Positions 1 through 64,000 of a stretch of DNA of 64,000 nucleotides are shown one piece after another (within the stretch, counting starts at the first letter, position 1; the number at the start of each line of letters is the position of its first letter). The notes beneath the pieces were generated by a model. It had not been told where the DNA came from and ran no database searches. It worked only from the letters and a program-made list of their open reading frames with translations. Origin of the DNA: Parcubacteria group bacterium Gr01-1014_3. GTDB lineage: Bacteria > Patescibacteriota > Minisyncoccia > UBA6257 > WO2-44-18. The translations under genes and the position numbers were made by a program. Location of the stretch: contig VMGF01000001.1 in assembly GCA_007376445.1 (NCBI GenBank), positions 316,203 through 380,202 of the forward strand. The letters run 5' to 3'.

Positions 1-1458
1 ATTCCTATCATTGCCGATGAAAAGATCGATCTGGCTTTTGGCACGGGCGCGGTAAAGGTGACACCGGCGCACGATATGCTGGATTCCGAGATCGGTGAGC
101 GTCACCAACTGCCGAAATACGAAATTATCAATGAGCGAGGCAAGATGACTGACGTCGCTGGCGCGGAATTCACCGGTTTGAAAGTGGCCGAAGCTCGTGA
201 AAAGGTGGTGAAAAAACTAGAAGAGGCAGGACTCATCGAGAAAGTGGAAGATTATAAGCACAACGTGGCGATCTGCTATCGCTCCGCCACGGTACTGGAA
301 CCGCTTTTGAGCAATCAGTGGTTTTTGAAGATGGCCGAGCTGGCGAAAGAAACCCTCAAAACCATGAAGTCCGGAAAAACCAAGATTTTGCCGGAAAATT
401 TTGAAAGAACCGCCACGGCTTGGCTAGAGAATATCCGAGATTGGTGCATTTCTCGCCAGATCTGGTGGGGACATCAGCTACCTGTTTGGTTTTGCGAAAA
501 ACAAACAGGAATTTCCAATTCTCAAGTTCCAATTTCCAATGAAAATTTAAAATTGAAAATTGAAAATTCATCGGCGACCAAGGATTTCGTTGTTGCAATT
601 GAAAAACCTATCAAATGCCCATTTTGTAAAAATTGTATCATGGAGCAGTCGGCCGATGTACTAGATACCTGGTTTTCTTCGGCGCTTTGGCCGTTCGCGG
701 GTTTATCGGATAAGGATATAAAGGACTTTTATCCGTCTAGCGTATTGATCACCGCGCGCGACATCATCAATCTCTGGGTTTCCCGCATGATCTATTCCGG
801 TTTGGAGTTCCAAAAAGCCACACCGTTCCCGGAAGTTCTGATTCACGCCACGATTTTAACCAAAGATGGCCAAAGAATGTCCAAGAGCAAGGGGACGGGC
901 ATTGATCCGGTGGAACTGATCGATAAATATGGCGCGGACGCGACCCGCTTCGGTATTATTTGGCAGGCCATGGGCACTCAGGACATCCGCTGGGATGAGA
1001 CGGCGGTGCAGGGTGGCAAGAAATTCGCCAATAAACTTTGGAATATCGCCAAATTCATTCAAGGCAAATTAGCGAATAGCGAATTTAGTACGAATAAACG
1101 AATAAACGAATTTGGAATTCGTAAATTAGAGAAGGATTCGTTATTAGTTGATCAGGAAGATAAAGAAATCTTGGCAAAACTGGAAACTTTGAAATCGGAA
1201 GTAGAAAAAGACACCAAAAACTACGAACTTGGCCAGTCTCTGCACAAAATTTATGAATTCGTGTGGCATGAGGTGGCCGATAAATACCTTGAGGCCTCCA
1301 AGAAGCGCGAAGACGAAAATGTTAAAATGGTATTAGGGTATATTTTGCAAGAATCATTAAAGATCTTGCACCCATATATGCCCTTTATCACGGAAGAGAT
1401 CTACCAAAAGCTTTCCGATCGCCCCGGCGAGAGCTGGCTGATCGTTGAGCAGGTTTAG
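1..1458 (+). CDS. valS: valyl-tRNA synthetase, C-terminal part (5' end lies outside the window)
   Basis: The frame is open from nt 1 and begins IPIIADEKIDLAFGTGAVKVTPAHD, the class I ValRS motif. A KMSKS-type motif MSKSKGTGIDP and a coiled-coil C-terminus follow. The stop is TAG at 1456-1458. It carries an in-frame low-complexity insert ISNSQVPISNENLKLKIEN encoded by ttccaa/gaaaatt repeats. Confidence 0.9.
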   Translation: MPIIADEKIDLAFGTGAVKVTPAHDMLDSEIGERHQLPKYEIINERGKMTDVAGAEFTGLKVAEAREKVVKKLEEAGLIEKVEDYKHNVAICYRSATVLEPLLSNQWFLKMAELAKETLKTMKSGKTKILPENFERTATAWLENIRDWCISRQIWWGHQLPVWFCEKQTGISNSQVPISNENLKLKIENSSATKDFVVAIEKPIKCPFCKNCIMEQSADVLDTWFSSALWPFAGLSDKDIKDFYPSSVLITARDIINLWVSRMIYSGLEFQKATPFPEVLIHATILTKDGQRMSKSKGTGIDPVELIDKYGADATRFGIIWQAMGTQDIRWDETAVQGGKKFANKLWNIAKFIQGKLANSEFSTNKRINEFGIRKLEKDSLLVDQEDKEILAKLETLKSEVEKDTKNYELGQSLHKIYEFVWHEVADKYLEASKKREDENVKMVLGYILQESLKILHPYMPFITEEIYQKLSDRPGESWLIVEQV

Positions 1459-1465
1459 ACGAATG

Positions 1466-1523
1466 CCAGGTAGTGAAAACTCGAGCCTGCCTGGCAAAAA
1501 ACACTCGAGTTTCTACTACCTGG
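1466..1523. repeat. Family A inverted-repeat element, copy 1 (58 nt; CCAGGTAGTGAAAACTCGAG ... CTCGAGTTTCTACTACCTGG)
   Basis: It is a near-perfect palindrome filling the valS-to-next-gene spacer. It ends 1 nt before the ATG at 1525. The same termini recur at 40637 and 48564. Confidence 0.85.
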
Positions 1524-1524
1524 A

Positions 1525-2223
1525 ATGCTGATCTTCAACTATATTTTACTTACAATTCTCGGCCTCGCGCCAAGCCTTACCTGGCTGGTTTTTTATCTCC
1601 GCGAGGACGCGAATCACCCCGAACCGCGCAAGCTTCTTTTATATACTTTCCTGTCCGGCGCCGTCATCACGCTGATGGTGCTTCAGATCCAGCTGATCGT
1701 GAATCGCTGGCTGGTGAATTCTGGCGTGGATGGCTACGGATCGATCTCATTCTTAATGCTGGCGATCGTGGAGGAGTTCTTTAAATTTCTGGCTGTCTAT
1801 TTGGTGATCCGATATCGGCCGGAGTTTGATGAGCCGGTGGACGCGATGATTTATATGATAGTCGGAGCGCTTGGTTTTGCCGCGGTGGAGAACGTGGCCT
1901 CGGTTTTTCAGGCGACTGGTTCCTTTTTCCCGAAACCTGGTCCGTTGGAGACCACTATCTTGCGGTTCGTGGGCGCGACCCTGCTTCACACGCTTGCTTC
2001 CGGTTTCGTGGGTTATGAGTGGGGAAAGGCTAAGGCGGAGGGCCGGGACCCAAAGTTCAGCATTTTCATCGGCCTTGTCGGCGCCACTTTATTGCACGCA
2101 ATTTTCAATTATCTTATAATTAAATCAGGTCCGGTAACGCTGCCGATAGTGCTCCTGGTTCTGGTAGCGCCGTTTCTTCTTAGCGATTTTGAAAAACTGA
2201 AACATCTCCGGAATAAAATTTAA
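1525..2223 (+). CDS. PrsW-family intramembrane metalloprotease-like membrane protein
   Basis: It is a multi-TM protein with EEFFKFL, FAAVEN and HTLASGF motifs resembling the PrsW EExxK / FxxxEN / H signature. Confidence 0.55.
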   Translation: MLIFNYILLTILGLAPSLTWLVFYLREDANHPEPRKLLLYTFLSGAVITLMVLQIQLIVNRWLVNSGVDGYGSISFLMLAIVEEFFKFLAVYLVIRYRPEFDEPVDAMIYMIVGALGFAAVENVASVFQATGSFFPKPGPLETTILRFVGATLLHTLASGFVGYEWGKAKAEGRDPKFSIFIGLVGATLLHAIFNYLIIKSGPVTLPIVLLVLVAPFLLSDFEKLKHLRNKI

Positions 2224-2227
2224 AACA

Positions 2228-2698
2228 ATGAATGAAGAAATAAAAAAAGAAGACGTAGATATGGAGGTGGACGGCGATAACGCCGAAGTTGAGATACAAC
2301 TCGCCAAGTCAGGTTCTTCCGTTAAAGAGCGGAAAGCTAAATCCGTCTCCGACGACGAATACGATGACGACGGCCAGCTGACCATCGATGTCTATCAGAG
2401 CCCCGATGAGATCATCCTAGAATCTCCAATCGCTGGTGTGCGGCCGGAGGATGTGGATGTTTCTATCACCAACGAATCCGTGACTATTAAAGGAAAGCGC
2501 GAGCATGAGCGCCGTGTCCGCGACGATGATTATTTTTATCAGGAATGCTATTGGGGGCGCTTTTCTCGCTCTATAATCCTTCCGCAAGAAGTAGACGCGG
2601 AACGTTCCGAGGCTTTTATAAAAAATGGCGTGCTGACGGTCAGGATGCCGAAGCTGAACCGGCAGAGATCCAAGAAACTTCACGTGAAATCGGAGTAA
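2228..2698 (+). CDS. Hsp20 / alpha-crystallin small heat shock protein
   Basis: The alpha-crystallin domain has the pattern LTIDVYQSP...VTIKGKRE...GRFSRSIILP...NGVLTVRMPK. It has an acidic N-terminal extension. Confidence 0.8.
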   Translation: MNEEIKKEDVDMEVDGDNAEVEIQLAKSGSSVKERKAKSVSDDEYDDDGQLTIDVYQSPDEIILESPIAGVRPEDVDVSITNESVTIKGKREHERRVRDDDYFYQECYWGRFSRSIILPQEVDAERSEAFIKNGVLTVRMPKLNRQRSKKLHVKSE

Positions 2699-2807
2699 AT
2701 CCCACGCATAAGCTTTATGTATGGGACGAAAATCCCGCTGGACAAGCGGGGTTTTTCTATGTAAAATTTGGGCAGTTGTACTTTGAAACTCAAAGTGAGG
2801 AAAAAAT

Positions 2808-3761
2808 ATGGGCATCGCGCTTGTGCTGCACGGAGGCGGATTCGCCGGCGCTAAGCAGGTTGGTTTTGCTAAAGAACTTTGGGCTCGAGGCAAGATTCCA
2901 TCGGTTATTCAGGTGGTTTCAGTCGGCGCGCTTAACGGCGCCGGGTTAGTCGAGGTTGGTCCCGAAGAAGTTGAACGACGCTGGCGGTTGATTGAAAGAA
3001 ATGGTCCCAGCTCGATTTTTAATTGGAAGGGCATGCCTTTCCATCTCATATCAATGTCTAACGCGCTCCTGAGCGATTACGGACTGAACGAGTTGGTGAA
3101 GCAACTCGATATGAGCAAGATCGTTTCCTCGCCGATCCGGCTGGAGGTGGCAGTTAGGAACGAAACAACTAATCAGCTGATGTTTTTTTCTAATCACGAC
3201 CTGGATATCAAAGAGAATCCAGAAATTCTTCGCAAGGCGATCAAAGCCTCAGCTAGCCTGCCGGGTATTTTCCCACCGGTTGAGATAAATGGAGAATATT
3301 ATTCTGATGCCTACTGCTTCGATCTGGAGCGCTTAGCGAAATTCGAAACAATTTTATTATTGATGAATGAAGAGCCTAAGGCGAACAAAGACCTTCATTC
3401 CCTGCCCTCATATCAGAGACTTTTTGTGGGATTCAACGAGATCCTGGACGATCTGGTGGAACTGAAAATCGATTCTTTCGTAGATAAGCATCCTGAGTTC
3501 AAGAGAATTAAGATCAGCTCCAATCTTGGAATCTTCGATCGGATTAAGAAAAAGCTGGCTGACGCGGCTTCTAAGATATTGGAAGCGCTGGACCTTAAAG
3601 ATTCACGCCAGCTTATCGTGATCAGTCCGGAATACAGTCTTCCTACTTTGAGACTCGATAGCTTTCACCTGCCTACCAAGACCCAGGAAGGCGATATTGG
3701 TAAGGCGATAAGACTTAGTCAGGAACAGGCCAGGCAGCTTCTGGATCAGTTAGAAATTTAA
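2808..3761 (+). CDS. patatin-like phospholipase family protein (motifs degenerate)
   Basis: It has an N-terminal LHGGGFAGAKQVGF glycine-rich loop and a VSVGALNGA nucleophile-elbow-like segment. The canonical GxSxG is not perfect. A hairpin plus T-run terminator lies at about 3765-3795. Confidence 0.4.
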   Translation: MGIALVLHGGGFAGAKQVGFAKELWARGKIPSVIQVVSVGALNGAGLVEVGPEEVERRWRLIERNGPSSIFNWKGMPFHLISMSNALLSDYGLNELVKQLDMSKIVSSPIRLEVAVRNETTNQLMFFSNHDLDIKENPEILRKAIKASASLPGIFPPVEINGEYYSDAYCFDLERLAKFETILLLMNEEPKANKDLHSLPSYQRLFVGFNEILDDLVELKIDSFVDKHPEFKRIKISSNLGIFDRIKKKLADAASKILEALDLKDSRQLIVISPEYSLPTLRLDSFHLPTKTQEGDIGKAIRLSQEQARQLLDQLEI

Positions 3762-3866
3762 GTCCCCTTTCGAAAGAAGGGGACTTTTGAATTTCACGGC
3801 CCATTTTTTATTGCGCCGGATTTAACTATCCTAGTGGCTAATCGCTAGTCGCTATATACTATTTAC

Positions 3867-4385
3867 ATGGTGGAATTCGCGACCGAGGGAATTGTTTTAG
3901 ATAAGGAAGATGTTGGCGATTACGACGCCAAAGTTTTTTTATACACCCGGGATTTCGGCAAAATTCAGGGTAAGGTAAAAAGTTTAAGAAAAATCACCTC
4001 CAAGCTAGCCGGCCACCTCGAGCCTTTGAATATGGTGTCTGTCCGGCTGATCAGTAGAAATATTAATTTTTCCAATTTTCAAATTGTGGATGCCCTCAAG
4101 ACCGGGCAACTGCCTTCCACAACCGGCCGGATGACCGCCTTAAGATTGATCAAGGAAATCGCGCCGGAGGGGAATATGGATCTCGCGCTTTGGGATCTTC
4201 TAGTTGGTGGAGAACTTTCCGCCGCCAAAGTTCTTTCTTTGTTGGGTTTTGACCCGACCTTTGCCAGCTGCCAGCAGTGTGGTGATAAAAAACAGCTCAA
4301 TTTTTTAATTAAAAACCTGAACTATTTCTGCGCCCCATGCCTTTCCGTGGCATCTATCTCTGAAAAGGTTTTTGTTCTAAAATAA
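3867..4385 (+). CDS. recO: DNA repair protein RecO (short form)
   Basis: It has an N-terminal OB-fold region GIVLDKEDVGDYDAKVFLYTRDFGKIQGKVKSLRK and a C-terminal CQQCG...CAPC zinc finger. Confidence 0.6.
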   Translation: MVEFATEGIVLDKEDVGDYDAKVFLYTRDFGKIQGKVKSLRKITSKLAGHLEPLNMVSVRLISRNINFSNFQIVDALKTGQLPSTTGRMTALRLIKEIAPEGNMDLALWDLLVGGELSAAKVLSLLGFDPTFASCQQCGDKKQLNFLIKNLNYFCAPCLSVASISEKVFVLK

Positions 4386-4390
4386 GGGAA

Positions 4391-6109
4391 ATGACTCGAA
4401 CGACCAAGATTATTATTATTTTCTCGGTAGTCGCCGCTTTGGCGCTTTCGACTATTCTATATTTTGCTTATCAGGCCAGGATCGGGAGTGGTTTTGAGAT
4501 CGAGTTAAAGATGCCCGATCAAGTTTTCGTGGGCGTGCCGTTCGATCTGGATGTGAATCTGATCAATAATTCCGGAAATCCGCTTCAAAATGTCCAATTA
4601 TTCGTGCAGTTGCCGGAGGGCGTGGCCTTCGTGGGTTCACCGGCGACTAAGAGCGTGGATGTGCGCGATATGAAAAACATCGGCGACGGCGGACTTCAGC
4701 AGCAGGTCTATAAGCTGATCGTCTCCAGTGGCGAGAATAGCATCAAGCAGATATTCGCGCGCGCCATTTATTCTTCCGGTTCATTAAAGTCTCGTTTTGA
4801 AAGACGGCAAGAGCAGGAGTTGGCGGTGGGCGGATACGGACTTCAGCTGGATATTTCCACTCCGCAAAAAACTTTCAGCGGCGAAGATTTTGATATCGAG
4901 GTTTTTTATAAAAATGTTTCCGATCAGGATTTCTCCGACCTCAAACTTAAGCTCGACTACCCGCCAACTTTCAATTTCAAGAAATCTACTTTAAAGCCGG
5001 ACACGGGAAATAATATCTGGGTGCTTGGCGGACTTCGCAAAGGTTCGGAAATGAAGTTTAAAGTTACCGGCAATCTTGTCGGTCCCGATGGTTCCTTCTT
5101 CGATCTCAAGGCCGCGGTGGAGGCGAATCTTTCCGGACATAACTATCCGGTCAATGTAAAAACCGCGACTCTTTCAATCGCGCCATCACCGCTTTCTATC
5201 CGCATCGAGCTTAATGACAATCCGGATTATGTAGCCAAGGCCGGTGACAGCCTGAACTACACCCTTACATATGTAAACAATACCGATACCGGCTTGCGGG
5301 ATGTGGTCATCCGCGCCCAGTTGGTTGGCGCGATGTTTGATGTCGGCACTCTTTCGACTAATGGAAGTCTGCGCTCTTCCGACAACACGATCATCTGGAA
5401 CGCTTCCAATGTGCCGCAGCTGGCCAGTTTGCCGCCGGGCGCGAATGGCAATGTGGACTTTACCCTCCGGGCCAAGAATGATTTTCCAATCAAGCGCTTG
5501 AGTGATAAGAATTTTACTTTGAAAGTTGCCTCGGTGATCGAATCTCCAACCGTTCCGCAATTCGTGGAAGCCACGAAGACGATGGGCGCCTCTACTCTGG
5601 AGACGAAAGTTGGCGGGCAGATAAAGCTGGAGGCTAAGGTATTTTTCCGGGACGCCGAGTCGGGGATCATCAATAAAGGCCCCCTGCCGCTGAAAGTCGG
5701 TAAGCCGACTCAGTTCACCGTGCATTGGATCCTGACCAACTATGGCACGGATGTAAAAACTATCCAGGTGCGCGCGTTTTTGGGCGGTAATGTGAAGTAC
5801 GCCGGAGTTTCCAAGAGCACGACCGGGCAGTCGCCAGTTTATAACGACAACGCCCAGGAGATGTATTGGGATGTGAACCGCATCGCGGCTGGAACTGGCG
5901 TGGTGAATAAACCAGCCGAGGCGATCTTCCAGATCGAGGCGACACCCTCGGTGACGAACTTAAATCAGTTCATGGATTTGATCCAGAAGAGCACGCTGAC
6001 CGGTATCGATGAATTTACTAACCTTGAAATCAAGGCCGATGATCAATCTGTTTCTTCGAGTTTGCCGGATGATCCGACGGCGAGCGGGCAAGGCATAGTG
6101 GTACAATAA
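4391..6109 (+). CDS. hypothetical membrane-anchored extracellular protein (N-terminal TM, beta-rich repeats)
   Basis: The N-terminal TM helix is IIIIFSVVAALALSTILYF. It is followed by a long T/S/N/V-rich region with repeated blocks of the type LxYTLTYxNNTD. Confidence 0.4.
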   Translation: MTRTTKIIIIFSVVAALALSTILYFAYQARIGSGFEIELKMPDQVFVGVPFDLDVNLINNSGNPLQNVQLFVQLPEGVAFVGSPATKSVDVRDMKNIGDGGLQQQVYKLIVSSGENSIKQIFARAIYSSGSLKSRFERRQEQELAVGGYGLQLDISTPQKTFSGEDFDIEVFYKNVSDQDFSDLKLKLDYPPTFNFKKSTLKPDTGNNIWVLGGLRKGSEMKFKVTGNLVGPDGSFFDLKAAVEANLSGHNYPVNVKTATLSIAPSPLSIRIELNDNPDYVAKAGDSLNYTLTYVNNTDTGLRDVVIRAQLVGAMFDVGTLSTNGSLRSSDNTIIWNASNVPQLASLPPGANGNVDFTLRAKNDFPIKRLSDKNFTLKVASVIESPTVPQFVEATKTMGASTLETKVGGQIKLEAKVFFRDAESGIINKGPLPLKVGKPTQFTVHWILTNYGTDVKTIQVRAFLGGNVKYAGVSKSTTGQSPVYNDNAQEMYWDVNRIAAGTGVVNKPAEAIFQIEATPSVTNLNQFMDLIQKSTLTGIDEFTNLEIKADDQSVSSSLPDDPTASGQGIVVQ

Positions 6110-6114
6110 TTCCT

Positions 6115-7446
6115 ATGGATTTAATGGATAAAATACTTAGTCTTTCCAAGCGGCGGGGTTTTATTTTCCCTGGTTCAGAAATTTATGGCGGATTAGCCAA
6201 CTCTTGGGATTACGGCCCGCTTGGCGCGGAGTTAAAAAAGAATATCAAAGACGAATGGTGGAAGCGGTTTGTGCGCCAGCGGCCTGATGTGGTGGGCATC
6301 GATGCCGCTTTGATCATGAATCCGAAAGTCTGGGAAGCCTCCGGTCATGTGGCCGGTTTTTCCGATCCGTTGGTGGAGTGCAAAAAATGCCATGAGCGAT
6401 TCCGGGCGGATCATGTTGATGGTACGAAATGTCCTAGTTGCGGCGGTGAGCTGATGGCTCCGAAGCAGTTCAATCTAATGTTCAAGACCAATATTGGCCC
6501 TACGGAAGAACAGGGAAGCGAGGTTTATTTACGGCCGGAGACGGCGCAGGCGATGTTTGTGGATTTTAAAAATGTATTGGATACGACCCGCAAGCGGCTG
6601 CCGTTCGGCATCGCGCAGATGGGTAAAGCTTTTAGAAACGAAATTACGCCGGGTAACTTTATTTTCCGAACCCGCGAGTTCGAGCAGATGGAGATCGAAT
6701 ATTTCGTCAAAGAATCCGAGTGGGAAAAGCATTTTGAGGCGTGGCTGGAGGAGATGCGCTCCTGGCTCAAGCATCTGGGCGTGAAAAAATGGCACGAGCA
6801 GGAAATCCCGGATGGAGAACGGGCCCACTATTCCAAGCGCACTGTTGATATTGAGTATGATTATCCTTTTGGTCGGAAAGAGCTCTACGGCTTGGCTTAT
6901 CGGGGAAATTTTGACCTGACTCAACATGAGAAATTCAGTGGCCAGGATTTGAAGTACACCGATCCGGAGAATCCGAAAGAAAAATTCTTGCCGCATGTCA
7001 TTGAACCGACCTGGGGTGTGGACCGTTCGTTATTGGTAGCGATGCTGGAAGCGTACGCTGAGGAGGAAGTTAAAAGTTCAAAGTTAAAAGTTGAAAGTGA
7101 AAACGGAGAGGAAGAAGAGGACACCCGCGTGGTGATGCGTTTTCCGAAGTGGCTGGCGCCAGTCAAGGTGGCGATTTTGCCGCTTTCTAAAAAAGAAGAA
7201 CTCGCCAAAATAGCCAAGCCGCTACACGCGGAGCTGGCAAAAGAGTTTGCCTGTGAGTACGACGAGACGCAAAGTATCGGCAAGCGCTATCGCCGCCAGG
7301 ACGAGATCGGCACGCCATATTGCGTGACCGTGGATTTTGAAACCGCCAACGATCAGTCTGTCACCGTCCGCGATCGGGACACGATGAAGCAGGAGAGGAT
7401 TGCTATTAGTTCGCTCAAGCAGTATTTGATTGACAAATTAGCTTAA
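6115..7446 (+). CDS. glyQS: glycyl-tRNA synthetase (dimeric class II GlyQS type)
   Basis: The N-terminus RRGFIFPGSEIYGGLANSWDYGPLG is the GlyRS signature. Class II motifs and the anticodon-binding C-terminus are present. It carries an in-frame insert EEEVKSSKLKVESENGEEEED encoded by aagttaaaagtt repeats. Confidence 0.9.
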   Translation: MDLMDKILSLSKRRGFIFPGSEIYGGLANSWDYGPLGAELKKNIKDEWWKRFVRQRPDVVGIDAALIMNPKVWEASGHVAGFSDPLVECKKCHERFRADHVDGTKCPSCGGELMAPKQFNLMFKTNIGPTEEQGSEVYLRPETAQAMFVDFKNVLDTTRKRLPFGIAQMGKAFRNEITPGNFIFRTREFEQMEIEYFVKESEWEKHFEAWLEEMRSWLKHLGVKKWHEQEIPDGERAHYSKRTVDIEYDYPFGRKELYGLAYRGNFDLTQHEKFSGQDLKYTDPENPKEKFLPHVIEPTWGVDRSLLVAMLEAYAEEEVKSSKLKVESENGEEEEDTRVVMRFPKWLAPVKVAILPLSKKEELAKIAKPLHAELAKEFACEYDETQSIGKRYRRQDEIGTPYCVTVDFETANDQSVTVRDRDTMKQERIAISSLKQYLIDKLA

Positions 7447-7555
7447 AAGTCATACTATATATCCGCTCTTTGAAAGCTTGGTTTTCTGACAGTACTGCGC
7501 TGTCTGACAAGCTTTATTTTTTTCATCCGCGCATACCGGATGAAAGGAGGTTTAT

Positions 7556-8296
7556 ATGGCTGCGCATACCAGCCGTGAACTGGCAGAACTCCATATGCAT
7601 AGGCTATGGAGTGGCTCTGGGGGAATCGCTGAATTGGTTGCGAGGGATAAGCGAGACCCGGTAGAAGTAGCTGCAATACTGCAGGCTATCAAAGATGGTA
7701 AGACATTCGGCTGGCTGAGAGATCGAAGGTCGGAGGATCCTGATCACCTGCTTTATCAGTGGCAGAATCTCTACCTCGAGCTGGGTCTCAAGGTAGACAT
7801 CAGCAACCTCAAGATCCCGGCTCCCGAGCCCGGCTTCACCAGGCTGATCCTCATCCCGGAAGGCATGACACCCAACAAGGCGTTCGCCCTCCTCAAGAAG
7901 AAGACGCAGGCCTGGAAGTACACCGACAACCTCGATACGATCACCTCAATCCGCGACACCAAGAAGACCTATGTCATCTGGGTGCGAGACCGCCAGGAAG
8001 CCGACGAAGAACTCAAGAACAAGTCAGCCGACGATCTCAAGAGGGACGGCGTCAACTGCATCACTCTCATCGAGCGTCTACTCTACGAGTTGAAGTTCTT
8101 CACCGAAACCCTCCAAGGCGGGCAAGCCGGCAAGCACCTCGACGAGAAGAACTGGACGCTCTGTGCCGGCTCGCGTTTTCAGGATGGCAGCGTTCCGTAC
8201 ATGGACTGGGTTCCGGACGACGGCGGGGTCGGCGTCGGCTGGGGCTATGCCGACAGCCGGTTCGAGAGCATGCGCAGTCGTGTAGTAGTTTCGTAA
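7556..8296 (+). CDS. hypothetical protein, GC-rich with atypical codon usage
   Basis: It has a strong SD (aaaggagg) and a hairpin ttcatccg-cgcatac-cggatgaa just upstream. GC is about 60 percent against about 45 percent in its neighbours. A rho-independent terminator agccctccgacttaaagtcggagggcttttt follows at 8325-8355. Confidence 0.5.
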   Translation: MAAHTSRELAELHMHRLWSGSGGIAELVARDKRDPVEVAAILQAIKDGKTFGWLRDRRSEDPDHLLYQWQNLYLELGLKVDISNLKIPAPEPGFTRLILIPEGMTPNKAFALLKKKTQAWKYTDNLDTITSIRDTKKTYVIWVRDRQEADEELKNKSADDLKRDGVNCITLIERLLYELKFFTETLQGGQAGKHLDEKNWTLCAGSRFQDGSVPYMDWVPDDGGVGVGWGYADSRFESMRSRVVVS

Positions 8297-8410
8297 TCCT
8301 GGTCTCTGTTCTTTGTACTCCTAGCCCTCCGACTTAAAGTCGGAGGGCTTTTTAAATTATTGGAAATGTTTTAAAATACTCGCAGAACTTTTTAGTTAAG
8401 GAATGGCTAG

Positions 8411-8974
8411 ATGAGGTTCATTCTCGCCAGGCACTGCCAGACGGACGCGAATGTCCGCGGGCATATGCAGGGTCAGCTGGATTCGCCATTGAACGCTTTT
8501 GGTGAAGCGCAAGCCGAAGAGCTAGGCGTTCGTCTGCGGATCTTTTCGATCACGCGGATCGTTTGTTCGGATCTGCGGCGGGCCACTAAAACTGCCAGAA
8601 TCATTATCAAAAAGTTGTCCGAGAACGGAGCTAAGATACCAATCCGGCGCGATCGCCGATTGCGGGAAGTGGATTATGGCAGGATAGCGGGTTTGAGTTG
8701 GCGTCAGGCTGAATATCACTACAATATCCGCAAGGCGGATTACTGCAATCCCGAAGAAAACACCTTTGACTACACGACTTTTGGCGGTGAGAGCCGAAAG
8801 GCAGTAATAGACCGGCAGATGAAGCTGATTAATGAAATTGCCAGAAAATATCCCTGGGACGCGATCTTGCTGGTTGGCCACGGCAGTTCGCTGGCGGCTT
8901 TGCTCACCAGCTTGGGTCATGCCCCAAAAGCGCCACAAGGAAGTTTCCGAACATTAGAATATAACCCATCATAA
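8411..8974 (+). CDS. histidine phosphatase family protein (phosphoglycerate mutase-like)
   Basis: The RHCQT catalytic motif sits at the N-terminus, with LLVGHGSSLAAL near the C-terminus. Confidence 0.75.
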   Translation: MRFILARHCQTDANVRGHMQGQLDSPLNAFGEAQAEELGVRLRIFSITRIVCSDLRRATKTARIIIKKLSENGAKIPIRRDRRLREVDYGRIAGLSWRQAEYHYNIRKADYCNPEENTFDYTTFGGESRKAVIDRQMKLINEIARKYPWDAILLVGHGSSLAALLTSLGHAPKAPQGSFRTLEYNPS

Positions 8975-9018
8975 ATTCCCCGATAGAAATCGGGGAATTT
9001 TTTCTATATACTATCTCT

Positions 9019-10290
9019 ATGAAACAATTTACTAAAAAGACTTTAAAAAACGGCTTACGGGTTATTACGATTCCGAAAAAAGACAGCTTGGCGACTACCG
9101 TATTGGTTTTGGTAGAAGCCGGTTCAAAATACGAAACGAAAAAAATAAACGGTCTCTCGCACTTCCTGGAGCACATGTGCTTTAAGGGCACGAAAAAACG
9201 GCCGACGGCCCTGGATATTGCCGGTGAGCTAGATGGCATCGGCGCTGAATACAACGCTTTTACTTCTCAGGAATGGACCGGCTATTACGCGAAAGCGCAG
9301 TCGGAACACACCGACAAGGTTTTAGATATCATTTCTGATATGTATCTCAATCCGACTTTTGATCCGAAAGAGATCGAGAAAGAGAAAGGCGTAGTGATCG
9401 AAGAATTGAATATGTACGAAGATACTCCGCAGAGAAAAGTGCAGGATTTATTTATGGAGCTGTTGTATGGAGACCAGCCAGCTGGCTGGGATGTGGGCGG
9501 AAAAAAAGAGATCATTCAGAAACTCAACAAGGCGGATTTCTTAAAATATCGCGGCGAGCATTATGTGGCGAAAGCGACGGTGATCGTGGTTTCAGGAGCG
9601 GTCAATGAAAAAACTCTGCTTCCGAAAATCGAAAAAGCCTTTTCCAATATCACGGTGGCAGATAAGTCCGGGAAAATTAAAACTATCGAAAAGCAATCCA
9701 AGCCGGAAATTCTGATCAGGCACAAAGAATCTGATCAGACCCATCTGGTAATGGGTATACGGGCTTTTGACGCCTTCGACAAGCGGCGTTTCGCGCTGGA
9801 TGTGCTCGCGGATATTTTGGGCGGCGGCATGAGCTCACGATTGTTCCAGCGGGTGCGCGAAAAGTTGGGCGCGGCGTATTACGTGAATGCCGGAGTGGAT
9901 CTGTTGAGTGATCATGGCTATCTCGGCATCTCCGCCGGTATTGAGCATTCCAAAATAAATATCGTAATAAAAGCGATTTTGGAAGAATTGAACAAGATCA
10001 AAAAGAATTCTATTTCCAAAGAAGAACTTCATCGGGCAAAAGATCATCTGACCGGCCGCATGATCCTAGGGCTGGAAGCTTCGGATTCGTTGGCGATGTA
10101 TTATGGCGGCCAAGAAATTCTGCGACGCGAGGAAATGGCGCCGGAAGAACTGGTGAAAATTATCCACGCCGTTAATCTCGAAGATATCGTGGCTGTGGCA
10201 AATGACCTATTTAAGAACGATCGGCTGAATTTAGCGATGATCGGCCCCTATAAAGATCCGAAACAATTTGCGGAGATACTTCGTTTCTAA
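9019..10290 (+). CDS. M16 family (insulinase-like) zinc peptidase
   Basis: It has the HFLEHMCF (HxxEH) inverted zinc-binding motif. A terminator hairpin ttccccgatagaaatcggggaatttttt lies upstream. Confidence 0.85.
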   Translation: MKQFTKKTLKNGLRVITIPKKDSLATTVLVLVEAGSKYETKKINGLSHFLEHMCFKGTKKRPTALDIAGELDGIGAEYNAFTSQEWTGYYAKAQSEHTDKVLDIISDMYLNPTFDPKEIEKEKGVVIEELNMYEDTPQRKVQDLFMELLYGDQPAGWDVGGKKEIIQKLNKADFLKYRGEHYVAKATVIVVSGAVNEKTLLPKIEKAFSNITVADKSGKIKTIEKQSKPEILIRHKESDQTHLVMGIRAFDAFDKRRFALDVLADILGGGMSSRLFQRVREKLGAAYYVNAGVDLLSDHGYLGISAGIEHSKINIVIKAILEELNKIKKNSISKEELHRAKDHLTGRMILGLEASDSLAMYYGGQEILRREEMAPEELVKIIHAVNLEDIVAVANDLFKNDRLNLAMIGPYKDPKQFAEILRF

Positions 10291-10353
10291 TATAGTAGGG
10301 ATATAGGGCCGACACGCCCGATCCCGCCTGCGGCGGGCAAGTCCGCACTTTAC

Positions 10354-11373
10354 ATGGAACAGAAAGGCATAATGATCAGCTGGGCGAGCCTGTGGAAGAT
10401 AGTCTTAATGCTTCTGCTGGTTTGGGTTCTTTACGTGGCGCGTGAGATAGTGGTCGCGCTCTTTTTGGCTATCGTAGTTTCTGCCGCTTTTGACCCGGCC
10501 GTTAGTTGGATGGAGAAACGAAAAATTCCTAGAATTCTTGGCACGCTTGGCATGTATATCTTGATGATCTTCTTGATCGGCATGCTGGTTTACGCGGTTG
10601 TTCCGATCGCGCTTTCAGAATTAAGTATTTTCTTGGGTAACCTTGGTAAGATCTCCGGCAACCTTTCCGACCTCGTGGACGCCTCCAGTCTGATCCAGGC
10701 GGTGAATCAGAGTTTAACCAGACTGACCAACCTGCTTTTAAGTGGCAGCTCGTCCTTGCTGGATATTGGCTCACAATTTTTGGGCGGTTTAACAATGACG
10801 ATTTCGGTATTCGTTTTGTCCTTTTATCTTACAGTCGGCAAAGATGGTGTAGAGAAATTCTTGGTGAACGTTCTCCCGCCGGCCTATGAAAGCGTAGCGA
10901 CGGACCTTTATTATCGGATCCGAAAGAAGATCGGACGATGGCTGTCTGGCCAGGTTATCTTAAGTTTTGCGATTGGCCTGATGGTTTTCTTGGGGCTGTG
11001 GATATTAGGGGTTAAATACAGCCTGCTTCTTGGTATCTTGGCCGGTATCTTTGAGCTAATTCCTTATGTGGGCCCGATCTTTAGTGGAAGCTTGGCCGTT
11101 TTAGTTGGCGCGACCCATTCTTTGTCATTAGGCCTTTATACGGCTATTTTGTTCATCATTATTCAGCAGCTCGAGAATCATGTCCTGGTGCCGGCCGTCA
11201 CTAAATTCACGACCGACATTTCGCCGGTAGTCATTTTGGTAGCTCTACTTGTTGGCGCCAAGGTGTTTGGCTTTGTGGGATTGATCTTAGCAGTGCCGAT
11301 CACGGTGCTTTTACAGGAATTTTTGGAGAACTGGTCTCAAACAAAAGCTCGAAGGAGAGGACTGGGTATCTAG
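10354..11373 (+). CDS. AI-2E family transporter (PerM/TqsA-like permease)
   Basis: It has 7-8 TM helices and the conserved ELIPYVGPI motif. Confidence 0.7.
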   Translation: MEQKGIMISWASLWKIVLMLLLVWVLYVAREIVVALFLAIVVSAAFDPAVSWMEKRKIPRILGTLGMYILMIFLIGMLVYAVVPIALSELSIFLGNLGKISGNLSDLVDASSLIQAVNQSLTRLTNLLLSGSSSLLDIGSQFLGGLTMTISVFVLSFYLTVGKDGVEKFLVNVLPPAYESVATDLYYRIRKKIGRWLSGQVILSFAIGLMVFLGLWILGVKYSLLLGILAGIFELIPYVGPIFSGSLAVLVGATHSLSLGLYTAILFIIIQQLENHVLVPAVTKFTTDISPVVILVALLVGAKVFGFVGLILAVPITVLLQEFLENWSQTKARRRGLGI

Positions 11374-11497
11374 GTAAATTTTCAATGCTCAATTTTAAAT
11401 TTTCATTGAATTTTCAATGAACTAATTTTTAAACCCTGAAAATTATCAAATTGATAATTGATTGGAAATTGTTGCTTGAAAATTGTAAATTGATTCT

Positions 11498-13006
11498 ATG
11501 GAGAAATTCTACATAACCACATCCATCCCATATGTAAACGCGACGCCTCATTTGGGCAACGTGCTTGATTCCGTATACGCGGATGTCTTGGCGCGTTATC
11601 ATCGACAGCGAGGCGCGGATGTACGATTTTTGACCGGGTCTGATGAGCATGGTGTGAAAATTGCGCGAAGCGCCGCCGCCCGGTTCGCGGGCGAGCCTCG
11701 CCCATCGGATGGGCGGGAAGCGGTTCCGACAGAAATAATTCAAAGATTCGTAGATGAAACTTCCGCCAAGTTTCGCGCGCTCAAAGAGACCCTGAATCTT
11801 TCCTGGGATGATTTTATTCGCACTTCTGATCAGCAGCGGCATTGGCCTGGCGCGCAAAAACTCTGGAATGCCTTAGCGGCGCAGGGCGATCTATATAAAA
11901 AATCCTACAAGGGACTGTATTGCGTAGGTCATGAAGCTTTTGTGACTGACAAAGATTTGGATAACGGAGTTTGCAAAGATCACCAGAAAAAACCGGAGAT
12001 AATCGCGGAAGAAAACTGGTTTTTCAAACTTTCCAAATATTCTAAAGAGATAGAATCAAGAATCAAGAATCAAGAATTAAGAATAGTGCCGGAGGGAAAA
12101 CGGCATGAGATCCTTTCGCTCCTCAAAGAAGGATTGGAGGACGTGAGTTTTTCTAGGCCCAGCAAGGATTTGTCTTGGGGCGTGCCCGTGCCGGGTGACC
12201 CGACGCAGACGATGTATGTGTGGGCGGACGCTCTGGCCAACTACATTTCCGCTCTTGGTTATGGTTCGACAAGCTCACCACAAGTGGACGACTCTGAAAA
12301 AGACTTTAAAAAATATTGGCCAGCGGATGTACAAGTGATCGGCAAGGACAATCTCCGATTTCACGCTGCGATTTGGCCGGGCATGCTTTTGTCGGCAGGA
12401 TTACCACTGCCCAAAACCGTCTTCGTACACGGATTTTTAACCGTGGATGGCCAGAAAATCTCTAAAACCGTGGGGAATGTCATTGATCCGGTGGAGCTAG
12501 TGAAAAAATATGGTACCGACCCGGTCCGATATTATTTATTACGCGAAGTTTCGCCATTTGAAGATGGCGATTTTAGTTATGAGAAGTTTGAAGCGGCGTA
12601 TAACGGCGATTTGGCTAATGGTATTGGCAATTTTTCCGCGCGAGTCCTGGCCTTGGCGGAGAAAGCGGGGAATCTTGCGGCCGGTAAGGCCTCGCCAGAA
12701 ATAGAAGCCGCCATTCAAAAAACTCGCGAAGAATTAGAAGAAAAAATCGGTGAATATAAATTCCATGAAGCGGCGAGCGTGATTTGGGGGCTTATTTCGT
12801 TCGGTGATTCGTATGTAAACGAAAAAAAGCCGTGGCAAAATCCTGATCCGGGAGTTTTACTGGACCTGGTAACTATTTTAGAAAATGTCGCCGAATTATT
12901 GTCGCCGTTCATTCCGGGAACCGCTGAGAAAATTTCTAAATGCATAGTTCGCGAAGGTAAAATTCTGAAAATTAAAAAAGGCGAGGTTTTGTTTCCTCGC
13001 CTATAG
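11498..13006 (+). CDS. metG: methionyl-tRNA synthetase
   Basis: It has FYITTSIPYVNATPHLGN (HIGH-type) and KISKTVGNVIDP (KMSKS-type) motifs. It carries an in-frame insert IESRIKNQELRI encoded by an aatcaag tandem repeat. Confidence 0.9.
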   Translation: MEKFYITTSIPYVNATPHLGNVLDSVYADVLARYHRQRGADVRFLTGSDEHGVKIARSAAARFAGEPRPSDGREAVPTEIIQRFVDETSAKFRALKETLNLSWDDFIRTSDQQRHWPGAQKLWNALAAQGDLYKKSYKGLYCVGHEAFVTDKDLDNGVCKDHQKKPEIIAEENWFFKLSKYSKEIESRIKNQELRIVPEGKRHEILSLLKEGLEDVSFSRPSKDLSWGVPVPGDPTQTMYVWADALANYISALGYGSTSSPQVDDSEKDFKKYWPADVQVIGKDNLRFHAAIWPGMLLSAGLPLPKTVFVHGFLTVDGQKISKTVGNVIDPVELVKKYGTDPVRYYLLREVSPFEDGDFSYEKFEAAYNGDLANGIGNFSARVLALAEKAGNLAAGKASPEIEAAIQKTREELEEKIGEYKFHEAASVIWGLISFGDSYVNEKKPWQNPDPGVLLDLVTILENVAELLSPFIPGTAEKISKCIVREGKILKIKKGEVLFPRL

Positions 13007-13009
13007 CAG

Positions 13010-13624
13010 TTAGGCTTGCGCCTCTTCCTTGTGTTCCAGCATTGGCCGGAGTTTCTGATCAACGAACTCTTTAACCTGCCGGCGGTAATCATCTAGATTA
13101 CCGGAATTGTCGATTTTGAAGTCGGCTCCGGCGCCGATAGTCGAGATGTTAATCTCAGTCGGCTTCATTTCGTTCTCGCAGAACTGTTCCCAGGTCAGGT
13201 CGGCTTCGCCAGGCTTTTGATTACGGGCTTTGACGCGCTGGTATCGGGTATCCGGCGGAGCGGTGACGTACACCAGAAGATTTCTCACAAATCCCCGGAT
13301 CATTGTGCCGTCTTCCGGCCAGCGCACACCATCCACGATTTTAACTTCGGCCAGGTTTTCTTCAACAAACTTAGCCATGGCGGCGGCTAATGTCCAGCCA
13401 GGGAAGGCTTCTTTAAGGATTACCGGCATTTTCTGGAGATTTTCCCGTGACGGTAAGATATTGGCCGCGTCGCAGATCTTTTTCAAGATATCCGAGAAAA
13501 CCATTGTCCTTCGGCTAGGATGAAGCTGCTGATTGAACATCTCGTCGATCAATAGCCTGGAAAATGTTTCTTTCCCAGCGCCAATCTCTCCGGTAACACC
13601 GATTACGATTGCATGGCCGTTCAT
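13010..13624 (-). CDS. P-loop nucleotide kinase, dephospho-CoA kinase (CoaE)-like
   Basis: It has the Walker A GVTGEIGAGKET. Downstream blocks LVYVTAPPDTRYQRV and ADFKIDNSGNLDDYRRQV resemble CoaE. Confidence 0.5.
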   Translation of the reverse strand: MNGHAIVIGVTGEIGAGKETFSRLLIDEMFNQQLHPSRRTMVFSDILKKICDAANILPSRENLQKMPVILKEAFPGWTLAAAMAKFVEENLAEVKIVDGVRWPEDGTMIRGFVRNLLVYVTAPPDTRYQRVKARNQKPGEADLTWEQFCENEMKPTEINISTIGAGADFKIDNSGNLDDYRRQVKEFVDQKLRPMLEHKEEAQA

Positions 13625-13694
13625 CAGTCGCCCCCTTTCATCAGCGCCAAGGTTTGTGAAAAGACTTATGCTATAGTAGCCTAAAATTAATATT

Positions 13695-14528
13695 TTGAAA
13701 AGTATGAAACTATTCGACGCGCATACTCATATTCATTTTCCACTTTACGACGCTGATCGAGAGGCGGTGATTAAGCGCGCGAAAGAAGCTGGAGTCAAAA
13801 TGCTTTGCGTGGGAACGCAGGCGGCTTCATCGGAGGCGGCGGTAGAATTGGCGCGGAAAAATCCGAGAGAGGTTTGGGCGGCAGCTGGTTTTCATCCGAA
13901 TCATTTCGCGAGTTCGTGGTATCACGACAAAAAAGAGCAGCCGAAGGGCGAGAGGGAAGAGTTTGATGCCCAGCGGCTTCGAAAGATCGCCGAGAATCCG
14001 GAGGTAGTGGCGATCGGCGAGTTTGGCCTGGATTATTATCGATTGACCGACGAGTTAAAAGAAAAAGAAAATCAGCAGGAGGCGTTTCAGGTTCAGGCTA
14101 ATATAGCTAAAGACCTCCAAAAAGCGATGATGCTGCATTGTCGGCCAGCCAAGGGAACAGACGATGCTTATATCGAAGCCGACCGGATACTTTCTACTTT
14201 TGAAAACTTACCGCCGAGAATTTTCCATTTTTACGTCGGGTCTATGCGCATTACCAAAAAGCTGGTGGAGGCAGGATCTTATTTTACCTTCGGCGGCGTG
14301 ATCACATTTTCTCGGGATTACGACGAGATTATAAAATACATTCCGCTCGACCGGATCTTGCTGGAAACGGACGCGCCATATGTGGCGCCAATGCCATATC
14401 GCGGGAAGCGCAACGAACCAGCTTATATCATAGAAACCGCCAAGAAACTGGCTGAAATTAAAGGTATTTCAGCGGACGAAGCCGCCGAGCAGACGACCGT
14501 AAACGGATTGAAAGTTTTTAGGATTTAG
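13695..14528 (+). CDS. tatD: TatD family metal-dependent deoxyribonuclease/hydrolase
   Basis: The N-terminus FDAHTHIHF (metal-binding HxH) and the C-terminal ETDAPY motif are both present. Confidence 0.85.
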   Translation: MKSMKLFDAHTHIHFPLYDADREAVIKRAKEAGVKMLCVGTQAASSEAAVELARKNPREVWAAAGFHPNHFASSWYHDKKEQPKGEREEFDAQRLRKIAENPEVVAIGEFGLDYYRLTDELKEKENQQEAFQVQANIAKDLQKAMMLHCRPAKGTDDAYIEADRILSTFENLPPRIFHFYVGSMRITKKLVEAGSYFTFGGVITFSRDYDEIIKYIPLDRILLETDAPYVAPMPYRGKRNEPAYIIETAKKLAEIKGISADEAAEQTTVNGLKVFRI

Positions 14529-14563
14529 TATAGGATTAACGCAGTTCTTAAGGAGATGTTGCT

Positions 14564-14953
14564 ATGTGGGAAATCGAGAATAGACTACTCGCGAAGCTGA
14601 TTGAACTTACGAAAACCGATAAGATGCGGTGGGATGCCAATCTGGATATTCATTCAGCCATGCATGAAAGCAACAAGCTTTTTGTTTGGTGGCCTCAAGA
14701 TGGCAAGCCAGGCTTAACTCTTAACGACACTCGGGTCGAAGATTATGGCATTGGAATCGAAGTGTTGATCACCGAAATTCACAAACAGTACGAACGACAG
14801 GATCGGAATGGTTACGGTCCGACCGCGAAGAAGGAACGAGAAGAGGCCGATAGCAAGGGCCAGGAAGCCGCGCGGAAAGAAGCATCGGATTTCGCCAATG
14901 CGGCGAGCAAGTTCCTGGAAGACGAAAATAAGAAAAACAAAAAGAGACGCTGA
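14564..14953 (+). CDS. hypothetical small protein, paralog of the 15102 gene
   Basis: The block AKLIELTKTDKMRWDANLD parallels ALAKLTSQDKLVWEHHDL in the next gene. It has a lysine-rich tail. Confidence 0.45.
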   Translation: MWEIENRLLAKLIELTKTDKMRWDANLDIHSAMHESNKLFVWWPQDGKPGLTLNDTRVEDYGIGIEVLITEIHKQYERQDRNGYGPTAKKEREEADSKGQEAARKEASDFANAASKFLEDENKKNKKRR

Positions 14954-14974
14954 TAAAGCACTATTCCACGGCGG

Positions 14975-15006
14975 TCGCCGTGGTTTTTATTACTTCGGGT
15001 TGCTTT
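14975..15006. terminator. perfect hairpin ttgcttttatgacc-gta-tggtcataaaagcaa
   Basis: It is a 14-bp perfect inverted repeat between the two paralogous small genes. An extended -10 promoter, atatggtataat (TGnTATAAT), follows at about 15045-15056. Confidence 0.5.
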
Positions 15007-15101
15007 TATGACCGTATGGTCATAAAAGCAACCCATTGTAAGAATATAAAAATATGGTATAATTTCGGCAGTTCTAAGACAATCAACAAAAGAGGTGGCT
15101 C

Positions 15102-15533
15102 TTGAAAAACAAGGACTTCAGCGCCGGTTTCGTGAAAGCCCTCGCCAAGCTTACGAGTCAGGATAAGCTGGTTTGGGAGCATCACGATTTAAGTGGCCAT
15201 GGGTATCGGTTTGATTCGGACATCGCTTACTGCGAAACCTGGATCTTGTGTCTCGACACAGTAAAAAATTCTTTCGTGTTGCAGGTTGCTGAATCATTTA
15301 ACTGTTTCACGGAGTTTTCTGGTGCGGATTATGGGCTTGGCGGGCTTGATAGGGCAATTTCTAGCCAGCGCTATCGTCAGACAAGCGGAATGTGCAGGAA
15401 GGCCTTAGTCCCTGAGGACAAAATTGCCAAATTTATCAATGATAAGGTGCTCAAGGCTAAGAAAGACGATGAAGATCGGGAGACGGTTCTCGAAAAGTGC
15501 TCCCGGGCGTTTAAAGGAGAGAAATATGAATAG
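15102..15533 (+). CDS. hypothetical small protein, paralog of the 14564 gene
   Basis: It shares the N-terminal motif with the 14564 gene. A terminator gacctcgcttaaaggcgaggtttttt lies at about 15538-15565. Confidence 0.45.
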   Translation: MKNKDFSAGFVKALAKLTSQDKLVWEHHDLSGHGYRFDSDIAYCETWILCLDTVKNSFVLQVAESFNCFTEFSGADYGLGGLDRAISSQRYRQTSGMCRKALVPEDKIAKFINDKVLKAKKDDEDRETVLEKCSRAFKGEKYE

Positions 15534-15637
15534 ACTTGACCTCGCTTAAAGGCGAGGTTTTTTAATTGCCGATTTTTTAAAATCGTGCTATAAAGTAGCC
15601 AGCAATTTGAGAGGTTCATATACCAGGAGGTGGCCAA

Positions 15638-17233
15638 ATGATTGACCACGAAAGCACGCTGAATGATTTGTTTAATCGTGCCTCTAGGCTTTATCCGGAT
15701 CATCCGGCAATCTCATTTTTCGACTTCGAGCTGTCTTATAGCCAACTTGATATGCGCGCTGGTCAGTTTGCCAATTTTCTGAAAAAGAAAGGCATTGGAT
15801 ACGGTGACCGAGTTGGAATGATTTTGCCTAACTGTCCACAGCTGGTTATCGCTTATCGCGGCGCCCTAAGGGCCGGAGCAATCGTGGTGATGATGAATCC
15901 GCTCGCGAGTTCGGATGAGATTCTGGAGATGGTCCAGCAAACGAAGCCCTCGATCGTCATTTCTCTCAAAGATTTCCGGGAGCACAATTATGAGATCGCG
16001 AATTTCGCGACTTATGATGGAATGCTTATGGTGATCAGTCTGGCGGACTACCTGCCATTGATTACGGGTATGCTCTACGGAGCGAAGAATTTAGTGGGCA
16101 AGACATGGCACTGGGCGAGAAATCCTAATGACATTGGGTTTTTTGTAGGCCCAAGGTGGCATGAAACAGAATCTTGCGCGCCCACGAAAACAAACGGCGA
16201 GGTTAAACCATCTGATACCGCGGTACTCCAGTTTACCGGCGGTACGACCGGTGGGCTGAAGGCAGCTGAGCTTACCCATTACAATCTGGTGAATAACGCT
16301 AATCAAGCGGCAGCGATTTTGGGTGATCTGGTTTCACCGGAATCGGTTTTTCTGGGTGTATTACCAATTTTTCATGTTTATGGACTTTCGGTCTGTTTGA
16401 ATATCGCTTTTTCGCATGGCAGTAAGGTTGTCCTGTTGCCGCGTTTCAACGCGAAGCAGGTGATCAAGACAATCATTAGCGAGAAAGTTAATATTCTCCC
16501 GGCGATTCCAAAGATTTTTTCCGCTCTACTAAAGACGGGTGTCTCTTCTGACGCCTATCGTACTCTGCGCGCTTGTTTTTCTGGCGCCGGAGCGTTGGAC
16601 GGCAAGCTGAAGCAGGAGTTTCAGTCCTGGACTGGTGCCAAGATCTTTGAGGGCTACGGACTTTCCGAGACTTCACCGATTGCCATGGTTAATACACCGG
16701 AAGCGAATCGGGATGGAAGTTTGGGGAGGCCCGTGCCGGATACTGAAGCCAAGATCGTGGATGACGAACTGTTCATCCGCGGCCCTCAGGTGATGAGAGG
16801 ATATTGGGGTAAGCGCCAAGCGACCCACGAAGTTCTGGACCGCGACGGTTGGCTTGCTACCGGCGATATGGCTCGAATGGATGACGACGGGTTCTATTGG
16901 ATGACTGATCGGAAAAAGGACATGATCAAGATCAGGGGTGAAAATGTTTATCCGAGCGAGATCGAGAAAGTGATCAAGCGGCATGTTAATGTCGCTGAGG
17001 TGGCGGTGGTCGGCATTCCTGACCGTGACTTAGGCGAAAAGATCGTGGCCTGCGTGGTCCTGAAGGATGGAAAAACAAAGGCCGAGGAGATTCTGGCTTT
17101 CTGCCGGAAGGAAGGCCTCGCTTCGATAAAGATTCCGCAAGAGGTTCGGTTCGTAAAAGAAATACCGAAGAATCCGATTCTCGGAAAGGTCCTGAAGAAG
17201 GAGCTTCGGGCGATGATTCAAAAGCCGCAGTAA
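15638..17233 (+). CDS. AMP-dependent synthetase/ligase (acyl-CoA synthetase family)
   Basis: It has the AMP-binding motif TGGTTGGLKAAELTHYN, a GYGLSETS block, and a C-terminal domain with IKIRGENVYPSEIE. The SD is ccaggaggtgg. A terminator aaaagccgcagtaatgcggcttttttt lies at about 17221-17248. Confidence 0.85.
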   Translation: MIDHESTLNDLFNRASRLYPDHPAISFFDFELSYSQLDMRAGQFANFLKKKGIGYGDRVGMILPNCPQLVIAYRGALRAGAIVVMMNPLASSDEILEMVQQTKPSIVISLKDFREHNYEIANFATYDGMLMVISLADYLPLITGMLYGAKNLVGKTWHWARNPNDIGFFVGPRWHETESCAPTKTNGEVKPSDTAVLQFTGGTTGGLKAAELTHYNLVNNANQAAAILGDLVSPESVFLGVLPIFHVYGLSVCLNIAFSHGSKVVLLPRFNAKQVIKTIISEKVNILPAIPKIFSALLKTGVSSDAYRTLRACFSGAGALDGKLKQEFQSWTGAKIFEGYGLSETSPIAMVNTPEANRDGSLGRPVPDTEAKIVDDELFIRGPQVMRGYWGKRQATHEVLDRDGWLATGDMARMDDDGFYWMTDRKKDMIKIRGENVYPSEIEKVIKRHVNVAEVAVVGIPDRDLGEKIVACVVLKDGKTKAEEILAFCRKEGLASIKIPQEVRFVKEIPKNPILGKVLKKELRAMIQKPQ

Positions 17234-17280
17234 TGCGGCTTTTTTTATTGCTCTAATTTTAGTAAACTGGAGACACGTAG

Positions 17281-19608
17281 ATGGCATATAATTTTAAGAA
17301 AATTGAGGCGGCTTGGCAGAAAGTTTGGGCAAAAAATAAGCATAAAATTTGGGCCGCGGAGGACCAATCCGTCAAACCGAAGCAATATGTTCTCGATATG
17401 TTCCCGTATCCATCCGGCGAGGGCCTTCACGTCGGTCACGTCGAGGGTTATACCGCTTCCGACGTCTATTCTCGCTTTATGCGGATGAATGGCTACAATG
17501 TCGTCCACCCGATGGGCTGGGATGCCTTTGGACTCCCGGCGGAGAATTACGCTATCAAAACCAAACAGCACCCGGAGAAGGTGGTTAAAAAGAATGTAAA
17601 AAGATTCCAGGAGCAATTACAAAGCCTGGGATTCAGTTATGACTGGCAGAGAGAGATCAACACCACCGATCCGGAATATTATAAATGGACACAGTGGATT
17701 TTCGTGCAACTTTTTAAAAAAGGATTGGCATATGAAGCGGAGCTTCCGGTGAACTGGTGCCCGAAAGATAAAACGGTATTGGCAAACGAAGAGGTGGTTG
17801 ATGGTTGCTGTGAGCGGTGCGGGACGGCCGTGGAACGGCGCAATTTAAAGCAGTGGATTTTAAAGATCACTGCTTACGCCGATCGGTTATTAAATGACTT
17901 AGATGGCTTGGATTGGCCGGAGCGCGTTAAAGAAATGCAAAGAAACTGGATCGGCCGATCCGAGGGAGCCATCATTAAGTTTCAAGTTGTAAGTTCTAAG
18001 TTTCAAATTGAAGTTTTCACTACCCGGCCGGACACGCTCGCCGGTGTCACATATATGGTTCTTGCTCCGGAGCATCCACTGATCGGAAAGCTGGTGGTCA
18101 ACGCGGAAAACGTCAAAGAGATCGAGTCGTATATTCAAAAATCCAAGAACAAGAGCGATCGGGAGCGTCAGGAAAATAAAGAAAAAACTGGCGTGGCCTT
18201 GAAGGGGGTCATGGCCGTAAATCCGATCAGCCAAGAAAAAATTCCGGTCTGGATCGCTGACTATGTGTTGGCCCAATATGGGACGGGCGCGATCATGGCC
18301 GTGCCACAACACGACGAGCGTGACCGGGAATTCGCCGAAGCCTTCCATCTTCCGATTATCGATAAGCCCTTGATAGATAAAGAAACGGCTATCCAAAAGG
18401 CAGGGGGTGTAAAAAAAGTTAATTTTAAATTGCGCGACTGGATTTTTTCCCGTCAGAGATACTGGGGCGAGCCGATCCCGATCATTAAATGCCCGACCTG
18501 TGGCAATCAGCCGGTAGCCGAGGAAGATCTTCCGGTAAAATTACCGAATGTTAAGAATTATGAACCGACCGGTAATGCCGAGTCTCCACTCGCCGCTATA
18601 ACGAAGTGGGTCAATGTGAAATGTCCAAAGTGCGGAGGCGACGCCAAGAGAGAAACGAACACGATGCCGCAGTGGGCCGGTTCGTGCTGGTACTACCTCG
18701 CATATCTTATGCGAGGAATTTCCAATTTCCAATTTCCAATTTCCAAATACAAAGAGGTTTTTGATCATTGGCTTCCGGTGGATTTATATTTGGGCGGCGT
18801 GGAGCACGCCGTGCTTCATCTTTTATACGCGAGATTTTGGCACAAGTTTTTATTTGATATCGGCGTAGTTTCCACCAGTGAACCATTCAAAAAACTTGTG
18901 AATCAGGGACTGATTCTTGGCCCGGACGGACAAAAGATGTCCAAGTCCAAGGGTAACGTAGTCAGTCCAGATGAAATGGTGGAAAAATTCGGAGCTGATT
19001 CACTTCGCCTATACGAAATGTTCATGGGCCCGCTTGAAGACGCGAAACCATGGGATCCGACCGGAATCGTGGGCGTTCACCGGTTCCTCGGCAGGATATA
19101 TAACCTTGCGTTAAAAATCCAAAATCCAAAATCCAAAATCCAAAATTCAAAACTTGATCAACTTTTACACAAAACCATAAAAAAAGTTACCGAGGATATT
19201 CAGGGATTTCATTTCAACACCGCCATCAGCGCTCTTATGATCTTGCTGAACGAGATAGAAAAACAGCCGGAGGCCGCGGCCGCGCATGTACCCACGATCG
19301 CTAAGCTGCTTTTCCCGTTAGCGCCACATTTGGCTCAAGAAGTTTGGAAAATGCTGGGCAACAAAGGCTTGCTGGATCACGAAGAGTGGCCGAAGTATGA
19401 AAAGGCGCTGATTGAAGACGCGGAATTTGAACTGGTCATACAGATCAACGGCAAAGTCCGCGATCACGTGATGGTTAAAAAGGGTATTGGTCAGTCGGAG
19501 GCTGAAAAGCTGACACTGAACCGGGAAATAGTGAAGAAGTGGCTGGAAGGAAAGCCGCCCAAGAAGATTATTTTCGTCAAAGACAGGTTGCTCAACGTAA
19601 TTGTTTAA
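17281..19608 (+). CDS. leuS: leucyl-tRNA synthetase
   Basis: It has PYPSGEGLHVGHVEGY (HIGH) and KMSKSKGN motifs plus a CP1 editing domain. It carries three in-frame repeat-encoded inserts: QVVSSKFQIEV, SNFQFPISKYK and KIQNPKSKIQNSK. Confidence 0.95.
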   Translation: MAYNFKKIEAAWQKVWAKNKHKIWAAEDQSVKPKQYVLDMFPYPSGEGLHVGHVEGYTASDVYSRFMRMNGYNVVHPMGWDAFGLPAENYAIKTKQHPEKVVKKNVKRFQEQLQSLGFSYDWQREINTTDPEYYKWTQWIFVQLFKKGLAYEAELPVNWCPKDKTVLANEEVVDGCCERCGTAVERRNLKQWILKITAYADRLLNDLDGLDWPERVKEMQRNWIGRSEGAIIKFQVVSSKFQIEVFTTRPDTLAGVTYMVLAPEHPLIGKLVVNAENVKEIESYIQKSKNKSDRERQENKEKTGVALKGVMAVNPISQEKIPVWIADYVLAQYGTGAIMAVPQHDERDREFAEAFHLPIIDKPLIDKETAIQKAGGVKKVNFKLRDWIFSRQRYWGEPIPIIKCPTCGNQPVAEEDLPVKLPNVKNYEPTGNAESPLAAITKWVNVKCPKCGGDAKRETNTMPQWAGSCWYYLAYLMRGISNFQFPISKYKEVFDHWLPVDLYLGGVEHAVLHLLYARFWHKFLFDIGVVSTSEPFKKLVNQGLILGPDGQKMSKSKGNVVSPDEMVEKFGADSLRLYEMFMGPLEDAKPWDPTGIVGVHRFLGRIYNLALKIQNPKSKIQNSKLDQLLHKTIKKVTEDIQGFHFNTAISALMILLNEIEKQPEAAAAHVPTIAKLLFPLAPHLAQEVWKMLGNKGLLDHEEWPKYEKALIEDAEFELVIQINGKVRDHVMVKKGIGQSEAEKLTLNREIVKKWLEGKPPKKIIFVKDRLLNVIV

Positions 19609-19647
19609 AACTTGCTGGGCATATCTGGAGTTATATACAATATCCAC

Positions 19648-21468
19648 ATGTGCGGCATAGCTGGTTATATAGGTAAAAAAGAAGGGTTGCCGATAGTGCT
19701 TTCGAATTTACGCAAACTAGAATACAGAGGCTACGACTCCGCGGGCGTGGCCTTTTTTAATTCTGCTAAAGATGCCCGGTGTGAAGTTTTGAAGGCGGTT
19801 GGCAAGCTGGCTAACCTCGAAAAAAGCATCTTAGGCGTAAAATCCTTGCCGTTGACTGCAGTTATTGGCCATACACGCTGGGCGACGCATGGCGTGCCCA
19901 ATGAAGTTAACGCGCACCCGCACACGGATTGTCGCGGAGAGGTGATCTTGGTTCACAACGGCATTATTGAAAATTATCGTCAGCTCAAAGATTCACTTTC
20001 AAAAAAGGGTCATCGATTTCGCTCTCAGACTGACACGGAAGTAGTGGCGCACTTGATCGAGGAGGGCCTGAAAAACGGCCGGAATTTCCCGGCGGCTCTG
20101 GAAATTTCACTTAAACAGATTGTTGGAGCTTACGCGCTCGCTATCATTTATAAAAAAGATCCACATAAAATTTATCTGGCGCGCCTGGGAAGTCCGCTGG
20201 TCGTTGGCGTGGGTAAAGATGAGCATTATATTGCATCTGACCCGACGGCCCTGGCTGGCTTAGTTAAAAAAGTAATTTATCTGAAAGACGGCCAGCGTGG
20301 CGTGCTATCGGTAGATGGATTTGAGATTGGCCCGGCTAGGCCAAAGATCGAGAGTTTGGATCTGAGTCCAGAGCAGGCGCAAAAGGGGAAATTTCCGCAT
20401 TTTATGCTGAAAGAAATTTTTGAAGGTCCGGAGGTACTTCTTTCCGCGCTTCGCGGACGCTTAATGCCGAAAACTAATTCAGTTAAGCTGGGCGGATTGA
20501 GCGAAGTTGAAAGCAAGCTCAAAAAAATAAAAAAATTGGAGATCATCGCTTGTGGCACTTCTTATTATTCCGGCATGGTTGGCGAATTATTTTTTGAAGA
20601 GCTGGCCGACCTGCCCACGGAAGTTTTGCTGGCTTCGGAGTATCGGTATCGCCGTTATCCGGTGAAGCCGGGTACCGCGGCATTATTTATTTCGCAATCC
20701 GGAGAGACGGCGGACACTCTCGCGGCGCTCCGGAAGGCGACCGCTAATAAAATGCTAACCCTGGGCATCGTTAACGCGGTTGGATCCAGCATAGCGCGAG
20801 AAACAATAGCGGGAGTCTATAATCACGCCGGGCCGGAGATTGGCGTGGCTTCCACTAAGGCCTTCCTCTCTCAGCTTGGGGTTCTAGCTCAAATGGCAAT
20901 ATTTTTGAGCGCAAACAAAGCCAAATTGCACAAAGAAGTCATCGCGGAGCTGGCGAACATACCAGCCAAGATCAATACTATTTTGAAAAAAAACGAACAG
21001 ATAAAAGCGCTAGCGCAAAAATATATTAAATATCAGAATTTTATTTATCTTGGCCGTGGACACAACTATCCGACCGCGCTTGAGGGGGCGCTCAAGCTGA
21101 AAGAAATTTCCTATGTGCACGCGGAGGGTTATGCCGGGGGAGAGATGAAGCACGGCCCGATCGCTTTGATTGATGCGGGATTTCCGGTCATCGCGCTCGC
21201 GACTAAGAACCGGGTTTATGAAAAAATGATTTCCAACCTCGAAGAGATCAAGGCTAGGCGCGGACCGATCCTCGCCATCGCTACGGTTGGGGATCGGCAC
21301 ATCGCTAAGTTAGTTGATGATGTTTTCTTTGTGCCAAAGACGCATGAGATGCTCGAACCGCTTCTTAACATCATTCCGCTTCAGTTATTTGCCTACCATT
21401 TCGGCGTTTTGCGTGGCCACGATGTAGATAAGCCTCGAAATTTAGCCAAAAGCGTTACGGTTGAATAA
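19648..21468 (+). CDS. glmS: glutamine--fructose-6-phosphate aminotransferase
   Basis: The true start is probably the ATG at 19648, giving MCGIAGY with Cys2 as nucleophile. The listed ORF begins 12 codons earlier. Two SIS domains are present. Confidence 0.9.
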   Translation: MCGIAGYIGKKEGLPIVLSNLRKLEYRGYDSAGVAFFNSAKDARCEVLKAVGKLANLEKSILGVKSLPLTAVIGHTRWATHGVPNEVNAHPHTDCRGEVILVHNGIIENYRQLKDSLSKKGHRFRSQTDTEVVAHLIEEGLKNGRNFPAALEISLKQIVGAYALAIIYKKDPHKIYLARLGSPLVVGVGKDEHYIASDPTALAGLVKKVIYLKDGQRGVLSVDGFEIGPARPKIESLDLSPEQAQKGKFPHFMLKEIFEGPEVLLSALRGRLMPKTNSVKLGGLSEVESKLKKIKKLEIIACGTSYYSGMVGELFFEELADLPTEVLLASEYRYRRYPVKPGTAALFISQSGETADTLAALRKATANKMLTLGIVNAVGSSIARETIAGVYNHAGPEIGVASTKAFLSQLGVLAQMAIFLSANKAKLHKEVIAELANIPAKINTILKKNEQIKALAQKYIKYQNFIYLGRGHNYPTALEGALKLKEISYVHAEGYAGGEMKHGPIALIDAGFPVIALATKNRVYEKMISNLEEIKARRGPILAIATVGDRHIAKLVDDVFFVPKTHEMLEPLLNIIPLQLFAYHFGVLRGHDVDKPRNLAKSVTVE

Positions 21469-21652
21469 GTTGAGTGGATGCTATAAAATTCACTTTACGG
21501 ACTTTATAGACTTTACGAACTTTCAACTTTTTATTATGACTAAAACTGGTTTATTTTTTATGATGGCCTCGGTCTTTTTTATTTTCGCGGCCTACAAATA
21601 TGCCCCCGCAGTTTTTAGCGAGCATGGCGCGCTGGCGAACGTGATGGAGAGT

Positions 21653-22696
21653 TTATTTACGTTCCGTTAGAACTACTTTCACATTCAAAGCTTTTTTCCC
21701 GCGGAGAACTTTCATAATGAGCGTATCGCCAACTTCTTTTTCCTCCAGAATATCTTGAATAGTGTGCTCGGAGGTGATCATTTCCCCGTCGCATTCCACG
21801 ACCAAGTCTTTTTCTTTAATGCCAGCTTTATGGGCCGGGCTTCCGGGCACGATCGCTTCGGTTTGGGGGATCTGGCCGATAACTAAAGCGCCGTGGTTGG
21901 CTGGGAGTTTCATCTTGTCTTTCAGATTTTCATCCACGCTGACATAGCGGAGACCAAGTAGTGGACGCTTGATGCGTCCGAACTTTTTAAGATCGGCAAG
22001 ATCGCGTTTGGCAAAGTTGATTGGGATCGCGAAGCCGAGGTTTTGCGCGCCGAAAACGATAGCCGAGTTAATGCCGATGGCTTCGCCATTCAAATTGACC
22101 AATGGACCACCGGAGTTGCCGGGATTGATAGCGGCATCAGTTTGAAGAAGGCCGCGTAGTTCTTGCTGCGGAGCGTTTGGTTCACTGGCGGCCCGGATAG
22201 ACCGGCCTAAGCCGGAGATAATACCGGCGGAGACGCTGTTGCGGAAAAGGCCGAGAGCGTTGCCGACGGCGATGGCGGTTTCGCCAAGCTCTACATCATC
22301 AGAATTGCCGAGAGAGATCGTTGGTAGATTTTGGCCAGGCATATCAAGAATAGCCACATCGTCAATCGGATCGCGGGCCAGGACTTTCGCGTTAAACTTT
22401 TTGCCGTCATTCATAATCACGGCGTATTCGGCGTGAGGGTCCACGATAACGTGCTTGTTGGTCAGAATGGTGCCGGTCTTTTCTACGATAAATCCGGAGC
22501 CACCGCCAACTTTGACCATGCCCCGGGCGTCAATTTCTTCGGCTGGGATCTGCGAACGCAAACCGCCATAAGGCAAGAATGGCAAAAGTTCTTTTGGAAC
22601 TTCTTTCTCGAGATCATCCAGGCTTTTGGAGATGATGATTGAAACGACCGCCGGCATTACTTTTTTAATTGCGTCTACGATTGGTGATTTGGTCAT
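21653..22696 (-). CDS. htrA: HtrA/DegP family serine protease with PDZ domain
   Basis: It has the trypsin-like catalytic motif GNSGGPLVN and a C-terminal PDZ domain. Confidence 0.85.
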   Translation of the reverse strand: MTKSPIVDAIKKVMPAVVSIIISKSLDDLEKEVPKELLPFLPYGGLRSQIPAEEIDARGMVKVGGGSGFIVEKTGTILTNKHVIVDPHAEYAVIMNDGKKFNAKVLARDPIDDVAILDMPGQNLPTISLGNSDDVELGETAIAVGNALGLFRNSVSAGIISGLGRSIRAASEPNAPQQELRGLLQTDAAINPGNSGGPLVNLNGEAIGINSAIVFGAQNLGFAIPINFAKRDLADLKKFGRIKRPLLGLRYVSVDENLKDKMKLPANHGALVIGQIPQTEAIVPGSPAHKAGIKEKDLVVECDGEMITSEHTIQDILEEKEVGDTLIMKVLRGKKALNVKVVLTERK

Positions 22697-22796
22697 AGTT
22701 TTTAGTTTATTTTGATTGCTCTTATTATAACAACTTTTTTAGTTAATAAAAAAAGCCCCCGCCACAACTTTGATAGATGTTGGCGGGGGCGCTGAT

Positions 22797-23096
22797 TCAC
22801 TTCCTGACCTTGTACCAGATGGCGATCTGAACTCCGAACTGCGTACCGCTCTGGGTTCGAGAGTAAATATAGATCTTGCCGTCATTTTCCTTCAGCCAGG
22901 CATTCACTTCCTTCTCCAGCTTTTCCATATCGCCAACTCCGGCGGAGAAGATCTTGACCTGCTCAGCTTCTTGGAATTGTTCTGCCTTCGCCTCATCCAT
23001 GGCGCGCAAGGGAACAGGAGCGGCGAATCCGCAGATCGCTACCACTACTACGATAAAGATCAAAGCAATTAGTCCACTCTGCAAGTGGTACTTCAT
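22797..23096 (-). CDS. hypothetical small secreted/membrane protein
   Basis: The N-terminal signal/TM is LIALIFIVVVVAICGFAA. A terminator gcccccgccaca...tgttggcgggggc at about 22755-22795 lies at its 3' end. Confidence 0.4.
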   Translation of the reverse strand: MKYHLQSGLIALIFIVVVVAICGFAAPVPLRAMDEAKAEQFQEAEQVKIFSAGVGDMEKLEKEVNAWLKENDGKIYIYSRTQSGTQFGVQIAIWYKVRK

Positions 23097-23142
23097 CTAA
23101 CACCTCCAAAAGACTATGCGTAATTTAACACTTAAATAATTA

Positions 23143-23814
23143 CTAGTCAATCTTAGAACGCCCGTGATGCTTCCAAAGCTCAATAACGGCTGGAACAACC
23201 GAAATCATAATGATGGCGATCACTACTAATCCAAAGTTATCTTTGATGATCGGAATATTGCCAAAGAAATAACCACCAAAAATGAATAAGCCGATCCAAG
23301 CGATACCGCCGATGATGTTGTAACTTAAAAAGGTTTTATATTCCATTTTGCCGACTCCGGCGATAAAGGGAGCGAAGGTGCGGATGATCGGGACAAAGCG
23401 GGCGAGGATGATCGTTTTTTTGCCATGTTTTTCATAAAATCCTTGTGTACGCTTTAGGTATTCTTCATTGATCAACGGCCGATCTTTTTCAAAAACCCTT
23501 CCTCCTATTTTGTAGCCAGCCCAATAGTTTGCGGTATCACCAAGGATCGCGGCCGCGGTGAGCAGTAAAAATAACCAAACCGGATCAAGGCTAGTTGTAG
23601 CCGCGAGTGCGCCAGCGGCAAAAAGCAAAGAATCGCCAGGCAAGAATGGCGTGACCACGAGGCCGGTTTCTAAAAAGATTATTAAAAATAAAACACCATA
23701 AGCCAGGAGGCCGTAGTCTTGCACTACCACCCCAAGATGCCGATCGATATGGAGAATATATTCAAAGGCGAGTTTAAGAAGTTCCATTAAATGATTATAA
23801 CTGATTTTTGCCAC
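23143..23814 (-). CDS. DedA family membrane protein
   Basis: It has VTPFLPGDSLLFAAGALAA and IPIIRTFAPFIAG, both typical DedA/SNARE-associated motifs. Confidence 0.8.
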   Translation of the reverse strand: MAKISYNHLMELLKLAFEYILHIDRHLGVVVQDYGLLAYGVLFLIIFLETGLVVTPFLPGDSLLFAAGALAATTSLDPVWLFLLLTAAAILGDTANYWAGYKIGGRVFEKDRPLINEEYLKRTQGFYEKHGKKTIILARFVPIIRTFAPFIAGVGKMEYKTFLSYNIIGGIAWIGLFIFGGYFFGNIPIIKDNFGLVVIAIIMISVVPAVIELWKHHGRSKID

Positions 23815-23874
23815 CGCCGTTGGCGGGGCATTGATTTTCCAGCCAATCGCTTCGCTCTTGGGAAAAATCTAATG

Positions 23875-23955
23875 TGCCCAGGGCGGGAGTTGAACCCGCA
23901 CGCCTTTCGGCATACGCACCTCAAGCGTACGCGGCTGCCGTTACGCCACCTGGGC
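23875..23955 (-). tRNA. tRNA-Leu(GAG), type II with long variable arm
   Basis: The reverse complement is GCCCAGG-TG-GCG...CGC-G-TACGC-TTGAGGT-GCGTA-var arm-GCGGG-TTCAACT-CCCGC-CCTGGGC-A. The anticodon loop TTGAGGT gives anticodon GAG. The discriminator is A. Confidence 0.8.
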
Positions 23956-24615
23956 CTATATTATTCCTTGCTTGCCTATTATAGCCAAAGTCCGCTTAAT
24001 TTTCAAATATTTACGCGAGAGATGGGTCGAATGATTTTTATAATAAATTTTTGGCAATAATTTTAAAGATTCCGATTTAGCGTATTTTAAGGCCCGGGCA
24101 GAATTGTTAACACTTTTAGTATAGTGGCCGGTTATTTTTAGATGGTTAAAAATTTGTTTTTGTAGCCAATCAAGGTGCCTTTTGCTCGCAGAAATAAAAC
24201 AAACATAAAACATAAAGCTAGATTTCCAGCGGGGATCCCAATAGGAGTAGAATGTGCCATCGCCATCAAAATGCCCACGAAGGAAGTCCCAGAAATATTT
24301 AACAGGTATGTCTAACTCGCCAAGAGTTTTTGATTTGTTAGGAATCAGTCCTATACCAAGTAGGAACTTGTAGAAATTCACATCACCGAATTGTAGCCGG
24401 GTGACTGTTTTGTGTTTATGCCCGCTCCATTTTTTGCTAATTTTATTTTTGATATTTAAGCACTTTTTAAAATTTTCCAATTGTTCTAAGTCCTGTGACG
24501 TAAAATCAAAATGTCGGCCATCAGGCGACAGATTTCCATCGGTCGTGATTAACCCGATCGCATAGGCGAATTCCGGCGACCATTTAATTTTCACTTTGTT
24601 TTGAGGTTTAGCCAT
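23956..24615 (-). CDS. LAGLIDADG homing endonuclease (double-motif, free-standing)
   Basis: It has two LAGLIDADG motifs, FAYAIGLITTDGNL and FLRGHFDGDGTF, about 100 aa apart in 219 aa. Its stop codon directly abuts the 5' end of tRNA-Leu(GAG) on the same strand. Confidence 0.85.
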   Translation of the reverse strand: MAKPQNKVKIKWSPEFAYAIGLITTDGNLSPDGRHFDFTSQDLEQLENFKKCLNIKNKISKKWSGHKHKTVTRLQFGDVNFYKFLLGIGLIPNKSKTLGELDIPVKYFWDFLRGHFDGDGTFYSYWDPRWKSSFMFYVCFISASKRHLDWLQKQIFNHLKITGHYTKSVNNSARALKYAKSESLKLLPKIYYKNHSTHLSRKYLKIKRTLAIIGKQGII

Positions 24616-24802
24616 TTCTTGTATTATACCTCAAGGTAATAGCGTATGCCAATGGTGGATAATGGCGATTATTTGACGAATTTGAAAATATATGGCAAAA
24701 TGTGCTTGGTATTTTGAAATGGCCCGCCAGAGGCGGGCAGGCTGACTGGAGACCTGGGATGTTCCCGGGGAGACGGTTAGCTACAAAAAAGGAGGTGACC
24801 CA

Positions 24803-25423
24803 ATGGGGAACCTGTTAAGGGAAACGCCGTACTCTGAGATTACGGCAACGCTCGAGGTGCTTCAGAGATTCGGAGTTGAGCGAAAGCATCTTGAAGTGAT
24901 TCGGCAAGACGAGGACTATGCCATTGAAATTGCCCGCGCGATTGTCAACTTGCGTGATCCGACAAGGGTCGCTAGAAAGGTCACTGGTAATTGTTTTGAA
25001 GTTACCATGGATTGTTCTCGGACCCTCGAGCAGATGATAGCCGAGGCTAGGTTTAGCTGGGTCAATCCGGAAATCACCGCGGAGAGATTCCCAGTCAAGG
25101 GAGCCGGCAAATCAAAGGTCTGCGTTGAGCTATTCTCTTACCCAGAGGCCATGACGAGCGAGCTTGTTCTTATAGACCTAGCAATGCGCGGCCTTGAGCC
25201 TGCTCCAATTGAGGTCGGCCTCGCGCTTAGCAGAGAAAATCCTGATCTTCAGCGCCTGTCCCTGATTCCAATGTTTGGTTCCGTCTGGATTGATCCGGGC
25301 AGTATGCGTAAATATGTTCCTACGCTTGGCGGAACTTGGGATGGTGGGCGACGGCTTGATATGATGCTACACAAAAACTATTGGTTTACTCCATGCCGCT
25401 TTCTGGTTCTTCGTAAACCTTAA
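24803..25423 (+). CDS. hypothetical protein
   Basis: It has a strong SD (aaaaaggaggtgaccca). A GC hairpin gcccgccagaggcgggc sits in the leader. A terminator gcccgcaagagaaatcttgcgggcatttttt lies at about 25430-25465. Confidence 0.45.
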   Translation: MGNLLRETPYSEITATLEVLQRFGVERKHLEVIRQDEDYAIEIARAIVNLRDPTRVARKVTGNCFEVTMDCSRTLEQMIAEARFSWVNPEITAERFPVKGAGKSKVCVELFSYPEAMTSELVLIDLAMRGLEPAPIEVGLALSRENPDLQRLSLIPMFGSVWIDPGSMRKYVPTLGGTWDGGRRLDMMLHKNYWFTPCRFLVLRKP

Positions 25424-25479
25424 TATTTTGCCCGCAAGAGAAATCTTGCGGGCATTTTTTATCTCAAAAAACCCACCGC

Positions 25480-25857
25480 TTAGGCGGTGGTTTTTTCTAC
25501 TTCCTTATCTTTGGCGGTAGCGGCTTTTTGCTCTTGGCTAGAGCCGAGCTTCTGGCGGGTTTGTTTCTTGGAGAGATCACGGATGTAATAGATCTTGGAT
25601 CGGCTGACTTTCTTTGGTGAGCTGATGATCTCTACCTTGTCGATCTTCGGAGAATGAATCGGAAAAACTTTTTCCATACCCACGCCAGCCACAGTCGCGC
25701 GGACGGTAAAGGTCGCGCCAGGCTCGGAGCCATGCTTTCTAGCCAAAACCAAGCCCTCAAAGCGGGATAGGCGTTCTTTGTCGCCATCCTTGGTCTTTTC
25801 CCAGACCCGGACCACGGCGCCGGACTTAATCTTCTTCATTACTTCTAAAGACATCAT
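25480..25857 (-). CDS. rplS: 50S ribosomal protein L19
   Basis: It has the L19 signature RFEGLVLARKHGSEPGATFTVRATVAGVGMEKVFPIHSPKIDKVEII and a basic C-terminal extension. A terminator aaaaaacccaccgcttaggcggtggtttttt lies downstream. Confidence 0.9.
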   Translation of the reverse strand: MMSLEVMKKIKSGAVVRVWEKTKDGDKERLSRFEGLVLARKHGSEPGATFTVRATVAGVGMEKVFPIHSPKIDKVEIISSPKKVSRSKIYYIRDLSKKQTRQKLGSSQEQKAATAKDKEVEKTTA

Positions 25858-25890
25858 AATAGGTTATATTCTACCGAATATCGGAAAATT

Positions 25891-27072
25891 TTGCAACATG
25901 TTAATTTGAAGGTAATGAAGACCCTTGTCGACGTACGATTATTGTCCCGGGGTGGAACTTCGGGTATTGAAGAGTACACCCGGAATCTTTTGGGCGCTAT
26001 TTTGAGGCTGGATCAGGAAAATGACTATACTCTTTTCTATAACGCGCTCAGAAAAGAGCCGCTGAACCTGGCCGAGCCGATCGCGAAATATCCAAATCTG
26101 AAGATAGTTGATTGGAAAGTGCCGAACAAAATATTGGATTTTTCCAGCCGGACACTAGGCTGGCCGGCGATTGATAAGCTGATCCCGGCCGATGTGGTCT
26201 TTAGCCCGCACTTTAATATTTTGAAAAGCGCCGAGGCGCCGCGGGTGATCACTTTCCATGACCTCTCATTCCTGCATCATCCGGAGTTTTTTTCTTTCAA
26301 GCAGAGATTTTGGCACTGGCTTCAGGATTATCAACGACAAGCCAAGTCAGCGTCCAAGATCATCGCGGTTTCGGAATTTACCAAGAGTGATCTGGTGAAT
26401 CTGCTGGGTATTCCGGATGAGCGGATCGAGGTGGTTTACTCTGGGATCGATCCGGGGTTTCAGCGTCTGCCCAAAGAGCGGCTGGAGATTTTTCAGCGTG
26501 AGCGGGATCTTTACTATCAGTTTATTTTATATCTCGGCACCATCGAGCCACGGAAAAATGTGGCCGCGATCATCCGGGCTTTCAATATCTTAAAAAAACG
26601 ACCGGGCTATTCTGACTTCCGTCTGGTTTTGGCTGGTAAATTAGGCTGGCTTTACCAGGACGTGCTTAGAGAAATAAGAAATTCGCCCTTTAAAAAAGAC
26701 ATTGTTCTTTGGGGTCCCGTCCGAAGCGGAGAGAGAGTTTTATTGTATAATTTAGCTAGAGCCTTCGTGTACCCATCTTTTTTCGAAGGATTCGGTTTTC
26801 AGCCGCTTGAAGCCCAGGCGAGCGGATGTCCGGTGGTAGTTTCTGACCGGACCTCTCTTCCAGAAGTGGTTGGCGAATCCGCTTTAAAAGTTAATCCCTG
26901 GAACCTGGACGAAATCGCCGGGGCTATCGATCAGGCTGTTGGTGGATCCCGTGAGCGCCTAATCGGCTTAGGCCTAGAGAACATTAAGCGTTTCAGCTGG
27001 GAGAAATCCGCTCAAAAAACCTTAGACATACTCAAGAATGCCCAAAAAGTTTCAAGACATACTCCCTCCTAA
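25891..27072 (+). CDS. glycosyltransferase family 1 (GT4-like)
   Basis: It has the GT1 C-terminal motif EGFGFQPLEAQASGCPVVVSD. Confidence 0.85.
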   Translation: MQHVNLKVMKTLVDVRLLSRGGTSGIEEYTRNLLGAILRLDQENDYTLFYNALRKEPLNLAEPIAKYPNLKIVDWKVPNKILDFSSRTLGWPAIDKLIPADVVFSPHFNILKSAEAPRVITFHDLSFLHHPEFFSFKQRFWHWLQDYQRQAKSASKIIAVSEFTKSDLVNLLGIPDERIEVVYSGIDPGFQRLPKERLEIFQRERDLYYQFILYLGTIEPRKNVAAIIRAFNILKKRPGYSDFRLVLAGKLGWLYQDVLREIRNSPFKKDIVLWGPVRSGERVLLYNLARAFVYPSFFEGFGFQPLEAQASGCPVVVSDRTSLPEVVGESALKVNPWNLDEIAGAIDQAVGGSRERLIGLGLENIKRFSWEKSAQKTLDILKNAQKVSRHTPS

Positions 27073-29062
27073 ACCGAAGATTCCGCAATGGAAGCGGCCG
27101 GTGACGTCGAAACTCCTACTTCCGCCTTCGGCGAATTTTAATAGATATTCTGGGCCAAGCTCGCCGAAGCCAAAAAATTCCTTCCAGACGCCACTCGCGG
27201 CGACTCTGGTGATTTTTTTATTACTGATAGTATTTTATGCCTCCAATATCTTTGACCTTAAGAAGAAGGTGGCCGGAGTGGCGCCAGCGGTTTCCGATAA
27301 ATTTCAGACCGCCCTGGAGTCTTTGTTGAACCTGGATATAAAGTCTGCTAAAGAAAATTTTGCTGCGGCATCTTCTGATATCGATTCGCTCAAATCCGAA
27401 GCGAATCGCTACGGCCTCACCAGCATAGCGGAGACGATCGGCGTAGTGATCCCATATGTAAAATCTTTCCCGGATCTGGTAAAGAGCGTGGCCGATCTCG
27501 CCAAGGGTACGGTGGATCTGAGTACCGATTTGGAAAATCTGTATAAAAATATGCTGGGCTGGATGATCAACCGAGAGGGCGATCAGCTGATCAAAAGCTT
27601 GTCTGGGATGAAGGATCGGGTAGAGAAGATCGGCGGTCTGACGGCGACGATCATGGAGGCTGGCTCGAAGATAGGTGATGGCCTGGGGCCGGATTTAGGA
27701 GCGGTGAACGCGAAGGTTAAAAAAGGCCTGGGTTTTTTGGACTCTTTTTTGGGCTGGCTGAATGTGTCCCGTAATCAGCATCTTTTAGTTTTATTTCAAA
27801 ATCCGGATGAGATCCGCCCGGGTGGAGGATTTATCGGAAGTTACGCACATGCGACTTTACTCAAGGGCAGTCTTATGGATTTGGATGTCCGGGATATTTA
27901 CGATCCCGATGGCCAGCTGGTTCGGAAAGTGGTTCCGCCAAAAGCACTTCAGCGGATTACGGAGAAGTGGGGAGCTCGTGACGCCAACTGGTTCCCGGAT
28001 TTTCCAACTTCGGCGCGGAAAGTTTCGGAATTGCTAGAAAGTTCAAAGATCTATAATGAACAGCTGGTTAAATTCAGCGGGGTAGTGGCACTCAACACTG
28101 AAGTTATCCGCGATCTGATGGATGTCATCGGCCCGGTGAAGTTAAAGGATTACAATCTTACGCTAAATAGCGCGAACATTATCAAGATCATTCAGTCCGA
28201 GGTGGAATCGGGAGAAGATAAAAAAGCCGGCCAACCGAAGAAGATATTGCAGGTTTTGACTCCAATCATTTTTGACCGGATCGGTAAACTTGGCGACGAA
28301 GAGAAAAAAGGCTTGCTCCTCAAGCTCAAAGAGCGGTTTCAAGGAAAGGATATTATGGTGTATTTCAAAGACCCATCCTTAGAGGCCTACCTGAAAGAGG
28401 CCGGAGTAGCGGGCGAGATAGCGTCTCTGCCGAATAGTTTTTTTGGAAGTTATCTCTCTGTGGTGAACGCGAACATCGGCGGCGGCAAGAGTGATGCCTT
28501 CGTGGATCAATCGATCGGCTTGAATGTGAAAATTGCCAAGGATGGAGCTATCTCGAATCGTCTGGTAATCACCCGCGAGCATACTGGCGAGGAGGAAAAA
28601 GAGTGGTGGTATAAAGCCACCAATAAAAATTATATTCAGGTCTTAGTTCCGCTGGGTTCGCGTTTATTAAAAACAACGGGAGCGACGACGAAGCCGGCTC
28701 CAGTCGCCAGGAATTATAAAGCCTTGGGTTTTCAGATAGACGCGGATGTTTCCGGAATAGAAGCGGCTGGCGCGATGTTCGGCAAACTAGTTTTCGCGAA
28801 CTGGCTGGATGTTCCGGCTGGCGAGAAAAAATCTCTTGAGCTGGAATATCTGAATCCAGGCAAGTTCGATCTTTCAAAAAATAAAAAATTCAGCTTTATA
28901 TTTGATAAGCAATCGGGTGTGAATGGAATATTGGCCCTGGAAATCGAACTACCGGAGGGCTATATGTGGGAAGCAACCGGATCGCGCGTGTTTAAAGAGA
29001 GCTATCAGGGTCTGCTGTCTCGAATTTCTCTAGATTTAAATCTTTTGGAAGTTTCGCGGTAA
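27038..29062 (+). CDS. hypothetical membrane-anchored protein, DUF4012-like
   Basis: It has an N-terminal TM and then a large domain with the block NPDEIRPGGGFIGSYAHATL, reminiscent of DUF4012 proteins. This is recall only. It overlaps the glycosyltransferase gene start, which suggests an operon. Confidence 0.4.
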   Translation: MPKKFQDILPPKPKIPQWKRPVTSKLLLPPSANFNRYSGPSSPKPKNSFQTPLAATLVIFLLLIVFYASNIFDLKKKVAGVAPAVSDKFQTALESLLNLDIKSAKENFAAASSDIDSLKSEANRYGLTSIAETIGVVIPYVKSFPDLVKSVADLAKGTVDLSTDLENLYKNMLGWMINREGDQLIKSLSGMKDRVEKIGGLTATIMEAGSKIGDGLGPDLGAVNAKVKKGLGFLDSFLGWLNVSRNQHLLVLFQNPDEIRPGGGFIGSYAHATLLKGSLMDLDVRDIYDPDGQLVRKVVPPKALQRITEKWGARDANWFPDFPTSARKVSELLESSKIYNEQLVKFSGVVALNTEVIRDLMDVIGPVKLKDYNLTLNSANIIKIIQSEVESGEDKKAGQPKKILQVLTPIIFDRIGKLGDEEKKGLLLKLKERFQGKDIMVYFKDPSLEAYLKEAGVAGEIASLPNSFFGSYLSVVNANIGGGKSDAFVDQSIGLNVKIAKDGAISNRLVITREHTGEEEKEWWYKATNKNYIQVLVPLGSRLLKTTGATTKPAPVARNYKALGFQIDADVSGIEAAGAMFGKLVFANWLDVPAGEKKSLELEYLNPGKFDLSKNKKFSFIFDKQSGVNGILALEIELPEGYMWEATGSRVFKESYQGLLSRISLDLNLLEVSR

Positions 29063-29726
29063 GCTTCAGGAGTTTTCCGTCAGGAAGCGTAAATTCGACT
29101 GAGCCAGCGTGCAGAAATTGGCGATTCACCCAGGATGGGGTAGGGCGTCGGCCGCCATAAAGCCTATCGCCGACTATCGGGTGATTGGTTGAGGCCAGGT
29201 GAATACGAATTTGGTGAGTGCGTCCGGTTTTAGGGGCTACCTCTAGTAAAGTTAGATCGTGATTTTCCCACTTAAGCCGGCGAACGGTCCGATAAACCGT
29301 GGTCGCGTCCTTAACCATTTTCGCGTGGCGGACATCCGAAGTTCGCTTTAAAGTACCGGTTTTAATTCCAATTGGTTTTTTAATTACGCCGCTCGCGGGC
29401 TGCATTTTACCCCAGACTATTGCCGTATAGGTTTTTTGGATCTGGTGGGTCTGAAAAAGATTTTTTAAATATTCAAAAGTTTTTTGATTGCGGGGTACTA
29501 AAATAATTCCCGAAGTGTCCTTGTCCAGACGATGTACGATACCAGGACGATGTTCCGGATCATCGCCAACGGTTTTAACTTCCGGATATTTTTCGAGCAA
29601 CCAGTCAGTAAGCGTTGCCTCAGACTTTTTTCCTTCAATGGGATGAACTAAAAGACCGGCCGGCTTATTAATGGCCAAGAGGTTTTTGTCCTTGTAGATT
29701 ACTTCTATCTTCGGTTTCATTGCCAT
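28992..29726 (-). CDS. RluA family pseudouridine synthase
   Basis: It has the catalytic motif HRLDKDTSGIILV. Confidence 0.85.
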   Translation of the reverse strand: MAMKPKIEVIYKDKNLLAINKPAGLLVHPIEGKKSEATLTDWLLEKYPEVKTVGDDPEHRPGIVHRLDKDTSGIILVPRNQKTFEYLKNLFQTHQIQKTYTAIVWGKMQPASGVIKKPIGIKTGTLKRTSDVRHAKMVKDATTVYRTVRRLKWENHDLTLLEVAPKTGRTHQIRIHLASTNHPIVGDRLYGGRRPTPSWVNRQFLHAGSVEFTLPDGKLLKLTAKLPKDLNLEKFETADPDSSL

Positions 29727-29795
29727 ATTGTACCAAATTTTTCATATTTTTGCAACTAAAAAACCCACTCTTTTTATAGAGTGGGCAGTACTTTG

Positions 29796-30347
29796 TTATA
29801 CACCGTATTCATCCAACATTTTAAGGTGGTTAGCAGCGGCAAGGAGGCGGGTTACTCGACAGGTAGCTATCACGGTCGAGTCATGATTATATGGCCGTTC
29901 CAAGATGATTGTGTTGCATCCAGCCTTGTAGCCAGCGCTGACATCCGCGTAGGTGTCACCAATAATGTAGGAGTGAGACAGGTCAATGTTCCACTTGTCG
30001 GCGGCCGCAATCAGCATCCCGGGATTCGGCTTCTTCATGGGGCAGCCGGCTTCCCGTGTGTGGCGGCACATAAAGCAGTCATCGGGCTGAACGCGCGCCA
30101 GGACGGCTTCATGAATTTTTGTCCATTCCTCTTCCGAGACATGTCCATAAGCGACATCGGGCTGATTGGTCGTGATGATGCGAAGATACCCGAGATCCGA
30201 GATGATCTTCATTGCCAGATCGACGTCCGGATCGAATTCTAGCTCATTCATCGAAAATGGCGCGGTCATTTTGTCGAATCCAGGACGAGCGATGGCCTTA
30301 ATTAGGGTGCCATCGCGATCCAGAAAAACCGCTCTGCGTTGTGGCAT
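29796..30347 (-). CDS. HAD-IIIA phosphatase, D,D-heptose 1,7-bisphosphate phosphatase (GmhB)-like
   Basis: It has FLDRDGTLI (DxDGT), the Cys/His cluster CFMCRHTREAGCPMKKPNPGM, and IIGDTYADVSAG. Confidence 0.75.
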   Translation of the reverse strand: MPQRRAVFLDRDGTLIKAIARPGFDKMTAPFSMNELEFDPDVDLAMKIISDLGYLRIITTNQPDVAYGHVSEEEWTKIHEAVLARVQPDDCFMCRHTREAGCPMKKPNPGMLIAAADKWNIDLSHSYIIGDTYADVSAGYKAGCNTIILERPYNHDSTVIATCRVTRLLAAANHLKMLDEYGV

Positions 30348-30545
30348 CGGACCTCCATATTAAAGTGCGGTCAAATTATGCCATAAAACCACAAAATCCG
30401 CCAGGGGCGGACTTATGGAAAGTAACAGTTATGAGTAAGCGATTCGCTTATTGAGAGTGAGGTTTCAATAAGCCAATCACATCATATAAAACAGGGGAAA
30501 TAGGGACTTGGTTTCAGTTGTAAGTTTTAAGGTATAAGTTAAAAG

Positions 30546-30893
30546 TTATCTGCGAAAAGTGTTCAGATAGGCGATCAAAGCCCGGCCGAAGTCGCGGAGA
30601 ATCAACGAACTGATGCCCAGGCCAAGAAGAATCGCGATCTGGACGAGAGTATGGGTTCCGAAGAAGGCGGTGAAAATATATTTGATGAATTCCCAAAGAT
30701 TCGAGTCCGCGGCGCCCGTCGCGTTTTCCAGTACTTTACCCACGAAAACTTTATTCGCGAAAATTCTTAGCGCGATCAATAAAATTACGATCTGGGCGAC
30801 GATGAGCGGCACGATGCGGCGCATGAACCAGATCGCGTAAACTTTCCAGAGTACGCGGTTTTTGAAAAATTCGTTGAGTGTTGGTGTGGGCAT
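30546..30893 (-). CDS. small 2-TM membrane protein, possible anti-sigma partner
   Basis: It lies immediately downstream of the sigma factor gene on the same strand. Function is inferred from position only. Confidence 0.3.
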   Translation of the reverse strand: MPTPTLNEFFKNRVLWKVYAIWFMRRIVPLIVAQIVILLIALRIFANKVFVGKVLENATGAADSNLWEFIKYIFTAFFGTHTLVQIAILLGLGISSLILRDFGRALIAYLNTFRR

Positions 30894-30910
30894 TAGAATT
30901 GGATTTCGGA

Positions 30911-31477
30911 TTAAACCTCAGTACTTATTTTTTGGAATAACCTTTTAGCTCGGAATAGCCTCATTTTCAGCGTGGTAATCGTGATCTTTTCCAGCTTACA
31001 GATATCATTATAAGACTTATCCTCCAGGTAGTATAACTTGAGGACACGGGCTAAATGTTCCGGCATCTTGGTGATCACGCTATTTACCGCGGTTTTAGCG
31101 TCGTGAATATCCGCGAGACTGCTACCGTGCGTATTCGGCATTTCATCATAAAGCACCGGGTCCAGATATTCGGTCTGTCCAGATTTCTTTTTTAGATCTT
31201 GATAGTGCGTGAAAGAAGTGTTCATCAAGATCTTGTACGCCCAGCTTTTGAACTCGATGCCAGACTCCTTCTTGAAGTTCTTGCCGTATTTGTACATCTT
31301 CACGAAAGTTTCCTGAACGATGTCTTCGGCTTCCGGCTGACTGCGAACTACGCCCAGTGCCTTCCGGAGAAAGGGGGCTTGATACTTTTCCACTAAAATA
31401 CTGAATTTAGAAGGGTCTTTGAGCGCGAGCTTTAAGACCTCTTCGTCTGGTAATTGCTTATCGTCCATAACACCCAC
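30911..31477 (-). CDS. RNA polymerase sigma-70 family factor (ECF-like)
   Basis: It has region 2 EAEDIVQETFVKMYKY and a region 4 HTH YNDICKLEKITITTLKMRLFRAKRLF. Confidence 0.7.
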   Translation of the reverse strand: MGVMDDKQLPDEEVLKLALKDPSKFSILVEKYQAPFLRKALGVVRSQPEAEDIVQETFVKMYKYGKNFKKESGIEFKSWAYKILMNTSFTHYQDLKKKSGQTEYLDPVLYDEMPNTHGSSLADIHDAKTAVNSVITKMPEHLARVLKLYYLEDKSYNDICKLEKITITTLKMRLFRAKRLFQKISTEV

Positions 31478-31595
31478 TTTATACTATAACATTCGACTAT
31501 AGTCAAAGGAGACGTGAATTTTAAAAAAAGAACCCGCTACGTCCGAAGACATAGCGGGTAAGCAGTTGGGTTGCTTAGCCAGATTGACGTTGACC

Positions 31596-32255
31596 TTACC
31601 GGAAATAGAACTTGCTGAGATCGTTCTTGTTCACCATGATCCAGGCATCCCAGGTGTCGCCGCCGTCGAGTTCGATGGAGATCTTGGTGCCATCTGTGAA
31701 TTTCAGCTCGATGCCCTCGACGCCATTCTCGATCAAGTCGATGCCGTCTGGAGCAATAGTCTTGCCGCCGAATTTGGAACAAAGCTTGGCAGCGAATTCC
31801 TGGCGCGACTTTTTGAGCTTGTTTGCCCTACGCGTTTCAGCCGTCACTTTCGCTCGCTGACTGCGCCTATCCTGTAGCCGCGCATTCTCTTCCTGTGCTT
31901 TCTGGAAGTCTTTCCTGATTTTCGGATACGACACTTCCAGCGCCACTCCCACCGCAGGCACTTCGCGCCAGCCGCCGCCATCGATCTTCTTGCGCTGCTC
32001 CTTTCGCATGAACGTGTGACGGATTACAGCGGTGTAAGGGTTGATGATGGCGATGCGATCGCTCGGGACTTCGAAGTTTCCCTTGTGGGTTTCGATCATC
32101 AATTTCGGTTCATCTCCGAGAAGATGCGCCTTGATTACCGGGAAGTTCGGGAAACTGGCTCCACGCACTCGATGACCACCAGAAACGATCCATCCACCCT
32201 CGTTGAGCTTTTCGATCAGCTTCTCCGCCGACAGCGGCGTCCCGTAGAGTTCCAT
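31596..32255 (-). CDS. hypothetical protein
   Basis: It is a long ORF with good coding character and no recognisable motif. Confidence 0.4.
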   Translation of the reverse strand: MELYGTPLSAEKLIEKLNEGGWIVSGGHRVRGASFPNFPVIKAHLLGDEPKLMIETHKGNFEVPSDRIAIINPYTAVIRHTFMRKEQRKKIDGGGWREVPAVGVALEVSYPKIRKDFQKAQEENARLQDRRSQRAKVTAETRRANKLKKSRQEFAAKLCSKFGGKTIAPDGIDLIENGVEGIELKFTDGTKISIELDGGDTWDAWIMVNKNDLSKFYFR

Positions 32256-32411
32256 GACCTTTCTCCTAATTGTTTTTCAAGTTCAAAAGAACGCAGACAA
32301 TCCACATTCTTCACTAGGGTCAATTATAGCAAATATAAGGCATTTTGTCAATACCATGCAAGTTGCCAGTTGAGGCTGACTTTGATAACATCTATAATAC
32401 TTTAGTCTAGC

Positions 32412-32483
32412 GGGTGTGTAGTTCAGTGGTAGAACGCTGTCCTGATAAGACAGAGGTCGAAGGTTCGATTCCTTCCACACCCA
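32412..32483 (+). tRNA. tRNA-Ile(GAT)
   Basis: The cloverleaf is GGGTGTG-TA-GTTC-AGTGGTA-GAAC-G-CTGTC-CTGATAA-GACAG-AGGTC-GAAGG-TTCGATT-CCTTC-CACACCC-A. The anticodon is GAT. Confidence 0.85.
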
Positions 32484-32515
32484 CAGTATATTTTTTCGCC
32501 GAGAAACGAGTCTTC

Positions 32516-32590
32516 TGGTGCGCCCTGTAGGGATTGAACCTACGCTCTCACCCATGTCAAGGGTGCGCTTTACCATTAAGCTAAGGGCGC
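32516..32590 (-). tRNA. tRNA-Val(GAC), CCA encoded
   Basis: The reverse complement is GCGCCCT-TA-GCTT...AAGC-G-CACCC-TTGACAT-GGGTG-AGAGC-GTAGG-TTCAATC-CCTAC-AGGGCGC-A-CCA. It is convergent with tRNA-Ile. Confidence 0.85.
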
Positions 32591-33273
32591 ATTTTTATTA
32601 GACGTTCGCAAAATCCTTTACTTATATTAAGTAATTTTCTTTTAATTGCAACATTACCACAACTCACCGCGCAAACACCTTTGTAGCTGGGGTATGTTTT
32701 GGATCCGATAGTTCTTTTATCAAGATTCACAAACTTAAAATTTTCGATTGGTAAATCAAGTTCTTTGGACCAAAATTTTTTCATTTTTTCTGGACTTTGA
32801 TCCGCTCTTAAATAAAGATCGCAGCGCAATTTATCATCCGGGATAAGATAAAAATTTTTCAACATATAAACAAAAGACTTTAATAAGAGTGGGTTGGAGT
32901 TGCCCATACCAGTGCTGTCTTTGCTTTTTATTCCTTCTCCCATGTATAACATTGCCAGGGCGATTTCCAGCGTTGCTTTATTCCGCATATTTAAATTATT
33001 CAGAACCGCCTCCGCCTCCTTTTGCGCCACTAAAAGTCTTTTTTGTTTTTCGTTTCGATGCCACTGGCTTGCCACCTCTCTTGCTTTTACTAAACCATTC
33101 TTCCATCTCTTAATGAGATTCGACTTTTGTTCTTTAGTTAATTCAACATTTTTAAACCAACCACTAAGAGTAGAGCGGTGAATTTTAAGCTCTTTTTCTA
33201 TTCGCCCAATAGACAGGCCGCGCCGTCTTAGATAGATTGCCTTGTGTTTTTTTCTGGACCACTTAGAATCCAT
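32581..33273 (-). CDS. HTH-domain protein with a degenerate LAGLIDADG-like motif (possible decayed homing endonuclease/maturase)
   Basis: It has an N-terminal HTH RGLSIGRIEKELKIHRSTLSGW and a central LEIALAMLYMGEGIK block resembling a degenerate LAGLIDADG. Its 3' end overlaps the 5' end of tRNA-Val by 10 nt on the same strand. Confidence 0.3.
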   Translation of the reverse strand: MDSKWSRKKHKAIYLRRRGLSIGRIEKELKIHRSTLSGWFKNVELTKEQKSNLIKRWKNGLVKAREVASQWHRNEKQKRLLVAQKEAEAVLNNLNMRNKATLEIALAMLYMGEGIKSKDSTGMGNSNPLLLKSFVYMLKNFYLIPDDKLRCDLYLRADQSPEKMKKFWSKELDLPIENFKFVNLDKRTIGSKTYPSYKGVCAVSCGNVAIKRKLLNISKGFCERLIKMRP

Positions 33274-33522
33274 GTATAAATTATAACATCAGTAGTCTGA
33301 TGACGGCAAATAAAAAAACCGGACTATTTATCCGGTCTTTGATTGTCATTCAAGGCAGATCTTGAGACGAGCGTCTCCACAATAAAAAAACCAATGGTCA
33401 TCAATAATGTACTTATAACGATCGGGCTTGGTACGATTCCGCAAAACTGAAGAATCATCATAACCATCAATACAGCCAGTCCCGTGATAGTTGCCCGATG
33501 TTCCGAGATCCAGAACTTCACT

Positions 33523-33723
33523 TTATAGACCCTCCGCTTTTTCGAGGTTAAAGTTAACAATTTCCGGTGGAGATGACAAGGATTGGTTTCGGGACTGAAT
33601 GACTCTTTTGGCGAGGAAAGATACGCCCAGGGAAGCGATGGCGCTCAGGATCATTAGTATTATCAATCCAGCTACTACCAGGGCGATCGAGGCCTTTCGA
33701 TGTTTTTCTTGATGGAAGTCCAT
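33523..33723 (-). CDS. hypothetical small membrane protein
   Basis: It has a single TM. Its ATG is formed at the terminus of Family B element copy 1. It overlaps another small ORF (33324-33560) out of frame. This may be a frameshifted gene. Confidence 0.3.
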   Translation of the reverse strand: MDFHQEKHRKASIALVVAGLIILMILSAIASLGVSFLAKRVIQSRNQSLSSPPEIVNFNLEKAEGL

Positions 33724-33840
33724 CCCGTTAGAAGCAGGTCGTCGAAGACGACCGTAGATCTGCCGTCCGACAACGGTTTGGTAAAAATTTTAATTTATTA
33801 TTCGGGTTTTGTGTCATAGATTAGTTGCTTCTAACGGGAT
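33722..33840. repeat. Family B inverted-repeat element, copy 1 (119 nt; ATCCCGTTAGAAGCA ... TGCTTCTAACGGGAT)
   Basis: It has 15-bp terminal inverted repeats. It exactly fills the spacer between the PilO-like stop and the 33723 start. A second 119-nt copy lies at 55628 in inverted orientation. Confidence 0.85.
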
Positions 33841-33845
33841 CCATT

Positions 33846-34367
33846 TCACTTAAAGAATACTTTAACTTTCGCGCTTAGCTCAAAGTGATCGTCTTTTCGG
33901 ATTAGATTTGTTTCTTCAAAAGCGATCGGCAGAGCGCCGTTTTCAAGGCCGCGTAAAAAGTTTAAGAGATCGGAATAAACGCCGCTGGCTTTCAAATTAA
34001 ACCGCAGTACACCCGGTTGGTCTGGTTTCGGCATGATCGTATCAGCAAGATTGATCTCGGTGACGATCTTATTTTTTGAGCCCTGCGAATTAACCAGGTC
34101 AGATAATTTCGCGGCCTGGTCTTGGCTCGGAAGGAGTTTCGATAATTTCTCGGTCAGCTGGCCAGCTTCTTCGGCTTGTCGGATAAGCGCGTCCAGTTCG
34201 GCGGTACCGACTTTACGGAGATCCAATTCACTCTTTTTTTCGAAGACGGTGCCGAGGGAGATGTCGAGGTGGAAGGCGAGTCCGAGGGCGATGGCCGCGA
34301 GTCCGCCAATCACGCCAAGGGTGATGAGGATTTGCGATAGAATTTGTTTTTTAGAAGAATCGAGCAT
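33846..34367 (-). CDS. PilO/GspM-like pilus assembly protein (start probably at the second Met)
   Basis: It has a short cytoplasmic N-terminus, a TM ILITLGVIGGLAAIALGLAF, a coiled-coil, and a C-terminal alpha/beta domain. The upstream Met at 34430 would overlap the dprA start. Confidence 0.4.
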   Translation of the reverse strand: MLDSSKKQILSQILITLGVIGGLAAIALGLAFHLDISLGTVFEKKSELDLRKVGTAELDALIRQAEEAGQLTEKLSKLLPSQDQAAKLSDLVNSQGSKNKIVTEINLADTIMPKPDQPGVLRFNLKASGVYSDLLNFLRGLENGALPIAFEETNLIRKDDHFELSAKVKVFFK

Positions 34368-34395
34368 ACTATATATATTTATTATACCACTCGCG

Positions 34396-35424
34396 ATGAT
34401 TAACGAACTTAAGGCATATAACGCTTTCAATGTGGCTTTGGCCGCTGACTACCGCAAGCTGGAGCGGATTTATAAGATGTATGGATCCTGGCCCGAGGCT
34501 TGGGCGGCGGAGCAGTCCGCTTATAAAGTTAATGCCGAAAAAGAATGGGACAAGTTGGGCGAGCATGGCATTGAACTCGTTTTGATGGGCGATAGCCGCT
34601 ATCCGAAATTACTCAAAGAAATTCCCTGGGTACCGCACGGGATCTATTATCGGGGCAAATTATCCGAAGCGCCGACCGTGGCGATCGTTGGAACGAGAAA
34701 AGTTAGCGATGTGGGCCGGAAATTAGCTTTTGATTTTGGTAAAGACTTGGCTGGCAGGGGTATGACCGTGGCGAGCGGTCTCGCGCTTGGTGTGGATGCC
34801 AGCGCGCATGAAGGCGCCCTGGAAGCCGGTGGGATCACGCTGGCAGTTTTGGCGGTTGGCCTGGATCGGGTATATCCCGCCAGACATCAGGCGCTCGCGG
34901 AAAAGATCATTCAAAGCGGCGGAGCCTTGATCAGCGAATATCCGGTAGGCATGGTTTCTTACGAGGGTAATTTTATACAGCGCAACCGGATCGTGAGTGG
35001 TTTAAGCCTAGGGACGATTATCATCGAAGCGCCAGAAAGGTCCGGAGCGCTGGCGACCGCGCGTTTCGCGCTGGATCAGAACCGGGAGGTGATGGTCACG
35101 CCCGGCCCGGCCCGTCATCCGAATTATGTTGGTTCGCATGGGCTTATCAAGGCTGGCGCTCAGCTGATAACTTCGTCCGAGGACGTGTTGGAGTCTCTGG
35201 GATTGTCGTCAAAAGAAGAAACAGGCCAAACCTTGGAGTTACCCAATATCGGCGGTGACGAAGCCAAGATTTGCGGGGTTCTAAAAACCGAAGGCCGGAA
35301 GCTGAATGTTGACAAAATCTCCGATTTATCGAAAATTGATGCCCAGACCGTGAGCCGACTTCTCACCTTTCTGGTGATGCGGGGTATAATCAAGGAAACT
35401 ACTGACGGCCAATACTATATATAG
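34396..35424 (+). CDS. dprA: DNA processing protein DprA (Smf)
   Basis: It has the Rossmann-like DprA core VAIVGTRKVSDVGRKLAFDFGKDLAGRGMTVASGLALGVDASAHEGAL and a C-terminal winged-helix. The listed ORF has a spurious 121-codon N-terminal extension. Confidence 0.85.
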   Translation: MINELKAYNAFNVALAADYRKLERIYKMYGSWPEAWAAEQSAYKVNAEKEWDKLGEHGIELVLMGDSRYPKLLKEIPWVPHGIYYRGKLSEAPTVAIVGTRKVSDVGRKLAFDFGKDLAGRGMTVASGLALGVDASAHEGALEAGGITLAVLAVGLDRVYPARHQALAEKIIQSGGALISEYPVGMVSYEGNFIQRNRIVSGLSLGTIIIEAPERSGALATARFALDQNREVMVTPGPARHPNYVGSHGLIKAGAQLITSSEDVLESLGLSSKEETGQTLELPNIGGDEAKICGVLKTEGRKLNVDKISDLSKIDAQTVSRLLTFLVMRGIIKETTDGQYYI

Positions 35425-35475
35425 AGGAGTAATCGCGAATATACAAATAAAATATTTAATATTGCGAATAATAAA

Positions 35476-35613
35476 ATGAAGTTAGTCATCGTAGAATCTC
35501 CAACAAAAGTCCCGAAAAATTCCAAATCTTTAATTTGGTTATTTTTCGAGGATCCTCGATTTTGTCATCAAATCAAAGATTTGAACAAAATCGGGACAAA
35601 AACAATCATATGA
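35476..35613 (+). other. 45-codon upstream ORF that is a decayed duplicate of the topA 5' end and ends in ATGA overlapping the topA start
   Basis: MKLVIVESPTKVPKNSKSLIW... compared with the topA N-terminus MKLIIVESPTKAKTISKFLG. The first ~35 nt of the two starts are homologous. The stop TGA overlaps the topA ATG. Confidence 0.5.
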
Positions 35614-37676
35614 AGCTCATAATCGTAGAATCGCCCACTAAAGCTAAAACTATCTCTAAATTCTTAGGGCCTGATTACAAGGTGGAGTCTTCTTATGGTC
35701 ACGTGCGCGATCTTCCCAAAAGCAAACTTGGGGTTGATTTGGAGAATAATTTTGAACTTCAATATGTTATTCCGGTGAAAGCCAGGAAAGTTGTTAACCA
35801 GCTTAAAAAAGACGCGAAAGATAGCGATGAGGTAATTCTCGCGACTGATGAAGACAGAGAAGGCGAGGCGATCGCTTGGCATTTGAGTCAGGCGCTTGGA
35901 TTAAAAGACCAGAAAAATATTAAACGGATCGTTTTTCACGAAATTACCAAAGCCGCGATTGAAAAAGCTCTGCAAAATCCGAGATCGCTTGATCTGAACA
36001 TGGTGGACGCCCAGCAGGCGCGCCGCGCGCTCGACCGCCTGGTGGGTTACAAGCTTTCGCCGTTCTTATGGAAAAAGGTAGCGCGGGGATTGTCGGCTGG
36101 CCGCGTGCAATCCGTGGCGGTGCGGTTGATCGTTGACCGGGAAAACGAGATCCGGGCTTTCAAGCCGGAGGAATACTACACCATCATCGCTAATCTGAAG
36201 GCGGAGTCTGTGACGGCTCCAGTTGAGGCGCTCCTTTCTAAGATCGATGGAAAGTCTTTGGAGAAATTTGATATTAAGAACGGTGAGCAGGCGAACGAAA
36301 TAGTCAGCGATCTCAAAAAACAGAAATTTGTTGTTTCGAATGTGGAAAAGCGAACGGCCAAAAAGAATCCGCCACCGCCGTTCATCACCAGCACGCTTCA
36401 GCAGGAAGCCGTAAAAAGGCTGGGATTTTCTTCAAAGAAAACGATGTTTATCGCCCAACGTCTTTACGAACAAGGTTTGATCACCTATATGCGCACCGAT
36501 TCGGTGAATCTTTCCCAAGACGCGCTTATCGCCGCCAAAAGCTGGCTGGAGAAAACTTTCGGCGCTGAATACGCCGCCGCCGCGCCGCGCGTGTTCGCCG
36601 GTAAATCCCGTCTCGCCCAGGAAGCTCACGAAGCGATCCGCCCGACCGATGTGTCCAACGCGCCGGAAGATCTGAAAGATGAAAGTGATAAAAAACTTTA
36701 CAAAATGATCTGGCAGAGATTTTTGGGTTCGCAGATGCCGGAGGCCAGGGTCGCGCTGTCTTCTCTAGAGATCACCGCGGGAAAATATACCCTGAAGGCC
36801 AGCGGCCAGCAGATCATTTTTGATGGCTACCTTAAAATCTGGCCACAAAAGTTTTCAGAAAAAGAATTGCCGGTGCTGGCGAAGAACTCCGCTCTTGATC
36901 TGGCCGAGGCGAACGCCCTTCAGCACTTTACTGAGCCACCAGCCCGTTATTCTGAAGCCAGCTTAATTAAAGTCTTGGAAGAATACGGCATCGGCCGGCC
37001 TTCAACCTACGCGCCGATCATTTCGGTGATTCAGACACGCAACTATGTCCAAAAAGAAAAAGGCCGCTTCGTGCCGACCGAAACCGGAGAACTGGTCAAT
37101 AAAGTGATGACCGAGCATTTCGCGGCAGTGGTGGATATCGATTTTACCGCCAACATGGAAGAAGAGTTGGACCATATCGCGGACGGCAAGGAAAAATGGC
37201 AGGACGTGATCGGAAAATTCTACGGTCCATTCGCGAAAAATCTGGAAGAGAAATATCTGGAAGTTTCCAAGGCACCAGAAGAAACAACCGATGAGAAATG
37301 CGAAAAATGCGGAAAGCCGATGCTGATCAAAGCCGGCCGGTTTGGCAAATTCATGGCTTGCTCCGGTTTTCCGGATTGCAAAACCACCAAACCACTGCCG
37401 AAATCAGCGCCGAAGCTGACGGGGATCAAGTGTGAAAAATGCGGCGAAGGTGAATTAGTTGAGCGCCGGGTTAACAAGGGCCGGGCTCGCGGAAAGTTTT
37501 TCTGGGGCTGTTCGAAATATCCCAAGTGCGATAACGCGACCTGGCAAGATCCGACTAAGAAAGAAGGAGAGGGCGTCGTGACGGACGGCGCGAAGGCTGT
37601 TGAAAAGCCCGCTGACACTGACAGCGAATCCGAAACACCGGAAGGACCAGAAGAGCTCGATGTCGAATCAAAGTAA
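35610..37676 (+). CDS. topA: DNA topoisomerase I
   Basis: It has the Toprim N-terminus MKLIIVESPTKAKTI, the catalytic region, and three C-terminal CxxC zinc ribbons. The listed ORF start at 35535 is an N-terminal over-extension. Confidence 0.9.
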   Translation: MKLIIVESPTKAKTISKFLGPDYKVESSYGHVRDLPKSKLGVDLENNFELQYVIPVKARKVVNQLKKDAKDSDEVILATDEDREGEAIAWHLSQALGLKDQKNIKRIVFHEITKAAIEKALQNPRSLDLNMVDAQQARRALDRLVGYKLSPFLWKKVARGLSAGRVQSVAVRLIVDRENEIRAFKPEEYYTIIANLKAESVTAPVEALLSKIDGKSLEKFDIKNGEQANEIVSDLKKQKFVVSNVEKRTAKKNPPPPFITSTLQQEAVKRLGFSSKKTMFIAQRLYEQGLITYMRTDSVNLSQDALIAAKSWLEKTFGAEYAAAAPRVFAGKSRLAQEAHEAIRPTDVSNAPEDLKDESDKKLYKMIWQRFLGSQMPEARVALSSLEITAGKYTLKASGQQIIFDGYLKIWPQKFSEKELPVLAKNSALDLAEANALQHFTEPPARYSEASLIKVLEEYGIGRPSTYAPIISVIQTRNYVQKEKGRFVPTETGELVNKVMTEHFAAVVDIDFTANMEEELDHIADGKEKWQDVIGKFYGPFAKNLEEKYLEVSKAPEETTDEKCEKCGKPMLIKAGRFGKFMACSGFPDCKTTKPLPKSAPKLTGIKCEKCGEGELVERRVNKGRARGKFFWGCSKYPKCDNATWQDPTKKEGEGVVTDGAKAVEKPADTDSESETPEGPEELDVESK

Positions 37677-37691
37677 AAAATAAACCACCGC

Positions 37692-38720
37692 TTAATAGGC
37701 GGTGGTTTTGGTAATGTGATACGGTTCTTCGGCGTTGCGGCCGATACTCCAGAGCAGATTGTCTAGCTCCACGATCGTGACCTCGTTCAAGCTGAGAGCC
37801 TTCCTGGCTTCATTGATATCATTCAGCATCTTGGCAACCGCGTAGATCGTGGCGACGCGGATCTCGGTTTCTTCCTGGCCGTATTGTTCGATCGGCTGGC
37901 GCTTCGCGATTCTTTCTCCGAAATCGTGTTCATACAGCAAGATCTTATATTTTCGGAGCGCGTTCGGCACGGCGCAGTCGGCGATCGGACCGATTTCTTC
38001 AATGTTCTTGAGCGGTTTTAGCTCACCATCCGAGTTTAGCGCCCGGCCCTGATAAACCAGTGGCCACAACTGAGCGCGTTTATTGAAATGCAAGGTGTGG
38101 CTTCGGGATTGATCTTTTCCAAATTGGAAGACCATCCTATCGCTCCCGAAAGTTTTTGGAAAAGTGGCCTGCAGCAGTTCTAGTATGCCTTTATCAGAAT
38201 TTTTTTCGGATGAAGCCGCTTCATAACTCGCGCATTCCAGAAGATTTTTGGGATCGCCGTCAAACCAATTTAGCAATTCTTCGGCTGTTTCGATCAGGAA
38301 TTCGCGACGCTCATCAAGCAGAGGGATGGCGACATTGCCTCGAAAGAACTGTTCCGCCTCTTCCTTGATGTTCATAATATGGATGAGCTTTTTGCAGTCA
38401 ACCGGCCGATTTTCGAATTGACGATAGAAGCAGGCGGCCATAGCGGCCGAACCGCGGAGATCGCCAACGGAAAATCTTTCGCCGGTATTTTCCGGATTGG
38501 TGAAGCAAAAATCAATCGCGCATTCAAACAGACTCTGGGAGATGAAAGCGGCATGATTTTCAGGAAAAGCCCCCTTCATCTTCCAGTCTGGCGGGGTGAA
38601 TTTGTATGTCGCGAGATTCCGCGCGCACTGATCCAGGTTACCTTCATCCAAATATACAAATTTCTTTTCGAATTCCGGATTTTGCCACAGTTCGATGATT
38701 TGCTTTGTGGCCTGATTCAT
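37692..38720 (-). CDS. queuosine salvage protein, Qng1/DUF2419 family (queuosine 5'-phosphate N-glycosylase-like)
   Basis: Several blocks parallel the eukaryotic Qng1 (C9orf64) family: LLDERREFLIETAEELLNWFDG, KRAQLWPLVYQ, ETEIRVATIYAVAKML and LDNLLW. This is from memory of the family, with no database check. Confidence 0.55.
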   Translation of the reverse strand: MNQATKQIIELWQNPEFEKKFVYLDEGNLDQCARNLATYKFTPPDWKMKGAFPENHAAFISQSLFECAIDFCFTNPENTGERFSVGDLRGSAAMAACFYRQFENRPVDCKKLIHIMNIKEEAEQFFRGNVAIPLLDERREFLIETAEELLNWFDGDPKNLLECASYEAASSEKNSDKGILELLQATFPKTFGSDRMVFQFGKDQSRSHTLHFNKRAQLWPLVYQGRALNSDGELKPLKNIEEIGPIADCAVPNALRKYKILLYEHDFGERIAKRQPIEQYGQEETEIRVATIYAVAKMLNDINEARKALSLNEVTIVELDNLLWSIGRNAEEPYHITKTTAY

Positions 38721-38792
38721 CCCGGTTATCCTTTCTGATGGCGAACGCTGTTGAAAAAGAACCTGTCGTAGAATAATCTGAAACTAGATGAC

Positions 38793-38850
38793 GGTCAACC
38801 CCGCACCTTTCTAAGAGTGAGGCCAATACACGAAGTGCTCTTAGAAAGGT
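38793..38850 (+). promoter_or_regulatory. 19-bp perfect inverted repeat hairpin in the divergent region between qng1-like and rel
   Basis: ccccgcacctttctaagag-(20 nt loop)-ctcttagaaaggtgcgggg immediately precedes the rel SD ggagc. A candidate -35/-10 (ttgaaa N17 taatct) lies at about 38752-38780. Confidence 0.5.
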
Positions 38851-40588
38851 GCGGGGTCAAGGAGCTTTTATGAACGTAAAAGAACTTATTCAAAAAGACA
38901 AATACAGCCTAGTGGCGAGAGCCTATGAGTTCGCCCGCAAAGCCCACTTGGGCCAGAAGCGGAAAAACGGCGAACCTTACTTTACGCACGTCGTAGCCGC
39001 CGCTGACTCGGTTTTGGAATGGGGGCTGGATGATGAGACTGCCGCCGCGGCTTTGTTGCACGATGTCGTCGAAGATACGCCTCACCCGATCCAGGAGATC
39101 CGGGAAACATTCGGAGAGGAAGTCGCTTTCCTGGTGGATGGCGTCACCAAGATTGGCAAGGTCCGCTATCGGGGCATTGAGGCCAAGGTGGAAAATCTCC
39201 GGAAATTTATTTTGTATCTCAGCCAGGACATGCGCGTGATCTTGGTGAAGTTGGCCGATCGTCTTCATAATATGAAGACTTTGTATGCAGTTCAGCCGCA
39301 AAAGCAAAAGCGGATCGCGCTCGAAACCATGGAGATCTACGCGCCTCTCGCGTACCGCTTGGGTATGCAGAGGCTGAGTGGAGAGCTGGAAGATCTGTCC
39401 TTTCCATATATTTATCCAGAGGAGCATAAGTGGCTGATCGGTCATGTTAAAGAGCGCTTCGAGGAGCGGGAACGTTTCGCGCAAAAACTTCGCCCGGTTA
39501 TTGAAAAAGAACTTAATAAGAATGGCATTGAATCGGTCCGGATTGATTCACGCGCTAAACGGTATACGAGTTTATATAAAAAATTGCTCCGCTATGATAT
39601 GAACGTCGAGAGCATCTACGATCTCGTGGCTATCCGCATCATCGTTCCTTCGCTGGAGGACTGTTACTCGGCGCTGGGTATCGTCCACAAAATGTACCCG
39701 CCGGTACCTCATCGTTTCAAAGACTATGTCGCTCTTCCGAAGTCCAACGGTTATCGGAGTTTACACACCACGGTTTTCGGTCCGGAAAATAAGATCACCG
39801 AAATCCAGATAAAAACCGAGCAGATGCATGATGAAGCGGAGCATGGCATCGCCGCGCATTTCGCCTATCAAAAAACCAAAGACTCCAAGGATTATCTCAA
39901 GCGCAACGCCGCTTTTGCCGACAAAAAGGAGCTGGTTTGGGTTCAACAGCTGAAGAACTGGCAAAAGGGTTTTACGAATCCGGAAGAATTCCTGGCTTCT
40001 TTGAAGATAGACTTCTTTCAGGACAGGATATTAGCGCTCACGCCTAAGGGCGAAGTCTTTGATCTGCCGTTTGGCGCGACACCGGTAGATTTCGCCTATC
40101 AGATCCACACCGAAATCGGGAATCATTGCTCCGGCGTAAAGATCAACGGCAAGATCGGCACACTCGATCATTTGTTGAAATCCGGCGATATCGTGGAGAT
40201 CATCACGCAAAAAAATAAGAACCCCTCGGATTCCTGGCTTAACTTCGTACGCACCGGATCGGCCAAAAATCATATCCGCGCCGCTTTGCGCCACGGGAAG
40301 ACCACCTTAAATAAGAGCGAACCGCAGTTCACGGATTTTCGTCTGGCCGTAGCAAATAGAGATGGACTATTTAATGAGATTTCAAACTTAATATCCCGTT
40401 CGCACGGAAATATCCTGACGCTTAACGCTCAAACCACGACCAACGCCAAAGGCGGGCAAGCCGGCAATCAAAAACACACTCTACTCAAAATTCGTTGCGC
40501 GGTTTTGGCGAAAGATAAATCTGAAAAGATGCTGGAGAAGTTAAAAGGGTTTAAGGAAATAAAGGAAATTTCTTACAAGTCGGTTTAG
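38849..40588 (+). CDS. rel: bifunctional (p)ppGpp synthetase/hydrolase Rel/SpoT homolog (short, lacks ACT domain)
   Basis: It has an HD hydrolase domain HLGQKRKNGEPYFTHV...LHDVVEDT, a synthetase domain RIDSRAKRYTSLYKKL...YRSLHTTVFGP, and a TGS domain. It ends before a canonical ACT domain. The start may be the Met at 38870. Confidence 0.85.
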   Translation: MRGQGAFMNVKELIQKDKYSLVARAYEFARKAHLGQKRKNGEPYFTHVVAAADSVLEWGLDDETAAAALLHDVVEDTPHPIQEIRETFGEEVAFLVDGVTKIGKVRYRGIEAKVENLRKFILYLSQDMRVILVKLADRLHNMKTLYAVQPQKQKRIALETMEIYAPLAYRLGMQRLSGELEDLSFPYIYPEEHKWLIGHVKERFEERERFAQKLRPVIEKELNKNGIESVRIDSRAKRYTSLYKKLLRYDMNVESIYDLVAIRIIVPSLEDCYSALGIVHKMYPPVPHRFKDYVALPKSNGYRSLHTTVFGPENKITEIQIKTEQMHDEAEHGIAAHFAYQKTKDSKDYLKRNAAFADKKELVWVQQLKNWQKGFTNPEEFLASLKIDFFQDRILALTPKGEVFDLPFGATPVDFAYQIHTEIGNHCSGVKINGKIGTLDHLLKSGDIVEIITQKNKNPSDSWLNFVRTGSAKNHIRAALRHGKTTLNKSEPQFTDFRLAVANRDGLFNEISNLISRSHGNILTLNAQTTTNAKGGQAGNQKHTLLKIRCAVLAKDKSEKMLEKLKGFKEIKEISYKSV

Positions 40589-41559
40589 ACTGTGAAATCT
40601 TGCGGGGGGTACTGCTCGCCCTCTACTGGCTGCCTGCCAGGTAGTGAAAGTTCGGCAGGCTCGCCAGAGGCGAGCGGATCAGCAGTGGCCGAACTTCTAC
40701 TACCTGGTTCCGGGATTATTCTTTGCACGATATTCATCAGTTCTTCGGGAGAATAAAAAGCGATGGTCAGTTTGCCCGTGGCGCCGTCCTGCTCGAGTTT
40801 TACTTTTGTACCAAGCGCGGCTTCCAGGTCTTGTTGTACGCGGAGCAGTTCTGGATTAACGCCATAATTTAAAATCTCTGGCGCCGGCTGGGCTTTTTCT
40901 TGTTTCACTTTATCGATCCGGGATTTTAATTCGCGGACGCTGAGGTTGTTGCGTATAATATCCTCAAAAAGGAAATTTTGCTGCTGGATATCCGGCACGC
41001 TGAGAAGTAGGCGGCCCTGGCTTTCGTTGATCTGGCCACGGGCGACCGCGTCTTGGATCGGGGTCGGAAGAGCGAGCAGGCGGATGGTGTTGGCGACCAC
41101 CTCACGGCTTTTACCAAGGCGGGCGCCGATCTCGCGCTGGGTCAGGTTGAACTCATCCTGAAGCCGGGAGTAGGCGCGGGCGGCTTCGATGGCGTTTAAG
41201 TTGGAGCGCTGGACGTTTTCCAAGATAGCCAACTCCAACCGATCCCGATCGCGATTGATGCTTTTGATGATCGCCGGAATACGTTCCAGGCCGGCCATCT
41301 GGGAAGCTCGCCAGCGCCGTTCACCGGCGATAAGCTGATACTGAACTTGTGTGCCCGTCTCAGTTTCCTGCTCAACCTTGGTGACGATGATCGGCTGAAG
41401 CACGCCGAATTCTCGGATGGAAGCCGCGAGCTCGCCCAATTCTTGTTCGTTAAATTCCCGCCGTGGCTGATACGGGTTAGGGGAGATCCGGTCGGTTTCA
41501 ATTAAAAAAACTGGGCCTTGAATCGGTAAGTCTTCCATAATATTCACAGTATAGCCCAA
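40585..41559 (-). CDS. parB: chromosome partitioning protein ParB/Spo0J
   Basis: It has the ParB box GERRWRA and an HTH. The native C-terminus KLTIAFYSPEELMNIVQRII is extended by about 35 aa that read into Family A element copy 2. Confidence 0.85.
   Translation of the reverse strand: MGYTVNIMEDLPIQGPVFLIETDRISPNPYQPRREFNEQELGELAASIREFGVLQPIIVTKVEQETETGTQVQYQLIAGERRWRASQMAGLERIPAIIKSINRDRDRLELAILENVQRSNLNAIEAARAYSRLQDEFNLTQREIGARLGKSREVVANTIRLLALPTPIQDAVARGQINESQGRLLLSVPDIQQQNFLFEDIIRNNLSVRELKSRIDKVKQEKAQPAPEILNYGVNPELLRVQQDLEAALGTKVKLEQDGATGKLTIAFYSPEELMNIVQRIIPEPGSRSSATADPLASGEPAELSLPGRQPVEGEQYPPQDFTV
40637..40707. repeat. Family A inverted-repeat element, copy 2 (71 nt; CCAGGTAGTGAAAGTTCGGC ... 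GCCGAACTTCTACTACCTGG)
   Basis: It has the same termini as copies 1 and 3, including the conserved TGAAA/TAGAA asymmetry. Its internal stem has a different sequence but remains complementary. Confidence 0.8.
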
Positions 41560-41606
41560 AGTTGAAAATTTGAGTAGAAAGTTTTACAATAGCAAGGACT
41601 AGCTAT

Positions 41607-41689
41607 GCTCGGGTGGCGGAACGGCAGACGCAATGGACTCAAAATCCATCGATCGCAAGGTCATGAGGGTTCAAGTCCCTCCCCGAGCA
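41607..41689 (+). tRNA. tRNA-Leu(CAA), type II
   Basis: The cloverleaf is GCTCGGG-TG-GCG...-ATGGA-CTCAAAA-TCCAT-long variable arm-GAGGG-TTCAAGT-CCCTC-CCCGAGC-A. Confidence 0.8.
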
Positions 41690-42066
41690 CACTTCGACTC
41701 GCTTTGCTCGCTCAGTGTAAACACTGACGAGGCGAAGTACCCTGAGCCCGTCGAAGGGCCTCAATATTTTTTATGAATTGGTTTGTATATATTGCCGAAT
41801 CAAAATTTGGACATTATTATACCGGAATTACCACGGATCCTTCGCAGCGGATAATTAAACACAATACTGGCAGGGGATCTCAGATGGGAAAGCAGCAGGG
41901 GCCATTTGAACTGATCTATGCCTCCAGGCCATTTCCCAATAAATCCGAAGCGCGAAAAAGAGAAATCCAAATCAAGGGTTGGACTAGAGATAAAAAAAGA
42001 AAGCTAATATTAGGAGAATGGGTCTAATTTACTCCGAGCACATTTCGACTTCGCTCAGTGTAAACA
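41683..42066 (+). mobile_element. small integrated element carrying a GIY-YIG nuclease gene, bounded by direct repeats of the tRNA-Leu(CAA) 3' end
   Basis: DR-A at 41683-41723 (ccgagcacacttcgactcgctttgctcgctcagtgtaaaca) includes the last 7 nt of the tRNA. DR-B at 42034-42066 (ccgagcacatttcgacttcgctcagtgtaaaca) lies immediately after the GIY-YIG stop. Confidence 0.7.
41773..42027 (+). CDS. GIY-YIG nuclease superfamily protein (small, URI-domain only)
   Basis: FVYIAESKFGHYYTGITTDPSQRIIKHN matches the GIY-(10-11)-YIG plus R/H core. Confidence 0.75.
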   Translation: MNWFVYIAESKFGHYYTGITTDPSQRIIKHNTGRGSQMGKQQGPFELIYASRPFPNKSEARKREIQIKGWTRDKKRKLILGEWV

Positions 42067-42103
42067 AACTAAAAAACCTCCACAGCGTGGAGGTTTAAAT
42101 TAT

Positions 42104-42808
42104 TTATGAAATCAGGGTACCAGCCGCTTCGCCGTTGATCGCCTTGAGTAAGTTGCCTTGCTCAAAGACTTTGAATATGAAGATTGGCATCTTTTTCATC
42201 TCGGCCTGGGCGACGGCGCTTCGGTCGAGGATGCCGCCGAGACCGCGTTTCAGGAATTCGTTGTAGCTGATCTTGGGGTAGCGCTTGGCATCAGGATTAC
42301 GCATCGGATCGCTTGCGTAAACACCGTCGACCTTCGTGCCTTTCATCACCACGTCCGCGCCGATATCCGAAGCGCGCAGGACTGCCGCGGTGTCGGTGGT
42401 GACACCAGAATTTCCGGTACCGCCAGCCAATACAACAACTCGACCTTTTTCCAGGTGCCGAAGAGCTCGTCGAATAATGTATGGTTCAGCGACCTTGTTA
42501 ACTTCAATTGAAGTCATAACCCTAGTTTGAAGGCCTTCCCGATCTAGAAAGTCTTGTAACATAAGGGCATTTTGAATTGTGGCCATCATACCGATATGAT
42601 CAGCCGTGGCGCTGTCCGTGCCGAAGTTTTCCGTGAGATAGCTACCGCGGACTATGTTGCCGCCGCCGATCACGATGGCTAGCTGGACTTGGCCATGGAT
42701 AGACTTGATCTCATCCGCCAAAAAATCCAAACGCTTCCGGTCAAAGATGTGGCTCTCGCCTTTTAAGGCCTCGCCAGTGATCTTCAACAAGACCCTTTTA
42801 TATGCCAT
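42104..42808 (-). CDS. pyrH: uridylate kinase
   Basis: It has KRVLLKITGEAL...AIVIGGGNIVRG and TGNSGVTTDTAA motifs. The start is probably MAYKR at 42808, with SD gaaggaggtgg. A bidirectional terminator aaaaacctccacagcgtggaggttt lies at about 42076-42100. Confidence 0.9.
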   Translation of the reverse strand: MAYKRVLLKITGEALKGESHIFDRKRLDFLADEIKSIHGQVQLAIVIGGGNIVRGSYLTENFGTDSATADHIGMMATIQNALMLQDFLDREGLQTRVMTSIEVNKVAEPYIIRRALRHLEKGRVVVLAGGTGNSGVTTDTAAVLRASDIGADVVMKGTKVDGVYASDPMRNPDAKRYPKISYNEFLKRGLGGILDRSAVAQAEMKKMPIFIFKVFEQGNLLKAINGEAAGTLIS

Positions 42809-42941
42809 TCCGCCACCTCCTTCAAAGAGCCGAAACTTCATATATAGTAGGTGGAAAATAGGCTAAAATCAAGCATATTTAGCTCTCTTGACATTTGGCT
42901 AAAAATATGATAATATATACCCAGCGAAGTACACCTCAGAA

Positions 42942-43460
42942 ATGGGGCTTTTAAATCTCAGAAGAGATTTACAACCCAGGGGCGTACCGCTTAAAAACAT
43001 GACTAATCTCATTCAAAAGGTAGTTAATGGAGTTATCTCATTGGCCATTATCGTTAATGCCCAAGCTATTACTCCGGCTACTCAATTCACTACTTTGGAC
43101 CTTGAGAATGCCTTTGTTGAAGCGGACTTGAACGCCACTGCGCTGGTCGCCAAAACTCCTTTAGAGGAGGGTGTTCGTAGGATGATGGTGGATATGACTG
43201 CCTATTCTTCGACTCCCGGCCAGACTGATGATTCGCCGTTTATTACGGCTTCCGGTCATCATGTTCGCGATGGTATCGTAGCGGCTAACTTCCTTCCAAT
43301 GTACACCCAGATCAAGATCCCCGAGCTTTTCGGCGAGAAGGTCTTCGTGGTTGAGGATAGGATGAACCGCCGTTACACTCACCGTGTCGACATTTGGTTT
43401 GCCGATACCAAGGATGCTTGGAAATTCGGTCTCAAGCGTGTAGAGATAGTGGTATTGTAA
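42942..43460 (+). CDS. 3D-domain (MltA-like) protein with signal/TM anchor
   Basis: MTAYSSTPGQTDDSPFITASGHHVRDGIVAAN...VDIWFADTKDAWKFG fits the 3D (three-Asp) domain pattern. Confidence 0.65.
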   Translation: MGLLNLRRDLQPRGVPLKNMTNLIQKVVNGVISLAIIVNAQAITPATQFTTLDLENAFVEADLNATALVAKTPLEEGVRRMMVDMTAYSSTPGQTDDSPFITASGHHVRDGIVAANFLPMYTQIKIPELFGEKVFVVEDRMNRRYTHRVDIWFADTKDAWKFGLKRVEIVVL

Positions 43461-43536
43461 ACCCAAAAGCGCCCCTCGCGGGCGCTTTTGGTTAGTTGAA
43501 AAAAAGTCGAAAAAAGATAATACTATAACTAGTTTC

Positions 43537-43609
43537 AGGCCGCATAGCCAAGTGGTAAGGCAGAAGTCTGCAAAACTTCTATGCGCCGGTTCGATTCCGG
43601 CTGCGGCCT
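43537..43609 (+). tRNA. tRNA-Cys(GCA)
   Basis: The cloverleaf is GGCCGCA...GAAGT-CTGCAAA-ACTTC...GCCGG-TTCGATT-CCGGC-TGCGGCC-T. The discriminator is U. Confidence 0.85.
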
Positions 43610-43638
43610 CCGCGAATTTTTCGCGAATATACAGATTT

Positions 43639-43719
43639 GCCCGGGTGGTGAAATGGCAGACACACATCCCTTAAGAGGATGCGCCGCAAGGCTTGCCGGT
43701 TCGAGTCCGGCCCCGGGCA
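43639..43719 (+). tRNA. tRNA-Leu(TAA), type II
   Basis: The cloverleaf is GCCCGGG-TG-GTG...-CATCC-CTTAAGA-GGATG-long arm-GCCGG-TTCGAGT-CCGGC-CCCGGGC-A. Confidence 0.85.
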
Positions 43720-44072
43720 CAATAGATAAAATGCAAACAAAATGCCAGCACAAAAATAGGAGAATCCAATCAACACCGTCGTTTCATCAGTCGGGTTTTA
43801 CCCCAACTATTTCAGAATGTGTAGATTGCAAGTTAGTCATGCAAGAGACGGAATTTCTTCAATTTGAAGCTGTGGTCGAGCTTACAAATTGGCAAAAGTG
43901 GATTCCGATGTTCATTTCAGGGATCGCATTAGTAGTCTCCGTAGTTGGTACCTGGATTAGTTGGTATAAATAATTTTTTCTCTACTCCCGCCAAAGGCGG
44001 TGCCCAAAAATTTATATTGACGTTAATATAAAATTATGCTATAAAATGCGGGTGTCGTAAGATTCAGGCACA

Positions 44073-45533
44073 TTGACAATAGGAGGACCCAGAATGATCG
44101 TAGGACTGCTGCTCGTTATGAGTGTTGTGGCGACGCTTTTGCTATTCTTTTTGCTTCCCCGGACGGCATGGTTTCGGCGTATGCGCGCGCATTGGCTTGT
44201 ATTCCGCCTGGCGTGGACTGTACATAAAATGAAAGAAGTCGTCGACAATTATGACTCCCCAAAATCAAAGCTGAAAAGAGCTCGTGAAGCAGTTGAAGTT
44301 TTACGAGCCGGTTTCTGGGTGAATCCCATGGGTGACAATATCTACTTGGATTCAGGCGAATACTCCGGAATAGCCGGACGACTAAGTGACATTGTCGAGG
44401 CACTGGAAGCCAATTCTTCATATGAGCAAATTGGCACCACGAAAGAAGAGGTCATTGGTTTTAGGAATGGTAACGCCCACAAGGCTTCCGCGCGGCTTCA
44501 GGTTGACCTGTTTCGGAATCTTAAACAAGAACCTCGTATTCATTGTATTACCAAGCTTGCAGAAGACGCCGGCTTCACTCTTGACGAAATCGGCACGAGC
44601 GTAAGAGAACTCGAATCGCTCCAGAGAGAACATGATCGTCTACTACGGGTAGACGAAGTGCAAGGATTTAGAGAGTGGGCTACGGGTAAATCGGATTTCC
44701 GGCGAGCCCCCGACGAGTTCGAGAAGCGAATTTCTGATCTTTTGTCTGGGAAGCATTACGCCGGTAGATTCACTTATGAAGAGATCGGCACCAGCGAGCA
44801 GGAGTATCTGGAAATTATGCGCCTTGCTCGGCGTCGCGAAGTGATTTTCTGGATCGATTATTTTAAGAATAAGACTGATAAAGGCGAAACCGATAACTCA
44901 TTCGCCCGAAAAGAGATCAGGAAGTCTTTGAAGAAATCGGGATTGGCATTGAGCGATTTCGGCATCACCGCACTTGACTTGGACGAAATCGAACGACGCG
45001 CCTATATTAACAAGGCCAAGGATTCACTGAAAGAACTTAAGACGCCGGGTGAGGGTTGGTTTTACTCAGGACCTCTTAATACGAATTATTCCAATGTCCG
45101 ATTCTATAAGCCCGCGCTTTTGGGGTGCATTCCCGGAGATCCTCTGGTCTTTGTAAAAGAAATTGAGAAAAATCTGGCGACCGCAAAGAGCACGCTATCC
45201 GATATTGGGACGAACGAGTCGGAAATGAAAGTTTTTGTGCGCGCTGGCCATCTTGCTTCTGTTAAGTTTCTTTTGAAAGAGCTTGAAGACGTCTCGCAAA
45301 CTCCCAGACGAACCAGAATCGAACGAGTAGCGAGTATGCTTGGACCTAAAGCAATGATCATGGATGATCCAAGCAGCCCAATTGATCGTACGACTCTCGA
45401 GGACCCATATCCGATCGATCGCGATATTCAAGCGATTGAATATCATCTCAATGGAGCGGGAATCGGACTCGAAGAAATAGGAAGTTCTCAGGAGAAGCTT
45501 CAGGAACTGAAAGCTATTATCGAGGCACGGTAA
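44073..45533 (+). CDS. novel repeat protein: N-terminal TM plus six ~60-70 aa repeats each carrying an (E/D)-I-G-T-S-x-x-E motif
   Basis: The repeat hits are YEQIGTTKEEV, LDEIGTSVRELESL, YEEIGTSEQEYLEI, LSDFGITALDLDEI, LSDIGTNESEMKVF and LEEIGSSQEKLQEL. A strong promoter (TTGACG N17 TATAAA) and SD aggagga lie upstream. It sits immediately after the tRNA-Cys/tRNA-Leu pair. Confidence 0.5.
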   Translation: MTIGGPRMIVGLLLVMSVVATLLLFFLLPRTAWFRRMRAHWLVFRLAWTVHKMKEVVDNYDSPKSKLKRAREAVEVLRAGFWVNPMGDNIYLDSGEYSGIAGRLSDIVEALEANSSYEQIGTTKEEVIGFRNGNAHKASARLQVDLFRNLKQEPRIHCITKLAEDAGFTLDEIGTSVRELESLQREHDRLLRVDEVQGFREWATGKSDFRRAPDEFEKRISDLLSGKHYAGRFTYEEIGTSEQEYLEIMRLARRREVIFWIDYFKNKTDKGETDNSFARKEIRKSLKKSGLALSDFGITALDLDEIERRAYINKAKDSLKELKTPGEGWFYSGPLNTNYSNVRFYKPALLGCIPGDPLVFVKEIEKNLATAKSTLSDIGTNESEMKVFVRAGHLASVKFLLKELEDVSQTPRRTRIERVASMLGPKAMIMDDPSSPIDRTTLEDPYPIDRDIQAIEYHLNGAGIGLEEIGSSQEKLQELKAIIEAR

Positions 45534-45596
45534 ATACGGAAGATTTACAGAAATCAAAAATAAAACCCGCATAATCTTAATGATTGGCGGGCTTTT

Positions 45597-45935
45597 TTAT
45601 TTATTTTCCAGCAACTTTTTTTCCACACCAGCCGCTTTCTCCGGGCCGACGTCAATTTTGAAGACGATCTTAGGCATCGGGCGGATATTGATCTTGTCAT
45701 TCAGGATTCCCTGCAAATATCCGCGGCTTTTTTCGAGAACTTCCAGAACCCGGTCAGCTTTGTCGGAGGGGATGACGCTGATCTTACTGATCGCGCGGTC
45801 CAGGTCTTTATTTACATCAACTTCGGTCAGCGTGATCAGCGCGCCGTCAACTTCGATATTGCGTAGCAGGATCTCCGCCAGATTTTTGCGGATCAGTTCA
45901 CTGACCCGGTCTTTTCGATAAAATTGCTTTGGCAT
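45597..45935 (-). CDS. rbfA: ribosome-binding factor A
   Basis: It has a KH-like RbfA fold signature, RVSELIRKNLAEIL...ALITLTEVDVNKDLDRAISKISV. Confidence 0.85.
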   Translation of the reverse strand: MPKQFYRKDRVSELIRKNLAEILLRNIEVDGALITLTEVDVNKDLDRAISKISVIPSDKADRVLEVLEKSRGYLQGILNDKINIRPMPKIVFKIDVGPEKAAGVEKKLLENK

Positions 45936-46034
45936 TGTTTATTAATGAATAAATAATTTTCAATTATAAATTATAAATTTTAAATTAATTTAAAATTTTA
46001 AAATTAAAAATTTATAATTCATTTTGGTTAATGA

Positions 46035-47513
46035 CTATGTTCGGTATAACAATAGGTCCCCCTTGGCGATTTTGGTGGTTGACTCAACCAGGAGGCCGCA
46101 CTCATTTCCGGTCTCAATTTTACCAGCATCCTTTTTGCCCTGTTGTAGGTTAGTGATTTTCAATTCGCCAATAACCGAACCGTTCCGTTCGATAGCTAGC
46201 GTGGATTTATTCAAGATCACGCCCTCGATGACTTTCCCGCCGATAATTTGCTTGCCTGCAGTAGCCTTAGCGGGGGTGGTTTTTCCGCTCTCCCCAAAGA
46301 TGGCCAGAATTTCCAGACGACCGACAACCTGAGGCAGATAGGCCTTTGCCAGCTCTTGCTCGATAACTTTCAAAAGATCGTAAACGATCTCAGATTGGAT
46401 AATTTTAATTTTATGATCCAGGGCCAGAGCTTCCGCCGGTTTAGTGATTTTTGTTTTAAAACCCACGATAACGGCCTTGGTGGAGATCGCGAGTTTTACA
46501 TCGCCATCGGTGATATCGCCGACCGATTCTTCAATGATCTCAATTTTCTGAGTTTTCTTGAGCGGCAGACTTTTTACGATTTCCGCGAGCGCTTCCAAAG
46601 AACCCGAAACATCAGCTTTCAGGATCACGTTCACATCGGACTCGCTGGTCTTGCTCGCCGCGATAACTTTCTTAATTTTAATATTCGGTTCATTTTTTCC
46701 GGCCACGAAATTTTCACCGGCCTTCGGCAGGCTTTCCAATCCAAAGATCAGCGCAGGGGAAGATGGGCTGATTTCTTTGACCGCTTTGCCCAAAAAGTTT
46801 TCCAGCATTTTCACTTTGCCGTTGGCGCTCTCGGTGGAAATGAGATCTCCGAAGCGTAAAGTGCCATCGGTCACGATGACCGTGGCTACGACGCCGCGGC
46901 GGGAGTCCATTTTGGATTCCAAAATCAAACCGCTGGCCGGTTTAGCGGGATCATATTCCAGATCTTCCAGTTCCGAAGCCAAGAGAACCAGGTCGAGAAG
47001 TTCATTTACGCCTTGGCCGCTTTTGGCGGAAATTTCCTGATTGCTTACATCGCCACCATAGCCTTCGAGGAATACTTCGCTCTGCATCAGCTCGTTTTTA
47101 ATTTTATTCGGATCCACGCCTTCCTTGTCGATTTTATTGATAGCGACAATGAAAGTCGTTTTAGTTTCTTTAAGAATTTTTATTGCGGCTTTAGTTTGTG
47201 GCTGGACGCCGTCATCGGCGGCTACCACCAAGATTGCCACGTCGGCGACATGCGCTCCGCGAGTTTTCATCTTACCGAAAGCTTCATGGCCCGGAGTGTC
47301 AATAAAAGTGATTCGCGCTGCTTGTCCTGAGCTTGCCGAAGGATGGACAATCTCATAAGCCCCAATGGACTGGGTAATACCGCCGGCTTCTTTAGCGGCT
47401 ACGTTGGTCTTCCGGATATAGTCGAGCAGCGTGGTCTTTCCATGGTCCACACTGCCCATGATTACTATGATAGGCGATCGTTTTGGCATAGTTATGTGGT
47501 TAAAGATTGCCAC
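46035..47513 (-). CDS. infB: translation initiation factor IF-2 (short form lacking N-terminal domains)
   Basis: It has the G-domain IVIMGSVDHGKTTLLDYI, GGITQSIGAY and DTPGHEAF, followed by beta-barrel domains. It is upstream of rbfA on the same strand. Confidence 0.9.
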   Translation of the reverse strand: MAIFNHITMPKRSPIIVIMGSVDHGKTTLLDYIRKTNVAAKEAGGITQSIGAYEIVHPSASSGQAARITFIDTPGHEAFGKMKTRGAHVADVAILVVAADDGVQPQTKAAIKILKETKTTFIVAINKIDKEGVDPNKIKNELMQSEVFLEGYGGDVSNQEISAKSGQGVNELLDLVLLASELEDLEYDPAKPASGLILESKMDSRRGVVATVIVTDGTLRFGDLISTESANGKVKMLENFLGKAVKEISPSSPALIFGLESLPKAGENFVAGKNEPNIKIKKVIAASKTSESDVNVILKADVSGSLEALAEIVKSLPLKKTQKIEIIEESVGDITDGDVKLAISTKAVIVGFKTKITKPAEALALDHKIKIIQSEIVYDLLKVIEQELAKAYLPQVVGRLEILAIFGESGKTTPAKATAGKQIIGGKVIEGVILNKSTLAIERNGSVIGELKITNLQQGKKDAGKIETGNECGLLVESTTKIAKGDLLLYRT

Positions 47514-47648
47514 AAAAATTGATTTTGAGCAAATTCTGTAAAATTTTAAAGTCCAAATTTTAAATTTTAAGTTAATTTTTTAATTTTGAAATTTATAAAT
47601 TGATTTAAAATTGAAAATTTAAAATTGAAAATTCTGTATACTTAAGGT

Positions 47649-48542
47649 ATGTCGGAAATCGAAAAACTGCTTAAAAACTATCTGGATTATCTGGAAATCG
47701 AGAAGAACCGGCTGGTTTTGACCAGGAATAATTATGAGCGGTATCTCCGGGCATTTTTTGAGAACGGCAAGATCGAGAAGTTAAGTCATCTTACTTTGGA
47801 TAAAATAAAGGATTTTCGTCTGGCACTCGCGCGGCGGGATCTCAAAAAATCTACCCAAGCGTACTATGTGATCGCGATCCGGAATTTCTTGAAGTATCTG
47901 ATCAAAGAGGATTATGAAGTTGTTTCGCCGGACAAGATCGAACTGCCCAAGCTTTCCCAGCGGCAGATCGAGATATTGGATACGGCTGATTTTGAAAGAT
48001 TTTTAAAGGCGCCAAAAGGCGATGATCTTCGTACTTTGCGTGACCGGGCGATCTTGGAGGTTTTCTTTTCTACCGGACTTCGTTTGTCGGAGCTCTGTAA
48101 GTTGGACCGGTATCTGAATCTGGAAAGAGGAGAGTTCACCGTGCGGGGCAAGGGTGAGAAGTTGCGGACGGTATTCTTATCTTCAACCGCCCAGGACGCT
48201 ATCAAAAAATATCTGGCTAAACGGCCGGACACTTTGGAGGTTCTTTTCGTGAGTCTCACAAAAGAAAAAGATAACCCGAAAGTGGTTGGTCCGATCACTT
48301 CCCGGTCAGTCCAGCGTATGGTTAACTACTACGCGAAAAAAGCCGGAGTTATGCATAAGATCACTCCGCACGGATTGCGCCATCTTTTCGCGACAGATTT
48401 ATTGATGAACGGCGCCGACATCCGTTCGGTTCAGGAATTATTGGGCCACAGCAATATTTCCACCACCCAGATTTACACGCACGTCACCAATAAGCATCTA
48501 CAGGACGTTCATAAGGCTTTTCACGGAAAACGCAGACGCTAA
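47649..48542 (+). CDS. tyrosine recombinase, XerC/XerD family
   Basis: It has an N-terminal SAM-like domain and the catalytic R...HGLRHLFATDLL...LGHSNISTTQIYTHV with the Tyr nucleophile. Confidence 0.85.
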   Translation: MSEIEKLLKNYLDYLEIEKNRLVLTRNNYERYLRAFFENGKIEKLSHLTLDKIKDFRLALARRDLKKSTQAYYVIAIRNFLKYLIKEDYEVVSPDKIELPKLSQRQIEILDTADFERFLKAPKGDDLRTLRDRAILEVFFSTGLRLSELCKLDRYLNLERGEFTVRGKGEKLRTVFLSSTAQDAIKKYLAKRPDTLEVLFVSLTKEKDNPKVVGPITSRSVQRMVNYYAKKAGVMHKITPHGLRHLFATDLLMNGADIRSVQELLGHSNISTTQIYTHVTNKHLQDVHKAFHGKRRR

Positions 48543-48563
48543 TGTTGTATAATTAGGAATATG

Positions 48564-48684
48564 CCAGGTAGTGAAAACTCGAGCAATGAATTCAGCGAGA
48601 AAGCTAAGTTTTTACTATCCAGCATGCCAGGCAAGGAGACTCGGTCCTGTCTGGCAAAACTAAACTCGAGTTTCTACTACCTGG
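48564..48684. repeat. Family A inverted-repeat element, copy 3 (121 nt, carries a ~60-nt nested internal insertion)
   Basis: Its termini are ccaggtagtgaaaactcgag ... cctgtctggcaaaactaaactcgagtttctactacctgg. The outer halves are colinear with copy 1. The internal segment itself contains a degenerate end-to-start junction (tttttactatccagcatgccagg). It ends 1 nt before the ATG at 48686. Confidence 0.8.
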
Positions 48685-48685
48685 T

Positions 48686-50053
48686 ATGCGATTAGTTGAA
48701 AAATTCTTTGTAATTGTAGCTTTGGTTCTGGGCGGATGCGCGGTTATTGCAGCGATGGAGCCGAACTATGCCCTGGCGGCTTCCAAGATTATTTCTATCA
48801 GCATAGATAATCCGGATGGGCCGTTAAAATCATCTACGGTTAGTTTCTCTATACCATTTGGCCTGGCGCCGATCAACTTAACCGACGCGATGAATTGGAA
48901 TTCAAGCGCGAGGCGGCTTGAGATCGATCTCGGTTCGTTCACCACCAAAGAAACCAAGACGGTAATTTTTGCTATCGAAGGCGAGCTCGGAAATTATTTA
49001 GTGAGCGGTGAGATCACCGGCGTCTGGCCGAAAACCAACTCGTTGCCGGAAGAATCTTTCAAAGGCACGATCGATCCATTCGTGGTGCTGATCGAGCCGG
49101 AAGGTAGCCAATCTTCAGTTTTAGAATTTCTGGACAATCTTAGGCGTGATCCTCGCGTGGCCGGTCCTATGGCCAAGATCGCCCAGCCGGTTTCCGTGGC
49201 TCTAGGCGCCGTTGGCACAGCCGCCGCGGCTGCCAACGCTTTTATGACGAGCCCGGCGCTTCTCGCCGAGCTTTCCCGCCTGCTCAGCTTGTTTGGCTTC
49301 GGTATGTTCCGTCTTAAAAAACGGAAGCCATGGGGTCGGGTCTACGACCGCCTGACTGATAATCCGATCTATGGAGCGGTAGTTAAAATATTTGATTCAA
49401 AATATAAATTGGCGAAAGAAACGCAGACCACGGACAAAGAAGGTCGTTTTGGATTTTTAGTTTCGTCGGGCGAGTATTACATCCGCATTATACGCGCCGG
49501 CTATGAAGATTATCAGTCCGCGCTTATTAAAATTTCCCAGCCGGATCAGTCTTTGATCTTGGATGTGCCGATGGTAGTAACGGGAGCAACGATAAAGAGG
49601 CCAATGATCAACACCCTGAAACTCAAGCAGCAGCTTCGTGACGTTTTTTATGTCAGCGGTTTGGCGCTGACGGTGATCGGCAGTCTGATCAGCTTGGCGG
49701 TGGCGCTGATAGTGCCGAGTATACTCAACTACGGGATCGTGTTGGTTTATCTGATCCTCTGGGTCTTCCGGATTGGGATGGCGCACGAGCATGTTAAATC
49801 TTTCGGCAAAGTTTTGGATAAGTCCACGAATAAACCGGTGGATCTGGCCGTGGTCAGATTATTCTCCGCCGATCAATCCTGGTTATTGGAGACGCGAGTG
49901 ACCGACGCGAGCGGCAAGTTCCGTTTCTTGGTGAATCACGGCGGTTATTATGTGACTGCCGTCAGAGAAGGATATGGGTCTTTCCAGTCCGCTCCGCTAG
50001 AACTTAAGAAATCCGACGTCTTCGCGCACGATATTAAAATAGAGAGGGCATAG
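48686..50053 (+). CDS. membrane protein with two carboxypeptidase-regulatory-like (CarboxypepD_reg) domains
   Basis: It has an N-terminal TM. Two homologous blocks, VVKIFDSKYKLAKETQTTDKEGRFGFLVSSGEYYIRIIRAGYEDYQS and VVRLFSADQSWLLETRVTDASGKFRFLVNHGGYYVTAVREGYGSFQS, are separated by TM helices. Confidence 0.5.
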   Translation: MRLVEKFFVIVALVLGGCAVIAAMEPNYALAASKIISISIDNPDGPLKSSTVSFSIPFGLAPINLTDAMNWNSSARRLEIDLGSFTTKETKTVIFAIEGELGNYLVSGEITGVWPKTNSLPEESFKGTIDPFVVLIEPEGSQSSVLEFLDNLRRDPRVAGPMAKIAQPVSVALGAVGTAAAAANAFMTSPALLAELSRLLSLFGFGMFRLKKRKPWGRVYDRLTDNPIYGAVVKIFDSKYKLAKETQTTDKEGRFGFLVSSGEYYIRIIRAGYEDYQSALIKISQPDQSLILDVPMVVTGATIKRPMINTLKLKQQLRDVFYVSGLALTVIGSLISLAVALIVPSILNYGIVLVYLILWVFRIGMAHEHVKSFGKVLDKSTNKPVDLAVVRLFSADQSWLLETRVTDASGKFRFLVNHGGYYVTAVREGYGSFQSAPLELKKSDVFAHDIKIERA

Positions 50054-50174
50054 AAATAATTTTCAATTTCCAAATACCAATTTTCATTCAACAATCAATA
50101 TTCAAACTTCAACCGGTTTGAAAATTAATCCTTGTAAATTGATTGAAAATTGTAAAATTGAGAATTGATAATTT

Positions 50175-51704
50175 TTAAATTGGCAGTTTGCCAATTTTTC
50201 CAAGCAAACTCCTCCCTGTCATTTCTTTTGGCTTTTGGATTGCCAGAATTTCTAAAATAGTTGGCGCTACATCCGCCAGAATTCCGGCTGTTGGCACCTT
50301 GTCTTTCACCAGCTCTCCGCCATCCTGGCGGTATTTTTCATTAACTATCCAAAGCGGCACCGGGTTGGTGGAATGGCCGGTGTCGATCTGGCCAGTTTCC
50401 AAATTGATCATCTCTTCGGCGTTGCCGTGATCTCCGGTGATAACTAAAGTACCGCCAACTTCAGCGACGCGCGCTTTGATCTTACCCAGGCACTCATCCA
50501 CAATCTCGATCGCCTGAATGCCGGCATCCAGATTGCCGGTGTGAGCGACCATGTCGGAGTTCGCCAGGTTGATGGCGATGAAATCATATTCACCAATGGC
50601 GGCGATCGCCTTTTCGGTGATCTCTCTCGCGCTCATCTCGGGTTTTTTGTCATACCGGAAGTTATCCTTGGAAGGGACAAGAACGCGATCTTCTTTTGGA
50701 AAGGGTTTTTCCGCTCCGCCATTTAAGAAATAGGTGATATGCGCGTATTTTTCCGTTTCGGCGATGTGCGCCTGATTTTTTCCGGCATCCGAGATGGCTT
50801 TTGCCAGCGGTTCGGTAATATTTTGTGGCGCGAAAGCAACCGGGATCTTAAAGTCTTCCTGATAAGAAACCATGGTGATCAGTAAAAGTTTTTTTATTTT
50901 CATAAAAGCCTCAGTTAGTTGGCGCGCTCGGTCTGGCCGGAAATTAAAAAAGATCAAAGCGTCCGCTTCATCGAATTTTCCGACCGGTTGGCCGGCAGTG
51001 TCGGTAACAACAGTCGGAGGAAGATTTTCGTCTTCAATTTTATTTTGATAGGCCAACTCAACTGCTTCACGGGCGGAAGCGGCTTTTACGCCCTCGCCAC
51101 GGATGATCGCTGCCATCGTTTTTTCGGTAAGATCTAATTTTTTAGTGCGGTCGAGCGCCGTAACTCTTCCGATGAGAGTGGCAATTTTACCTATATTCAG
51201 TCTTGTCATCGCGGTTTCAACTTGCTCTAAAAGCGTGAGCGCGGTGCGGGGCGGGGAGTCTTCGCCATCCGTAAAAAGATGAAGATAAACTTCACCGGCG
51301 TATTTTTTCTTAGCCAGCATTTCTAGTAAGCCGACGAGATGGTTAACGTGAGCGTGAATACCGCCGGTCGAAAGCAGTCCCATCAGATGAATCCGAGGCC
51401 GCTGAATGGCTTCGCTCCAAACCGGCAAATTAGAAAACGAGCCGTCTTGGATCGCCAGACTGATTCGCGGATAGTTTTGATAGATAACCAGGCCCGCGCC
51501 GATGTTGGTGTGGCCGACTTCCGAACTACCTACGTCGCCCCAGGGAATTCCCACGGCGATACCGGAAGCCTGAAGCGCCGTTCCAGGATAAAAACGACTG
51601 ATCTCAAGAAGATTCGGTTTCTTAGCCTGATGAATGGCATTGCCGGTCTCCTGATAAGAGACGCCGAAGCCGTCGAGAATTGTAAGGACTGTCGTTGGTT
51701 TCAT
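50175..51704 (-). CDS. gpmI: 2,3-bisphosphoglycerate-independent phosphoglycerate mutase
   Basis: It has the iPGM N-terminus TILDGFGVS, the metalloenzyme motifs, and LVITGDHGNAEEM. Confidence 0.9.
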   Translation of the reverse strand: MKPTTVLTILDGFGVSYQETGNAIHQAKKPNLLEISRFYPGTALQASGIAVGIPWGDVGSSEVGHTNIGAGLVIYQNYPRISLAIQDGSFSNLPVWSEAIQRPRIHLMGLLSTGGIHAHVNHLVGLLEMLAKKKYAGEVYLHLFTDGEDSPPRTALTLLEQVETAMTRLNIGKIATLIGRVTALDRTKKLDLTEKTMAAIIRGEGVKAASAREAVELAYQNKIEDENLPPTVVTDTAGQPVGKFDEADALIFFNFRPDRARQLTEAFMKIKKLLLITMVSYQEDFKIPVAFAPQNITEPLAKAISDAGKNQAHIAETEKYAHITYFLNGGAEKPFPKEDRVLVPSKDNFRYDKKPEMSAREITEKAIAAIGEYDFIAINLANSDMVAHTGNLDAGIQAIEIVDECLGKIKARVAEVGGTLVITGDHGNAEEMINLETGQIDTGHSTNPVPLWIVNEKYRQDGGELVKDKVPTAGILADVAPTILEILAIQKPKEMTGRSLLGKIGKLPI

Positions 51705-51729
51705 TTATTCATTATATAATAAGAAGACT

Positions 51730-52770
51730 ATGCAGCGAAAAATCATCATCGGTATTTTGGTTATTATCGGGATAGCTTTACTTTTCTGGTTCGTGTCAAA
51801 ACCGGCGGCTCGGACCGTGGCTTTCCATCAGTATTTTATTGAGAACCGATATTTCGCGCCGGATCCGACCAAATTAGATTTGGAGAATATGGAAGCGGTG
51901 TTCCAGCATGTTTTTCTCGCGCTGGATTCAGCCGTAATGGTTTATCCCACGGAAAATTATTATTATTTCGTGCTGAATGTGTCCTCCGAAGGAGGATCGG
52001 CCTCCGGCGGAGATGGAAAGCCCATTCGACAGGCTCAGGGCAAGCCGATCTGGGGGAATTTGCATCTGGGCCCGGAGTCGCGCGACGCCGGGTTGATAGA
52101 TTTTGCTTACTGGGAATTCAAGGACCAGCCACGGCTGGCAAGTGCGCCTGATTTAGAAAATGATCGTTCGGTGAAATACCGCCAGTTCGGAAAAGCCGAT
52201 GGCCTGGTCATTAAAAAATTAACCGGTCTTCAATACCAGATTTCATATCGCGGGAAAACGGTTCTTTTTTCCATGAACCATCTCCCCCAAACACCGCCGA
52301 AGAATTTTCCTTTAAGGCCAGGCGAAGTTTTCACGCAGAAAACCTTTGATGAATCGGGATACAGCTTTTTTCTGATCAGAAATATGATGCCGCCAGCTTT
52401 TTCTTTCGTGCTTAATGATGAAGTTGACCTGCCCGAACCGCTGACCCCCATTCATAAAAATATTTGGATCGGGAAAAAATCCGGATTCGTATTTTATGAA
52501 GATCCAGAGGATCATCGCAAGACCTTGATCGGCATCAGCCAGGTAAATGCCAGTAAAAATAACTATTATGACGGCCCATTTGATCAGCTGGCGGATAATT
52601 ACGTGAAAGGGGATGAATTTAAGGACGCGATCTTGGCTGTTTATCCGTTACTGGCCGGCAAGATCGATAAGTATGGGCAGTTTTTAGACCGCGCGGGCGC
52701 CCGTTTGGCGATCGCTCCCTATCAAACCTATGAAAAGCTTGAGGATCTATATGATATAATTAAAAAATGA
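51730..52770 (+). CDS. hypothetical membrane-anchored protein
   Basis: It has an N-terminal TM and no recognisable motifs. Confidence 0.4.
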   Translation: MQRKIIIGILVIIGIALLFWFVSKPAARTVAFHQYFIENRYFAPDPTKLDLENMEAVFQHVFLALDSAVMVYPTENYYYFVLNVSSEGGSASGGDGKPIRQAQGKPIWGNLHLGPESRDAGLIDFAYWEFKDQPRLASAPDLENDRSVKYRQFGKADGLVIKKLTGLQYQISYRGKTVLFSMNHLPQTPPKNFPLRPGEVFTQKTFDESGYSFFLIRNMMPPAFSFVLNDEVDLPEPLTPIHKNIWIGKKSGFVFYEDPEDHRKTLIGISQVNASKNNYYDGPFDQLADNYVKGDEFKDAILAVYPLLAGKIDKYGQFLDRAGARLAIAPYQTYEKLEDLYDIIKK

Positions 52771-53111
52771 TTGAAGAAGATAAAAAGAAGAAAAAGCTCC
52801 GGCTTATCGTCTGGGCTCTGACCACCTCATTTGTTTTATTGGTAATTTGCGTTTTCACGGCGCTAGGTTTGAATCCATTTTATCCACTAGGTACTCCGAA
52901 GGGTTATATTCCGACCGTTACTTTGGCCCTGGACCGTTCCATTTTTGGACAGGAGCCGTTGGTTTTGGCGAGCGTGAGTTTGCCGATGATGGTACCACCG
53001 CTTCCGACCACGCTGGCTTTCCCAATGCCGAAACTGGAAGCCGAACTTAATTTAGATAAGAAATTTTCCCCGGTTATCACTCCAACTGTTACTTATAAAC
53101 CAGCTTATTAA
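52767..53111 (+). CDS. hypothetical small membrane protein
   Basis: It has an N-terminal TM. It overlaps the upstream stop and abuts the 53113 gene, consistent with an operon with the surface protein. Confidence 0.35.
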   Translation: MIEEDKKKKKLRLIVWALTTSFVLLVICVFTALGLNPFYPLGTPKGYIPTVTLALDRSIFGQEPLVLASVSLPMMVPPLPTTLAFPMPKLEAELNLDKKFSPVITPTVTYKPAY

Positions 53112-53112
53112 A

Positions 53113-55560
53113 ATGGCCGATCTGAATCCAGCAAAACCAAAAACTCCGGACCAGTCCGCCTCTGACCGATTGGTTAAAAAAGACAATCGCAGGCTCACCT
53201 GGACGATAGTTGGGTTAATTACCGTAGTCACGCTTCTGCTTTTATGTATTTTACCGGGCAGTCCGGCGCTTGCCGTTCTTTTGAAATTGCCGGAAAAAGC
53301 CCAGCCAGTGATTACTAAGCTTGAGTCAATCTCTTTTGATCCAGTTGGCCCGTCTTCCGGTTCCGGCGGCGGATCTTCCAGCGTCGAGTTTCCAGTCGGG
53401 TCTTCCATTATAGTTAATGTTCCGCCCGATTTGACTAGGCCTCGACCCACGCCAACTCCTCCTCGCCGTTGGCCTGACTGTGTTCGTCCGGTTATCGGCA
53501 TCACCACGGCTACCACCGAAATTGAAGAATGTCCGGATTCCAGTATTCCAAAACCACCGCCACCGCCACCAACTCCAGTACCGGGTGAACCGAAGAAGCC
53601 AGCGGTCTTTGATTTCGGAGACGCGCCGGATAAGCCGAAAGGCGGTTTCCCATCATTACTATCCAGCAGCGGAGCCAGGCACTTTGACGTGAGCCGGTTT
53701 TATTTGGGCAAACGCGTGGATGTTGAGGGAGATTCTAAGCAGGTAGATGCCGATAGTGCCACTCCGCCAGCCGGTGTCGGTCCTGACGATGGTTTGAATA
53801 TAACCCTAAGTCTTGGCGTGGGCGCCGCGGGTACGGCTCTTGTAGATGGCATCGCGGAAATTCACAATAATAATTGGCCGGAAGAAAAACCGATCTATTT
53901 AAATGCCTTATATGATTTCAATAACAATCTTCAATGGGACATTCCAGGAGAGCACGTAGTTACCGATTATGAATTACACATTCCGCCAGGCGAGAGCGTG
54001 TACGGCAATATTATTTCCTTAAGCGCGAATAGATTAAATTGGCTCCGGGCCACGGTCTCAGAAATTCCACTTGGACTCGGCTATAACGGTTCCTGGTCAA
54101 AGGCGTTTGATTTTGGTGAAACTGAAGATTATTTCAAGCCGGAAATTTATCCTATCCATATAGTCAAAGGTTCGCACTTCGTCTTTACGTCGGAGGATAG
54201 AGAGCACAAGTGGGGTCCTTCGCAGATACATATAACTGGACCTACATACGGAGTTCCGGTAGAGACAGGGGGAGGTAGGCCAAAAGATCCCGGCCCAGCC
54301 ACGATTGATATGACCAAGCCGACTCCAGCCAAGCCAGGAACCGATGTTCCGACCTTTGATCCACGGCTGTTTACCCATGAAGGGGCAACGACGCGTCTGA
54401 CTCCGAGAAAACCAGGGTCAAACGTTGATCCGAACCCGACTTCTTTAATCATTACCTTACCGACGCAGCGGGGTGGATTATCGGTGGTGAATATATTTCC
54501 GATTCCAGATTTCTTAACCAGCGCCATTACTCAAATTCAAATTCGCAATCTCGAGCGGACATTGTTTCATCTGGAGCAGTTAGCGGATCGCCCGATTACT
54601 AGAATCCGAACAGTTCAGAAAGAGATCGAGGTACTCAAAGAAGTTATCAAGCTTGTGCCGACCCCGACTACACCGATCGGCGGTATCACCGCGCCGGCGC
54701 AGTATAAAATTGAGGTAATCGGTATCGATACCGGCAAAGGAACAATGGACATTCAGGCCTATGGCTTTGTATCCGGCAATAATGAGGTTGAAATATTGGA
54801 ATACTCTGCCAACGGACAATTACTTAATAAAACCAGCAAGCCATTTAATACCGCGAGTTTCCGGTTTGAATTTAAGAGTTTCTCAGGAGCCGTCTCGATA
54901 GTAATGCGATTGGTTCATAATGGCGATGTAGTGCCGGGTACTAGCATTAATGTTCCGTCCGTGGCTACGATAACCGGGGGACTGAGCGGCGCTGGGCCAC
55001 AGTGCCAATACACGATCTCGCTGGACGATACTCTTGCTGATGGGACGGCGAATACCGCTTACAGCCAGACAGTTACCGCGACCGGTGGCAGTGGCTCATA
55101 TACCTACGCCGTTACGGCTGGTTCTTTACCAACAGGCCTGACCCTTGCTTCTAACGGAACAATTACCGGCACGCCGACTACCGCCGCGACCTACGCATTT
55201 ACGATCACCGCGACGGATGTTAGCGGCTGTACCGCAAGCCGGGCATATTCTGTGACTATTGCCAGCGCTTGCCCAACCGTTTCTTTCTCTCCTACCGACT
55301 TCGTAGATGGTCAAGATGGGCGTGCAAGCGATACGAGCGTAGCTGGTACCTTGACTTCCAGTACCGGAACAGGAAGTAACCAGGCTTTGAATATGCCTCC
55401 TGGGGTTGATGTGAATATATCTGGATCTGGCACGGGTGTTATAACCTGGAACATACTTGGTACGCCTATAGGCGTGGGCGATTACTCCTTTACCGCTAGG
55501 ATAGCAGTTGCTGGTTGTTCTAATTTAGATACACCATTTACTTGGACGGTTACGCCTTAA
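53113..55560 (+). CDS. large surface protein with GEVED-like domain and C-terminal He_PIG (putative Ig) domain
   Basis: It has an N-terminal TM and a Pro-rich linker. The block FDFGDAPDKPKGGFPSLLSSSGARH...DVEGDSKQVDAD...GETEDYF is GEVED-like. The C-terminus YSQTVTATGGSGSYTYAVTAGSLPTGLTLASNGTITGTPT matches He_PIG. A terminator ccagctcctttattggagctgg lies at about 55583-55610. Confidence 0.6.
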   Translation: MADLNPAKPKTPDQSASDRLVKKDNRRLTWTIVGLITVVTLLLLCILPGSPALAVLLKLPEKAQPVITKLESISFDPVGPSSGSGGGSSSVEFPVGSSIIVNVPPDLTRPRPTPTPPRRWPDCVRPVIGITTATTEIEECPDSSIPKPPPPPPTPVPGEPKKPAVFDFGDAPDKPKGGFPSLLSSSGARHFDVSRFYLGKRVDVEGDSKQVDADSATPPAGVGPDDGLNITLSLGVGAAGTALVDGIAEIHNNNWPEEKPIYLNALYDFNNNLQWDIPGEHVVTDYELHIPPGESVYGNIISLSANRLNWLRATVSEIPLGLGYNGSWSKAFDFGETEDYFKPEIYPIHIVKGSHFVFTSEDREHKWGPSQIHITGPTYGVPVETGGGRPKDPGPATIDMTKPTPAKPGTDVPTFDPRLFTHEGATTRLTPRKPGSNVDPNPTSLIITLPTQRGGLSVVNIFPIPDFLTSAITQIQIRNLERTLFHLEQLADRPITRIRTVQKEIEVLKEVIKLVPTPTTPIGGITAPAQYKIEVIGIDTGKGTMDIQAYGFVSGNNEVEILEYSANGQLLNKTSKPFNTASFRFEFKSFSGAVSIVMRLVHNGDVVPGTSINVPSVATITGGLSGAGPQCQYTISLDDTLADGTANTAYSQTVTATGGSGSYTYAVTAGSLPTGLTLASNGTITGTPTTAATYAFTITATDVSGCTASRAYSVTIASACPTVSFSPTDFVDGQDGRASDTSVAGTLTSSTGTGSNQALNMPPGVDVNISGSGTGVITWNILGTPIGVGDYSFTARIAVAGCSNLDTPFTWTVTP

Positions 55561-55627
55561 AACTCTAACCTGTTAACAAAACCAGCTCCTTTATTGGAGC
55601 TGGTTTTGTTATAATAAAATGGAATGA

Positions 55628-55746
55628 ATCCCGTTAGAAGCAACTGGTCAATAATTATGAAAAACGATCTCATTTTTACGATAACCCTAGAATCAAATAG
55701 TCGGGCACTTTACGGTCGTCTAATGACGACCTGCTTCTAACGGGAT
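55628..55746. repeat. Family B inverted-repeat element, copy 2 (119 nt, inverted relative to copy 1)
   Basis: atcccgttagaagcaac ... cggtcgtctaatgacgacctgcttctaacgggat. The last AT of the right terminus plus a flanking G forms the start codon of the 55745 gene. Confidence 0.85.
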
Positions 55747-58700
55747 GAAGAAGATCCTCTTTTTAGCCACTGGCGCGGTTTTAATCGTTTTACTAGCAAT
55801 GATCGCTTACGGCTATGCTTTTTATCGTAGCCTGAATCCATTTATAGTTTTTGATCCGGGATTTTATTTTACTCCACAGCTCGAGTTGGTTTTAAAAACC
55901 AAGGGCCAGCCTTCCGCGGCGGGTCAACAGGCGAGCGTTTTAGAAACGCTCACGCTTCCGATCGTCTGGCCACCGATTACCGGAAGCTCGGTATTTAATT
56001 TCACTCTACCCAGCCAGGTTTCCGCTGCCTTGGAGTCTAACGGCCAGCTTGTTAACCCATATTTAGTTTTGAGTTTTGCGTTAGTTCCTAGCGAGGGCGT
56101 TTCTTCGGTGCCACCTCTCACGGTGGGCGAATTGTCATTTGAGCCAATCGTTCCACCAGCCGCGACGGGGGAGTTCGAGTTGATTTTGCCGATCACAAGC
56201 GATCAAGAAAATGTTAGCGTGGTTCTACCGCCGAGCCTGATCGCCGCCTACAATAATCTTGCTAACGAAATTATCGCCGCCGAGGAAGCTGGTGGAGCAG
56301 AAGAGTCTTCGGCGACTGGTGGTTCGTCTGTTTCCAGCGGAGGAACGGCACCGTCTAGTGGGGCTGGTTCGCCAGCTTCTGGCGCAGGCTTACCCGCCCC
56401 TGGCGTTGGCTCCACGGGTTCAGCTCCATCATCTGGCGGATCACCGTCTTCTGGTAGTGGTACAGGAGCGCCTGGCGGTTCTAGCGTGCCTGCTTCTGGT
56501 TCTGGTTTTCCCACCTCTGGCTCGGGCTTTCCTGCCTCTGGCACTGGTTTACCAGCACCATCGAATGTGATTACTGAGACCGCGTCCGAACCAGGAATTA
56601 TCGAATCTTTTATCAACGCCATCGACGATGCCGTGGTCGCCATCAATGAATTTTTTACCGAACCATTCACTTCGATATTTATTGGAGAGCCAACTGACAC
56701 ACCTTCCACGCCATCGACTATCGTTTCATCATCAGGAACTGGCGGTGCGACATCGGCAGGTTCTGTTCCCGGCACTACGGTGCTCGCGCCTGCTGGCAGT
56801 ACTGCTACTTCTCCGGTTACATCAGGCACTTCTGGTTCCACGGCTACTGGCGGAACAGGACCGACGGCTCCCACGTCAGGCACCACCGCGACTTCGCCAT
56901 CCGGCATTTCTGCGACCGCTCCTGCTACATCAGTTTCAGCCCCGGCAACTGGCGATTCCACAGGATTTTTTGATAATGTTTTCAGCGCGATTGATACCGC
57001 AGTTACTTCAATCACAGGCTTCTTTATTGATCCGATAGTGACGACGGTTACTTCGATTTCGGATTCTATCAATATCATTGCCACAAATCTGCAACCCACC
57101 GTGTATCGGGATCTTGGTGACGCGCCCGCACCAGGGAATGGCGGGAATTATCCGTCGTTACTCGTAGATAACGGTTCTCGCCACAAAATTACCTTCCCAT
57201 TGTATTTAGGTTACTTGGTAGATGTCGAGCCAGACTCGCTTCAGGTAGATGACGATAATTTCGATGATGGCTTTGAGTCAACCACTTGGCTGATTAAAAT
57301 TTCCAATAACAGCTGGACCGAAGGGCCGATCTATCTCAATATGCTGATTGATCTTAATCACGACGGCGATTGGGACGAATCCGATACGGAGTGGGCTGTG
57401 AAAAATCAGCAGGTCATAGTTCCTGCCGGTACTTCCAAGACAGTCTTGCCACTCATCTCCAATCTGCTGGTTGGTTTGAATTTCCCGATCACGGATACTT
57501 GGATTCGCCTGACAGTTACTGCCACGCCGGTGGACGCTCCATATATCGGCACCGGAAGTTTCATGTATGGTGAGTCGGAAGATTATTTTGTGACGATCAA
57601 AACTCCACCACCACCAGCTAAAGCGTCTGTTTATAACAGCGGTGTGCCAGCAGTAAAACTGCCCGGAAAATTGGTTGGAGATATTGTTTCTGAGGTTGTT
57701 ATTGTAACTTCACCGACTGCCGATCCGGGCGGCTCTCCGGCCCCTAAGCCATCGGGAGTGGATACGGTGAATCAGTATGACCATCAGATCGAAGGATCTT
57801 TCTGGCATAGTTATCAATCAACTTACTACGAATGGAAGAAGCGTACCGAGGTTGAGACAGTCTCTGCCGGCAAAGCACCAGGCGTTGCGCCAGCTCCGGC
57901 TCCAGCCCCCACTCCATCAACGCCAGGACCGAGTACTGGTGGAACAACATCAGCGGATCGTCCACCATACGATCATCAAACCGAAGGATCTTTCTGGCAT
58001 AGCTACAGCGATTCATACTATCGTTGGAAAAATACGATTGAAGTTCCGGTTTCTACTGGCAAGCCTCCGGTTTCCGCGCCAACTCCAGCGCCAACTCCAA
58101 CTCCAACTCCAGCCCCAACTCCAGCGCCAACGCCAACTCCCGGCTCGGTCCGGCCGGATGGTTTTAAATATACCTACCACGTCTTCAACTCCAGCGATTA
58201 TGTTCCAGGTGTTTATCATATTGGCGAGACCACTGACATTAAATACACCGATCCGGGCATTGAGAAAGATGGTTATAGAGTTACCCCATTACCGTTCTAC
58301 TGCGCCGATTCTTCAAGCGATTCAGACAACTGCACCCCACCGAAGCCAATAGCCGTCGAAGATCTACCTTCAGTCCCAAGCGTGGATACATCAAAGCCGT
58401 TAATCACGCCGGTTACAGTTGTTATTGACGAAATTCCTGGCGGAGCCGGTAGCGATGTTTTGACTGCCCCGTCAGTATTCCAGAGGATTTTTGATAGCAT
58501 TACGGAATTTTTAAGCGTGGAGCCAGCCACACCGTCGATCCATGACACCATCCTTTCAATTCGTATTAAGAATCTTCGCGATACCGCCACGCAACCAGCG
58601 CCATTACCTTCTCCGATCGTACCTATTGAACCAACGCCCGGTCCTAAAACACCATTCTCGCCAACCGAACCACCGTATGTAGTCCCTCCCGTAGTTATTC

Positions 58701-60223
58701 CAAGTGAACCGGGTTTCTTTGATAGATTAAAAGAGCTCTTCAGTTTCGGGCCGGAAATAATTCCAAGCAAAGACTACGATCTTCCAGGCGCTATTGATGA
58801 GGAAATGACTCGTACTATCTATACGTCTCCAGATAAGTTGAAATGTTCCGGTGGAGATTGTCCGGGAGGCGAGCAGTCTGTCATACAACAATCGCCGGCG
58901 GAATCACAACCAATTCATCAAGTAACATTGAGTGGATTCGAAAGAGCCAAGGAGGGCGTAACCGAGGTATTTAATAGCGCCGTCGAGGGAGCTCAAAAAC
59001 TCAGTGATGTGATTTTCCAGGATATTAGAATAACTCTCAATCCGGAAATAGCCCCTCTTACCCAAGAAAACCTTGACGCGCAACGATCCTTATTCTCAAC
59101 CGAGTCGGTTTCAGAAGTCACCGTGTTCGGTACCGACTATTCCACCGTGGTTCAGCGGGAAATTCCCACGATCAGCGTAACCGCCGAGACACCATTGGTG
59201 GTCCAGAGAATCGTTCAGCAGGATGCGATTAATAAACTGGAGGGTATTATCACTCAGCCGACCACGGTGATAATTTCCCCGATTGAGCAAACATTCCTGC
59301 GATTACAGCAAAGCCTGCAAACTCTTAATGAGAGCGTGCAGAAATTCGCGGACCGACAGAATTTAGTTGTTCAGCAGCCGTTGGTGTTGCCTACGGACGC
59401 GGCTCAAATCACGCCGGATAAGATTCTTGTTGATGGAAAATTGGTTGATCAGTCGCTCGCGGAAATTGCCGCGAAACCAAATCAATGCTGGCTTTCCTCC
59501 AGCAACGACGGAACAAAAGTCCTCTTAAACATCGAGGTTAACGGCACAACTCCGACTGGCCAAATCGCTAGCGCGGACGCGGTAGCCGAAGGATATGATG
59601 ACTTTAATAACGTGGTATTTAGGGAGGTTATTGGCGGAAGACCGATTTCCGGCACCGCTTCGGCCGATCTATTGGTTAGTTATTACAGCCAGCCTAGAGA
59701 CTCCGCGCGTATCAGTAATAGAGTGCTATCGCTTGTTCCGACTCCGACATTCTTCGGCGGCTCTGGTATACCGGCTTATAAAAGAGTTTCCGTTAAACTG
59801 ATCGGCAGGAACGGAACAAACTGTGCCGATTCAAATTCTAATCAGGGAGCTTCCGGCGCCTCGTCAATCCAAAATCCGGCCGGAGGAGCCGGACAAACGG
59901 TTCTTTCCATCACACCCGCGGCGACTTGCGGAGCGGTAACGGTATTGCCAGCCACTTTACCGGATGGCTCCGAGACCCCGCCGCTACTATACAACCAGAC
60001 TGTTTCAGCTTCAAACGCTGGAGGTTCAACCTTTACCTTCGCGGTTACCGCCGGTTCATTGCCGAACGGCCTGTCTTTGGACGCAAACACTGGAGTGATT
60101 ACCGGCACGCCGACTAGAGCTGATACATTCAACTTCACAATCACCGCGACACCGGTTGGCGACTGCTCGGCTACCACTGGCTCCAGGGCTTATACGATAG
60201 TTGTGCTTGGAGGTGGCGCGTAA
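55745..60223 (+). CDS. giant surface protein (1492 aa) paralogous to the 53113 gene: TM, S/G/T/P low-complexity linkers, GEVED-like domain, internal tandem repeats, C-terminal He_PIG domain
   Basis: It has YRDLGDAPAPGNGGNYPSLLVDNGSRH...DVEPDSLQVDDD...GESEDYF. A duplicated module YDHQ(I/T)EGSFWHSY..YY.WK occurs twice. A PTPAPTPTPTPAPTPAPTPTP tract lies at 58078-58140. The C-terminus is YNQTVSASNAGGSTFTFAVTAGSLPNGLSLDANTGVITGTPT. Confidence 0.6.
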   Translation: MKKILFLATGAVLIVLLAMIAYGYAFYRSLNPFIVFDPGFYFTPQLELVLKTKGQPSAAGQQASVLETLTLPIVWPPITGSSVFNFTLPSQVSAALESNGQLVNPYLVLSFALVPSEGVSSVPPLTVGELSFEPIVPPAATGEFELILPITSDQENVSVVLPPSLIAAYNNLANEIIAAEEAGGAEESSATGGSSVSSGGTAPSSGAGSPASGAGLPAPGVGSTGSAPSSGGSPSSGSGTGAPGGSSVPASGSGFPTSGSGFPASGTGLPAPSNVITETASEPGIIESFINAIDDAVVAINEFFTEPFTSIFIGEPTDTPSTPSTIVSSSGTGGATSAGSVPGTTVLAPAGSTATSPVTSGTSGSTATGGTGPTAPTSGTTATSPSGISATAPATSVSAPATGDSTGFFDNVFSAIDTAVTSITGFFIDPIVTTVTSISDSINIIATNLQPTVYRDLGDAPAPGNGGNYPSLLVDNGSRHKITFPLYLGYLVDVEPDSLQVDDDNFDDGFESTTWLIKISNNSWTEGPIYLNMLIDLNHDGDWDESDTEWAVKNQQVIVPAGTSKTVLPLISNLLVGLNFPITDTWIRLTVTATPVDAPYIGTGSFMYGESEDYFVTIKTPPPPAKASVYNSGVPAVKLPGKLVGDIVSEVVIVTSPTADPGGSPAPKPSGVDTVNQYDHQIEGSFWHSYQSTYYEWKKRTEVETVSAGKAPGVAPAPAPAPTPSTPGPSTGGTTSADRPPYDHQTEGSFWHSYSDSYYRWKNTIEVPVSTGKPPVSAPTPAPTPTPTPAPTPAPTPTPGSVRPDGFKYTYHVFNSSDYVPGVYHIGETTDIKYTDPGIEKDGYRVTPLPFYCADSSSDSDNCTPPKPIAVEDLPSVPSVDTSKPLITPVTVVIDEIPGGAGSDVLTAPSVFQRIFDSITEFLSVEPATPSIHDTILSIRIKNLRDTATQPAPLPSPIVPIEPTPGPKTPFSPTEPPYVVPPVVIPSEPGFFDRLKELFSFGPEIIPSKDYDLPGAIDEEMTRTIYTSPDKLKCSGGDCPGGEQSVIQQSPAESQPIHQVTLSGFERAKEGVTEVFNSAVEGAQKLSDVIFQDIRITLNPEIAPLTQENLDAQRSLFSTESVSEVTVFGTDYSTVVQREIPTISVTAETPLVVQRIVQQDAINKLEGIITQPTTVIISPIEQTFLRLQQSLQTLNESVQKFADRQNLVVQQPLVLPTDAAQITPDKILVDGKLVDQSLAEIAAKPNQCWLSSSNDGTKVLLNIEVNGTTPTGQIASADAVAEGYDDFNNVVFREVIGGRPISGTASADLLVSYYSQPRDSARISNRVLSLVPTPTFFGGSGIPAYKRVSVKLIGRNGTNCADSNSNQGASGASSIQNPAGGAGQTVLSITPAATCGAVTVLPATLPDGSETPPLLYNQTVSASNAGGSTFTFAVTAGSLPNGLSLDANTGVITGTPTRADTFNFTITATPVGDCSATTGSRAYTIVVLGGGA

Positions 60224-60342
60224 CAATAAAAAGCACCCTTCCACGAGGGCGGGGTGTTTTTGATTGTGGACGGGGGGAGACTTGCCGCCCGAAACTTCGG
60301 GCGAGCCTCGCTCAGCTTGGCTGAGCGGGAACCCCACCTATG

Positions 60343-60423
60343 TGCTCCCGACAGGATTCGAACCTGTAACCCTTGCGGGACGTGGTCCTAAGCCACGCGT
60401 GTCTGCCGTTCCACCACGGGAGC
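60343..60423 (-). tRNA. tRNA-Leu(TAG), type II
   Basis: The reverse complement is GCTCCCG-TG-GTG...-CGTGG-CTTAGGA-CCACG-long arm-ACAGG-TTCGAAT-CCTGT-CGGGAGC-A. Two short GC hairpins follow its 3' end at 60285-60335. Confidence 0.8.
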
Positions 60424-60548
60424 ATATTTTTAGCCTATATTGACTTCCTTTATATAATATGGTATAATTCTAGCAGAAACTTGAGCTTATGGCAATGCGT
60501 TATAAGCGGCAAGTGGTTCCTTAACAATAACCTGTAAATGGAGGAAAA

Positions 60549-61487
60549 ATGAAAGTCATCTTCGGTCTGTTGGTGTTGGCTGCCTTGGTGGTGGCTACGG
60601 TGCTGGCGGCGGAGACCTGGCCTTTGTACTACGTTGTGCCGTCAGCGGCGCTCGTGGTCGTCTATCTCTTGGGATGTATCGTCAATGTTCAGCCCAAGAC
60701 GGCGGTCGTGATCGTCAATCCGTTCGGCGGTATGCGCGAGGCGAGGCAGGGCTGGCAGCTGGTTCTCCGGCCATTCGAGTGGTTGGGCAAGATTAACGGC
60801 GCCGAAGTGTTCAGTCTTCAGAAGCGGGTGCTCGACGTCAAATTGGATGTTGAGTCCGAAGATGAGGAAGTGCTCACACTGGACCTCTCGATCAACTTTC
60901 GGATCGTGGCTCTTATCAAGTTCTTGGAATTCCCGGAAGCGGAATTCAAGGAAAGCCTCAGTGAGCATGCCAAGGCTTTGGCGAGCGAGCGGGCGCGTCT
61001 TTGTAAGGACCGGGACGAGATCATGGACAAGAAGGCGGACATCGAGGATTTCATTCACTTCGGCTTCCAGCGGAGGATGTTCAGCGGAAATCTTTTGCTG
61101 GAGGAGTATCACGGCATCAAAGTTGATACCGTGGTGATCAGCGATCCCGAGCTTCCCGAAGACCTGAAGAAGGCCGAGGTGGAGCGCGAGATCGCCGAGA
61201 AGCGCGCAGAAGCCAAGGTGCATGAGGCGAAGGGCCTTGCTAGAGCGGCGAAGGCGCTTCAGGGCAGAACCCCGAAGGGTCAGCAGCCGGAGATGAAGAG
61301 AGAGAAGGCCATGGAGCTCGAGCTGATCCGGTCCGGGGCGATTAAGAAGGAGAACAAGGAGGTCGAGATCGGGCCGCATTTGGCCGAAGCAATCGACTCG
61401 CTCCCGAAGGGCGTTCTCGCATTCTTCGGTTCTCTGTTCATGCCCAAGGGTGGGAAGCGTAAGGGTAAGAAGAAGGGAGGTCCGTAA
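60549..61487 (+). CDS. SPFH/band-7 (stomatin/prohibitin-like) domain membrane protein, GC-rich
   Basis: It has two N-terminal TMs. An SPFH-like core VVIVNPFGGMREARQGWQLVLRPFEWLGKINGAEVFSLQ...LTLDLSINFRIVA is followed by a coiled-coil AEKRAEAKVHEAKGLARAAKAL. GC is about 60 percent. Confidence 0.45.
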   Translation: MKVIFGLLVLAALVVATVLAAETWPLYYVVPSAALVVVYLLGCIVNVQPKTAVVIVNPFGGMREARQGWQLVLRPFEWLGKINGAEVFSLQKRVLDVKLDVESEDEEVLTLDLSINFRIVALIKFLEFPEAEFKESLSEHAKALASERARLCKDRDEIMDKKADIEDFIHFGFQRRMFSGNLLLEEYHGIKVDTVVISDPELPEDLKKAEVEREIAEKRAEAKVHEAKGLARAAKALQGRTPKGQQPEMKREKAMELELIRSGAIKKENKEVEIGPHLAEAIDSLPKGVLAFFGSLFMPKGGKRKGKKKGGP

Positions 61488-61984
61488 TGGCCAATGTGCC
61501 AAGTCCGATCCCGGTACCTGTCACGGCGGCGGGCAATCCCGCTCCGGCGACCGAGTTCTACAAGAGCAAGGCGCTCAAGGTGGTGGCAGTTCTCGCGGTT
61601 CTTTCGCTGGCGATCGCAATGATCGTCGGCCACTTCAGTGGCAAGTCCACTGCCGAAGCCGGAGCAGGCGGAGCAGGTTCACCCGCCAAGGGCGGGCAGA
61701 TCAGCTACAGCTCCGAGGCTCCGATTCGTTTCGGTCCTTCGAAGAGGATTGAGATCGACCTCAAGGTGGATGAGTGGAGCCCACTTATCATCGCGCCTGA
61801 ACGTTGCAAGAGCGTTATGGGAGCGGTGAATCCACCGGCTGGTTACTTCATTCAATTTCCCGACGGGAAAGAGATCGAAGTTACACCACACGGGAGGGAG
61901 GGATTTCTTCCGGCGAAACGCGGAGAGTATCGTTTCCGCGGCGTGCAACCCGGCCAAAGGCTGGTGATGCACGTGACGTACTAG
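61487..61984 (+). CDS. hypothetical membrane protein (possible SPFH partner), GC-rich
   Basis: Its ATG overlaps the upstream stop (TAATG). It has an N-terminal TM and a beta-rich C-terminus. A strong terminator gcgcccctgctctgttttacagagcaggggcttttttatt lies at 61988-62028. Confidence 0.4.
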   Translation: MANVPSPIPVPVTAAGNPAPATEFYKSKALKVVAVLAVLSLAIAMIVGHFSGKSTAEAGAGGAGSPAKGGQISYSSEAPIRFGPSKRIEIDLKVDEWSPLIIAPERCKSVMGAVNPPAGYFIQFPDGKEIEVTPHGREGFLPAKRGEYRFRGVQPGQRLVMHVTY

Positions 61985-62076
61985 CAGCGCCCCTGCTCTG
62001 TTTTACAGAGCAGGGGCTTTTTTATTCCAAATCAAAAACCGCCTTAAGGCGGTTTTTGAGAAAATAGCTATTGATC

Positions 62077-62433
62077 TTAAAGTATTGATTTCACAATAAA
62101 GACTACGGCACGAGACAATAGCGCTACTGCCACGCCGACAGCGGCAAAGATGATAACGCTCTTGGCTTTATTGATATTCTCTTCACTACCTCCAGCAGTC
62201 AAGTAGAGATAAGCCGCGTATAAAGTCATTACCGTCGCTAATAATATCAAACCAGTGAACAAATAATTGATCAATGTTTCGATGATTCTAATAACATCTT
62301 GGACGTTCTTAACGGCCGGTTCTGGAGGAGTTTGGATACCACTCTGGGCAAGCGAGAGCGATGGTGAAATGGCCATCAGGGACGCTATGCCAATTTTTTT
62401 AAGATTTAATTTCATATATTGAATAATGTACAC
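62077..62433 (-). CDS. TrbC/VirB2-like T4SS-pilin family small protein (paralog 1 of 3)
   Basis: It has a signal peptide and two TM helices, with the shared motif LYAAYLYLTAGGSEENINKAKSVIIFAAVGVAVAL. Confidence 0.5.
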   Translation of the reverse strand: MYIIQYMKLNLKKIGIASLMAISPSLSLAQSGIQTPPEPAVKNVQDVIRIIETLINYLFTGLILLATVMTLYAAYLYLTAGGSEENINKAKSVIIFAAVGVAVALLSRAVVFIVKSIL

Positions 62434-62464
62434 GACCTTTTTGGGATATTTATATTATACCATA

Positions 62465-62851
62465 TCATTTCGCCTTATATCCTATCAAATCAGCCACTAT
62501 CAGTGAGATACCATTGGATACTAATAAAATAGCGAAACCGATAGCGGCGTAAAGAATGGTTTTTTTGCCAGTTTCAATCTTGCCCGGATCTCCGGCGGAC
62601 GACATTATCATGAAAGCTCCATATAGCACCATGATCGTGACAATCGGAATGGCGATCACAAGCAAGCCCCGGATAATTTTATCGAGAAGTTCGGTGATAC
62701 TGCCTACCGATAGAGGATTCGGAAGCTCCGAGGCATCGGTGCTATCAGACCCCGGATCTCTAAATGGTTGAGCGGTGGCCAGAGAAGGAATCAAGAATAA
62801 AGAATTAAGAATTATGAATGAAGCGAAGATTATGATGAAAGATTTGGTCAT
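62465..62851 (-). CDS. TrbC/VirB2-like T4SS-pilin family small protein (paralog 2 of 3)
   Basis: It has a signal peptide ending ATAQP and the motif LYGAFMIMSSAGDPGKIETGKKTILYAAIGFAILL. Confidence 0.5.
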   Translation of the reverse strand: MTKSFIIIFASFIILNSLFLIPSLATAQPFRDPGSDSTDASELPNPLSVGSITELLDKIIRGLLVIAIPIVTIMVLYGAFMIMSSAGDPGKIETGKKTILYAAIGFAILLVSNGISLIVADLIGYKAK

Positions 62852-62904
62852 TTATTTATTGTATCTTTTTTTGATTCTAGATTCTAGCTATTAGATACTG
62901 GCTT

Positions 62905-63330
62905 CTATTGAATATATGTCGTGGTGGTCGGTATTAGGTTAATGATTGCTTTGATAATTAACCAAGAACCCATGGCGATAGCTACACCGATAACCGCCGC
63001 GTAGATGATCTTTTTACCGCTATCTACTTTCCCGCTATTTCCACCGGCGGTCATTATCTCGAAAGCACCATACACGATAAATCCGGTGGCGAGCGGGATG
63101 CTGATACCAACCGCGTAGTTAATGAGGTTTTTTAGGAATTTGATGAAAGCGGGGATGTTGCAGGATTTGGGGTCGCTAGGCGGAAGCGCCGGATCGCAAT
63201 CGATAGTACTGCTTAGGGAGGGTTGGGCGTGGGCCGGCAAGGCAGTTAGAAGGTATAAGTTAAAAGTTATAAGGCTAAGAAAAAGCAGAGACACAGCAAA
63301 AATGGTTTTTAGATTTAAATATTTAAACAT
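62905..63330 (-). CDS. TrbC/VirB2-like T4SS-pilin family small protein (paralog 3 of 3)
   Basis: It has a signal peptide ending AHAQP and the motif VYGAFEIMTAGGNSGKVDSGKKIIYAAVIGVAIAM. Confidence 0.5.
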   Translation of the reverse strand: MFKYLNLKTIFAVSLLFLSLITFNLYLLTALPAHAQPSLSSTIDCDPALPPSDPKSCNIPAFIKFLKNLINYAVGISIPLATGFIVYGAFEIMTAGGNSGKVDSGKKIIYAAVIGVAIAMGSWLIIKAIINLIPTTTTYIQ

Positions 63331-63382
63331 AAGAGTATTTTAGCATTTAACTTCGAACTTTAAACTTACCAACTCATAACTT

Positions 63383-64000
63383 CTACCTGGTTCTCCGTTC
63401 CATCAGCGCGTTGATCTCGTCTTCGGATTGCTGGAGGGCTTGCTGGGCGGGGAGGCGGCCGTTAATGACTGATTCGATCATTTTAGAGAAGGAATTTTCC
63501 ACGGCAACATTATTAATCTGCGGCCAGGAGCGGGCAGTCAGAGATTGCTTGGCGAAGATCTCGTAATTTGGATCGGCCAGATTAGCCGCGATCATGCTTC
63601 GCAAAGCAGGTGGGCGCTTGCTCTCGATAAGATATTTATTGGATTCGGCCGGATTGGTAGTCAAGAAACTGATGAAATCCCAGGCCGCGGTCGGATTCAA
63701 GCTCTTATTCGTAACGGCGAGGCCCCAGTAATTCGGGAAGCTGATGCTCTGCTGGGCATTTTTTGGCTGAGGTACAGGGGCGATCTTGAAATTCAGGAAT
63801 GGATTTTTTTCTTTCAAAGCTTCGCGGAGGTAGGAGTAGTTGATGGTCATCGCGAGATCACCCGCGGCAAAGGCGTCCACGGAATAAACCTGAGAATCGC
63901 TCCAGGTGAAGTTTTTGTGGGCTGGGTTGGCAAAGTCGGTATAGAAGGAGAGCGCGTTCAATCCCTGATCAGAGCTGTAGGTCGCGCGTGAGAAGTCCGG
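63383..64000 (-). CDS. ABC transporter extracellular solute-binding protein, C-terminal part (N-terminus beyond the window end)
   Basis: It has SBP family-1-like C-terminal blocks NYWGLAVTNKS...AWDFISFLT. The reading frame stays open to the window edge. Confidence 0.5.
   Translation of the reverse strand, partial: PDFSRATYSSDQGLNALSFYTDFANPAHKNFTWSDSQVYSVDAFAAGDLAMTINYSYLREALKEKNPFLNFKIAPVPQPKNAQQSISFPNYWGLAVTNKSLNPTAAWDFISFLTTNPAESNKYLIESKRPPALRSMIAANLADPNYEIFAKQSLTARSWPQINNVAVENSFSKMIESVINGRLPAQQALQQSEDEINALMERRTR

Follow-up and report, generated by a model that had tools for sequence, protein, structure and literature searches.

The DNA analysed here, a stretch of 64,000 nucleotides (the window), contains a gene for a LAGLIDADG protein, ORF1, which directly precedes a complete tRNA-Leu(GAG) gene. 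We consider it fairly likely (probability roughly 0.7) that ORF1 encodes a free-standing, selfish homing endonuclease whose gene resides as a cassette at this tRNA gene. Read 5′ to 3′, the locus comprises rplS, a relic of the tRNA 5′ half, a TATAAT box, ORF1 and the complete tRNA-Leu(GAG). In the proposed mechanism, candidate-phyla bacteria of the Paceibacteria type would carry a cassette of ~0.7 kb in the tRNA-Leu(GAG) gene that follows rplS, inserted at the classic position of tRNA introns. The cassette, which is free of a ribozyme, would bring a second copy of tRNA nucleotides 1-37 that joins the resident 3′ half, and an intact tRNA would result. Judging from the conserved consensus promoters, the D-loop of the relic would provide the -35 element and the cassette the -10 element of the promoter from which a leaderless ORF1 mRNA is made. 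The tRNA would be driven by a second promoter within the last ~15 ORF1 codons, suggested by its consensus elements and by codon bias. The enzyme is predicted to cut empty tRNA-Leu(GAG) genes, and repair from an occupied allele would then copy the cassette into the cut site; the distribution of the element fits both steps. Loss could follow two routes: deletions which spare the 3′ promoter, or recombination between the two copies of the 5′ half.

A wider reading would have the endonuclease gene invade the tRNA at position 37/38 without splicing (duplicated 5′ half, -35 element in the D-loop, tRNA promoter in the last codons) and would in addition make the ORF2 family, described below, a new class of homing nucleases for tRNA 5′ ends. 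Taken as a whole, this combination is tentative and we place it at somewhat worse than even odds.

The ORF1 cassette and its tRNA gene

ORF1 (23956..24615, minus strand) encodes 219 amino acids and its translation contains two intact motifs, AIGLITTDGNL and HFDGDGTF. By sequence, it is a two-motif LAGLIDADG protein. The Pfam profile LAGLIDADG_3 is matched with 30.9 bits (cut-off 22.5), residues 17-201 match a solved archaeal homing endonuclease (PDB 2dch) over nearly the full length with E = 1.3e-5, and PHROG 4645, ‘endonuclease’, is matched with E = 5e-31. These searches bear out the initial annotation, which had recognized the 219-residue endonuclease and its motifs. Phage entries named ‘mobile intron protein’ are found among the relatives. 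The acidic residues which close both LAGLIDADG helices, D26 (GLITTDG) and D119 (HFDGDG), belong to a set of residues (D26, G27, K94, D117, G118, D119 and G120) that is invariant across 67 full-length relatives. The family comprises more than 4,000 sequence clusters. An alignment of the protein with relatives shows 63 invariant columns, with a mean column identity of 69%.

The tRNA-Leu(GAG) gene (23874..23955, minus strand; ARAGORN, and Rfam with 49.1 bits) is complete and uninterrupted. The TAG stop codon of ORF1 ends at tRNA position -1 on the same strand, as had been noticed at the outset, and this arrangement recurs in relatives. Of 67 non-redundant ones, 50 have the stop at -15 to +9 nt relative to tRNA +1, and in 15 it overlaps the tRNA. 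At every locus with enough downstream sequence, tRNA-Leu(GAG) is found 3′ of ORF1. The adjacency is no chance effect.

LAGLIDADG genes of this kind could be housed in a group I intron, and the initial annotation had proposed covariance searches of the flanks. No Rfam intron model matches around ORF1 (23000-25500) or around ORF2 (31500-34000), even at E <= 10, and no group I intron reaches the gathering score in 20 relatives. The same Rfam search did detect a group I intron in the 16S rRNA gene of locus L014, which serves as a positive control. Intron housing of either gene was rejected on this basis, and with it a conventional intron-encoded endonuclease. ORF1 is not fused to any host protein either; without an intron match and without such a fusion, it is therefore free-standing.

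Just upstream of ORF1 lies the relic of the tRNA-Leu(GAG) 5′ half, TTGGCATACGCTATTACCTTGAGG (24629..24652, minus strand). It runs from the D-loop to the anticodon loop, where it stops at 37/38 with G37 as its last base and adjoins the -10 box. Its consensus equals the tRNA consensus in 21 of 24 bases (positions 15-38); the score of 15 exceeds the highest value, 13, among 5000 shuffles. In 17 loci, a tRNA profile built from empty loci only matches the place of the relic; these matches span model positions ~14 to ~38, and shuffled sequence gives 0 matches. Within 1.6 Mb searched, the relic motif is confined to real tRNA-Leu genes and to the sequence immediately upstream of ORF1, and it accompanies ORF1 also at loci where rplS is not the neighbour. 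Most relics are devoid of tRNA nucleotides 1-13; in locus L075, nearly the entire 5′ half is present, from 3 nt past the rplS stop. The Rfam tRNA model does not report this truncated relic in L075, and the assignment rests on nhmmer and motif evidence.

The junction between relic and cassette, TTGAGG|TATAAT, is identical across lineages with 40% protein divergence and across genomic contexts. The unit therefore has a single origin, yet its distribution is sporadic. Position 37/38 is the canonical intron site, at which archaeal and eukaryotic tRNA genes are split or interrupted. Since the relic ends in the anticodon loop, the point of insertion at the DNA level is most simply placed at 37/38, with the tRNA rebuilt by the duplicated 5′ half. 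The cassette has the appearance of an insertion at the site typical of tRNA introns, made good by duplication and without splicing. The tandem sequence alone would fit either an insertion at 37/38 or one at tRNA +1 with the relic carried along.

The -10 box of the ORF1 promoter, TATAAT (24623..24628, minus strand), starts right at the relic/cassette junction. Together with TTGGCA in the D-loop of the relic it forms TTGGCA-18-TATAAT, which agrees with the consensus in 11 of 12 positions. The box ends 7 nt before the ATG and no Shine-Dalgarno sequence is present; a leaderless ORF1 mRNA is therefore predicted. Among relatives with a recognisable -10 box, this distance is 6-7 nt in 26 of 41 loci. 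Furthermore, a candidate promoter facing tRNA-Leu, TTGAAA-17-TATAAT (23978..24006, minus strand; again 11/12), lies within the last ORF1 codons, and its -10 ends 22 nt before tRNA-Leu(GAG) +1. Codon usage agrees with such a constraint: Leu204 is encoded by TTG in 36 of 39 relatives (background 23%, p = 4e-20) and Ile212 by ATA in 36 of 45 (background 34%, p = 3e-10). In addition, the segment is retained in all ORF1 remnants. These data support a second promoter, predicted to serve the tRNA, which would therefore not need to rely on read-through. RNase P processing of the tRNA may, as proposed initially, define the 3′ end of the ORF1 mRNA.

Occupied, decayed and empty sites

In the clade, the host gene order is rplS followed by tRNA-Leu(GAG). 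The rplS gene of the window, which encodes ribosomal protein L19, lies at 25480..25857 (minus strand); a terminator-like hairpin at its end (25473..25490, minus strand) comes from a consensus scan only. In 70 of 80 loci selected by ORF1, an rplS homolog is found upstream in the same orientation. Metagenome contigs may be chimeric at conserved tRNAs. For an unbiased sample, 57 loci were picked by L19 alone. ORF1 is complete at 7 of these and reduced to a remnant of 37-266 nt at 8, each remnant being anchored at the tRNA side, at the 3′ end of the gene; the other 42 sites are empty. The rplS stop lies 2-135 nt from tRNA +1 at empty sites. Both ends of the cassette are retained within 120 nt at locus L082, and tRNA nucleotides 1-20 are retained at locus L109, 7 nt past the rplS stop. 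Carriers, remnants and empty loci lie in interleaved lineages. A fixed housekeeping role, for which synteny and a conservation above that of L19 had spoken, was overturned by these mostly empty sites. The mixture of empty, full and decayed sites at one locus supports a homing element, and this survey, together with the missing intron, strengthens the early suggestion of a free-standing endonuclease which uses a tRNA gene as its site. Contigs often end at tRNA-Leu(GAG).

Some comparisons suggest that ORF1 may move horizontally. Between loci L034 and L109, ORF1 is 92-94% identical at the nucleotide level and the adjacent rplS only 75%; between L046 and L049, amino-acid identity is 75% for ORF1 and 44% for L19. 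Over L19 identities of 30-65%, ORF1 identity is almost flat at about 60%. Mean identity to the protein of the window is 64% for ORF1 and 56% for L19. ORF1 distances correlate with those of RluD (Mantel r 0.49) about as L19 distances do (0.53, the host-gene control), so that much of the inheritance is vertical, which would also fit a role of ORF1 in the host. A phage vector was rejected: relatives of the ORF1 or ORF2 family were not found in viral contigs (IMG/VR), and ORF2 gave no tblastn match in phage genomes.

The anticodon stem of the tRNA points to a candidate target. The stem sequence CTACC is present in 23 of 42 empty-site tRNAs and in 4 of 42 occupied-site tRNAs (p = 8e-6, with kinship ignored), and the relic is nearer to CTACC than to the tRNA of its own genome (p = 8e-4). 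The putative cleavage target is probably the empty tRNA-Leu(GAG) gene, likely at its pseudo-palindromic anticodon arm CTACC-TTGAGGT-GGTAG. Since this arm is kept in the rebuilt tRNA, self-cleavage would have to be escaped through variation of the stem.

The same observations bear on other explanations. ORF1 might have been domesticated by the host, say as a factor in RNA maturation or as a site-specific regulator, and kept for a cellular function in an rplS-ORF1-tRNA-Leu operon, its absence elsewhere being ordinary gene loss. The very strong conservation of the protein (63 invariant columns, 69% mean column identity), its identity above that of ribosomal protein L19, the synteny in 70/80 loci, the Mantel correlation of 0.49 with RluD and the neat integration of the promoters with the tRNA would all suit such a role. 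We nevertheless judge it unlikely: 42 of the 57 rplS-picked loci lack any trace of ORF1 and a further 8 have dead remnants of it, and these lineages are interleaved with those of the carriers; the ORF1 segment is incongruent between L034 and L109; the catalytic residues are fully kept, as in a working nuclease; and a relic of the target gene is a hallmark of insertion. The relic could otherwise stem from a tandem duplication of tRNA-Leu(GAG), in which an unrelated ORF was captured between the copies and the upstream copy decayed, with no site-specific targeting. Tandem tRNA genes are common and the order of events is not readable by sequence alone. However, the same TTGAGG|TATAAT junction in divergent lineages and contexts indicates one origin, yet the distribution is sporadic; where empty sites are tight, just one tRNA is present, 2-13 nt past rplS; and an intact nuclease active site needs selection to persist. 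Such an accidental capture is decidedly improbable.

The initial annotation had also considered remnants of lost tRNA introns. In a related reading, the arrangement would be a degenerate tRNA intron: ORF1 would still be intron-encoded and the upstream 5′ half would be spliced to the downstream 3′ half. The relic does end exactly at the canonical 37/38, the nearest solved relative is an archaeal intron-encoded enzyme, and bacterial tRNA genes do hold group I introns (PMC3984707). The uninterrupted tRNA and the failure to find a ribozyme nevertheless exclude an intron as a present state: intron models give no match at thresholds as loose as E <= 10, and the downstream tRNA is complete by itself. 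Furthermore, most relics are devoid of nucleotides 1-13, so no acceptor stem is possible. Splicing at this locus today is thus very improbable, whereas descent from a tRNA intron, as suggested earlier, may describe the origin of the cassette.

ORF2 at tRNA-Val(GAC)

A second gene, ORF2 (32581..33273, minus strand; 230 aa), comprises a helix-turn-helix (HTH), a long helix and a C-terminal α/β domain. It overlaps tRNA-Val(GAC) (32516..32590, minus strand) by the 10 nt reported initially: the first 10 nt of the tRNA are the last ORF2 codons and stop, and the stop codon coincides with U8-A9-G10. The layout is the same at all 10 orthologous loci, with a gap of -10 or +2. The family is sporadic and counts 1,865 clusters, and all members examined lie directly against a tRNA 5′ end (Val-GAC, Ile-TAT, Phe-GAA or Gly-GCC). 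A candidate promoter with a TG element, TTGCCG-18-TATAAT (33280..33309, minus strand), ends 6 nt before the ATG, which again predicts a leaderless mRNA. The motif GTACTNCTGATG in its spacer is conserved among orthologs.

The first description of this gene as HTH- and LAGLIDADG-like stood in part. An N-terminal HTH is present, as judged by profiles and by the predicted structure: HTH_23 matches ORF2 itself with 19.2 bits, below the cut-off of 24.6, but is recognised in 26 of 30 relatives, with E-values down to 6e-7; a PDB profile match relates the N-terminus to the PAI subdomain of Sleeping Beauty (E = 0.006); and helices 6-17, 22-29 and 33-42 of the model form a three-helix bundle. The block LAMLYMGEG, taken for a degenerate LAGLIDADG motif, was not upheld. 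No LAGLIDADG profile matches ORF2, its C-terminal domain, 30 relatives or 3 distant paralogs, even at E <= 10, and none is found among the precomputed Pfam matches of the 120 best ORF2 superfamily members. Comparison of the ORF1 and ORF2 family profiles by hhalign gives a probability of 0.5%, so the families are unrelated. Two Foldseek searches with the ORF2 models (pLDDT 94) match no LAGLIDADG structure. Together with Pfam, NCBIfam and PDB sequence and profile searches, these results led us to reject a LAGLIDADG assignment for ORF2. The C-terminal α/β domain matches no solved structure.

The proposed parallel between ORF1 and ORF2 accordingly keeps its positional part, the tRNA 5′ ends, and loses the LAGLIDADG part, which found no profile match. 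No tRNA-Val relic was detected upstream of ORF2, the two matches of the tRNA-Val profile being neighbouring tRNA genes, and no promoter was called inside the 3′ end of ORF2. A DnaA-box-like motif, TTATCCACA, is not enriched in the window (14 matches, 11 expected) and was dismissed as a genome-wide signal. ORF2 is probably a second kind of mobile gene at tRNA flanks, unrelated to ORF1, and its family may represent a new class of homing nucleases for tRNA 5′ ends.

Related systems and implications

LAGLIDADG homing endonucleases occur in insertions of rRNA genes in the candidate phyla radiation (CPR), sporadically among lineages (Tsurumaki et al. 2024, PMC11270868). These insertions lie in 16S or 23S rRNA and many are group I introns removed from the RNA; LAGLIDADG_3 proteins are reported only in 16S insertions and the word ‘tRNA’ is absent from that article (PMC11270868). 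The two systems share the group of organisms, the enzyme superfamily, highly conserved RNA genes as targets and a sporadic distribution. In contrast, the host of ORF1 is a tRNA gene, no intron is involved and the gene appears to be rebuilt by duplication. I-Tsp061I (PDB 2dch), an archaeal rRNA-intron LAGLIDADG enzyme, is the best solved relative by sequence and has the same two-motif monomer layout, although similarity is low. Group I introns also sit in bacterial tRNA anticodon loops, where some are mobile via an encoded homing endonuclease (PMC3984707). They resemble the proposed cassette in being anticodon-loop insertions in a bacterial tRNA gene. These introns splice RNA, whereas the cassette is without a ribozyme and would be neutral at the DNA level through a duplicated 5′ half and an embedded promoter.

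Seg and Mob of phage T4 are free-standing homing endonuclease genes, and SegB lies in the T4 tRNA cluster. Free-standing enzymes of the T4 type are GIY-YIG or HNH endonucleases in phage genomes, and we know of no target-gene duplication reported for them. They resemble ORF1 as free-standing nuclease genes between conserved genes, and a tRNA-region target and spread by double-strand-break repair would be shared as well; ORF1 differs as a LAGLIDADG enzyme in a bacterial chromosome. Genomic islands at tRNA genes rely on a tyrosine integrase, and the piece they duplicate usually comes from the 3′ portion of the tRNA. Their flanking partial duplicate likewise keeps the tRNA intact; the cassette is without an integrase and the 5′ half is duplicated. 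Some organellar endonuclease genes, for example those inserted in rps3 and atp6 of fungal mitochondria, carry a copy of the host-gene end which they displace. In Tremella, an N-terminal duplication is linked to intron mobility (PMC8393795). The cassette would likewise restore its host gene by a carried copy of the displaced piece; the organellar hosts are mitochondrial protein-coding genes, whereas the cassette concerns a bacterial tRNA, a duplicated 5′ half and promoters in relic and ORF.

Homing endonucleases are thought to persist in essential genes mainly inside self-splicing introns or inteins. The cassette appears to dispense with both, in a bacterial chromosomal tRNA gene, by means of target duplication and promoters. 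If true, selfish nucleases could become harmless through changes at the DNA level, and the cassette would be a living case of a mobile element at the site where archaeal and eukaryotic tRNA genes are split or interrupted. The cassette then bears on how nuclease genes and introns became associated and on why position 37/38 is a hot spot of interruption. Furthermore, the ORF1 family would offer many natural variants for one short pseudo-palindromic site, and the ORF2 family adds a sizeable group of tRNA-linked proteins, folded with confidence and so far unexplained. Lastly, the finding affects the annotation of candidate-phyla genomes, where such ORFs are labelled ‘hypothetical’ or ‘intein-containing’.

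An endonuclease gene abutting tRNA-Leu(GAG)

The candidate endonuclease gene, ORF1, lies at 24615..23956 on the minus strand and encodes 219 aa with the motifs AIGLITTDGNL and HFDGDGTF (protein G01um10143_365 in Parcubacteria group bacterium Gr01-1014_3). The protein matches Pfam LAGLIDADG_3 (30.9 bits, cut-off 22.5) and the phage endonuclease family PHROG 4645 (E = 5e-31), and the solved archaeal homing endonuclease 2dch aligns to residues 17-201 (E = 1.3e-5). Related phage proteins show 24-30% identity and some are labelled 'mobile intron protein'. The ORF1 family comprises 4,333 sequence clusters and is present in 380 species genomes; residues D26, G27, K94 and D117-G120 are invariant across all 67 non-redundant copies.

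The TAG stop of ORF1 finishes at 23956 and tRNA-Leu(GAG) begins at 23955 on the same strand. This adjacency is the rule and not a chance placement: among 80 loci fetched from related genomes and metagenome contigs (L numbers below), tRNA-Leu(GAG) comes next on the same strand wherever enough downstream sequence is available. Of the 67 non-redundant copies, 50 have the stop between -15 and +9 nt relative to tRNA +1, and 15 have it inside the tRNA. Many contigs end within about 100 nt past ORF1, at or in the tRNA-Leu gene (L002, L005, L006, L011, L012, L019, L024, L032, L040, L049 and more). These contig ends suggest that assemblies break at a conserved, polymorphic tRNA-Leu site.

The initial annotation had proposed a free-standing, tRNA-linked LAGLIDADG enzyme and advised a covariance search of the flanks for group I introns. 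Free-standing it is: at E <= 10, Rfam returned the tRNA as the sole match in 23000-25500, intron models found nothing around either this gene or ORF2 (the helix-turn-helix gene beside tRNA-Val(GAC)), and no group I intron was detected near ORF1 in 20 relatives. The same search, as a positive control, did recover such an intron in a Liptonbacteria genome, where it lies within the 16S rRNA gene (L014 291..730, Rfam 53.4 bits), upstream of that genome's rplS-ORF1-tRNA locus. Insertion sequences in the rRNA genes of these bacteria are the sole subject of one paper, in which tRNA does not come up (PMC11270868), and our literature search found no description of the ORF1-tRNA arrangement.

Occupancy of the rplS-tRNA-Leu(GAG) interval

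The gene of ribosomal protein L19, rplS (25480..25857), is located upstream of ORF1 on the same strand, as in 70 of the 80 loci. Together with a mean identity to the window protein of 64% for ORF1 versus 56% for L19, this synteny first suggested a fixed housekeeping gene. To obtain a sample independent of ORF1, an L19 alignment was therefore used to search metagenome contigs, and the resulting loci overturned that idea. In this survey of presence and absence, also advised by the initial annotation, 57 loci with tRNA-Leu(GAG) downstream of rplS were counted. ORF1 is full in 7 and a remnant in 8, either a large C-terminal part (L102, L109, L117, L147) or 37-106 nt of the 3' end detectable by nhmmer (L151, L082, L142, L088); the remaining 42 carry no trace. 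The tightest empty sites leave only 2-13 nt between the rplS stop and tRNA +1. By L19 similarity, loci with and without ORF1 intermingle, and the same samples yield both. Taken together, these counts, tight sites and interleaved carriers argue for rplS-tRNA-Leu(GAG) as the host arrangement and for ORF1 as an insertion which is gained, decays and is lost.

Several comparisons speak for horizontal movement of ORF1. Between the full copy in L034 and the remnant in L109, ORF1 DNA is 92-94% identical whereas the adjacent rplS is 75% identical. In the pairs L046/L049 and L029/L045, ORF1 identity reaches ~75% at an L19 identity of 44-46%; generally it is ~60% irrespective of L19 identity. On the other side, ORF1 distances follow RluD distances nearly as closely as L19 distances do (Mantel r = 0.49 for ORF1, 0.53 for L19), so that a substantial part of the inheritance is probably vertical.

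A tRNA relic and two predicted promoters

Nearly all carriers share TTGGYAKACGC-TATNACC-TTGAGG upstream of ORF1, directly followed by a -10 box. This is tRNA-Leu(GAG) sequence from the D-loop to the anticodon loop, and the partial copy, here called the relic, occupies 24652..24629 on the minus strand. Aligned to positions 15-38 of the tRNA consensus, its own consensus is identical at 21 of 24 bases, with a single gap (score 15; maximum over 5000 shuffles, 13). A tRNA profile built solely from empty loci matches the relic place in 17 loci (always at model positions ~13/14 to 37-40), and shuffled sequence gave no matches. Almost the entire tRNA 5' half is preserved in L075, starting 3 nt past the rplS stop (nhmmer 2-39, E = 1.6e-5), tRNA nucleotides 1-20 lie 7 nt past this stop in the remnant locus L109, and L082 retains both ends of the inserted unit inside 120 nt. 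A search of the fetched sequence (1.6 Mb) located the motif 23 times in real tRNA-Leu genes, 48 times directly upstream of ORF1 and nowhere else; it accompanies ORF1 also where the neighbour is not rplS.

The relic homology stops at G37 (T38 when the initial base of TATAAT is included), which is the canonical tRNA-intron position. In the simplest reading, a cassette would have inserted in the anticodon loop, and the duplicate of nucleotides 1-37 that it carries on the right would rebuild the complete tRNA. By sequence, an insertion of relic plus ORF1 at tRNA +1 would be an equivalent description. Overall, the locus is best described as a homing-endonuclease cassette probably lodged in the tRNA-Leu(GAG) gene, which it would restore by 5'-half duplication while supplying two predicted promoters.

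The predicted ORF1 promoter (24652..24623, minus strand, 11/12 consensus) joins TTGGCA of the relic to the adjoining TATAAT. Because its -10 ends 7 nt ahead of the ATG and no Shine-Dalgarno sequence precedes this codon, the mRNA would be leaderless; the -10 ends 6-7 nt ahead of the ATG in 26 of 41 relative loci with a recognisable -10. The second predicted promoter, TTGAAA-17-TATAAT (24006..23978, minus strand, 11/12 consensus), lies within the last ORF1 codons and ends 22 nt ahead of tRNA +1. The Leu204 codon is TTG in 36/39 copies (23% background, p = 4e-20) and the Ile212 codon ATA in 36/45 (34% background, p = 3e-10); this promoter appears to be under selection at the DNA level. The stretch is kept in all ORF1 remnants, and dependence of the tRNA on the embedded promoter, once separated from rplS transcription, would fit. 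For both promoters the argument is one of consensus and conservation.

CTACC forms the 5' strand of the anticodon stem in 23/42 empty-site tRNAs versus 4/42 beside ORF1 (p = 8e-6, ignoring kinship), and the relic is nearer to CTACC than to its own genome's tRNA (p = 8e-4, likewise ignoring kinship). These are hints that ORF1 may target the anticodon arm, which is pseudo-palindromic, and that changes in the stem would confer immunity.

In the window, the spacer between rplS and the cassette measures 864 nt (usually about 60-200 nt), widened by an opposite-strand ORF of 206 aa (24803..25423, plus strand). It has no family match and one weak relative among the fetched loci (33%, L012); terminator-like hairpins are found beside it at 25429..25454 (plus) and 25490..25473 (minus). 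A 42% identical ORF1 paralog in L126 (291..1077), which appears to hold an in-frame stop, lies 5 nt past the 3' end of tRNA-Leu(CAA), a second tRNA-Leu association of the family in the opposite arrangement.

ORF2 and the tRNA-Val(GAC) flank

ORF2 (33273..32581, minus strand, 230 aa) overlaps tRNA-Val(GAC) by 10 nt, its stop codon being tRNA nucleotides U8-A9-G10. The initial annotation had taken it for a second, degenerate LAGLIDADG gene, a candidate now ruled out. No LAGLIDADG profile matched at any level and the ORF1 family shows no relation. Confident models of ORF2 (pLDDT 93.8 and 94.3) consist of a helix-turn-helix, a long helix and an alpha/beta domain; their best PDB match is insignificant (OmpA-like, E = 6.6e-3, TM 0.40) and the top 50 include no LAGLIDADG chain. 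ORF2 thus belongs to a different tRNA-flank family without structural assignment. Its invariant residues E113, K116, R156, D158, Q159, D185 and R187 suggest a putative active site.

In each of the 10 orthologous loci examined, the gap to tRNA-Val(GAC) is -10 or +2. Distant paralogs (21-39% identity) adjoin other tRNAs, namely tRNA-Ile(TAT) in L033, L036, L170 and L173, tRNA-Phe(GAA) in L035, L167 and L172, and tRNA-Gly(GCC) in L078. Since most copies of these three tRNAs in the fetched loci lack an ORF2-type gene, the family is sporadic.

A leaderless-type promoter is predicted at 33309..33280 (minus strand), and neither an internal promoter in ORF2 nor a tRNA relic upstream of it was detected. 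Given this single predicted promoter, tRNA-Val would be processed out of the ORF2 transcript, and the ORF2 stop codon would be lost when RNase P cleaves. The promoter spacer holds a perfect 6-bp hairpin, CATCAG-ACTA-CTGATG (33302..33287, minus strand), of which orthologs keep the right arm CTGATG, not the hairpin.

A 219-aa ORF (31596..32255, minus strand) adjoins the convergent tRNA-Ile(GAT)/tRNA-Val(GAC) pair; its sole match is a very weak one to the IS605 OrfB profile (E = 0.11). A match to the DnaA-box consensus TTATCCACA, exact or with one mismatch, is seen just upstream of the -35 in ORF1-family and ORF2-family promoters of several genomes: as TTATCCACC in the window (24662..24654, minus strand) and at L058 1748, L074 2924, L079 1441, L078 4147 and L164 1967. 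The motif is not enriched in the window (14 matches, 11 expected). Lastly, small ORFs dot a tRNA cluster (Leu-GAG, Val-TAC, Phe-GAA, Gly-GCC) downstream of rplS in L172 (1..2540) and L167-L169 (1..2460). In L167-L169 a 202-aa ORF without assignment follows an empty tRNA-Leu(GAG), and the L172 cluster includes an ORF1-family gene, an ORF2 paralog and a GIY-YIG ORF.

Follow-up and report, generated by a model that had tools for sequence, protein, structure and literature searches.

A MITE-like inverted-repeat element on start codons across Patescibacteria, probably tolerated through translational coupling

A family of short inverted-repeat elements was found directly against the start codons of unrelated genes in many lineages of Patescibacteria. 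In the reading that we consider probable, the element is non-autonomous and MITE-like, its insertion at the start codon is tolerated through translational coupling, and it has spread through the Patescibacteria (CPR). The window, meaning the whole stretch analyzed, comprises 64,000 nt of Parcubacteria group bacterium Gr01-1014_3 (GCA_007376445.1, contig VMGF01000001.1, 316,203-380,202) and carries two copies. The family matches no Rfam family or paper. Rfam searches returned only tRNAs in the window at the gathering threshold and nothing at E<=1 on three element-bearing loci, and literature searches found neither arm string in any relevant paper and nothing pertinent that joined Patescibacteria, CPR, or Saccharibacteria with MITE, start codon, or leaderless. 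Start codons and CPR both go unmentioned in a 2024 review of prokaryotic MITEs (PMC10969869).

Anatomy of the two window copies

An earlier note on this DNA had described two copies of 119 nt, at 33722-33840 (minus sense) and 55628-55746 (plus sense), and these lengths were borne out, as were the 15-nt termini ATCCCGTTAGAAGCA and TGCTTCTAACGGGAT, which are exact in both copies. Within the window, the exact terminal 15-mer occurs in four places only, namely the four arms of both copies, the sole near match lying at 55146-55160 with 2 mismatches. The termini form perfect inverted repeats of 13-15 bp. Comparison of the copies in the sense of the downstream gene also agreed with the description of one conserved terminus and a divergent interior. 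Common to both are the 5' arm followed by ACT and a 3' block of the form TACGGTCGTC-loop-GACGACC-T-GCTTCTAACGGGATG, and the AT-rich interior is unlike between the two. The features of copy 1 are as follows.

33722..33840, minus strand: whole inverted-repeat element, as delimited in the earlier note (sequence; covariance model)
33723-33839, minus strand: element proper, T...A
33827..33840, minus strand: 5' strand of the outer stem P1 (ATCCCGTTAGAAGC), pairing with 33722-33735 (fold)
33722..33735, minus strand: 3' strand of P1 (GCTTCTAACGGGAT)
33737..33753, minus strand: local hairpin GGTCGTC-TTC-GACGACC (fold and compensatory changes)
33840..33843, minus strand: upstream copy of the target duplication, TGGA (sequence; family duplication statistics)
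33719..33722, minus strand: downstream copy of TGGA (sequence)
33728..33844, minus strand: 39-codon frame from the old ATG to the TAA of the arm (sequence)

Copy 1 scored 64.5 bits with the covariance model in the minus sense versus 34.2 bits in the plus sense. The 3' strand of P1, separated from the local hairpin by one unpaired T (33736), contains a TAA stop at 33730-33728 as well as the first two bases, A and T, of the ATG of the gene (33723-33721). Upstream, the A at 33844 and the TGGA that follows it form an old ATG (33844-33842), 2 nt past the stop codon of a PilO-like gene (33848-33846); downstream, the terminal A (33723) and the TG of the second TGGA form the working ATG of a 66-aa membrane ORF, 33523-33723. 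The only HTH protein encoded near copy 1 was considered as a transposase but had no support from NCBIfam or PDB and was not convincing.

The corresponding features of copy 2 are listed below.

55628..55746, plus strand: whole inverted-repeat element (sequence; covariance model)
55629-55745, plus strand: element proper, T...A
55628..55641, plus strand: 5' strand of P1, pairing with 55733-55746 (fold)
55733..55746, plus strand: 3' strand of P1, with the TAA at 55738-55740 and the A and T of the ATG at 55745-55747
55714..55731, plus strand: local hairpin GGTCGTC-TAAT-GACGACC, followed by an unpaired T (55732) (fold)
55625..55628, plus strand: upstream copy of the target duplication, TGAA, the old ATG being 55624-55626
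55746..55749, plus strand: downstream copy of TGAA
55624..55740, plus strand: uninterrupted 38-codon ORF (MNPVRSNWSIIMKNDLIFTITLESNSRALYGRLMTTCF, then stop) from the old ATG to the TAA of the arm (sequence)
55607..55615, plus strand: extended -10 box TGTTATAAT, 8 nt 5' of the old ATG (direct sequence reading)
55574..55611, plus strand: hairpin resembling a terminator, perfect over 16 bp, belonging to the 815-aa gene upstream; context, outside the element

Here the covariance model gave 71.3 bits in the plus sense versus 37.9 bits in the minus sense, and the A at 55745 with the following TG begins a 1492-aa He_PIG/GEVED surface protein (55745-60223). Both copies had been thought to fill an intergenic spacer precisely. 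This is so for copy 1, where 122 nt run from the PilO-like stop (33846) to the ATG, but copy 2 takes up only the last 117 nt of a 184-nt spacer that also contains the terminator hairpin and the extended -10 box. That box is missing from a simple promoter scan because it has no -35 box; its position predicts a near-leaderless transcript from the old start, so that copy 2 would be transcribed as a 5' leader. A search for close homologues of the 1492-aa protein returned only its own record, and no empty site was obtained there. Exact-sequence look-ups found neither of the two downstream proteins of the window on record with the start codons proposed here. Some public gene starts are wrong: G01um10143_395 is called 18 codons short and the gene at locus L064 is called 39 and 68 codons short.

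Distribution, start-codon junction, and mobility

The family is not confined to the two loci from which it had been proposed. When GTDB species genomes were scanned for just the arm cores, the matches listed contained more than 119 loci, which is a lower bound, and further diverged copies were recovered by the covariance model. Copies were seen in Saccharibacteria and Paceibacteria and in Levy-, Kaiser-, Nomura-, Jorgensen-, Moran-, and Microgenomates-type MAGs, and viral contigs gave 0 matches. Elements are ~100-125 nt long, with extremes of 93 and 146 nt, and share the ends T-CCCGTTAGAAGC ... GCTTCTAACGGG-A, of which 13 nt are almost invariant across very deep lineages (the outer ~10 bp nearly so in 106 unique loci); interiors are unrelated in sequence across the family. 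No orphan single arms were found outside elements in 0.93 Mb of CPR DNA. A likeness of the arms to tRNA-fMet, 16S rRNA, B. subtilis dif, and anticodon loops was not supported on inspection.

An ATG with a long ORF adjoins the element in 101 of 125 copies found by pattern and in 24 of 30 out-of-sample copies, which were collected later with the covariance model and without any ATG criterion; the abutment is not due to chance. Among 136 copies of resolved orientation, 109 had a start codon and a long ORF (108 ATG, 1 GTG), and since several of the 23 copies scored as lacking a start codon appear to have been oriented wrongly, the true share is closer to 86%. At ssb, the junction ATG matches the N terminus of orthologous SSB proteins, MYLNKA. 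Orientation relative to the gene is 91:1.

The flank upstream of the element repeats the start codon plus 1-3 nt. Among 135 copies, 77 had a target duplication of 4 nt, 14 one of 3 nt, and 8 one of 5 nt; TGAA (35 copies) and TGGA (17 copies) were the most frequent sequences, and the host base 5' of the duplication was A in 85 of 99 copies. The terminal AT of each window copy had been taken to supply, with the next G, the ATG of the ORFs at 33523-33723 (minus strand) and 55745-60223 (plus strand). That junction stands, but the element most likely donates the A only, the TG belonging to the 3-5-bp target duplication and the old ATG surviving upstream. Read in this way, the sequences indicate that the insertion site is A/TG-NN of a start codon (the slash marking the break), where the terminal A and the duplicated TG rebuild the ATG in use, and that the old ATG is left upstream of the element together with its promoter or its coupling context. 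Variants of the element that end in G yield GTG starts. The left edge of the duplication is fixed at the ATG and its length varies from 3 to 5 nt, which is unusual for a transposase. The start-codon bias may reflect either a target preference (A-TGRA) or selection acting on very compact genomes.

Several observations bear on mobility. The downstream genes are unrelated, with 86 Pfam families among 84 proteins, and include those for SSB, L2, L18, trigger factor, SecDF, aminoacyl-tRNA synthetases, and TsaD, some of them essential. Of 80 ssb orthologues, 78 are without the element, and the interiors at six filled ssb starts are unrelated to one another. Near-identical copies were found in one MAG at different loci whose flanks differ, three being ATGAA and one ATGCG (L018, L021), so that the duplication is locus-specific even between near-identical copies. 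Up to 4 copies occur within 8 kb, and 2 are present in the window. The empty ssb orthologues and the near-identical copies at different loci therefore indicate that the element is mobile. Three hallmarks of a MITE are present, namely small size with terminal inverted repeats, a flanking target duplication, and multiple copies that vary in presence and absence, and coding capacity within the element is limited to an unconserved ORF of 6-43 codons. An autonomous partner or transposase was not found, with no long-range arm pairs in 1.1 Mb of CPR DNA. Nor was a clean filled/empty pair found, the closest being the ssb pair L036/L120, in which the flanking genes are 90-93% identical and the whole spacer differs. 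In the L064 population, seven contigs are identical across the downstream PilN-like/PilO junction, and all four contigs that reach far enough upstream carry the element. Contig assemblies break at the element repeat.

RNA structure, the mini-ORF, and competing explanations

When the two window copies were folded as RNA and compared with shuffled sequences, z scores of -4.5 and -5.5 were obtained. P1 is nearly invariant in the 106 unique loci, and its inner pairs vary in a compensatory manner (arm variants AGAAGT/ACTTCT, AGAGGC/GCCTCT, and AGAAAT/ATTTCT). Covariation in P2 was seen in 73 of 101 copies, and in 14 subfamily members the local hairpin of the window type shows compensatory changes at 6 of its 7 pairs. 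The structure of helix, unpaired U, and arm adjoins the gene in a fixed orientation. A strand test based on G-U versus A-C pairs in P1 gave 20 G-U pairs, 17 of them at the outermost pair, which is made with the flank, leaving few informative pairs.

The 3' arm places its stop codon just before the start of the gene, the junction reading TAA-CGGG-ATG. The sense frame that ends at this TAA is depleted of stop codons: their density is 3.7% there, 9.8 and 8.0% in the remaining sense frames, and 5.6-6.5% for the antisense strand. Stop-free elements numbered 43 in the TAA-ending frame versus 4 and 7 in the other frames, and the depletion was unchanged once interiors had been clustered (92 unrelated clusters). 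An ATG-initiated ORF of at least 5 codons ending at the TAA of the arm is present in 64 of 101 copies, or 77 of 101 if NTG starts are allowed, the corresponding numbers being 5-12 for the other frames and 16-19 for the antisense strand; between about a quarter and a third of the copies have no recognizable ORF of this kind. An ATG-initiated ORF in the frame of the gene that reads through into it was found in only 3 of 101 copies. The frame-specific depletion of stops, together with the ATG-initiated ORFs that end at the TAA of the arm, suggests translational coupling. A conserved ORF that starts from the old ATG was rejected as a general feature, given that the old ATG falls evenly across the frames (30/26/24) and most such ORFs stop early; the signal in the TAA-ending frame is independent of the frame of the old ATG. 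The 39-codon frame is kept in both window copies. In copy 2, it is the 38-codon ORF that spans the whole element and ends 4 nt ahead of the ATG of the gene. In copy 1, the frame is made up of a first part, ATG..AAC TAA, of 8 codons including the stop (33844-33821) and followed by TCT, and a second part that begins with an ATG at 33817 and runs for 29 sense codons to the TAA at 33730-33728, again 4 nt ahead of the ATG of the gene.

The new ATG is not preceded by a Shine-Dalgarno (SD) sequence, and only 8 of 79 old start codons are preceded by an SD-like motif. Across the family, TAWAWT peaks 6-10 nt 5' of the old ATG, a subset of the old starts having a -10 box at leaderless spacing, and the probable transcription start is the old start, upstream of the element and not inside it. 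Under the coupling model, the element would be co-transcribed as a leader whose long stem holds the A and U of the new AUG in base pairs. Ribosomes would initiate either on the old AUG or on one within the AT-rich loop, and translation of a mini-ORF of unconstrained sequence would melt the 3' arm, stop at the UAA 4 nt before the AUG of the gene, and allow re-initiation there. The mini-ORF of copy 2 would be the full 38 codons from the old, near-leaderless ATG, and copy 1 would act as a relay, from the PilO-like stop to a 7-codon ORF, then to the 29-codon ORF, and then to the gene. Such coupled re-initiation is proposed to make insertion on a start codon harmless, even in essential genes.

That a strong stem pairs the A and U of the AUG would also be expected if the element were a cis-acting structured leader RNA, such as a protein-, metabolite-, or temperature-sensing switch, in which the stem sequesters the start, the arms bind an RNA-binding regulator shared across CPR, and any mobility is secondary. 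The almost invariant arms in deep lineages with a free interior, the covariation of the hairpin and P2, and the presence of the element on the same gene family in distant genomes (PilN-like genes at L015, L019, and L064; ssb) would all fit such a switch. We nevertheless regard it as unlikely: the genes it would control are functionally unrelated, the ssb orthologues are nearly all without it, near-identical copies sit at different loci with locus-specific duplications, there is no Rfam match, and the start-codon duplication would have no role. An account that accepts the insertion but places its tolerance at the RNA level is, in our judgment, likewise improbable. Here the ~21-bp P1+P2 stem would be cleaved by an RNase III-type enzyme, or would simply bring the new AUG next to the old 5' end or SD, an arrangement known from phage T4 gene 38 with its split ribosome-binding site, or the initiating ribosome would hop from the old AUG to the new one as in T4 gene 60 or mitochondrial 'byp', in which take-off and landing codons form a direct repeat around a hairpin. 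Matched AUG(NN) sequences do lie on either side of a stable hairpin, P1 juxtaposes both AUGs, the stem is near the length of an RNase III substrate, and the copies that have no mini-ORF are more easily accommodated; Correia elements are known RNase III substrates (PMC10969869). However, RNA-level tolerance predicts neither the frame-specific depletion of stops nor the ATG-initiated ORFs that end at the TAA of the arm, the old AUG has no directly following stop codon, unlike that of gene 60, and cleavage within the stem would still leave a leader without an SD sequence.

A DNA recombination site, whether an invertible promoter switch, a folded cassette site like the attC of integrons, or an Xer/dif-like site, is very improbable, even though adjacent copies form a 12-6-12 palindrome, GCTTCTAACGGG-ATGAAT-CCCGTTAGAAGC, with tandem junctions of this 6-nt spacer in L024 and L045, and even though the outer stem, extrahelical bases, inner stem, and variable loop resemble a folded attC, with GTTAGAA / TTCTAAC giving 6 of 7 matches to attC core sites. 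Orientation fixed at 91:1 means that the element is not an inverton, and the covariance model favors the sense strand over the antisense by ~30 bits. The box order GTT...AAC is the reverse of the R''(RYYYAAC)...R'(GTTRRRY) of attC, the elements precede core syntenic housekeeping genes and not cassettes, tandem junctions exist at just 2 of 206 loci, and the flanks carry target duplications. We give hardly any credence to the conserved 13-mer being a DNA uptake sequence of naturally competent CPR bacteria, arranged in inverted pairs. The motif is short and highly conserved over lineages dependent on DNA uptake, the window contains dprA and type IV pilus genes, and inverted pairs are typical of the neisserial uptake sequence; against this, density is low (2 pairs in the 64-kb window, 4 elements in 211 kb of ssb loci), the 13-mer was never seen as single copies spread through genes in 1.1 Mb of CPR DNA, and start-codon position, orientation, and target duplication are all strict.

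Relation to known systems and significance

Among known elements, the Correia elements of Neisseria (CREE/nemis, a MITE of ~100-150 bp) are similar in having terminal inverted repeats, a short target duplication, and many gene-adjacent copies. They are co-transcribed with genes, and their long hairpins affect expression, RNase III cleaving at the inverted repeats (PMC10969869). Correia elements duplicate TA, are found in one genus only, at differing distances from genes, and act via promoters, IHF sites, and RNA cleavage, whereas the start-codon element sits exactly on the start codon in a single orientation, duplicates TG-NN, regenerates the ATG with its terminal base, carries a stop 4 nt before the AUG of the gene, and spans a superphylum. 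Rickettsia palindromic elements (RPEs) are small, palindromic, and mobile, contain an open frame, and persist in compact genomes by compatibility with translation of the host gene (PMC10969869). The start-codon element resembles them in each of these respects; RPEs, however, insert in frame within coding regions and join the protein, whereas the frame described here terminates before the ATG of the gene. REPINs are likewise hairpin-forming doublets of inverted repeats of ~100 nt. REP/REPIN sequences are non-autonomous, can persist over long times, and rely on an enzyme encoded by a single-copy host gene (RAYT). REPINs are extragenic, usually lie after genes, lack a target duplication, and differ between species; the arms of the start-codon element, in contrast to REP, are not self-complementary, no GTAG-type motif was found in them, and a target duplication is present.

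Coupling through upstream ORFs is familiar from mok/hok, the overlapping ORFs of insertion sequences, and UAA-N-AUG junctions, where translation of an ORF unfolds the structure concealing the next start and terminates a few nucleotides away, and re-initiation follows. In those cases, the ORF is tied to a fixed locus, whereas the start-codon element is proposed to be a mobile cassette with an unconstrained peptide. Translational bypass in T4 gene 60 and Magnusiomyces 'byp' also involves a mobile hairpin insert between matched codons. Bypass takes place during elongation, over 27-55 nt and with a stop directly after take-off; with the start-codon element, the gap is ~115 nt, lies at initiation, and has a conserved ORF running through it.

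A selfish MITE would not ordinarily keep its 13-nt ends near-invariant across very deep lineages, and this constancy hints at a function or at a conserved partner. A tentative reading, which we hold to be possible but rather doubtful, is that the element goes beyond a parasite able to persist on start codons and is a 'portable start site', a pan-Patescibacteria mobile cassette whose invariant 13-nt ends are recognized by a conserved CPR factor. This putative factor would be a domesticated transposase or recombinase or an RNA-binding protein. Copies ending in T..A would target A/TG-NN starts and copies ending in C..G would target G/TTGA/C -35 boxes, the signal being regenerated in each case, and initiation by the host would be replaced by coupled re-initiation from the mini-ORF. 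If this were true, translation of hundreds of unrelated genes would come under one shared handle, available to the cell or to the element.

CPR genomes are tiny and gene-dense and had been regarded as poor in mobile DNA. A repeat family in most CPR lineages that sits on start codons, including those of essential genes, would point to a new way for mobile DNA to be harmless, in which the element rebuilds the signal that it splits and brings its own route for the ribosome. Translation initiation in CPR is poorly known, and the element poses testable questions about it. Its invariant ends could guide the search for the mobilizing enzyme, which might become a genetic tool for CPR.

Anatomy and breadth of Family B

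The two 119-nt copies of the inverted-repeat element Family B claimed in the earlier note are present in the window at 33722-33840 (copy 1) and 55628-55746 (copy 2), in opposite orientation (gene sense minus and plus, respectively), and both end in the exact 15-mers ATCCCGTTAGAAGCA / TGCTTCTAACGGGAT. The 15-mer arm has no further exact match within the 64-kb window; a single arm-like 15-mer with 2 mismatches, GTTCCGTTAGAAGCA (55146-55160, minus strand, within an 815-aa ORF), lacks a partner arm and is probably a chance match. Alignment in gene sense bore out the conservation of one terminus with its adjacent sequence and the divergence of the interior: the 5' arm plus ACT and a 3' block, TACGGTCGTC-loop-GACGACC-T-GCTTCTAACGGGATG, are common to both copies, and the AT-rich interiors are unrelated. 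When folded as RNA, both form a closing stem with an internal hairpin (-41 and -43 kcal/mol) and are more stable than dinucleotide shuffles (z-scores of -4.5 and -5.5). The claim that each copy precisely fills an intergenic spacer holds for copy 1, which occupies a 122-nt gap downstream of a PilO-like gene, but not for copy 2, which shares its spacer with a terminator hairpin and a -10 box. The features concerned, in which the junction ATG is the start codon at the gene-proximal end of the element, are as follows.

33523-33723, minus strand, 66-aa membrane ORF opened by the junction ATG of copy 1
55745-60223, plus strand, 1492-aa He_PIG/GEVED protein opened by the junction ATG of copy 2
55574-55611, terminator hairpin in the copy 2 spacer
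55607-55615, extended -10 box TGTTATAAT in the copy 2 spacer

A scan of one-genome-per-species GTDB contigs with the 11-nt cores of both arms, spaced 76-106 nt apart, returned at least 119 loci, so the termini are not limited to the two loci of the window. The listed loci lie in MAGs labelled Saccharibacteria, Paceibacteria/Parcubacteria, Levy-, Kaiser-, Nomura-, Jorgensen-, Zambryski-, Lipton-, Moran- and Taylorbacteria, and Microgenomates, with a minority of the element-bearing contigs among the listed matches binned outside those lineages; certain MAGs carry 3-4 copies within 8 kb, and the viral contigs searched gave no matches. A covariance model built on 101 oriented copies found only copies 1 and 2 in the window (each ~30 bits higher in gene sense), four elements in a separate 211-kb set of CPR DNA, and, within the first 100 loci, ~30 additional copies of greater divergence. 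Two Logan contigs (L203 and L204) begin at about the end of the element, consistent with the repeat breaking assemblies.

The outer stem formed by both arms (P1) reads T-CCCGTTAGAAGC / GCTTCTAACGGG-A. The ten outermost pairs hardly change across 106 unique loci, and variation in the inner pairs is compensatory only (AGAAGT/ACTTCT, AGAGGC/GCCTCT, AGAAAT/ATTTCT, and AGAGAT/ATCTCT). Directly 5' of the gene-proximal (3') arm there is always a helix plus one unpaired U, in two forms. In 73 of 101 copies, this is a long-range helix (CGCGATC/GATCGCG, CGCGGTC/GACCGCG, CACGATC/GATCGTG, or CGCGGAC/GTCCGCG) with a covarying 4-nt bulge, which makes two pairing registers possible. Most of the remaining 28, including both window copies, carry a local hairpin; among 14 copies with this hairpin, double compensatory changes affect 6 of its 7 pairs, and the first five pairs are never broken. 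Outside these helices the interiors are AT-rich and unrelated, with the 101 elements falling into 92 blastn clusters.

Insertion at gene starts

The terminal AT and the next G had been said to make the downstream ATG. They do so in both copies, but the element itself most likely contributes only the terminal A, the TG belonging to a duplicated target. Among 125 copies found by pattern, 101 have ...CTAACGG-G directly abutting an ATG with an ORF of 40 codons or more; their gene-side junction is on a constant side relative to the asymmetric interior, and the orientation signature relative to the gene is 91:1. The same arrangement occurs in 24 of the 30 copies later found by the model, for which no ATG criterion was used. 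In total, a start codon with a long ORF stands at the element end in 109 of 136 orientation-resolved copies (108 ATG, 1 GTG), the true share being nearer 86% because several remaining copies are mis-oriented by the orientation rule. The junction ATG is the true start: SSB orthologues without the element begin (ATG-TAT/TAC-TTA-AAT-AAA) exactly at this codon. The public gene call G01um10143_395 (protein P0001, window 55745) starts 18 codons downstream of the junction ATG, and public calls of a PilN-like gene at locus L064 (proteins P0022 and P0023) are 39 and 68 codons short of it, likely because no Shine-Dalgarno (SD) motif precedes the true start.

The 84 complete downstream proteins matched 86 different Pfam families, so the element set is not a regulon. 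Downstream genes include those for SSB, L2, L18, trigger factor, SecD/F, several aminoacyl-tRNA synthetases, TsaD, MraW, and RNase J, and the element is thus tolerated before essential genes; ssb and a PilN-like gene carry it in very distant genomes.

The upstream flank is almost always ATG-N(1-3)-T-CCCG, N being the bases that follow the downstream ATG. With the element limits set at Y-CCCG...CGGG-R, 77 of 135 copies have a flanking direct repeat of 4 nt, 14 have one of 3 nt, and 8 have one of 5 nt; TGAA (35), TGGA (17), and TGA (9) are the most frequent sequences, and A is the host base 5' of the repeat in 85 of 99. The duplicated stretch varies in length and is fixed at its left edge. The old ATG is therefore kept upstream of the element, and the new one consists of the element's terminal A and the duplicated TG; at L049, a G-ended variant gives a GTG start downstream of the old ATG. 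Four near-identical copies from one MAG (three at L018, one at L021) are flanked by TGAA three times and TGCG once, so the repeat comes from the target and not from the element.

In an SSB metagenome scan, 78 of 80 orthologous loci were without the element. The filled ssb loci (two metagenome and four GTDB) differ in their interiors and even in their arm variants, which means independent, repeated insertion at one start codon. A clean empty site was sought through the closest filled and empty pair (L036 and L120) and a Hainich population, and none was obtained: L036 and L120 are 90-93% identical in both flanking genes and differ in the entire spacer, and in one Hainich population all four contigs extending far enough upstream contain the element. 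Many CPR intergenic spacers hold AT-rich, low-complexity palindromic repeats that are wholly different between close relatives (window 45962-46022, 47542-47626, and 11377-11484; upstream of ssb at L120, L123, L127, L145, L183, and L188).

A subfamily ending in C..G instead of T..A (L095:3860-4040, L044, L045, L050, L092, L093, and L106) has GTTGAC on both sides, a TTGA duplication, and no start codon directly after the element. L095 reads TTGACC-17 nt-TATGAT-7 nt-ATG, its flanking repeat being the -35 box of a leaderless-type promoter, as in several loci; downstream of L095 and L106, TTGAC(C/T) and a 17-nt spacer precede a -10 box, TATGAT or TACAGT. These motifs suggest insertion into -35 promoter boxes, with regeneration.

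Reading frame through the element and expression of the downstream gene

The extended -10 box of copy 2 ends 8 nt 5' of the old ATG, which predicts a near-leaderless transcript from the old start and would make the element an mRNA leader. Family-wide, strict TAWAWT hexamers are concentrated 6-10 nt 5' of the old ATG, with 12 in this 5-nt bin versus 16 elsewhere in the 50-nt upstream stretch analyzed. Of 79 copies, only 8 have an SD-like motif at the usual spacing. The old ATG of copy 1 follows the stop of the PilO-like gene by 2 nt (TGA-AA-ATG), which reads as a classical coupled junction.

The new ATG has no SD, and its A and U are paired within P1. Read in the frame ...TGC TTC TAA, the 3' arm supplies a stop, after which come CGGG and the ATG. 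In the sense frame ending at this TAA, 3.7% of interior codons are stops, compared with 9.8 and 8.0% in the other sense frames and 5.6-6.5% in the antisense frames. This frame is stop-free in 43 of 101 elements versus 4 and 7 in the other frames (39.4 versus 3.5 and 7.0 with the 92 interior clusters weighted once each). Of 101 copies, 64 have a mini-ORF of at least 5 codons from an ATG to the arm's TAA, or 77 if GTG and TTG starts are counted; the same criterion gives 5-12 in other frames and 16-19 for the antisense strand. The old ATG is the ORF start in 19 cases, 16 of which end at the arm's TAA; other ORFs start at an ATG within the AT-rich loop, mostly 30-50 nt in. Copy 2 has a full 38-codon ORF from old ATG to TAA, and copy 1 a 39-codon frame with one stop at codon 8, two codons past which an ATG opens a 29-codon ORF ending at the TAA. 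The mini-ORF peptides show no conservation.

The best reading of these frames is that the downstream gene is expressed through translational coupling: ribosomes translating the mini-ORF would melt the 3' arm, stop at the TAA 4 nt short of the gene's AUG, and then re-initiate, and insertion would be neutral by construction. A mini-ORF ending at the arm's TAA is absent in a quarter to a third of copies. RNA processing, stem-bridged initiation, or hopping of the initiating ribosome are less likely routes to expression. Some of the copies lacking the mini-ORF have SD-like purine runs. Across interiors, SD-like purine pentamers are eight-fold commoner on the sense strand (50 versus 6 antisense; examples are L018, L005, L019, and L072). 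Their peak, 24-28 nt 5' of the 3' arm, puts them about 37-41 nt upstream of the gene's ATG, too distant for a normal SD.

Other repeats of the window and relation to known elements

Further repeats were noted in the window. Hairpin elements termed Family A, with arms CCAGGTAGTGAAA / TTCTACTACCTGG, lie at 1463-1526, 48561-48687, and 40637-40707, show the ATG-element-ATG arrangement of Family B where ORFs 1525-2223 and 48686-50053 begin, and have an arm similar to the 5' part of tRNA-Leu (43639-43720); the arm was absent from all of 199 other CPR loci, which makes the family lineage-specific. An inverted repeat at 35509-35597 (region 35477-35643) has terminal TCCCG...CGGGA, as in Family B, and is flanked by diverged copies of the first 11 topA codons (ATGAAGTTAGTCATCGTAGAATC at 35477 and ATGAAGCTCATAATCGTAGAATC at 35611) that differ mostly synonymously. 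The upstream copy opens a 45-codon ORF across the repeat, and its TGA overlaps the real topA ATG (ATATGA), apparently another coupling arrangement. A further repeat family may be represented by a perfect 20-bp hairpin, ACCCCGCACCTTTCTAAGAG / CTCTTAGAAAGGTGCGGGGT (38798-38857), which immediately precedes an SD (GGAG) and the ATG at 38871.

Family B failed each test as an Rfam RNA family, gene-specific leader, inverton, attC site, REPIN, or DNA uptake sequence. Rfam gave no family matching the element in the window and three element-bearing loci, and neither the arm strings nor a description of such an element was found in the literature searched; Family B is undescribed as far as these literature and database searches show. 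It fits the operational definition of a MITE in being small, having terminal inverted repeats and a duplicated target, occurring in many copies, and being present in some genomes and absent from others, except that it has no known autonomous partner. In how it works it bears some likeness to Correia elements (co-transcribed hairpins of inverted repeats), and it resembles the Rickettsia palindromic elements, which survive through compatibility with translation (PMC10969869). Unlike the described MITEs found, it is placed exactly on the start codon, which it regenerates, lies in a single orientation, pairs an ORF selected only for openness with a stop codon 4 nt 5' of the gene's AUG, and keeps near-identical ends throughout a superphylum.

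Family B is thus a real finding, ordinary in class (MITE-like) and unusual in behavior and breadth. The fixed left edge, ends far more conserved than is usual for selfish repeats, the recurrence at ssb and the PilN-like gene, and the GTTGAC subfamily allow for both a conserved partner acting in trans and genuine targeting of gene-start signals.

Follow-up and report, generated by a model that had tools for sequence, protein, structure and literature searches.

Results

A GIY-YIG gene cassette downstream of tRNA-Leu(CAA)

The window analyzed here, a 64-kb stretch of DNA from Parcubacteria group bacterium Gr01-1014_3, carries an intact tRNA-Leu(CAA) gene on the plus strand (41607-41689 by Rfam, 57.7 bits; 41607-41690 by ARAGORN). 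It is followed on the same strand by a gene for an 84 residue-long GIY-YIG nuclease (41773..42027; Pfam accession PF01541). The CCA of the tRNA is not encoded, as the gene runs out in GAGCA-CAC, and the trailers of five of the seven tRNAs of this genome start with CA. The promoter-like site TTGAAA-17-TACAAT (41562..41590, plus strand) is the sole good sigma-70-type match upstream of the unit formed by tRNA and cassette. Two conserved minus-strand genes flank this unit, parB on the left (40585..41559) and pyrH, encoding UMP kinase, on the right (42104..42841). A bidirectional terminator hairpin (42074..42096, assigned to neither strand) is common to the tRNA/cassette unit and pyrH, which converge on it, and no terminator was found in the window between the tRNA and the GIY-YIG reading frame. 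Logan contig L010 (run SRR8863434) is 100% identical to window positions 36104-43683, which makes an assembly artefact unlikely, as long as the two were assembled independently.

The nuclease gene is bracketed by a direct repeat on the plus strand. Copy 1 (41683-41723) comprises CCGAGCA, which is the last 7 nt of the tRNA, then CA and a 33-nt unit designated H (CACTTCGACT-CGCTTTGC-TCGCTCAGTGTAAAC). Copy 2 (42034-42066) begins 6 nt past the GIY-YIG stop codon and comprises a pseudo tRNA 3' end, again CCGAGCA, then CA, a shortened unit H of 25 nt (CATTTCGACTTCGCTCAGTGTAAAC) and a final A. The copies agree at 32 of 33 positions, plus an 8-nt indel: sixteen of 17 residues match in block 1 (41683-41699 / 42034-42050) and all 16 in block 2 (41708-41723 / 42051-42066), and removal of GCAAAGCG (as written on the minus strand) from copy 1 gives copy 2, bar one substitution. 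With up to three mismatches allowed, each block occurs at only these two sites in the window; two matches arose by chance in none of 100 shuffles for the 17-mer and in 6 of 100 for the 16-mer. The tRNA-derived part is CCGAGCA only, that is, 6 nt of the acceptor 3' strand and the discriminator. The other 24-32 nt are not tRNA trailer and belong to the repeat unit of the cassette, a 25-33-nt element found in every family member, whatever gene adjoins. ARAGORN, Rfam, the PF01541 match and the repeat blocks bear out the three components proposed in the first-pass annotation of this DNA, namely the tRNA, the 84-residue reading frame and the bracketing repeat. That annotation took the repeat for the tRNA 3' end plus downstream sequence, with a 9-nt internal segment missing from the second copy; the 7 nt of tRNA and the CA stand, the remainder proves to be cassette unit, and the missing segment is 8 nt long.

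The inverted-repeat module

The cassette spans approximately 41690-42066, some 380 bp in a family whose members measure 0.35-0.42 kb. Its first part is a conserved inverted-repeat module (41690..41759, plus strand) that scores 88.1 bits against covariance model R1 and consists of unit H (41690-41722), an inverted partner at about 41723-41738, and unit U (CCCTGAGCCCGTCGAAGGGC, 41740-41759). Unit H and its partner form a long hairpin with a GTAAAC loop. Across the family the module is roughly 70-170 nt long and contains three copies of one short inverted-repeat unit. The window has three repeat units, all of them in the cassette, with other regular-expression hits at the level expected from shuffles.

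Covariation in the module is strong. The 14 pairs of the model are 95.4% paired, compared to 79.6% in shuffles, and both sides vary in 13 of them; slid controls do not exceed 52%. The helices show no enrichment of G.U over A.C (23 vs 16), which points to an inverted repeat at the level of DNA. The window module also folds strongly as RNA (z = -4.2). A reading as an RNA fold, raised by the strong covariation, was down-weighted because of the missing G.U excess and because the ATG is separated from the module by a -10-like box. A ribozyme core was considered and rejected, since the stretch CUGAGC...GUCGAAG is by eye unlike hammerhead or other cores; Rfam agrees. In an Rfam 15 scan of 41500-42150 (E<=10), only the tRNA reaches threshold, with all else far below gathering scores, and the module is therefore not a known ribozyme or leader.

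The -10-like hexamer CAATAT (41762..41767, plus strand) ends 5 nt before the ATG. Across the family, 35 of 80 loci have a TAnnnT box at -14 or -12 from the ATG, while a Shine-Dalgarno motif is seen in few. The combination suggests that the reading frame is transcribed from a promoter of its own, as a leaderless mRNA.

An Slx1-like nuclease consisting of a catalytic domain only

The protein matches PF01541 with E=2.1e-16, residues 2-76 aligning to profile positions 1-77 of 78, and it is a catalytic domain only, with no DNA-binding domain. Among 28 family members no variation occurs at Y6, Y16, G18, R26, H30, and E64, which answer to the Tyr of GIY, the Tyr and Gly of YIG, and the conserved Arg, His/Tyr, and Glu; their catalytic roles are presumed by analogy with I-TevI and Slx1. 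Profile searches of PDB match 1zg2 (E=1e-19) and 1ywl (E=5e-12), both UPF0213 proteins, and then SLX1 (6e-3). An AF2 model (pLDDT 88) is nearest to UPF0213 and then to Slx1/HIGLE, ahead of I-TevI: in the fold search 1zg2, 1ywl, 7wme, and 6seh rank before 1yd6 and 1ln0, and Slx1, like At-HIGLE (TM 0.70, rmsd 1.9 A), can be superposed on the model. Judged by profiles and predicted structure, the nuclease is of the UPF0213/YhbQ type, with a Slx1-like fold, and falls in that branch rather than in the homing-endonuclease or UvrC branch. No NCBIfam model matches it. A viral origin and a role in defence were also considered and set aside, as no relatives were found in the IMG/VR viral contig collection and PHROGs and PADLOC gave no match.

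A cassette family adjoining tRNA and tmRNA 3' ends

Relatives of the cassette were found at 224 genome loci, in at least 224 species genomes. By sequence comparison, they form a widespread family located almost always at tRNA or tmRNA 3' ends in ultra-small (CPR) bacteria. Among the 76 loci with enough upstream sequence, 44 are preceded on the same strand, at a distance of up to 260 nt, by a tRNA, and a tmRNA ends at the module in at least 13 more, for a total of at least 57; the chance expectation for tRNA adjacency is about 1-2% by our own estimate from the tRNA density of the window. The module lies on the strand of the RNA gene at loci adjoining a tRNA or tmRNA, and in 45 automatically scored loci, which cover 17 anticodons plus tmRNA, its first base falls 0-2 nt from that gene's annotated end. 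About a quarter of loci have no recognizable tRNA or tmRNA beside them. Five loci are divergent from rpsO, and in four the reading frame is inverted relative to the module.

Position varies even among close relatives. The closest homologs of the window protein (77-81% at the amino acid level) follow tRNA-Leu(TAG), Gly(GCC), and Ala(CGC), with one beside rpsO, a picture that agrees with the "minimal selfish, homing-like module" of the first-pass annotation. In one MAG with two paralogous cassettes, homology between the two is confined to the stretch that begins at the RNA-gene end and finishes with the stop codon. Protein conservation across phyla is 58-81%, and conservation this high could alternatively reflect a function that benefits the host.

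About one locus in eight carries after the reading frame a duplicate, 7-18 nt long and specific to the locus, of the 3' end of its RNA gene. In 4 of 44 loci the final 20 nt of the tRNA are matched again past the stop codon with a score of at least 12 (null frequency 0.0014), and an anchored test finds duplications of at least 9 nt in 3 of 59 (null 0.0003). Weaker cases are the window (7+2 nt), L051, and L024. In L061, as in the window, the duplication runs on through a whole repeat unit and reaches 41-50 nt. Most loci (about 85%) have no detectable duplication, which may therefore not be an obligatory product of insertion.

Repeat units flank the reading frame in the window, L061, L001, and L006, while most cassettes have none after it. 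Solo units of 24-25 nt, near-identical across phyla, occur away from reading frames and also nested in other units (L006, L019, L044, L046, L048, L080, L085, and L089), and modules without a reading frame follow tRNA-Thr in L065 and tRNA-Leu(GAG) in L061. A tri- or tetranucleotide beside the insertion junction covaries with sequence inside the cassette. We found no description of the cassette in the full-text literature searched, a body that leaves most subscription journals outside its coverage, so that a prior description is possible.

An empty site in a related genome

A search with a DNA pattern made from the 3' half of the tRNA retrieved a relative, L098, in which the genes occur in the order of the window, relA/spoT-parB-tRNA-Leu(CAA)-pyrH, at about 80% nucleotide identity and with an identical tRNA-Leu(CAA). 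Only some 57 nt separate the tRNA from pyrH, and this locus has no GIY-YIG gene, no repeat, and no module. An equivalent of the terminator hairpin lies about 30 nt past the tRNA, which means that the cassette of the window sits between the tRNA and its terminator. Here, then, is the unoccupied tRNA-Leu(CAA) locus that the first-pass annotation proposed to look for in related genomes, and it backs the claim that the GIY-YIG gene was inserted at the 3' end of the tRNA. The comparison is with a single relative only about 80% identical, a distance at which exact insertion boundaries are not readable, and the cassette may instead have been lost in that lineage. Two PyrH homologs were rejected as sources of an empty site: P0121, whose contig L010 is 100% identical and represents the same genome, and P0122, whose contig L011 (82% nucleotide identity) has a different gene after pyrH.

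Discussion

A probable mobile cassette, presumably driven by its own nuclease

We regard as probable that the cassette is a minimal mobile element that targets tRNA and tmRNA 3' ends independently of any integrase, presumably driven by its own nuclease through a mechanism that we infer. The changes of position between closely related cassettes and the absence from the syntenic L098 locus argue, at the level of sequence, for mobility. In the mechanism envisaged, a structure-specific nuclease, cutting hairpins or branches, would recognize the repeat unit, the T-arm/acceptor end of tRNA-like genes, or both, and the break would allow the cassette to be copied in. The duplication could come about by two routes. 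In one, a staggered break would be filled in, with one nick just after the tRNA-CA or after the GTAAAC of a unit, and the second 7-18 nt upstream of the first. In the other, an excised copy carrying a short stub of an RNA-gene 3' end would enter by a Campbell-type crossover. The empty allele of the present locus would read ...CCCCGAGCACA joined directly to the trailer AACTAAAAAACCTCCAC; excision across the repeat would leave unit H followed by the trailer, and the junction of the excised circle would read ...GGGTCTAATTTACT joined to CCGAGCACACTTCGAC. As the insertion point is immediately beyond the tRNA, that gene is not disrupted, and insertion is probably near-neutral.

Several observations count against this explanation. 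A bare catalytic domain of 84 residues with no DNA-binding domain leaves target recognition unexplained; about a quarter of loci are not beside a tRNA or tmRNA; and a staggered cut fails to account for duplications of 41-50 nt unless a solo unit was already in place. The empty site is a single one, the majority of loci show no duplication, and the high conservation may speak for a benefit to the host. A bolder version, which we put forward only tentatively, holds that the cassette represents a class of autonomous bacterial mobile element that is new and, at about 0.35-0.42 kb, smaller than any other to date, in which the 84-residue Slx1-like nuclease recognizes DNA hairpins formed by the 24-33-nt unit of the element and by the T-arm/acceptor end of tRNA and tmRNA genes. 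The same tentative version has the element and non-autonomous 24-nt mini-units inserting precisely at RNA-gene 3' ends with neither integrase nor transposase.

Alternative explanations

The repeat unit H/U might itself be the mobile or functional entity, similar to REP or MITE sequences, with the GIY-YIG protein as its associated nuclease (compare RAYT) or as a passenger; copy 2 in the window would then be a solo unit, not a product of cassette insertion. This overlaps with the explanation preferred above rather than excluding it, and as a separate account we think it unlikely. It draws on the solo and nested 24-25-nt units away from reading frames, on the modules without a reading frame in L065 and L061, on complementarity of a purely Watson-Crick kind, typical of DNA hairpin repeats, and on the placement of the window reading frame between inverted units (U at 41740-41759 and H at 42041-42065). 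The units of the 64-kb window are, however, confined to the cassette and so show no REP-like dispersal there, insertion of a solo unit leaves unexplained why a 7-nt tRNA duplication stands beside the second unit, and the rule is for a cassette to have no unit after its reading frame.

Somewhat more doubtful is a cassette that does not move at all. The nuclease gene would be a conserved accessory gene, and the module an RNA (a tRNA 3' trailer, a processing signal, or an attenuator) co-transcribed with the tRNA; slippage or tandem duplication would have produced the repeat after the reading frame, and ordinary gene loss the pattern of presence and absence. With no terminator between tRNA and reading frame in the window, co-transcription from the tRNA promoter is possible, and the structure begins exactly at the tRNA 3' processing point. 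The strong conservation of the protein and the good RNA fold of the window module fit as well. Yet position changes between the closest homologs and between two copies in one genome, and locus-specific duplicates of different tRNA ends recur. The helices, moreover, lack a G.U excess and match no Rfam family, and in many loci the -10-like box, 6-9 nt ahead of the ATG, sets the likely mRNA start downstream of the module.

tRNA and tmRNA genes are classical targets of integrases, and the first-pass annotation saw in the repeats the attL/attR signature of such an event. The GIY-YIG gene would be cargo of a decayed island whose attP held the tRNA-Leu 3' end, inserted by the product of the Xer-like gene at 47649 or by a tyrosine integrase since lost. 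The architecture, an intact tRNA, an insert, a pseudo 3' end, and then native trailer and terminator, is as this model expects, and Xer or integrase-like genes do occur within a few kb of the cassette in L001, L005, L035, L055, and L043. But these are only 5 of 90 loci, their products are 41-83% identical to the Xer protein of the window, and at least three of the five share one conserved context, divergent from rpsO. The cassette itself has no reading frame other than the GIY-YIG gene, and the Xer gene of the window, named in that annotation for a possible association, lies 5.6 kb away beyond housekeeping genes, with pyrH and two tRNAs in between. The tRNA contributes no more than 7 nt (plus CA) to the repeat, the bulk being the element's own unit in all contexts, and near-identical cassettes use at least 17 anticodons and tmRNA, which one fixed attP could not match. 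The junction, too, falls right at the 3' terminus of the RNA gene rather than in the anticodon or T loop, and between the paralogs no additional cargo extends the homology past the stop codon. The integrase model is largely refuted, and we consider it highly improbable.

Comparison with known systems

The mobile cassette favored here has counterparts among the stand-alone GIY-YIG genes of T4-like phages. Like the Seg genes (SegA-G), it is a stand-alone GIY-YIG gene with presence/absence polymorphism among relatives and lies between conserved genes without disrupting them, and like SegB, in the T4 tRNA cluster, it is linked to tRNA. The intron-encoded I-TevI binds an operator at its own promoter, for which the position of unit U beside the -10-like box is a possible parallel. 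Seg proteins and I-TevI, however, are about 200-250 residues long with a linker and a DNA-binding domain, while the cassette protein, at 84 residues, is the catalytic core only, and its fold is closer to Slx1/UPF0213, I-TevI ranking 16th in the fold search. The Seg genes also lack the conserved inverted-repeat module, the targeting of many tRNA 3' ends, and the target duplication that characterize the cassette family, and the phage records contain only distant UPF0213 homologs (39-45% identity).

The genomic islands and prophages found at tRNA and tmRNA genes similarly target 3' ends, keep the tRNA intact, and leave a pseudo 3' end at the far side, followed by the native trailer. The cassette differs in that no integrase lies in or near it and in its size, about 0.4 kb compared to several kb or more. 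Its duplication of the tRNA is 7-18 nt and variable, with the junction at the discriminator/CCA, unlike the T-loop and anticodon-loop junctions of islands. If our reading is true, the cassette represents a second, integrase-free route to these classical sites.

Short imperfect palindromes combined with a single small nuclease gene are shared with REP/RAYT systems (REPtrons) and with IS200/IS605 elements, as are inverted flanking units, in some copies of the cassette, and solo and nested mini-copies. IS608 uses guide/target pairing, which the covariation of the junction tri- or tetranucleotide recalls, though as a resemblance only. The enzyme, on the other hand, is of the GIY-YIG type and not an HUH Y1 transposase; REP units occur in hundreds of dispersed copies, whereas the 64-kb window has three units, all within the cassette; and targeting of RNA-gene 3' ends with occasional target duplication is a feature of the cassette and not of IS200/IS605. 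The cassettes and their mini-units are a source of junk reading frames and of confusion in assembly and annotation beside tRNA genes in CPR genomes, and they could serve to mark horizontal exchange among CPR, Omnitrophota, and other groundwater lineages.

In family and fold the cassette protein belongs with UPF0213/YhbQ/YazA (COG2827) and Slx1/HIGLE, although Slx1 differs in depending on Slx4 and in carrying a RING domain. Distant UPF0213 genes (35-45% identity), in neighborhoods that look like ordinary operons, occur on Pseudomonas megaplasmids, on Salinivibrio replicons, and in a Rhizobium phage. The annotation of these loci, from which alone they were judged and which for the plasmids lists no RNA genes, shows neither a tRNA nor a repeat module, so the linkage looks specific to the cassette subfamily. 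Structures of UPF0213 proteins (1zg2, 1ywl) have been solved since 2005, yet to our knowledge bacterial UPF0213/YhbQ has no assigned function; should the cassette indeed move by its own nuclease, the family would gain a first, testable biological role, and targeted mobility would need no more than a bare GIY-YIG domain of the Slx1-like kind and a DNA hairpin module. The smallest insertion sequences known to us are of the IS200 type, at about 0.7 kb, and a cassette moved by its own 84-residue nuclease would be smaller than these.

A cassette between tRNA-Leu(CAA) and its terminator

A tRNA-Leu(CAA) gene on the forward strand of the window (41607 to 41689/90 by ARAGORN; 57.7 bits against the Rfam tRNA model) is followed on its 3' side by an 84-residue ORF (41773-42027), whose match to PF01541 (E = 2e-16) covers the GIY-YIG catalytic domain end to end. 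As the first-pass annotation held, this is the sole ORF of the inserted cassette, which is flanked by parB on the left and pyrH on the right, both on the reverse strand. A bidirectional terminator (42074-42096), whose 10-bp hairpin is perfect and has T-runs on either strand, separates the tRNA/cassette unit from the convergent pyrH. Alignment of both copies confirms the direct repeat reported around the ORF: 41683-41699 and 42034-42050 are identical at 16 of 17 positions, and 41708-41723 and 42051-42066 at 16 of 16. The stretch between these blocks, present in copy 1 only, is 8 nt long, not 9 as first described. No further copy of either block occurs in the 64-kb window with up to three mismatches allowed. 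A public Logan contig is 100% identical across 7.6 kb that include the cassette locus.

A metagenome collection was scanned with the last 27 nt of tRNA-Leu(CAA). The majority of matches were unrelated leucine tRNAs, and one contig was informative. This contig, L098, is 3.1 kb long, comes from Hainich groundwater, and is collinear with window positions 39375-42679, with nucleotide identities of 77% for relA/spoT, 81% for parB, and 80% for pyrH, and with an identical tRNA. After the tRNA, L098 has CCA and 26 A/T-rich bases, then a terminator hairpin that leads to the pyrH stop codon; the whole spans about 57 nt. This hairpin stands in the same place as 42074-42096 and has a different sequence. 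No GIY-YIG gene is found in L098 by tblastn, nor does it contain the direct repeat or any match to the module model described below. Because L098 is an empty site, some 380 nt from tRNA to terminator are present in the window lineage and absent from the L098 lineage, and the proposed insertion is borne out by a syntenic, unoccupied locus in a relative. The cassette lies between tRNA-Leu(CAA) and what in L098 is the tRNA's own terminator.

An inverted-repeat module upstream of the nuclease gene

Homologs of the protein at 65-81% identity are common in CPR/Patescibacteria metagenomes, and their DNA contexts contain identical motifs in differing neighborhoods. Immediately next to the neighboring gene comes C-NNN-TCGACTCG...CTCGCTCA-n'n'n'G-TAAAC, then an inverted partner, ...CGAG(T/G)CGA-N'N'N'-AC, and then a third unit, CCCTGAGC...GTCGAAGGGC. 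The triplet NNN varies by lineage (ACT, TCT, CAT, CCT, CAC), and all three sites covary. RNAalifold, applied to 16 short examples of this module, predicted 14 pairs, with compensatory changes in 10. The same 16 examples were used to build a covariance model, which, run on 86 sources, places the module directly upstream of nearly every family ORF, and finds one copy in the window (41690-41759). Pairing reaches 95.4% of cells over the 95 matches and 79.6% when columns are shuffled, in an alignment that was fitted to the covariance model and so favors pairing, and with which the independent MAFFT/RNAalifold result agrees in direction. Thirteen of the 14 pairs have changes on both sides, and sliding the partner by 1-3 columns lowers the pairing to 52% or less. 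In the module helices G.U (23 cells, vs. 16 for A.C) is not in excess, which would be unusual for a functional RNA and fits complementarity that may have been selected in DNA, in the form of a hairpin or cruciform or as a palindromic site for a protein.

On the strand opposite the ORF, the basic unit reads GTTTAC-NNN-(T/C)GAGC-[variable]-GTCGA(A/G)-N'N'N'. The window has three units, all within the cassette (41690-41722, 41740-41759, and 42041-42065). The third equals the first minus 8 nt, with one substitution, and the two are therefore true paralogs. The second copy of the direct repeat is this third unit preceded by CCGAGCA-CA; only CCGAGCA (7 nt) is derived from the tRNA.

Mini-units of 24-25 nt (GTTTACCCTGAGnnnGTCGAAGGG) that hardly differ between distant phyla are found singly or nested in another unit (host CCCT^GAGC or CGTG^GTAAAC), at L085 2014-2037, L089 1108-1131, L019 2763-2786, L044 2428-2451, L048 2341-2364, L080 2415-2439, L006 4372-4396, and L014 376-399. 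They appear to behave like very small REP/MITE-type insertions. A second short repeat, GAGGTTCTAAC[GTCGTCTA], surrounds two near-identical cassettes in different contexts (L001 4300-4325 and 4405-4420; L006 3836-3860, 4350-4365, and 4468-4480, on both sides of the cassette); it could have arisen by target duplication or be a local repeat with no relation to the cassette.

Placement at the 3' ends of RNA genes

In a scan of one genome per species, 224 loci encode relatives, and 80 were retrieved. Hosts include Sungbacteria, Saccharibacteria, Peri-/Peregrinibacteria, and many Parcubacteria groups, as well as Omnitrophota, Aminicenantia, and a few bins labeled Gammaproteobacteria or Bdellovibrionales. 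The cassettes in non-CPR bins (L020 and L029, Gammaproteobacteria; L050, Bdellovibrionales; L013, Aminicenantia; L045, L084, L087, and L089, Omnitrophota, all after tmRNA) are 59-74% identical to CPR ones, and reflect either horizontal spread or mis-binned CPR contigs.

A same-strand tRNA lies within 260 nt upstream at 44 of 76 non-redundant loci, all with at least 260 nt of upstream sequence; the chance expectation for an adjoining tRNA, estimated from tRNA density in the window, is about 1-2%. Nine more loci by ARAGORN, and four further by Rfam, have a tmRNA gene whose end is at the module; others show a truncated tRNA or merely a 13-nt tmRNA 3' stub (L072). A few family loci are exceptions, with no recognizable neighboring RNA gene. 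Among 45 automatically placeable loci, spanning 17 anticodons and tmRNA, the first base of the module falls 0, 1, or 2 nt inside the ARAGORN end of the RNA gene. The junction, marked here by a slash, is ...CCA/TTCGAC in lineages with CCA-encoding tRNA genes and ...A-CA/CTTCGAC in the window lineage, where native trailers start with CA in 5 of 7 tRNAs. A cassette inserted just past the mature 3' end spares the tRNA, and this would account for the persistence of such copies.

Five of the seven window tRNA genes (23874-23955, 32412-32484, 41607-41690, 43639-43720, and 60342-60423) have CA straight after the discriminator (A-CA-N) and no encoded CCA; CCA is encoded in tRNA-Val (32516-32590), and also in L098 after the identical tRNA-Leu(CAA). 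Instead of following a tRNA, the cassettes of L005, L014, L035, L039, and L055, each from a different genome, are divergent from the rpsO start; a Xer-like gene is found downstream in L005, L035, and L055. The rpsO position seems to be a non-tRNA site that is inherited vertically. At four loci sharing one gene context (L037, L053, L060, L067) the ORF is inverted relative to the module, which lies on the reverse strand, ends about 9 nt from the ORF stop codon, and points towards the ORF.

Evidence for movement

The nearest relatives of the window protein, at 77-81% amino acid identity, are found behind tRNA-Leu(TAG) (L001), tRNA-Gly(GCC) (L112), and tRNA-Ala(CGC) (L113), and beside rpsO (L005). 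Two cassettes in one MAG, L058 (after tRNA-Ile) and L072, resemble each other from the ...CCACCA/TTCGATTCG junction as far as the stop codon and show no relation beyond; these limits define the unit of movement as module, promoter-like box, and ORF, 0.35-0.42 kb. In that MAG (JABICL01), a 13-nt tmRNA 3'-end fragment, GGCATCTCCACCA (L072 2349-2361), precedes the L072 cassette. No tmRNA gene is present upstream of this cassette, and its relatives L059, L062, L064, and L071 have a full tmRNA there, a pattern suggesting that cassettes, when they move, can take along a remnant of the previous target. Modules with no ORF follow tRNA-Thr, with rpmG next (L065 2832-2907 and 2909-2952), and tRNA-Leu(GAG) (L061 376-491, reverse strand); another stands about 400 nt downstream of a cassette (L066 3144-3254). 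These may be non-autonomous copies or decayed ones.

Duplicated RNA-gene ends

The last 20 nt of the upstream tRNA were compared with the 150 nt after the stop codon at 44 loci. A score of at least 12 was reached at four (L061, 17 nt; L043, 14; L086, 13; L050, 12), and in 0.14% of comparisons of the same queries with downstream regions of other loci. With a junction-anchored test, L051 (8+2 nt), the window (7+2), and L024 join these loci. At each such locus the duplicate matches the local tRNA specifically and is followed by an apparent native trailer and terminator; in the window and L061, it extends through one whole repeat unit, ending just after GTAAAC(C)A. Since duplicates are found at several loci, the direct-repeat signature is a recurrent minority feature of the family, at about 1 in 8 loci.

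Its interpretation as attL/attR fails: the repeat is mostly the element's own unit, and a fixed attP cannot match 17 anticodons, let alone tmRNA as well, while the tRNA-derived part is short and variable in length and the junction falls at the very end of the RNA gene, not in a loop. The Xer-like gene at 47649, suggested as a possible partner, is separated from the cassette by pyrH, a 172-residue ORF, two tRNAs, and further genes, and only 5 of 90 family loci have a Xer-like protein encoded within a few kb, at least three of the five being in the conserved rpsO context.

The protein and its expression

A 28-member profile matches both solved UPF0213 proteins (1zg2, 1e-19; 1ywl, 5e-12) and, weakly, SLX1. 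The AlphaFold model (pLDDT 88.4) is likewise closest to 1zg2 and 1ywl; At-HIGLE (TM 0.70, rmsd 1.9 A) and Slx1-Slx4 structures come next, and the UvrC N-terminal domain and I-TevI rank lower. The GIY-YIG site positions Tyr, Tyr-Gly, Arg, His, and Glu are among the invariant residues, and the 84 residues comprise the catalytic domain alone. A search of 1.84 billion cluster representatives gives 4763 relatives at E<=1e-3, of which only a handful exceed roughly 55% identity, so the tRNA-linked form makes up a tight clade of a large family. Distant members (Pseudomonas megaplasmids, Salinivibrio replicons, a Rhizobium jumbo phage) have ordinary gene neighborhoods, with no tRNA in the record annotation by which they were judged.

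A TAnnnT box, often TATAAT or TGnTAnnAT, stands 12 or 14 nt before the ATG at 35 of 80 loci (CAATAT, 41762-41767, is the -10-like box of the window), and a Shine-Dalgarno-like motif is found at only 10 of 80. We infer that the gene probably has its own promoter and a leaderless mRNA.

Proposed mechanism and comparison with known systems

Several properties come together in this family: the cassette is present in some relatives and absent from others, it is placed precisely and in the same orientation at the 3' ends of RNA genes, it has a conserved inverted-repeat module and one intact nuclease gene, and the end duplications are specific to each locus. The nuclease would belong to the branch that cuts branched or hairpin DNA, and probably acts on hairpins of the repeat units, on the T-arm/acceptor end of tRNA-like genes, or on both, and repair of the break would then copy the cassette in. 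Either of two routes would give the observed duplication, and present data fit both. In a staggered break, one nick would be fixed at the boundary (after the tRNA-CA, or GTAAAC of a resident unit) and the other made 7-18 nt upstream, with fill-in producing the duplication. In a Campbell-type crossover, an excised copy with a short RNA-gene 3'-end stub, of the kind carried by L072, would recombine with the target, and the right edge of the duplication would be the end of homology: CA at a naive site, the end of the solo unit at a pre-seeded one.

We rate the cassette as a selfish nuclease gene with target-site preference, which has a substantial chance of representing a new and very small class of autonomous element. 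A full-text literature search of incomplete coverage found no earlier description, which leaves novelty unproven. The first-pass label "selfish, homing-like" fits a nuclease gene with presence/absence and target-site preference. The cassette works like a free-standing homing-endonuclease gene but has no DNA-binding domain; it lands at the same sites as integrase-bearing islands but has no integrase; and its hairpin units resemble those of REP/RAYT and IS200/IS605 systems, from which it differs in having no HUH transposase.
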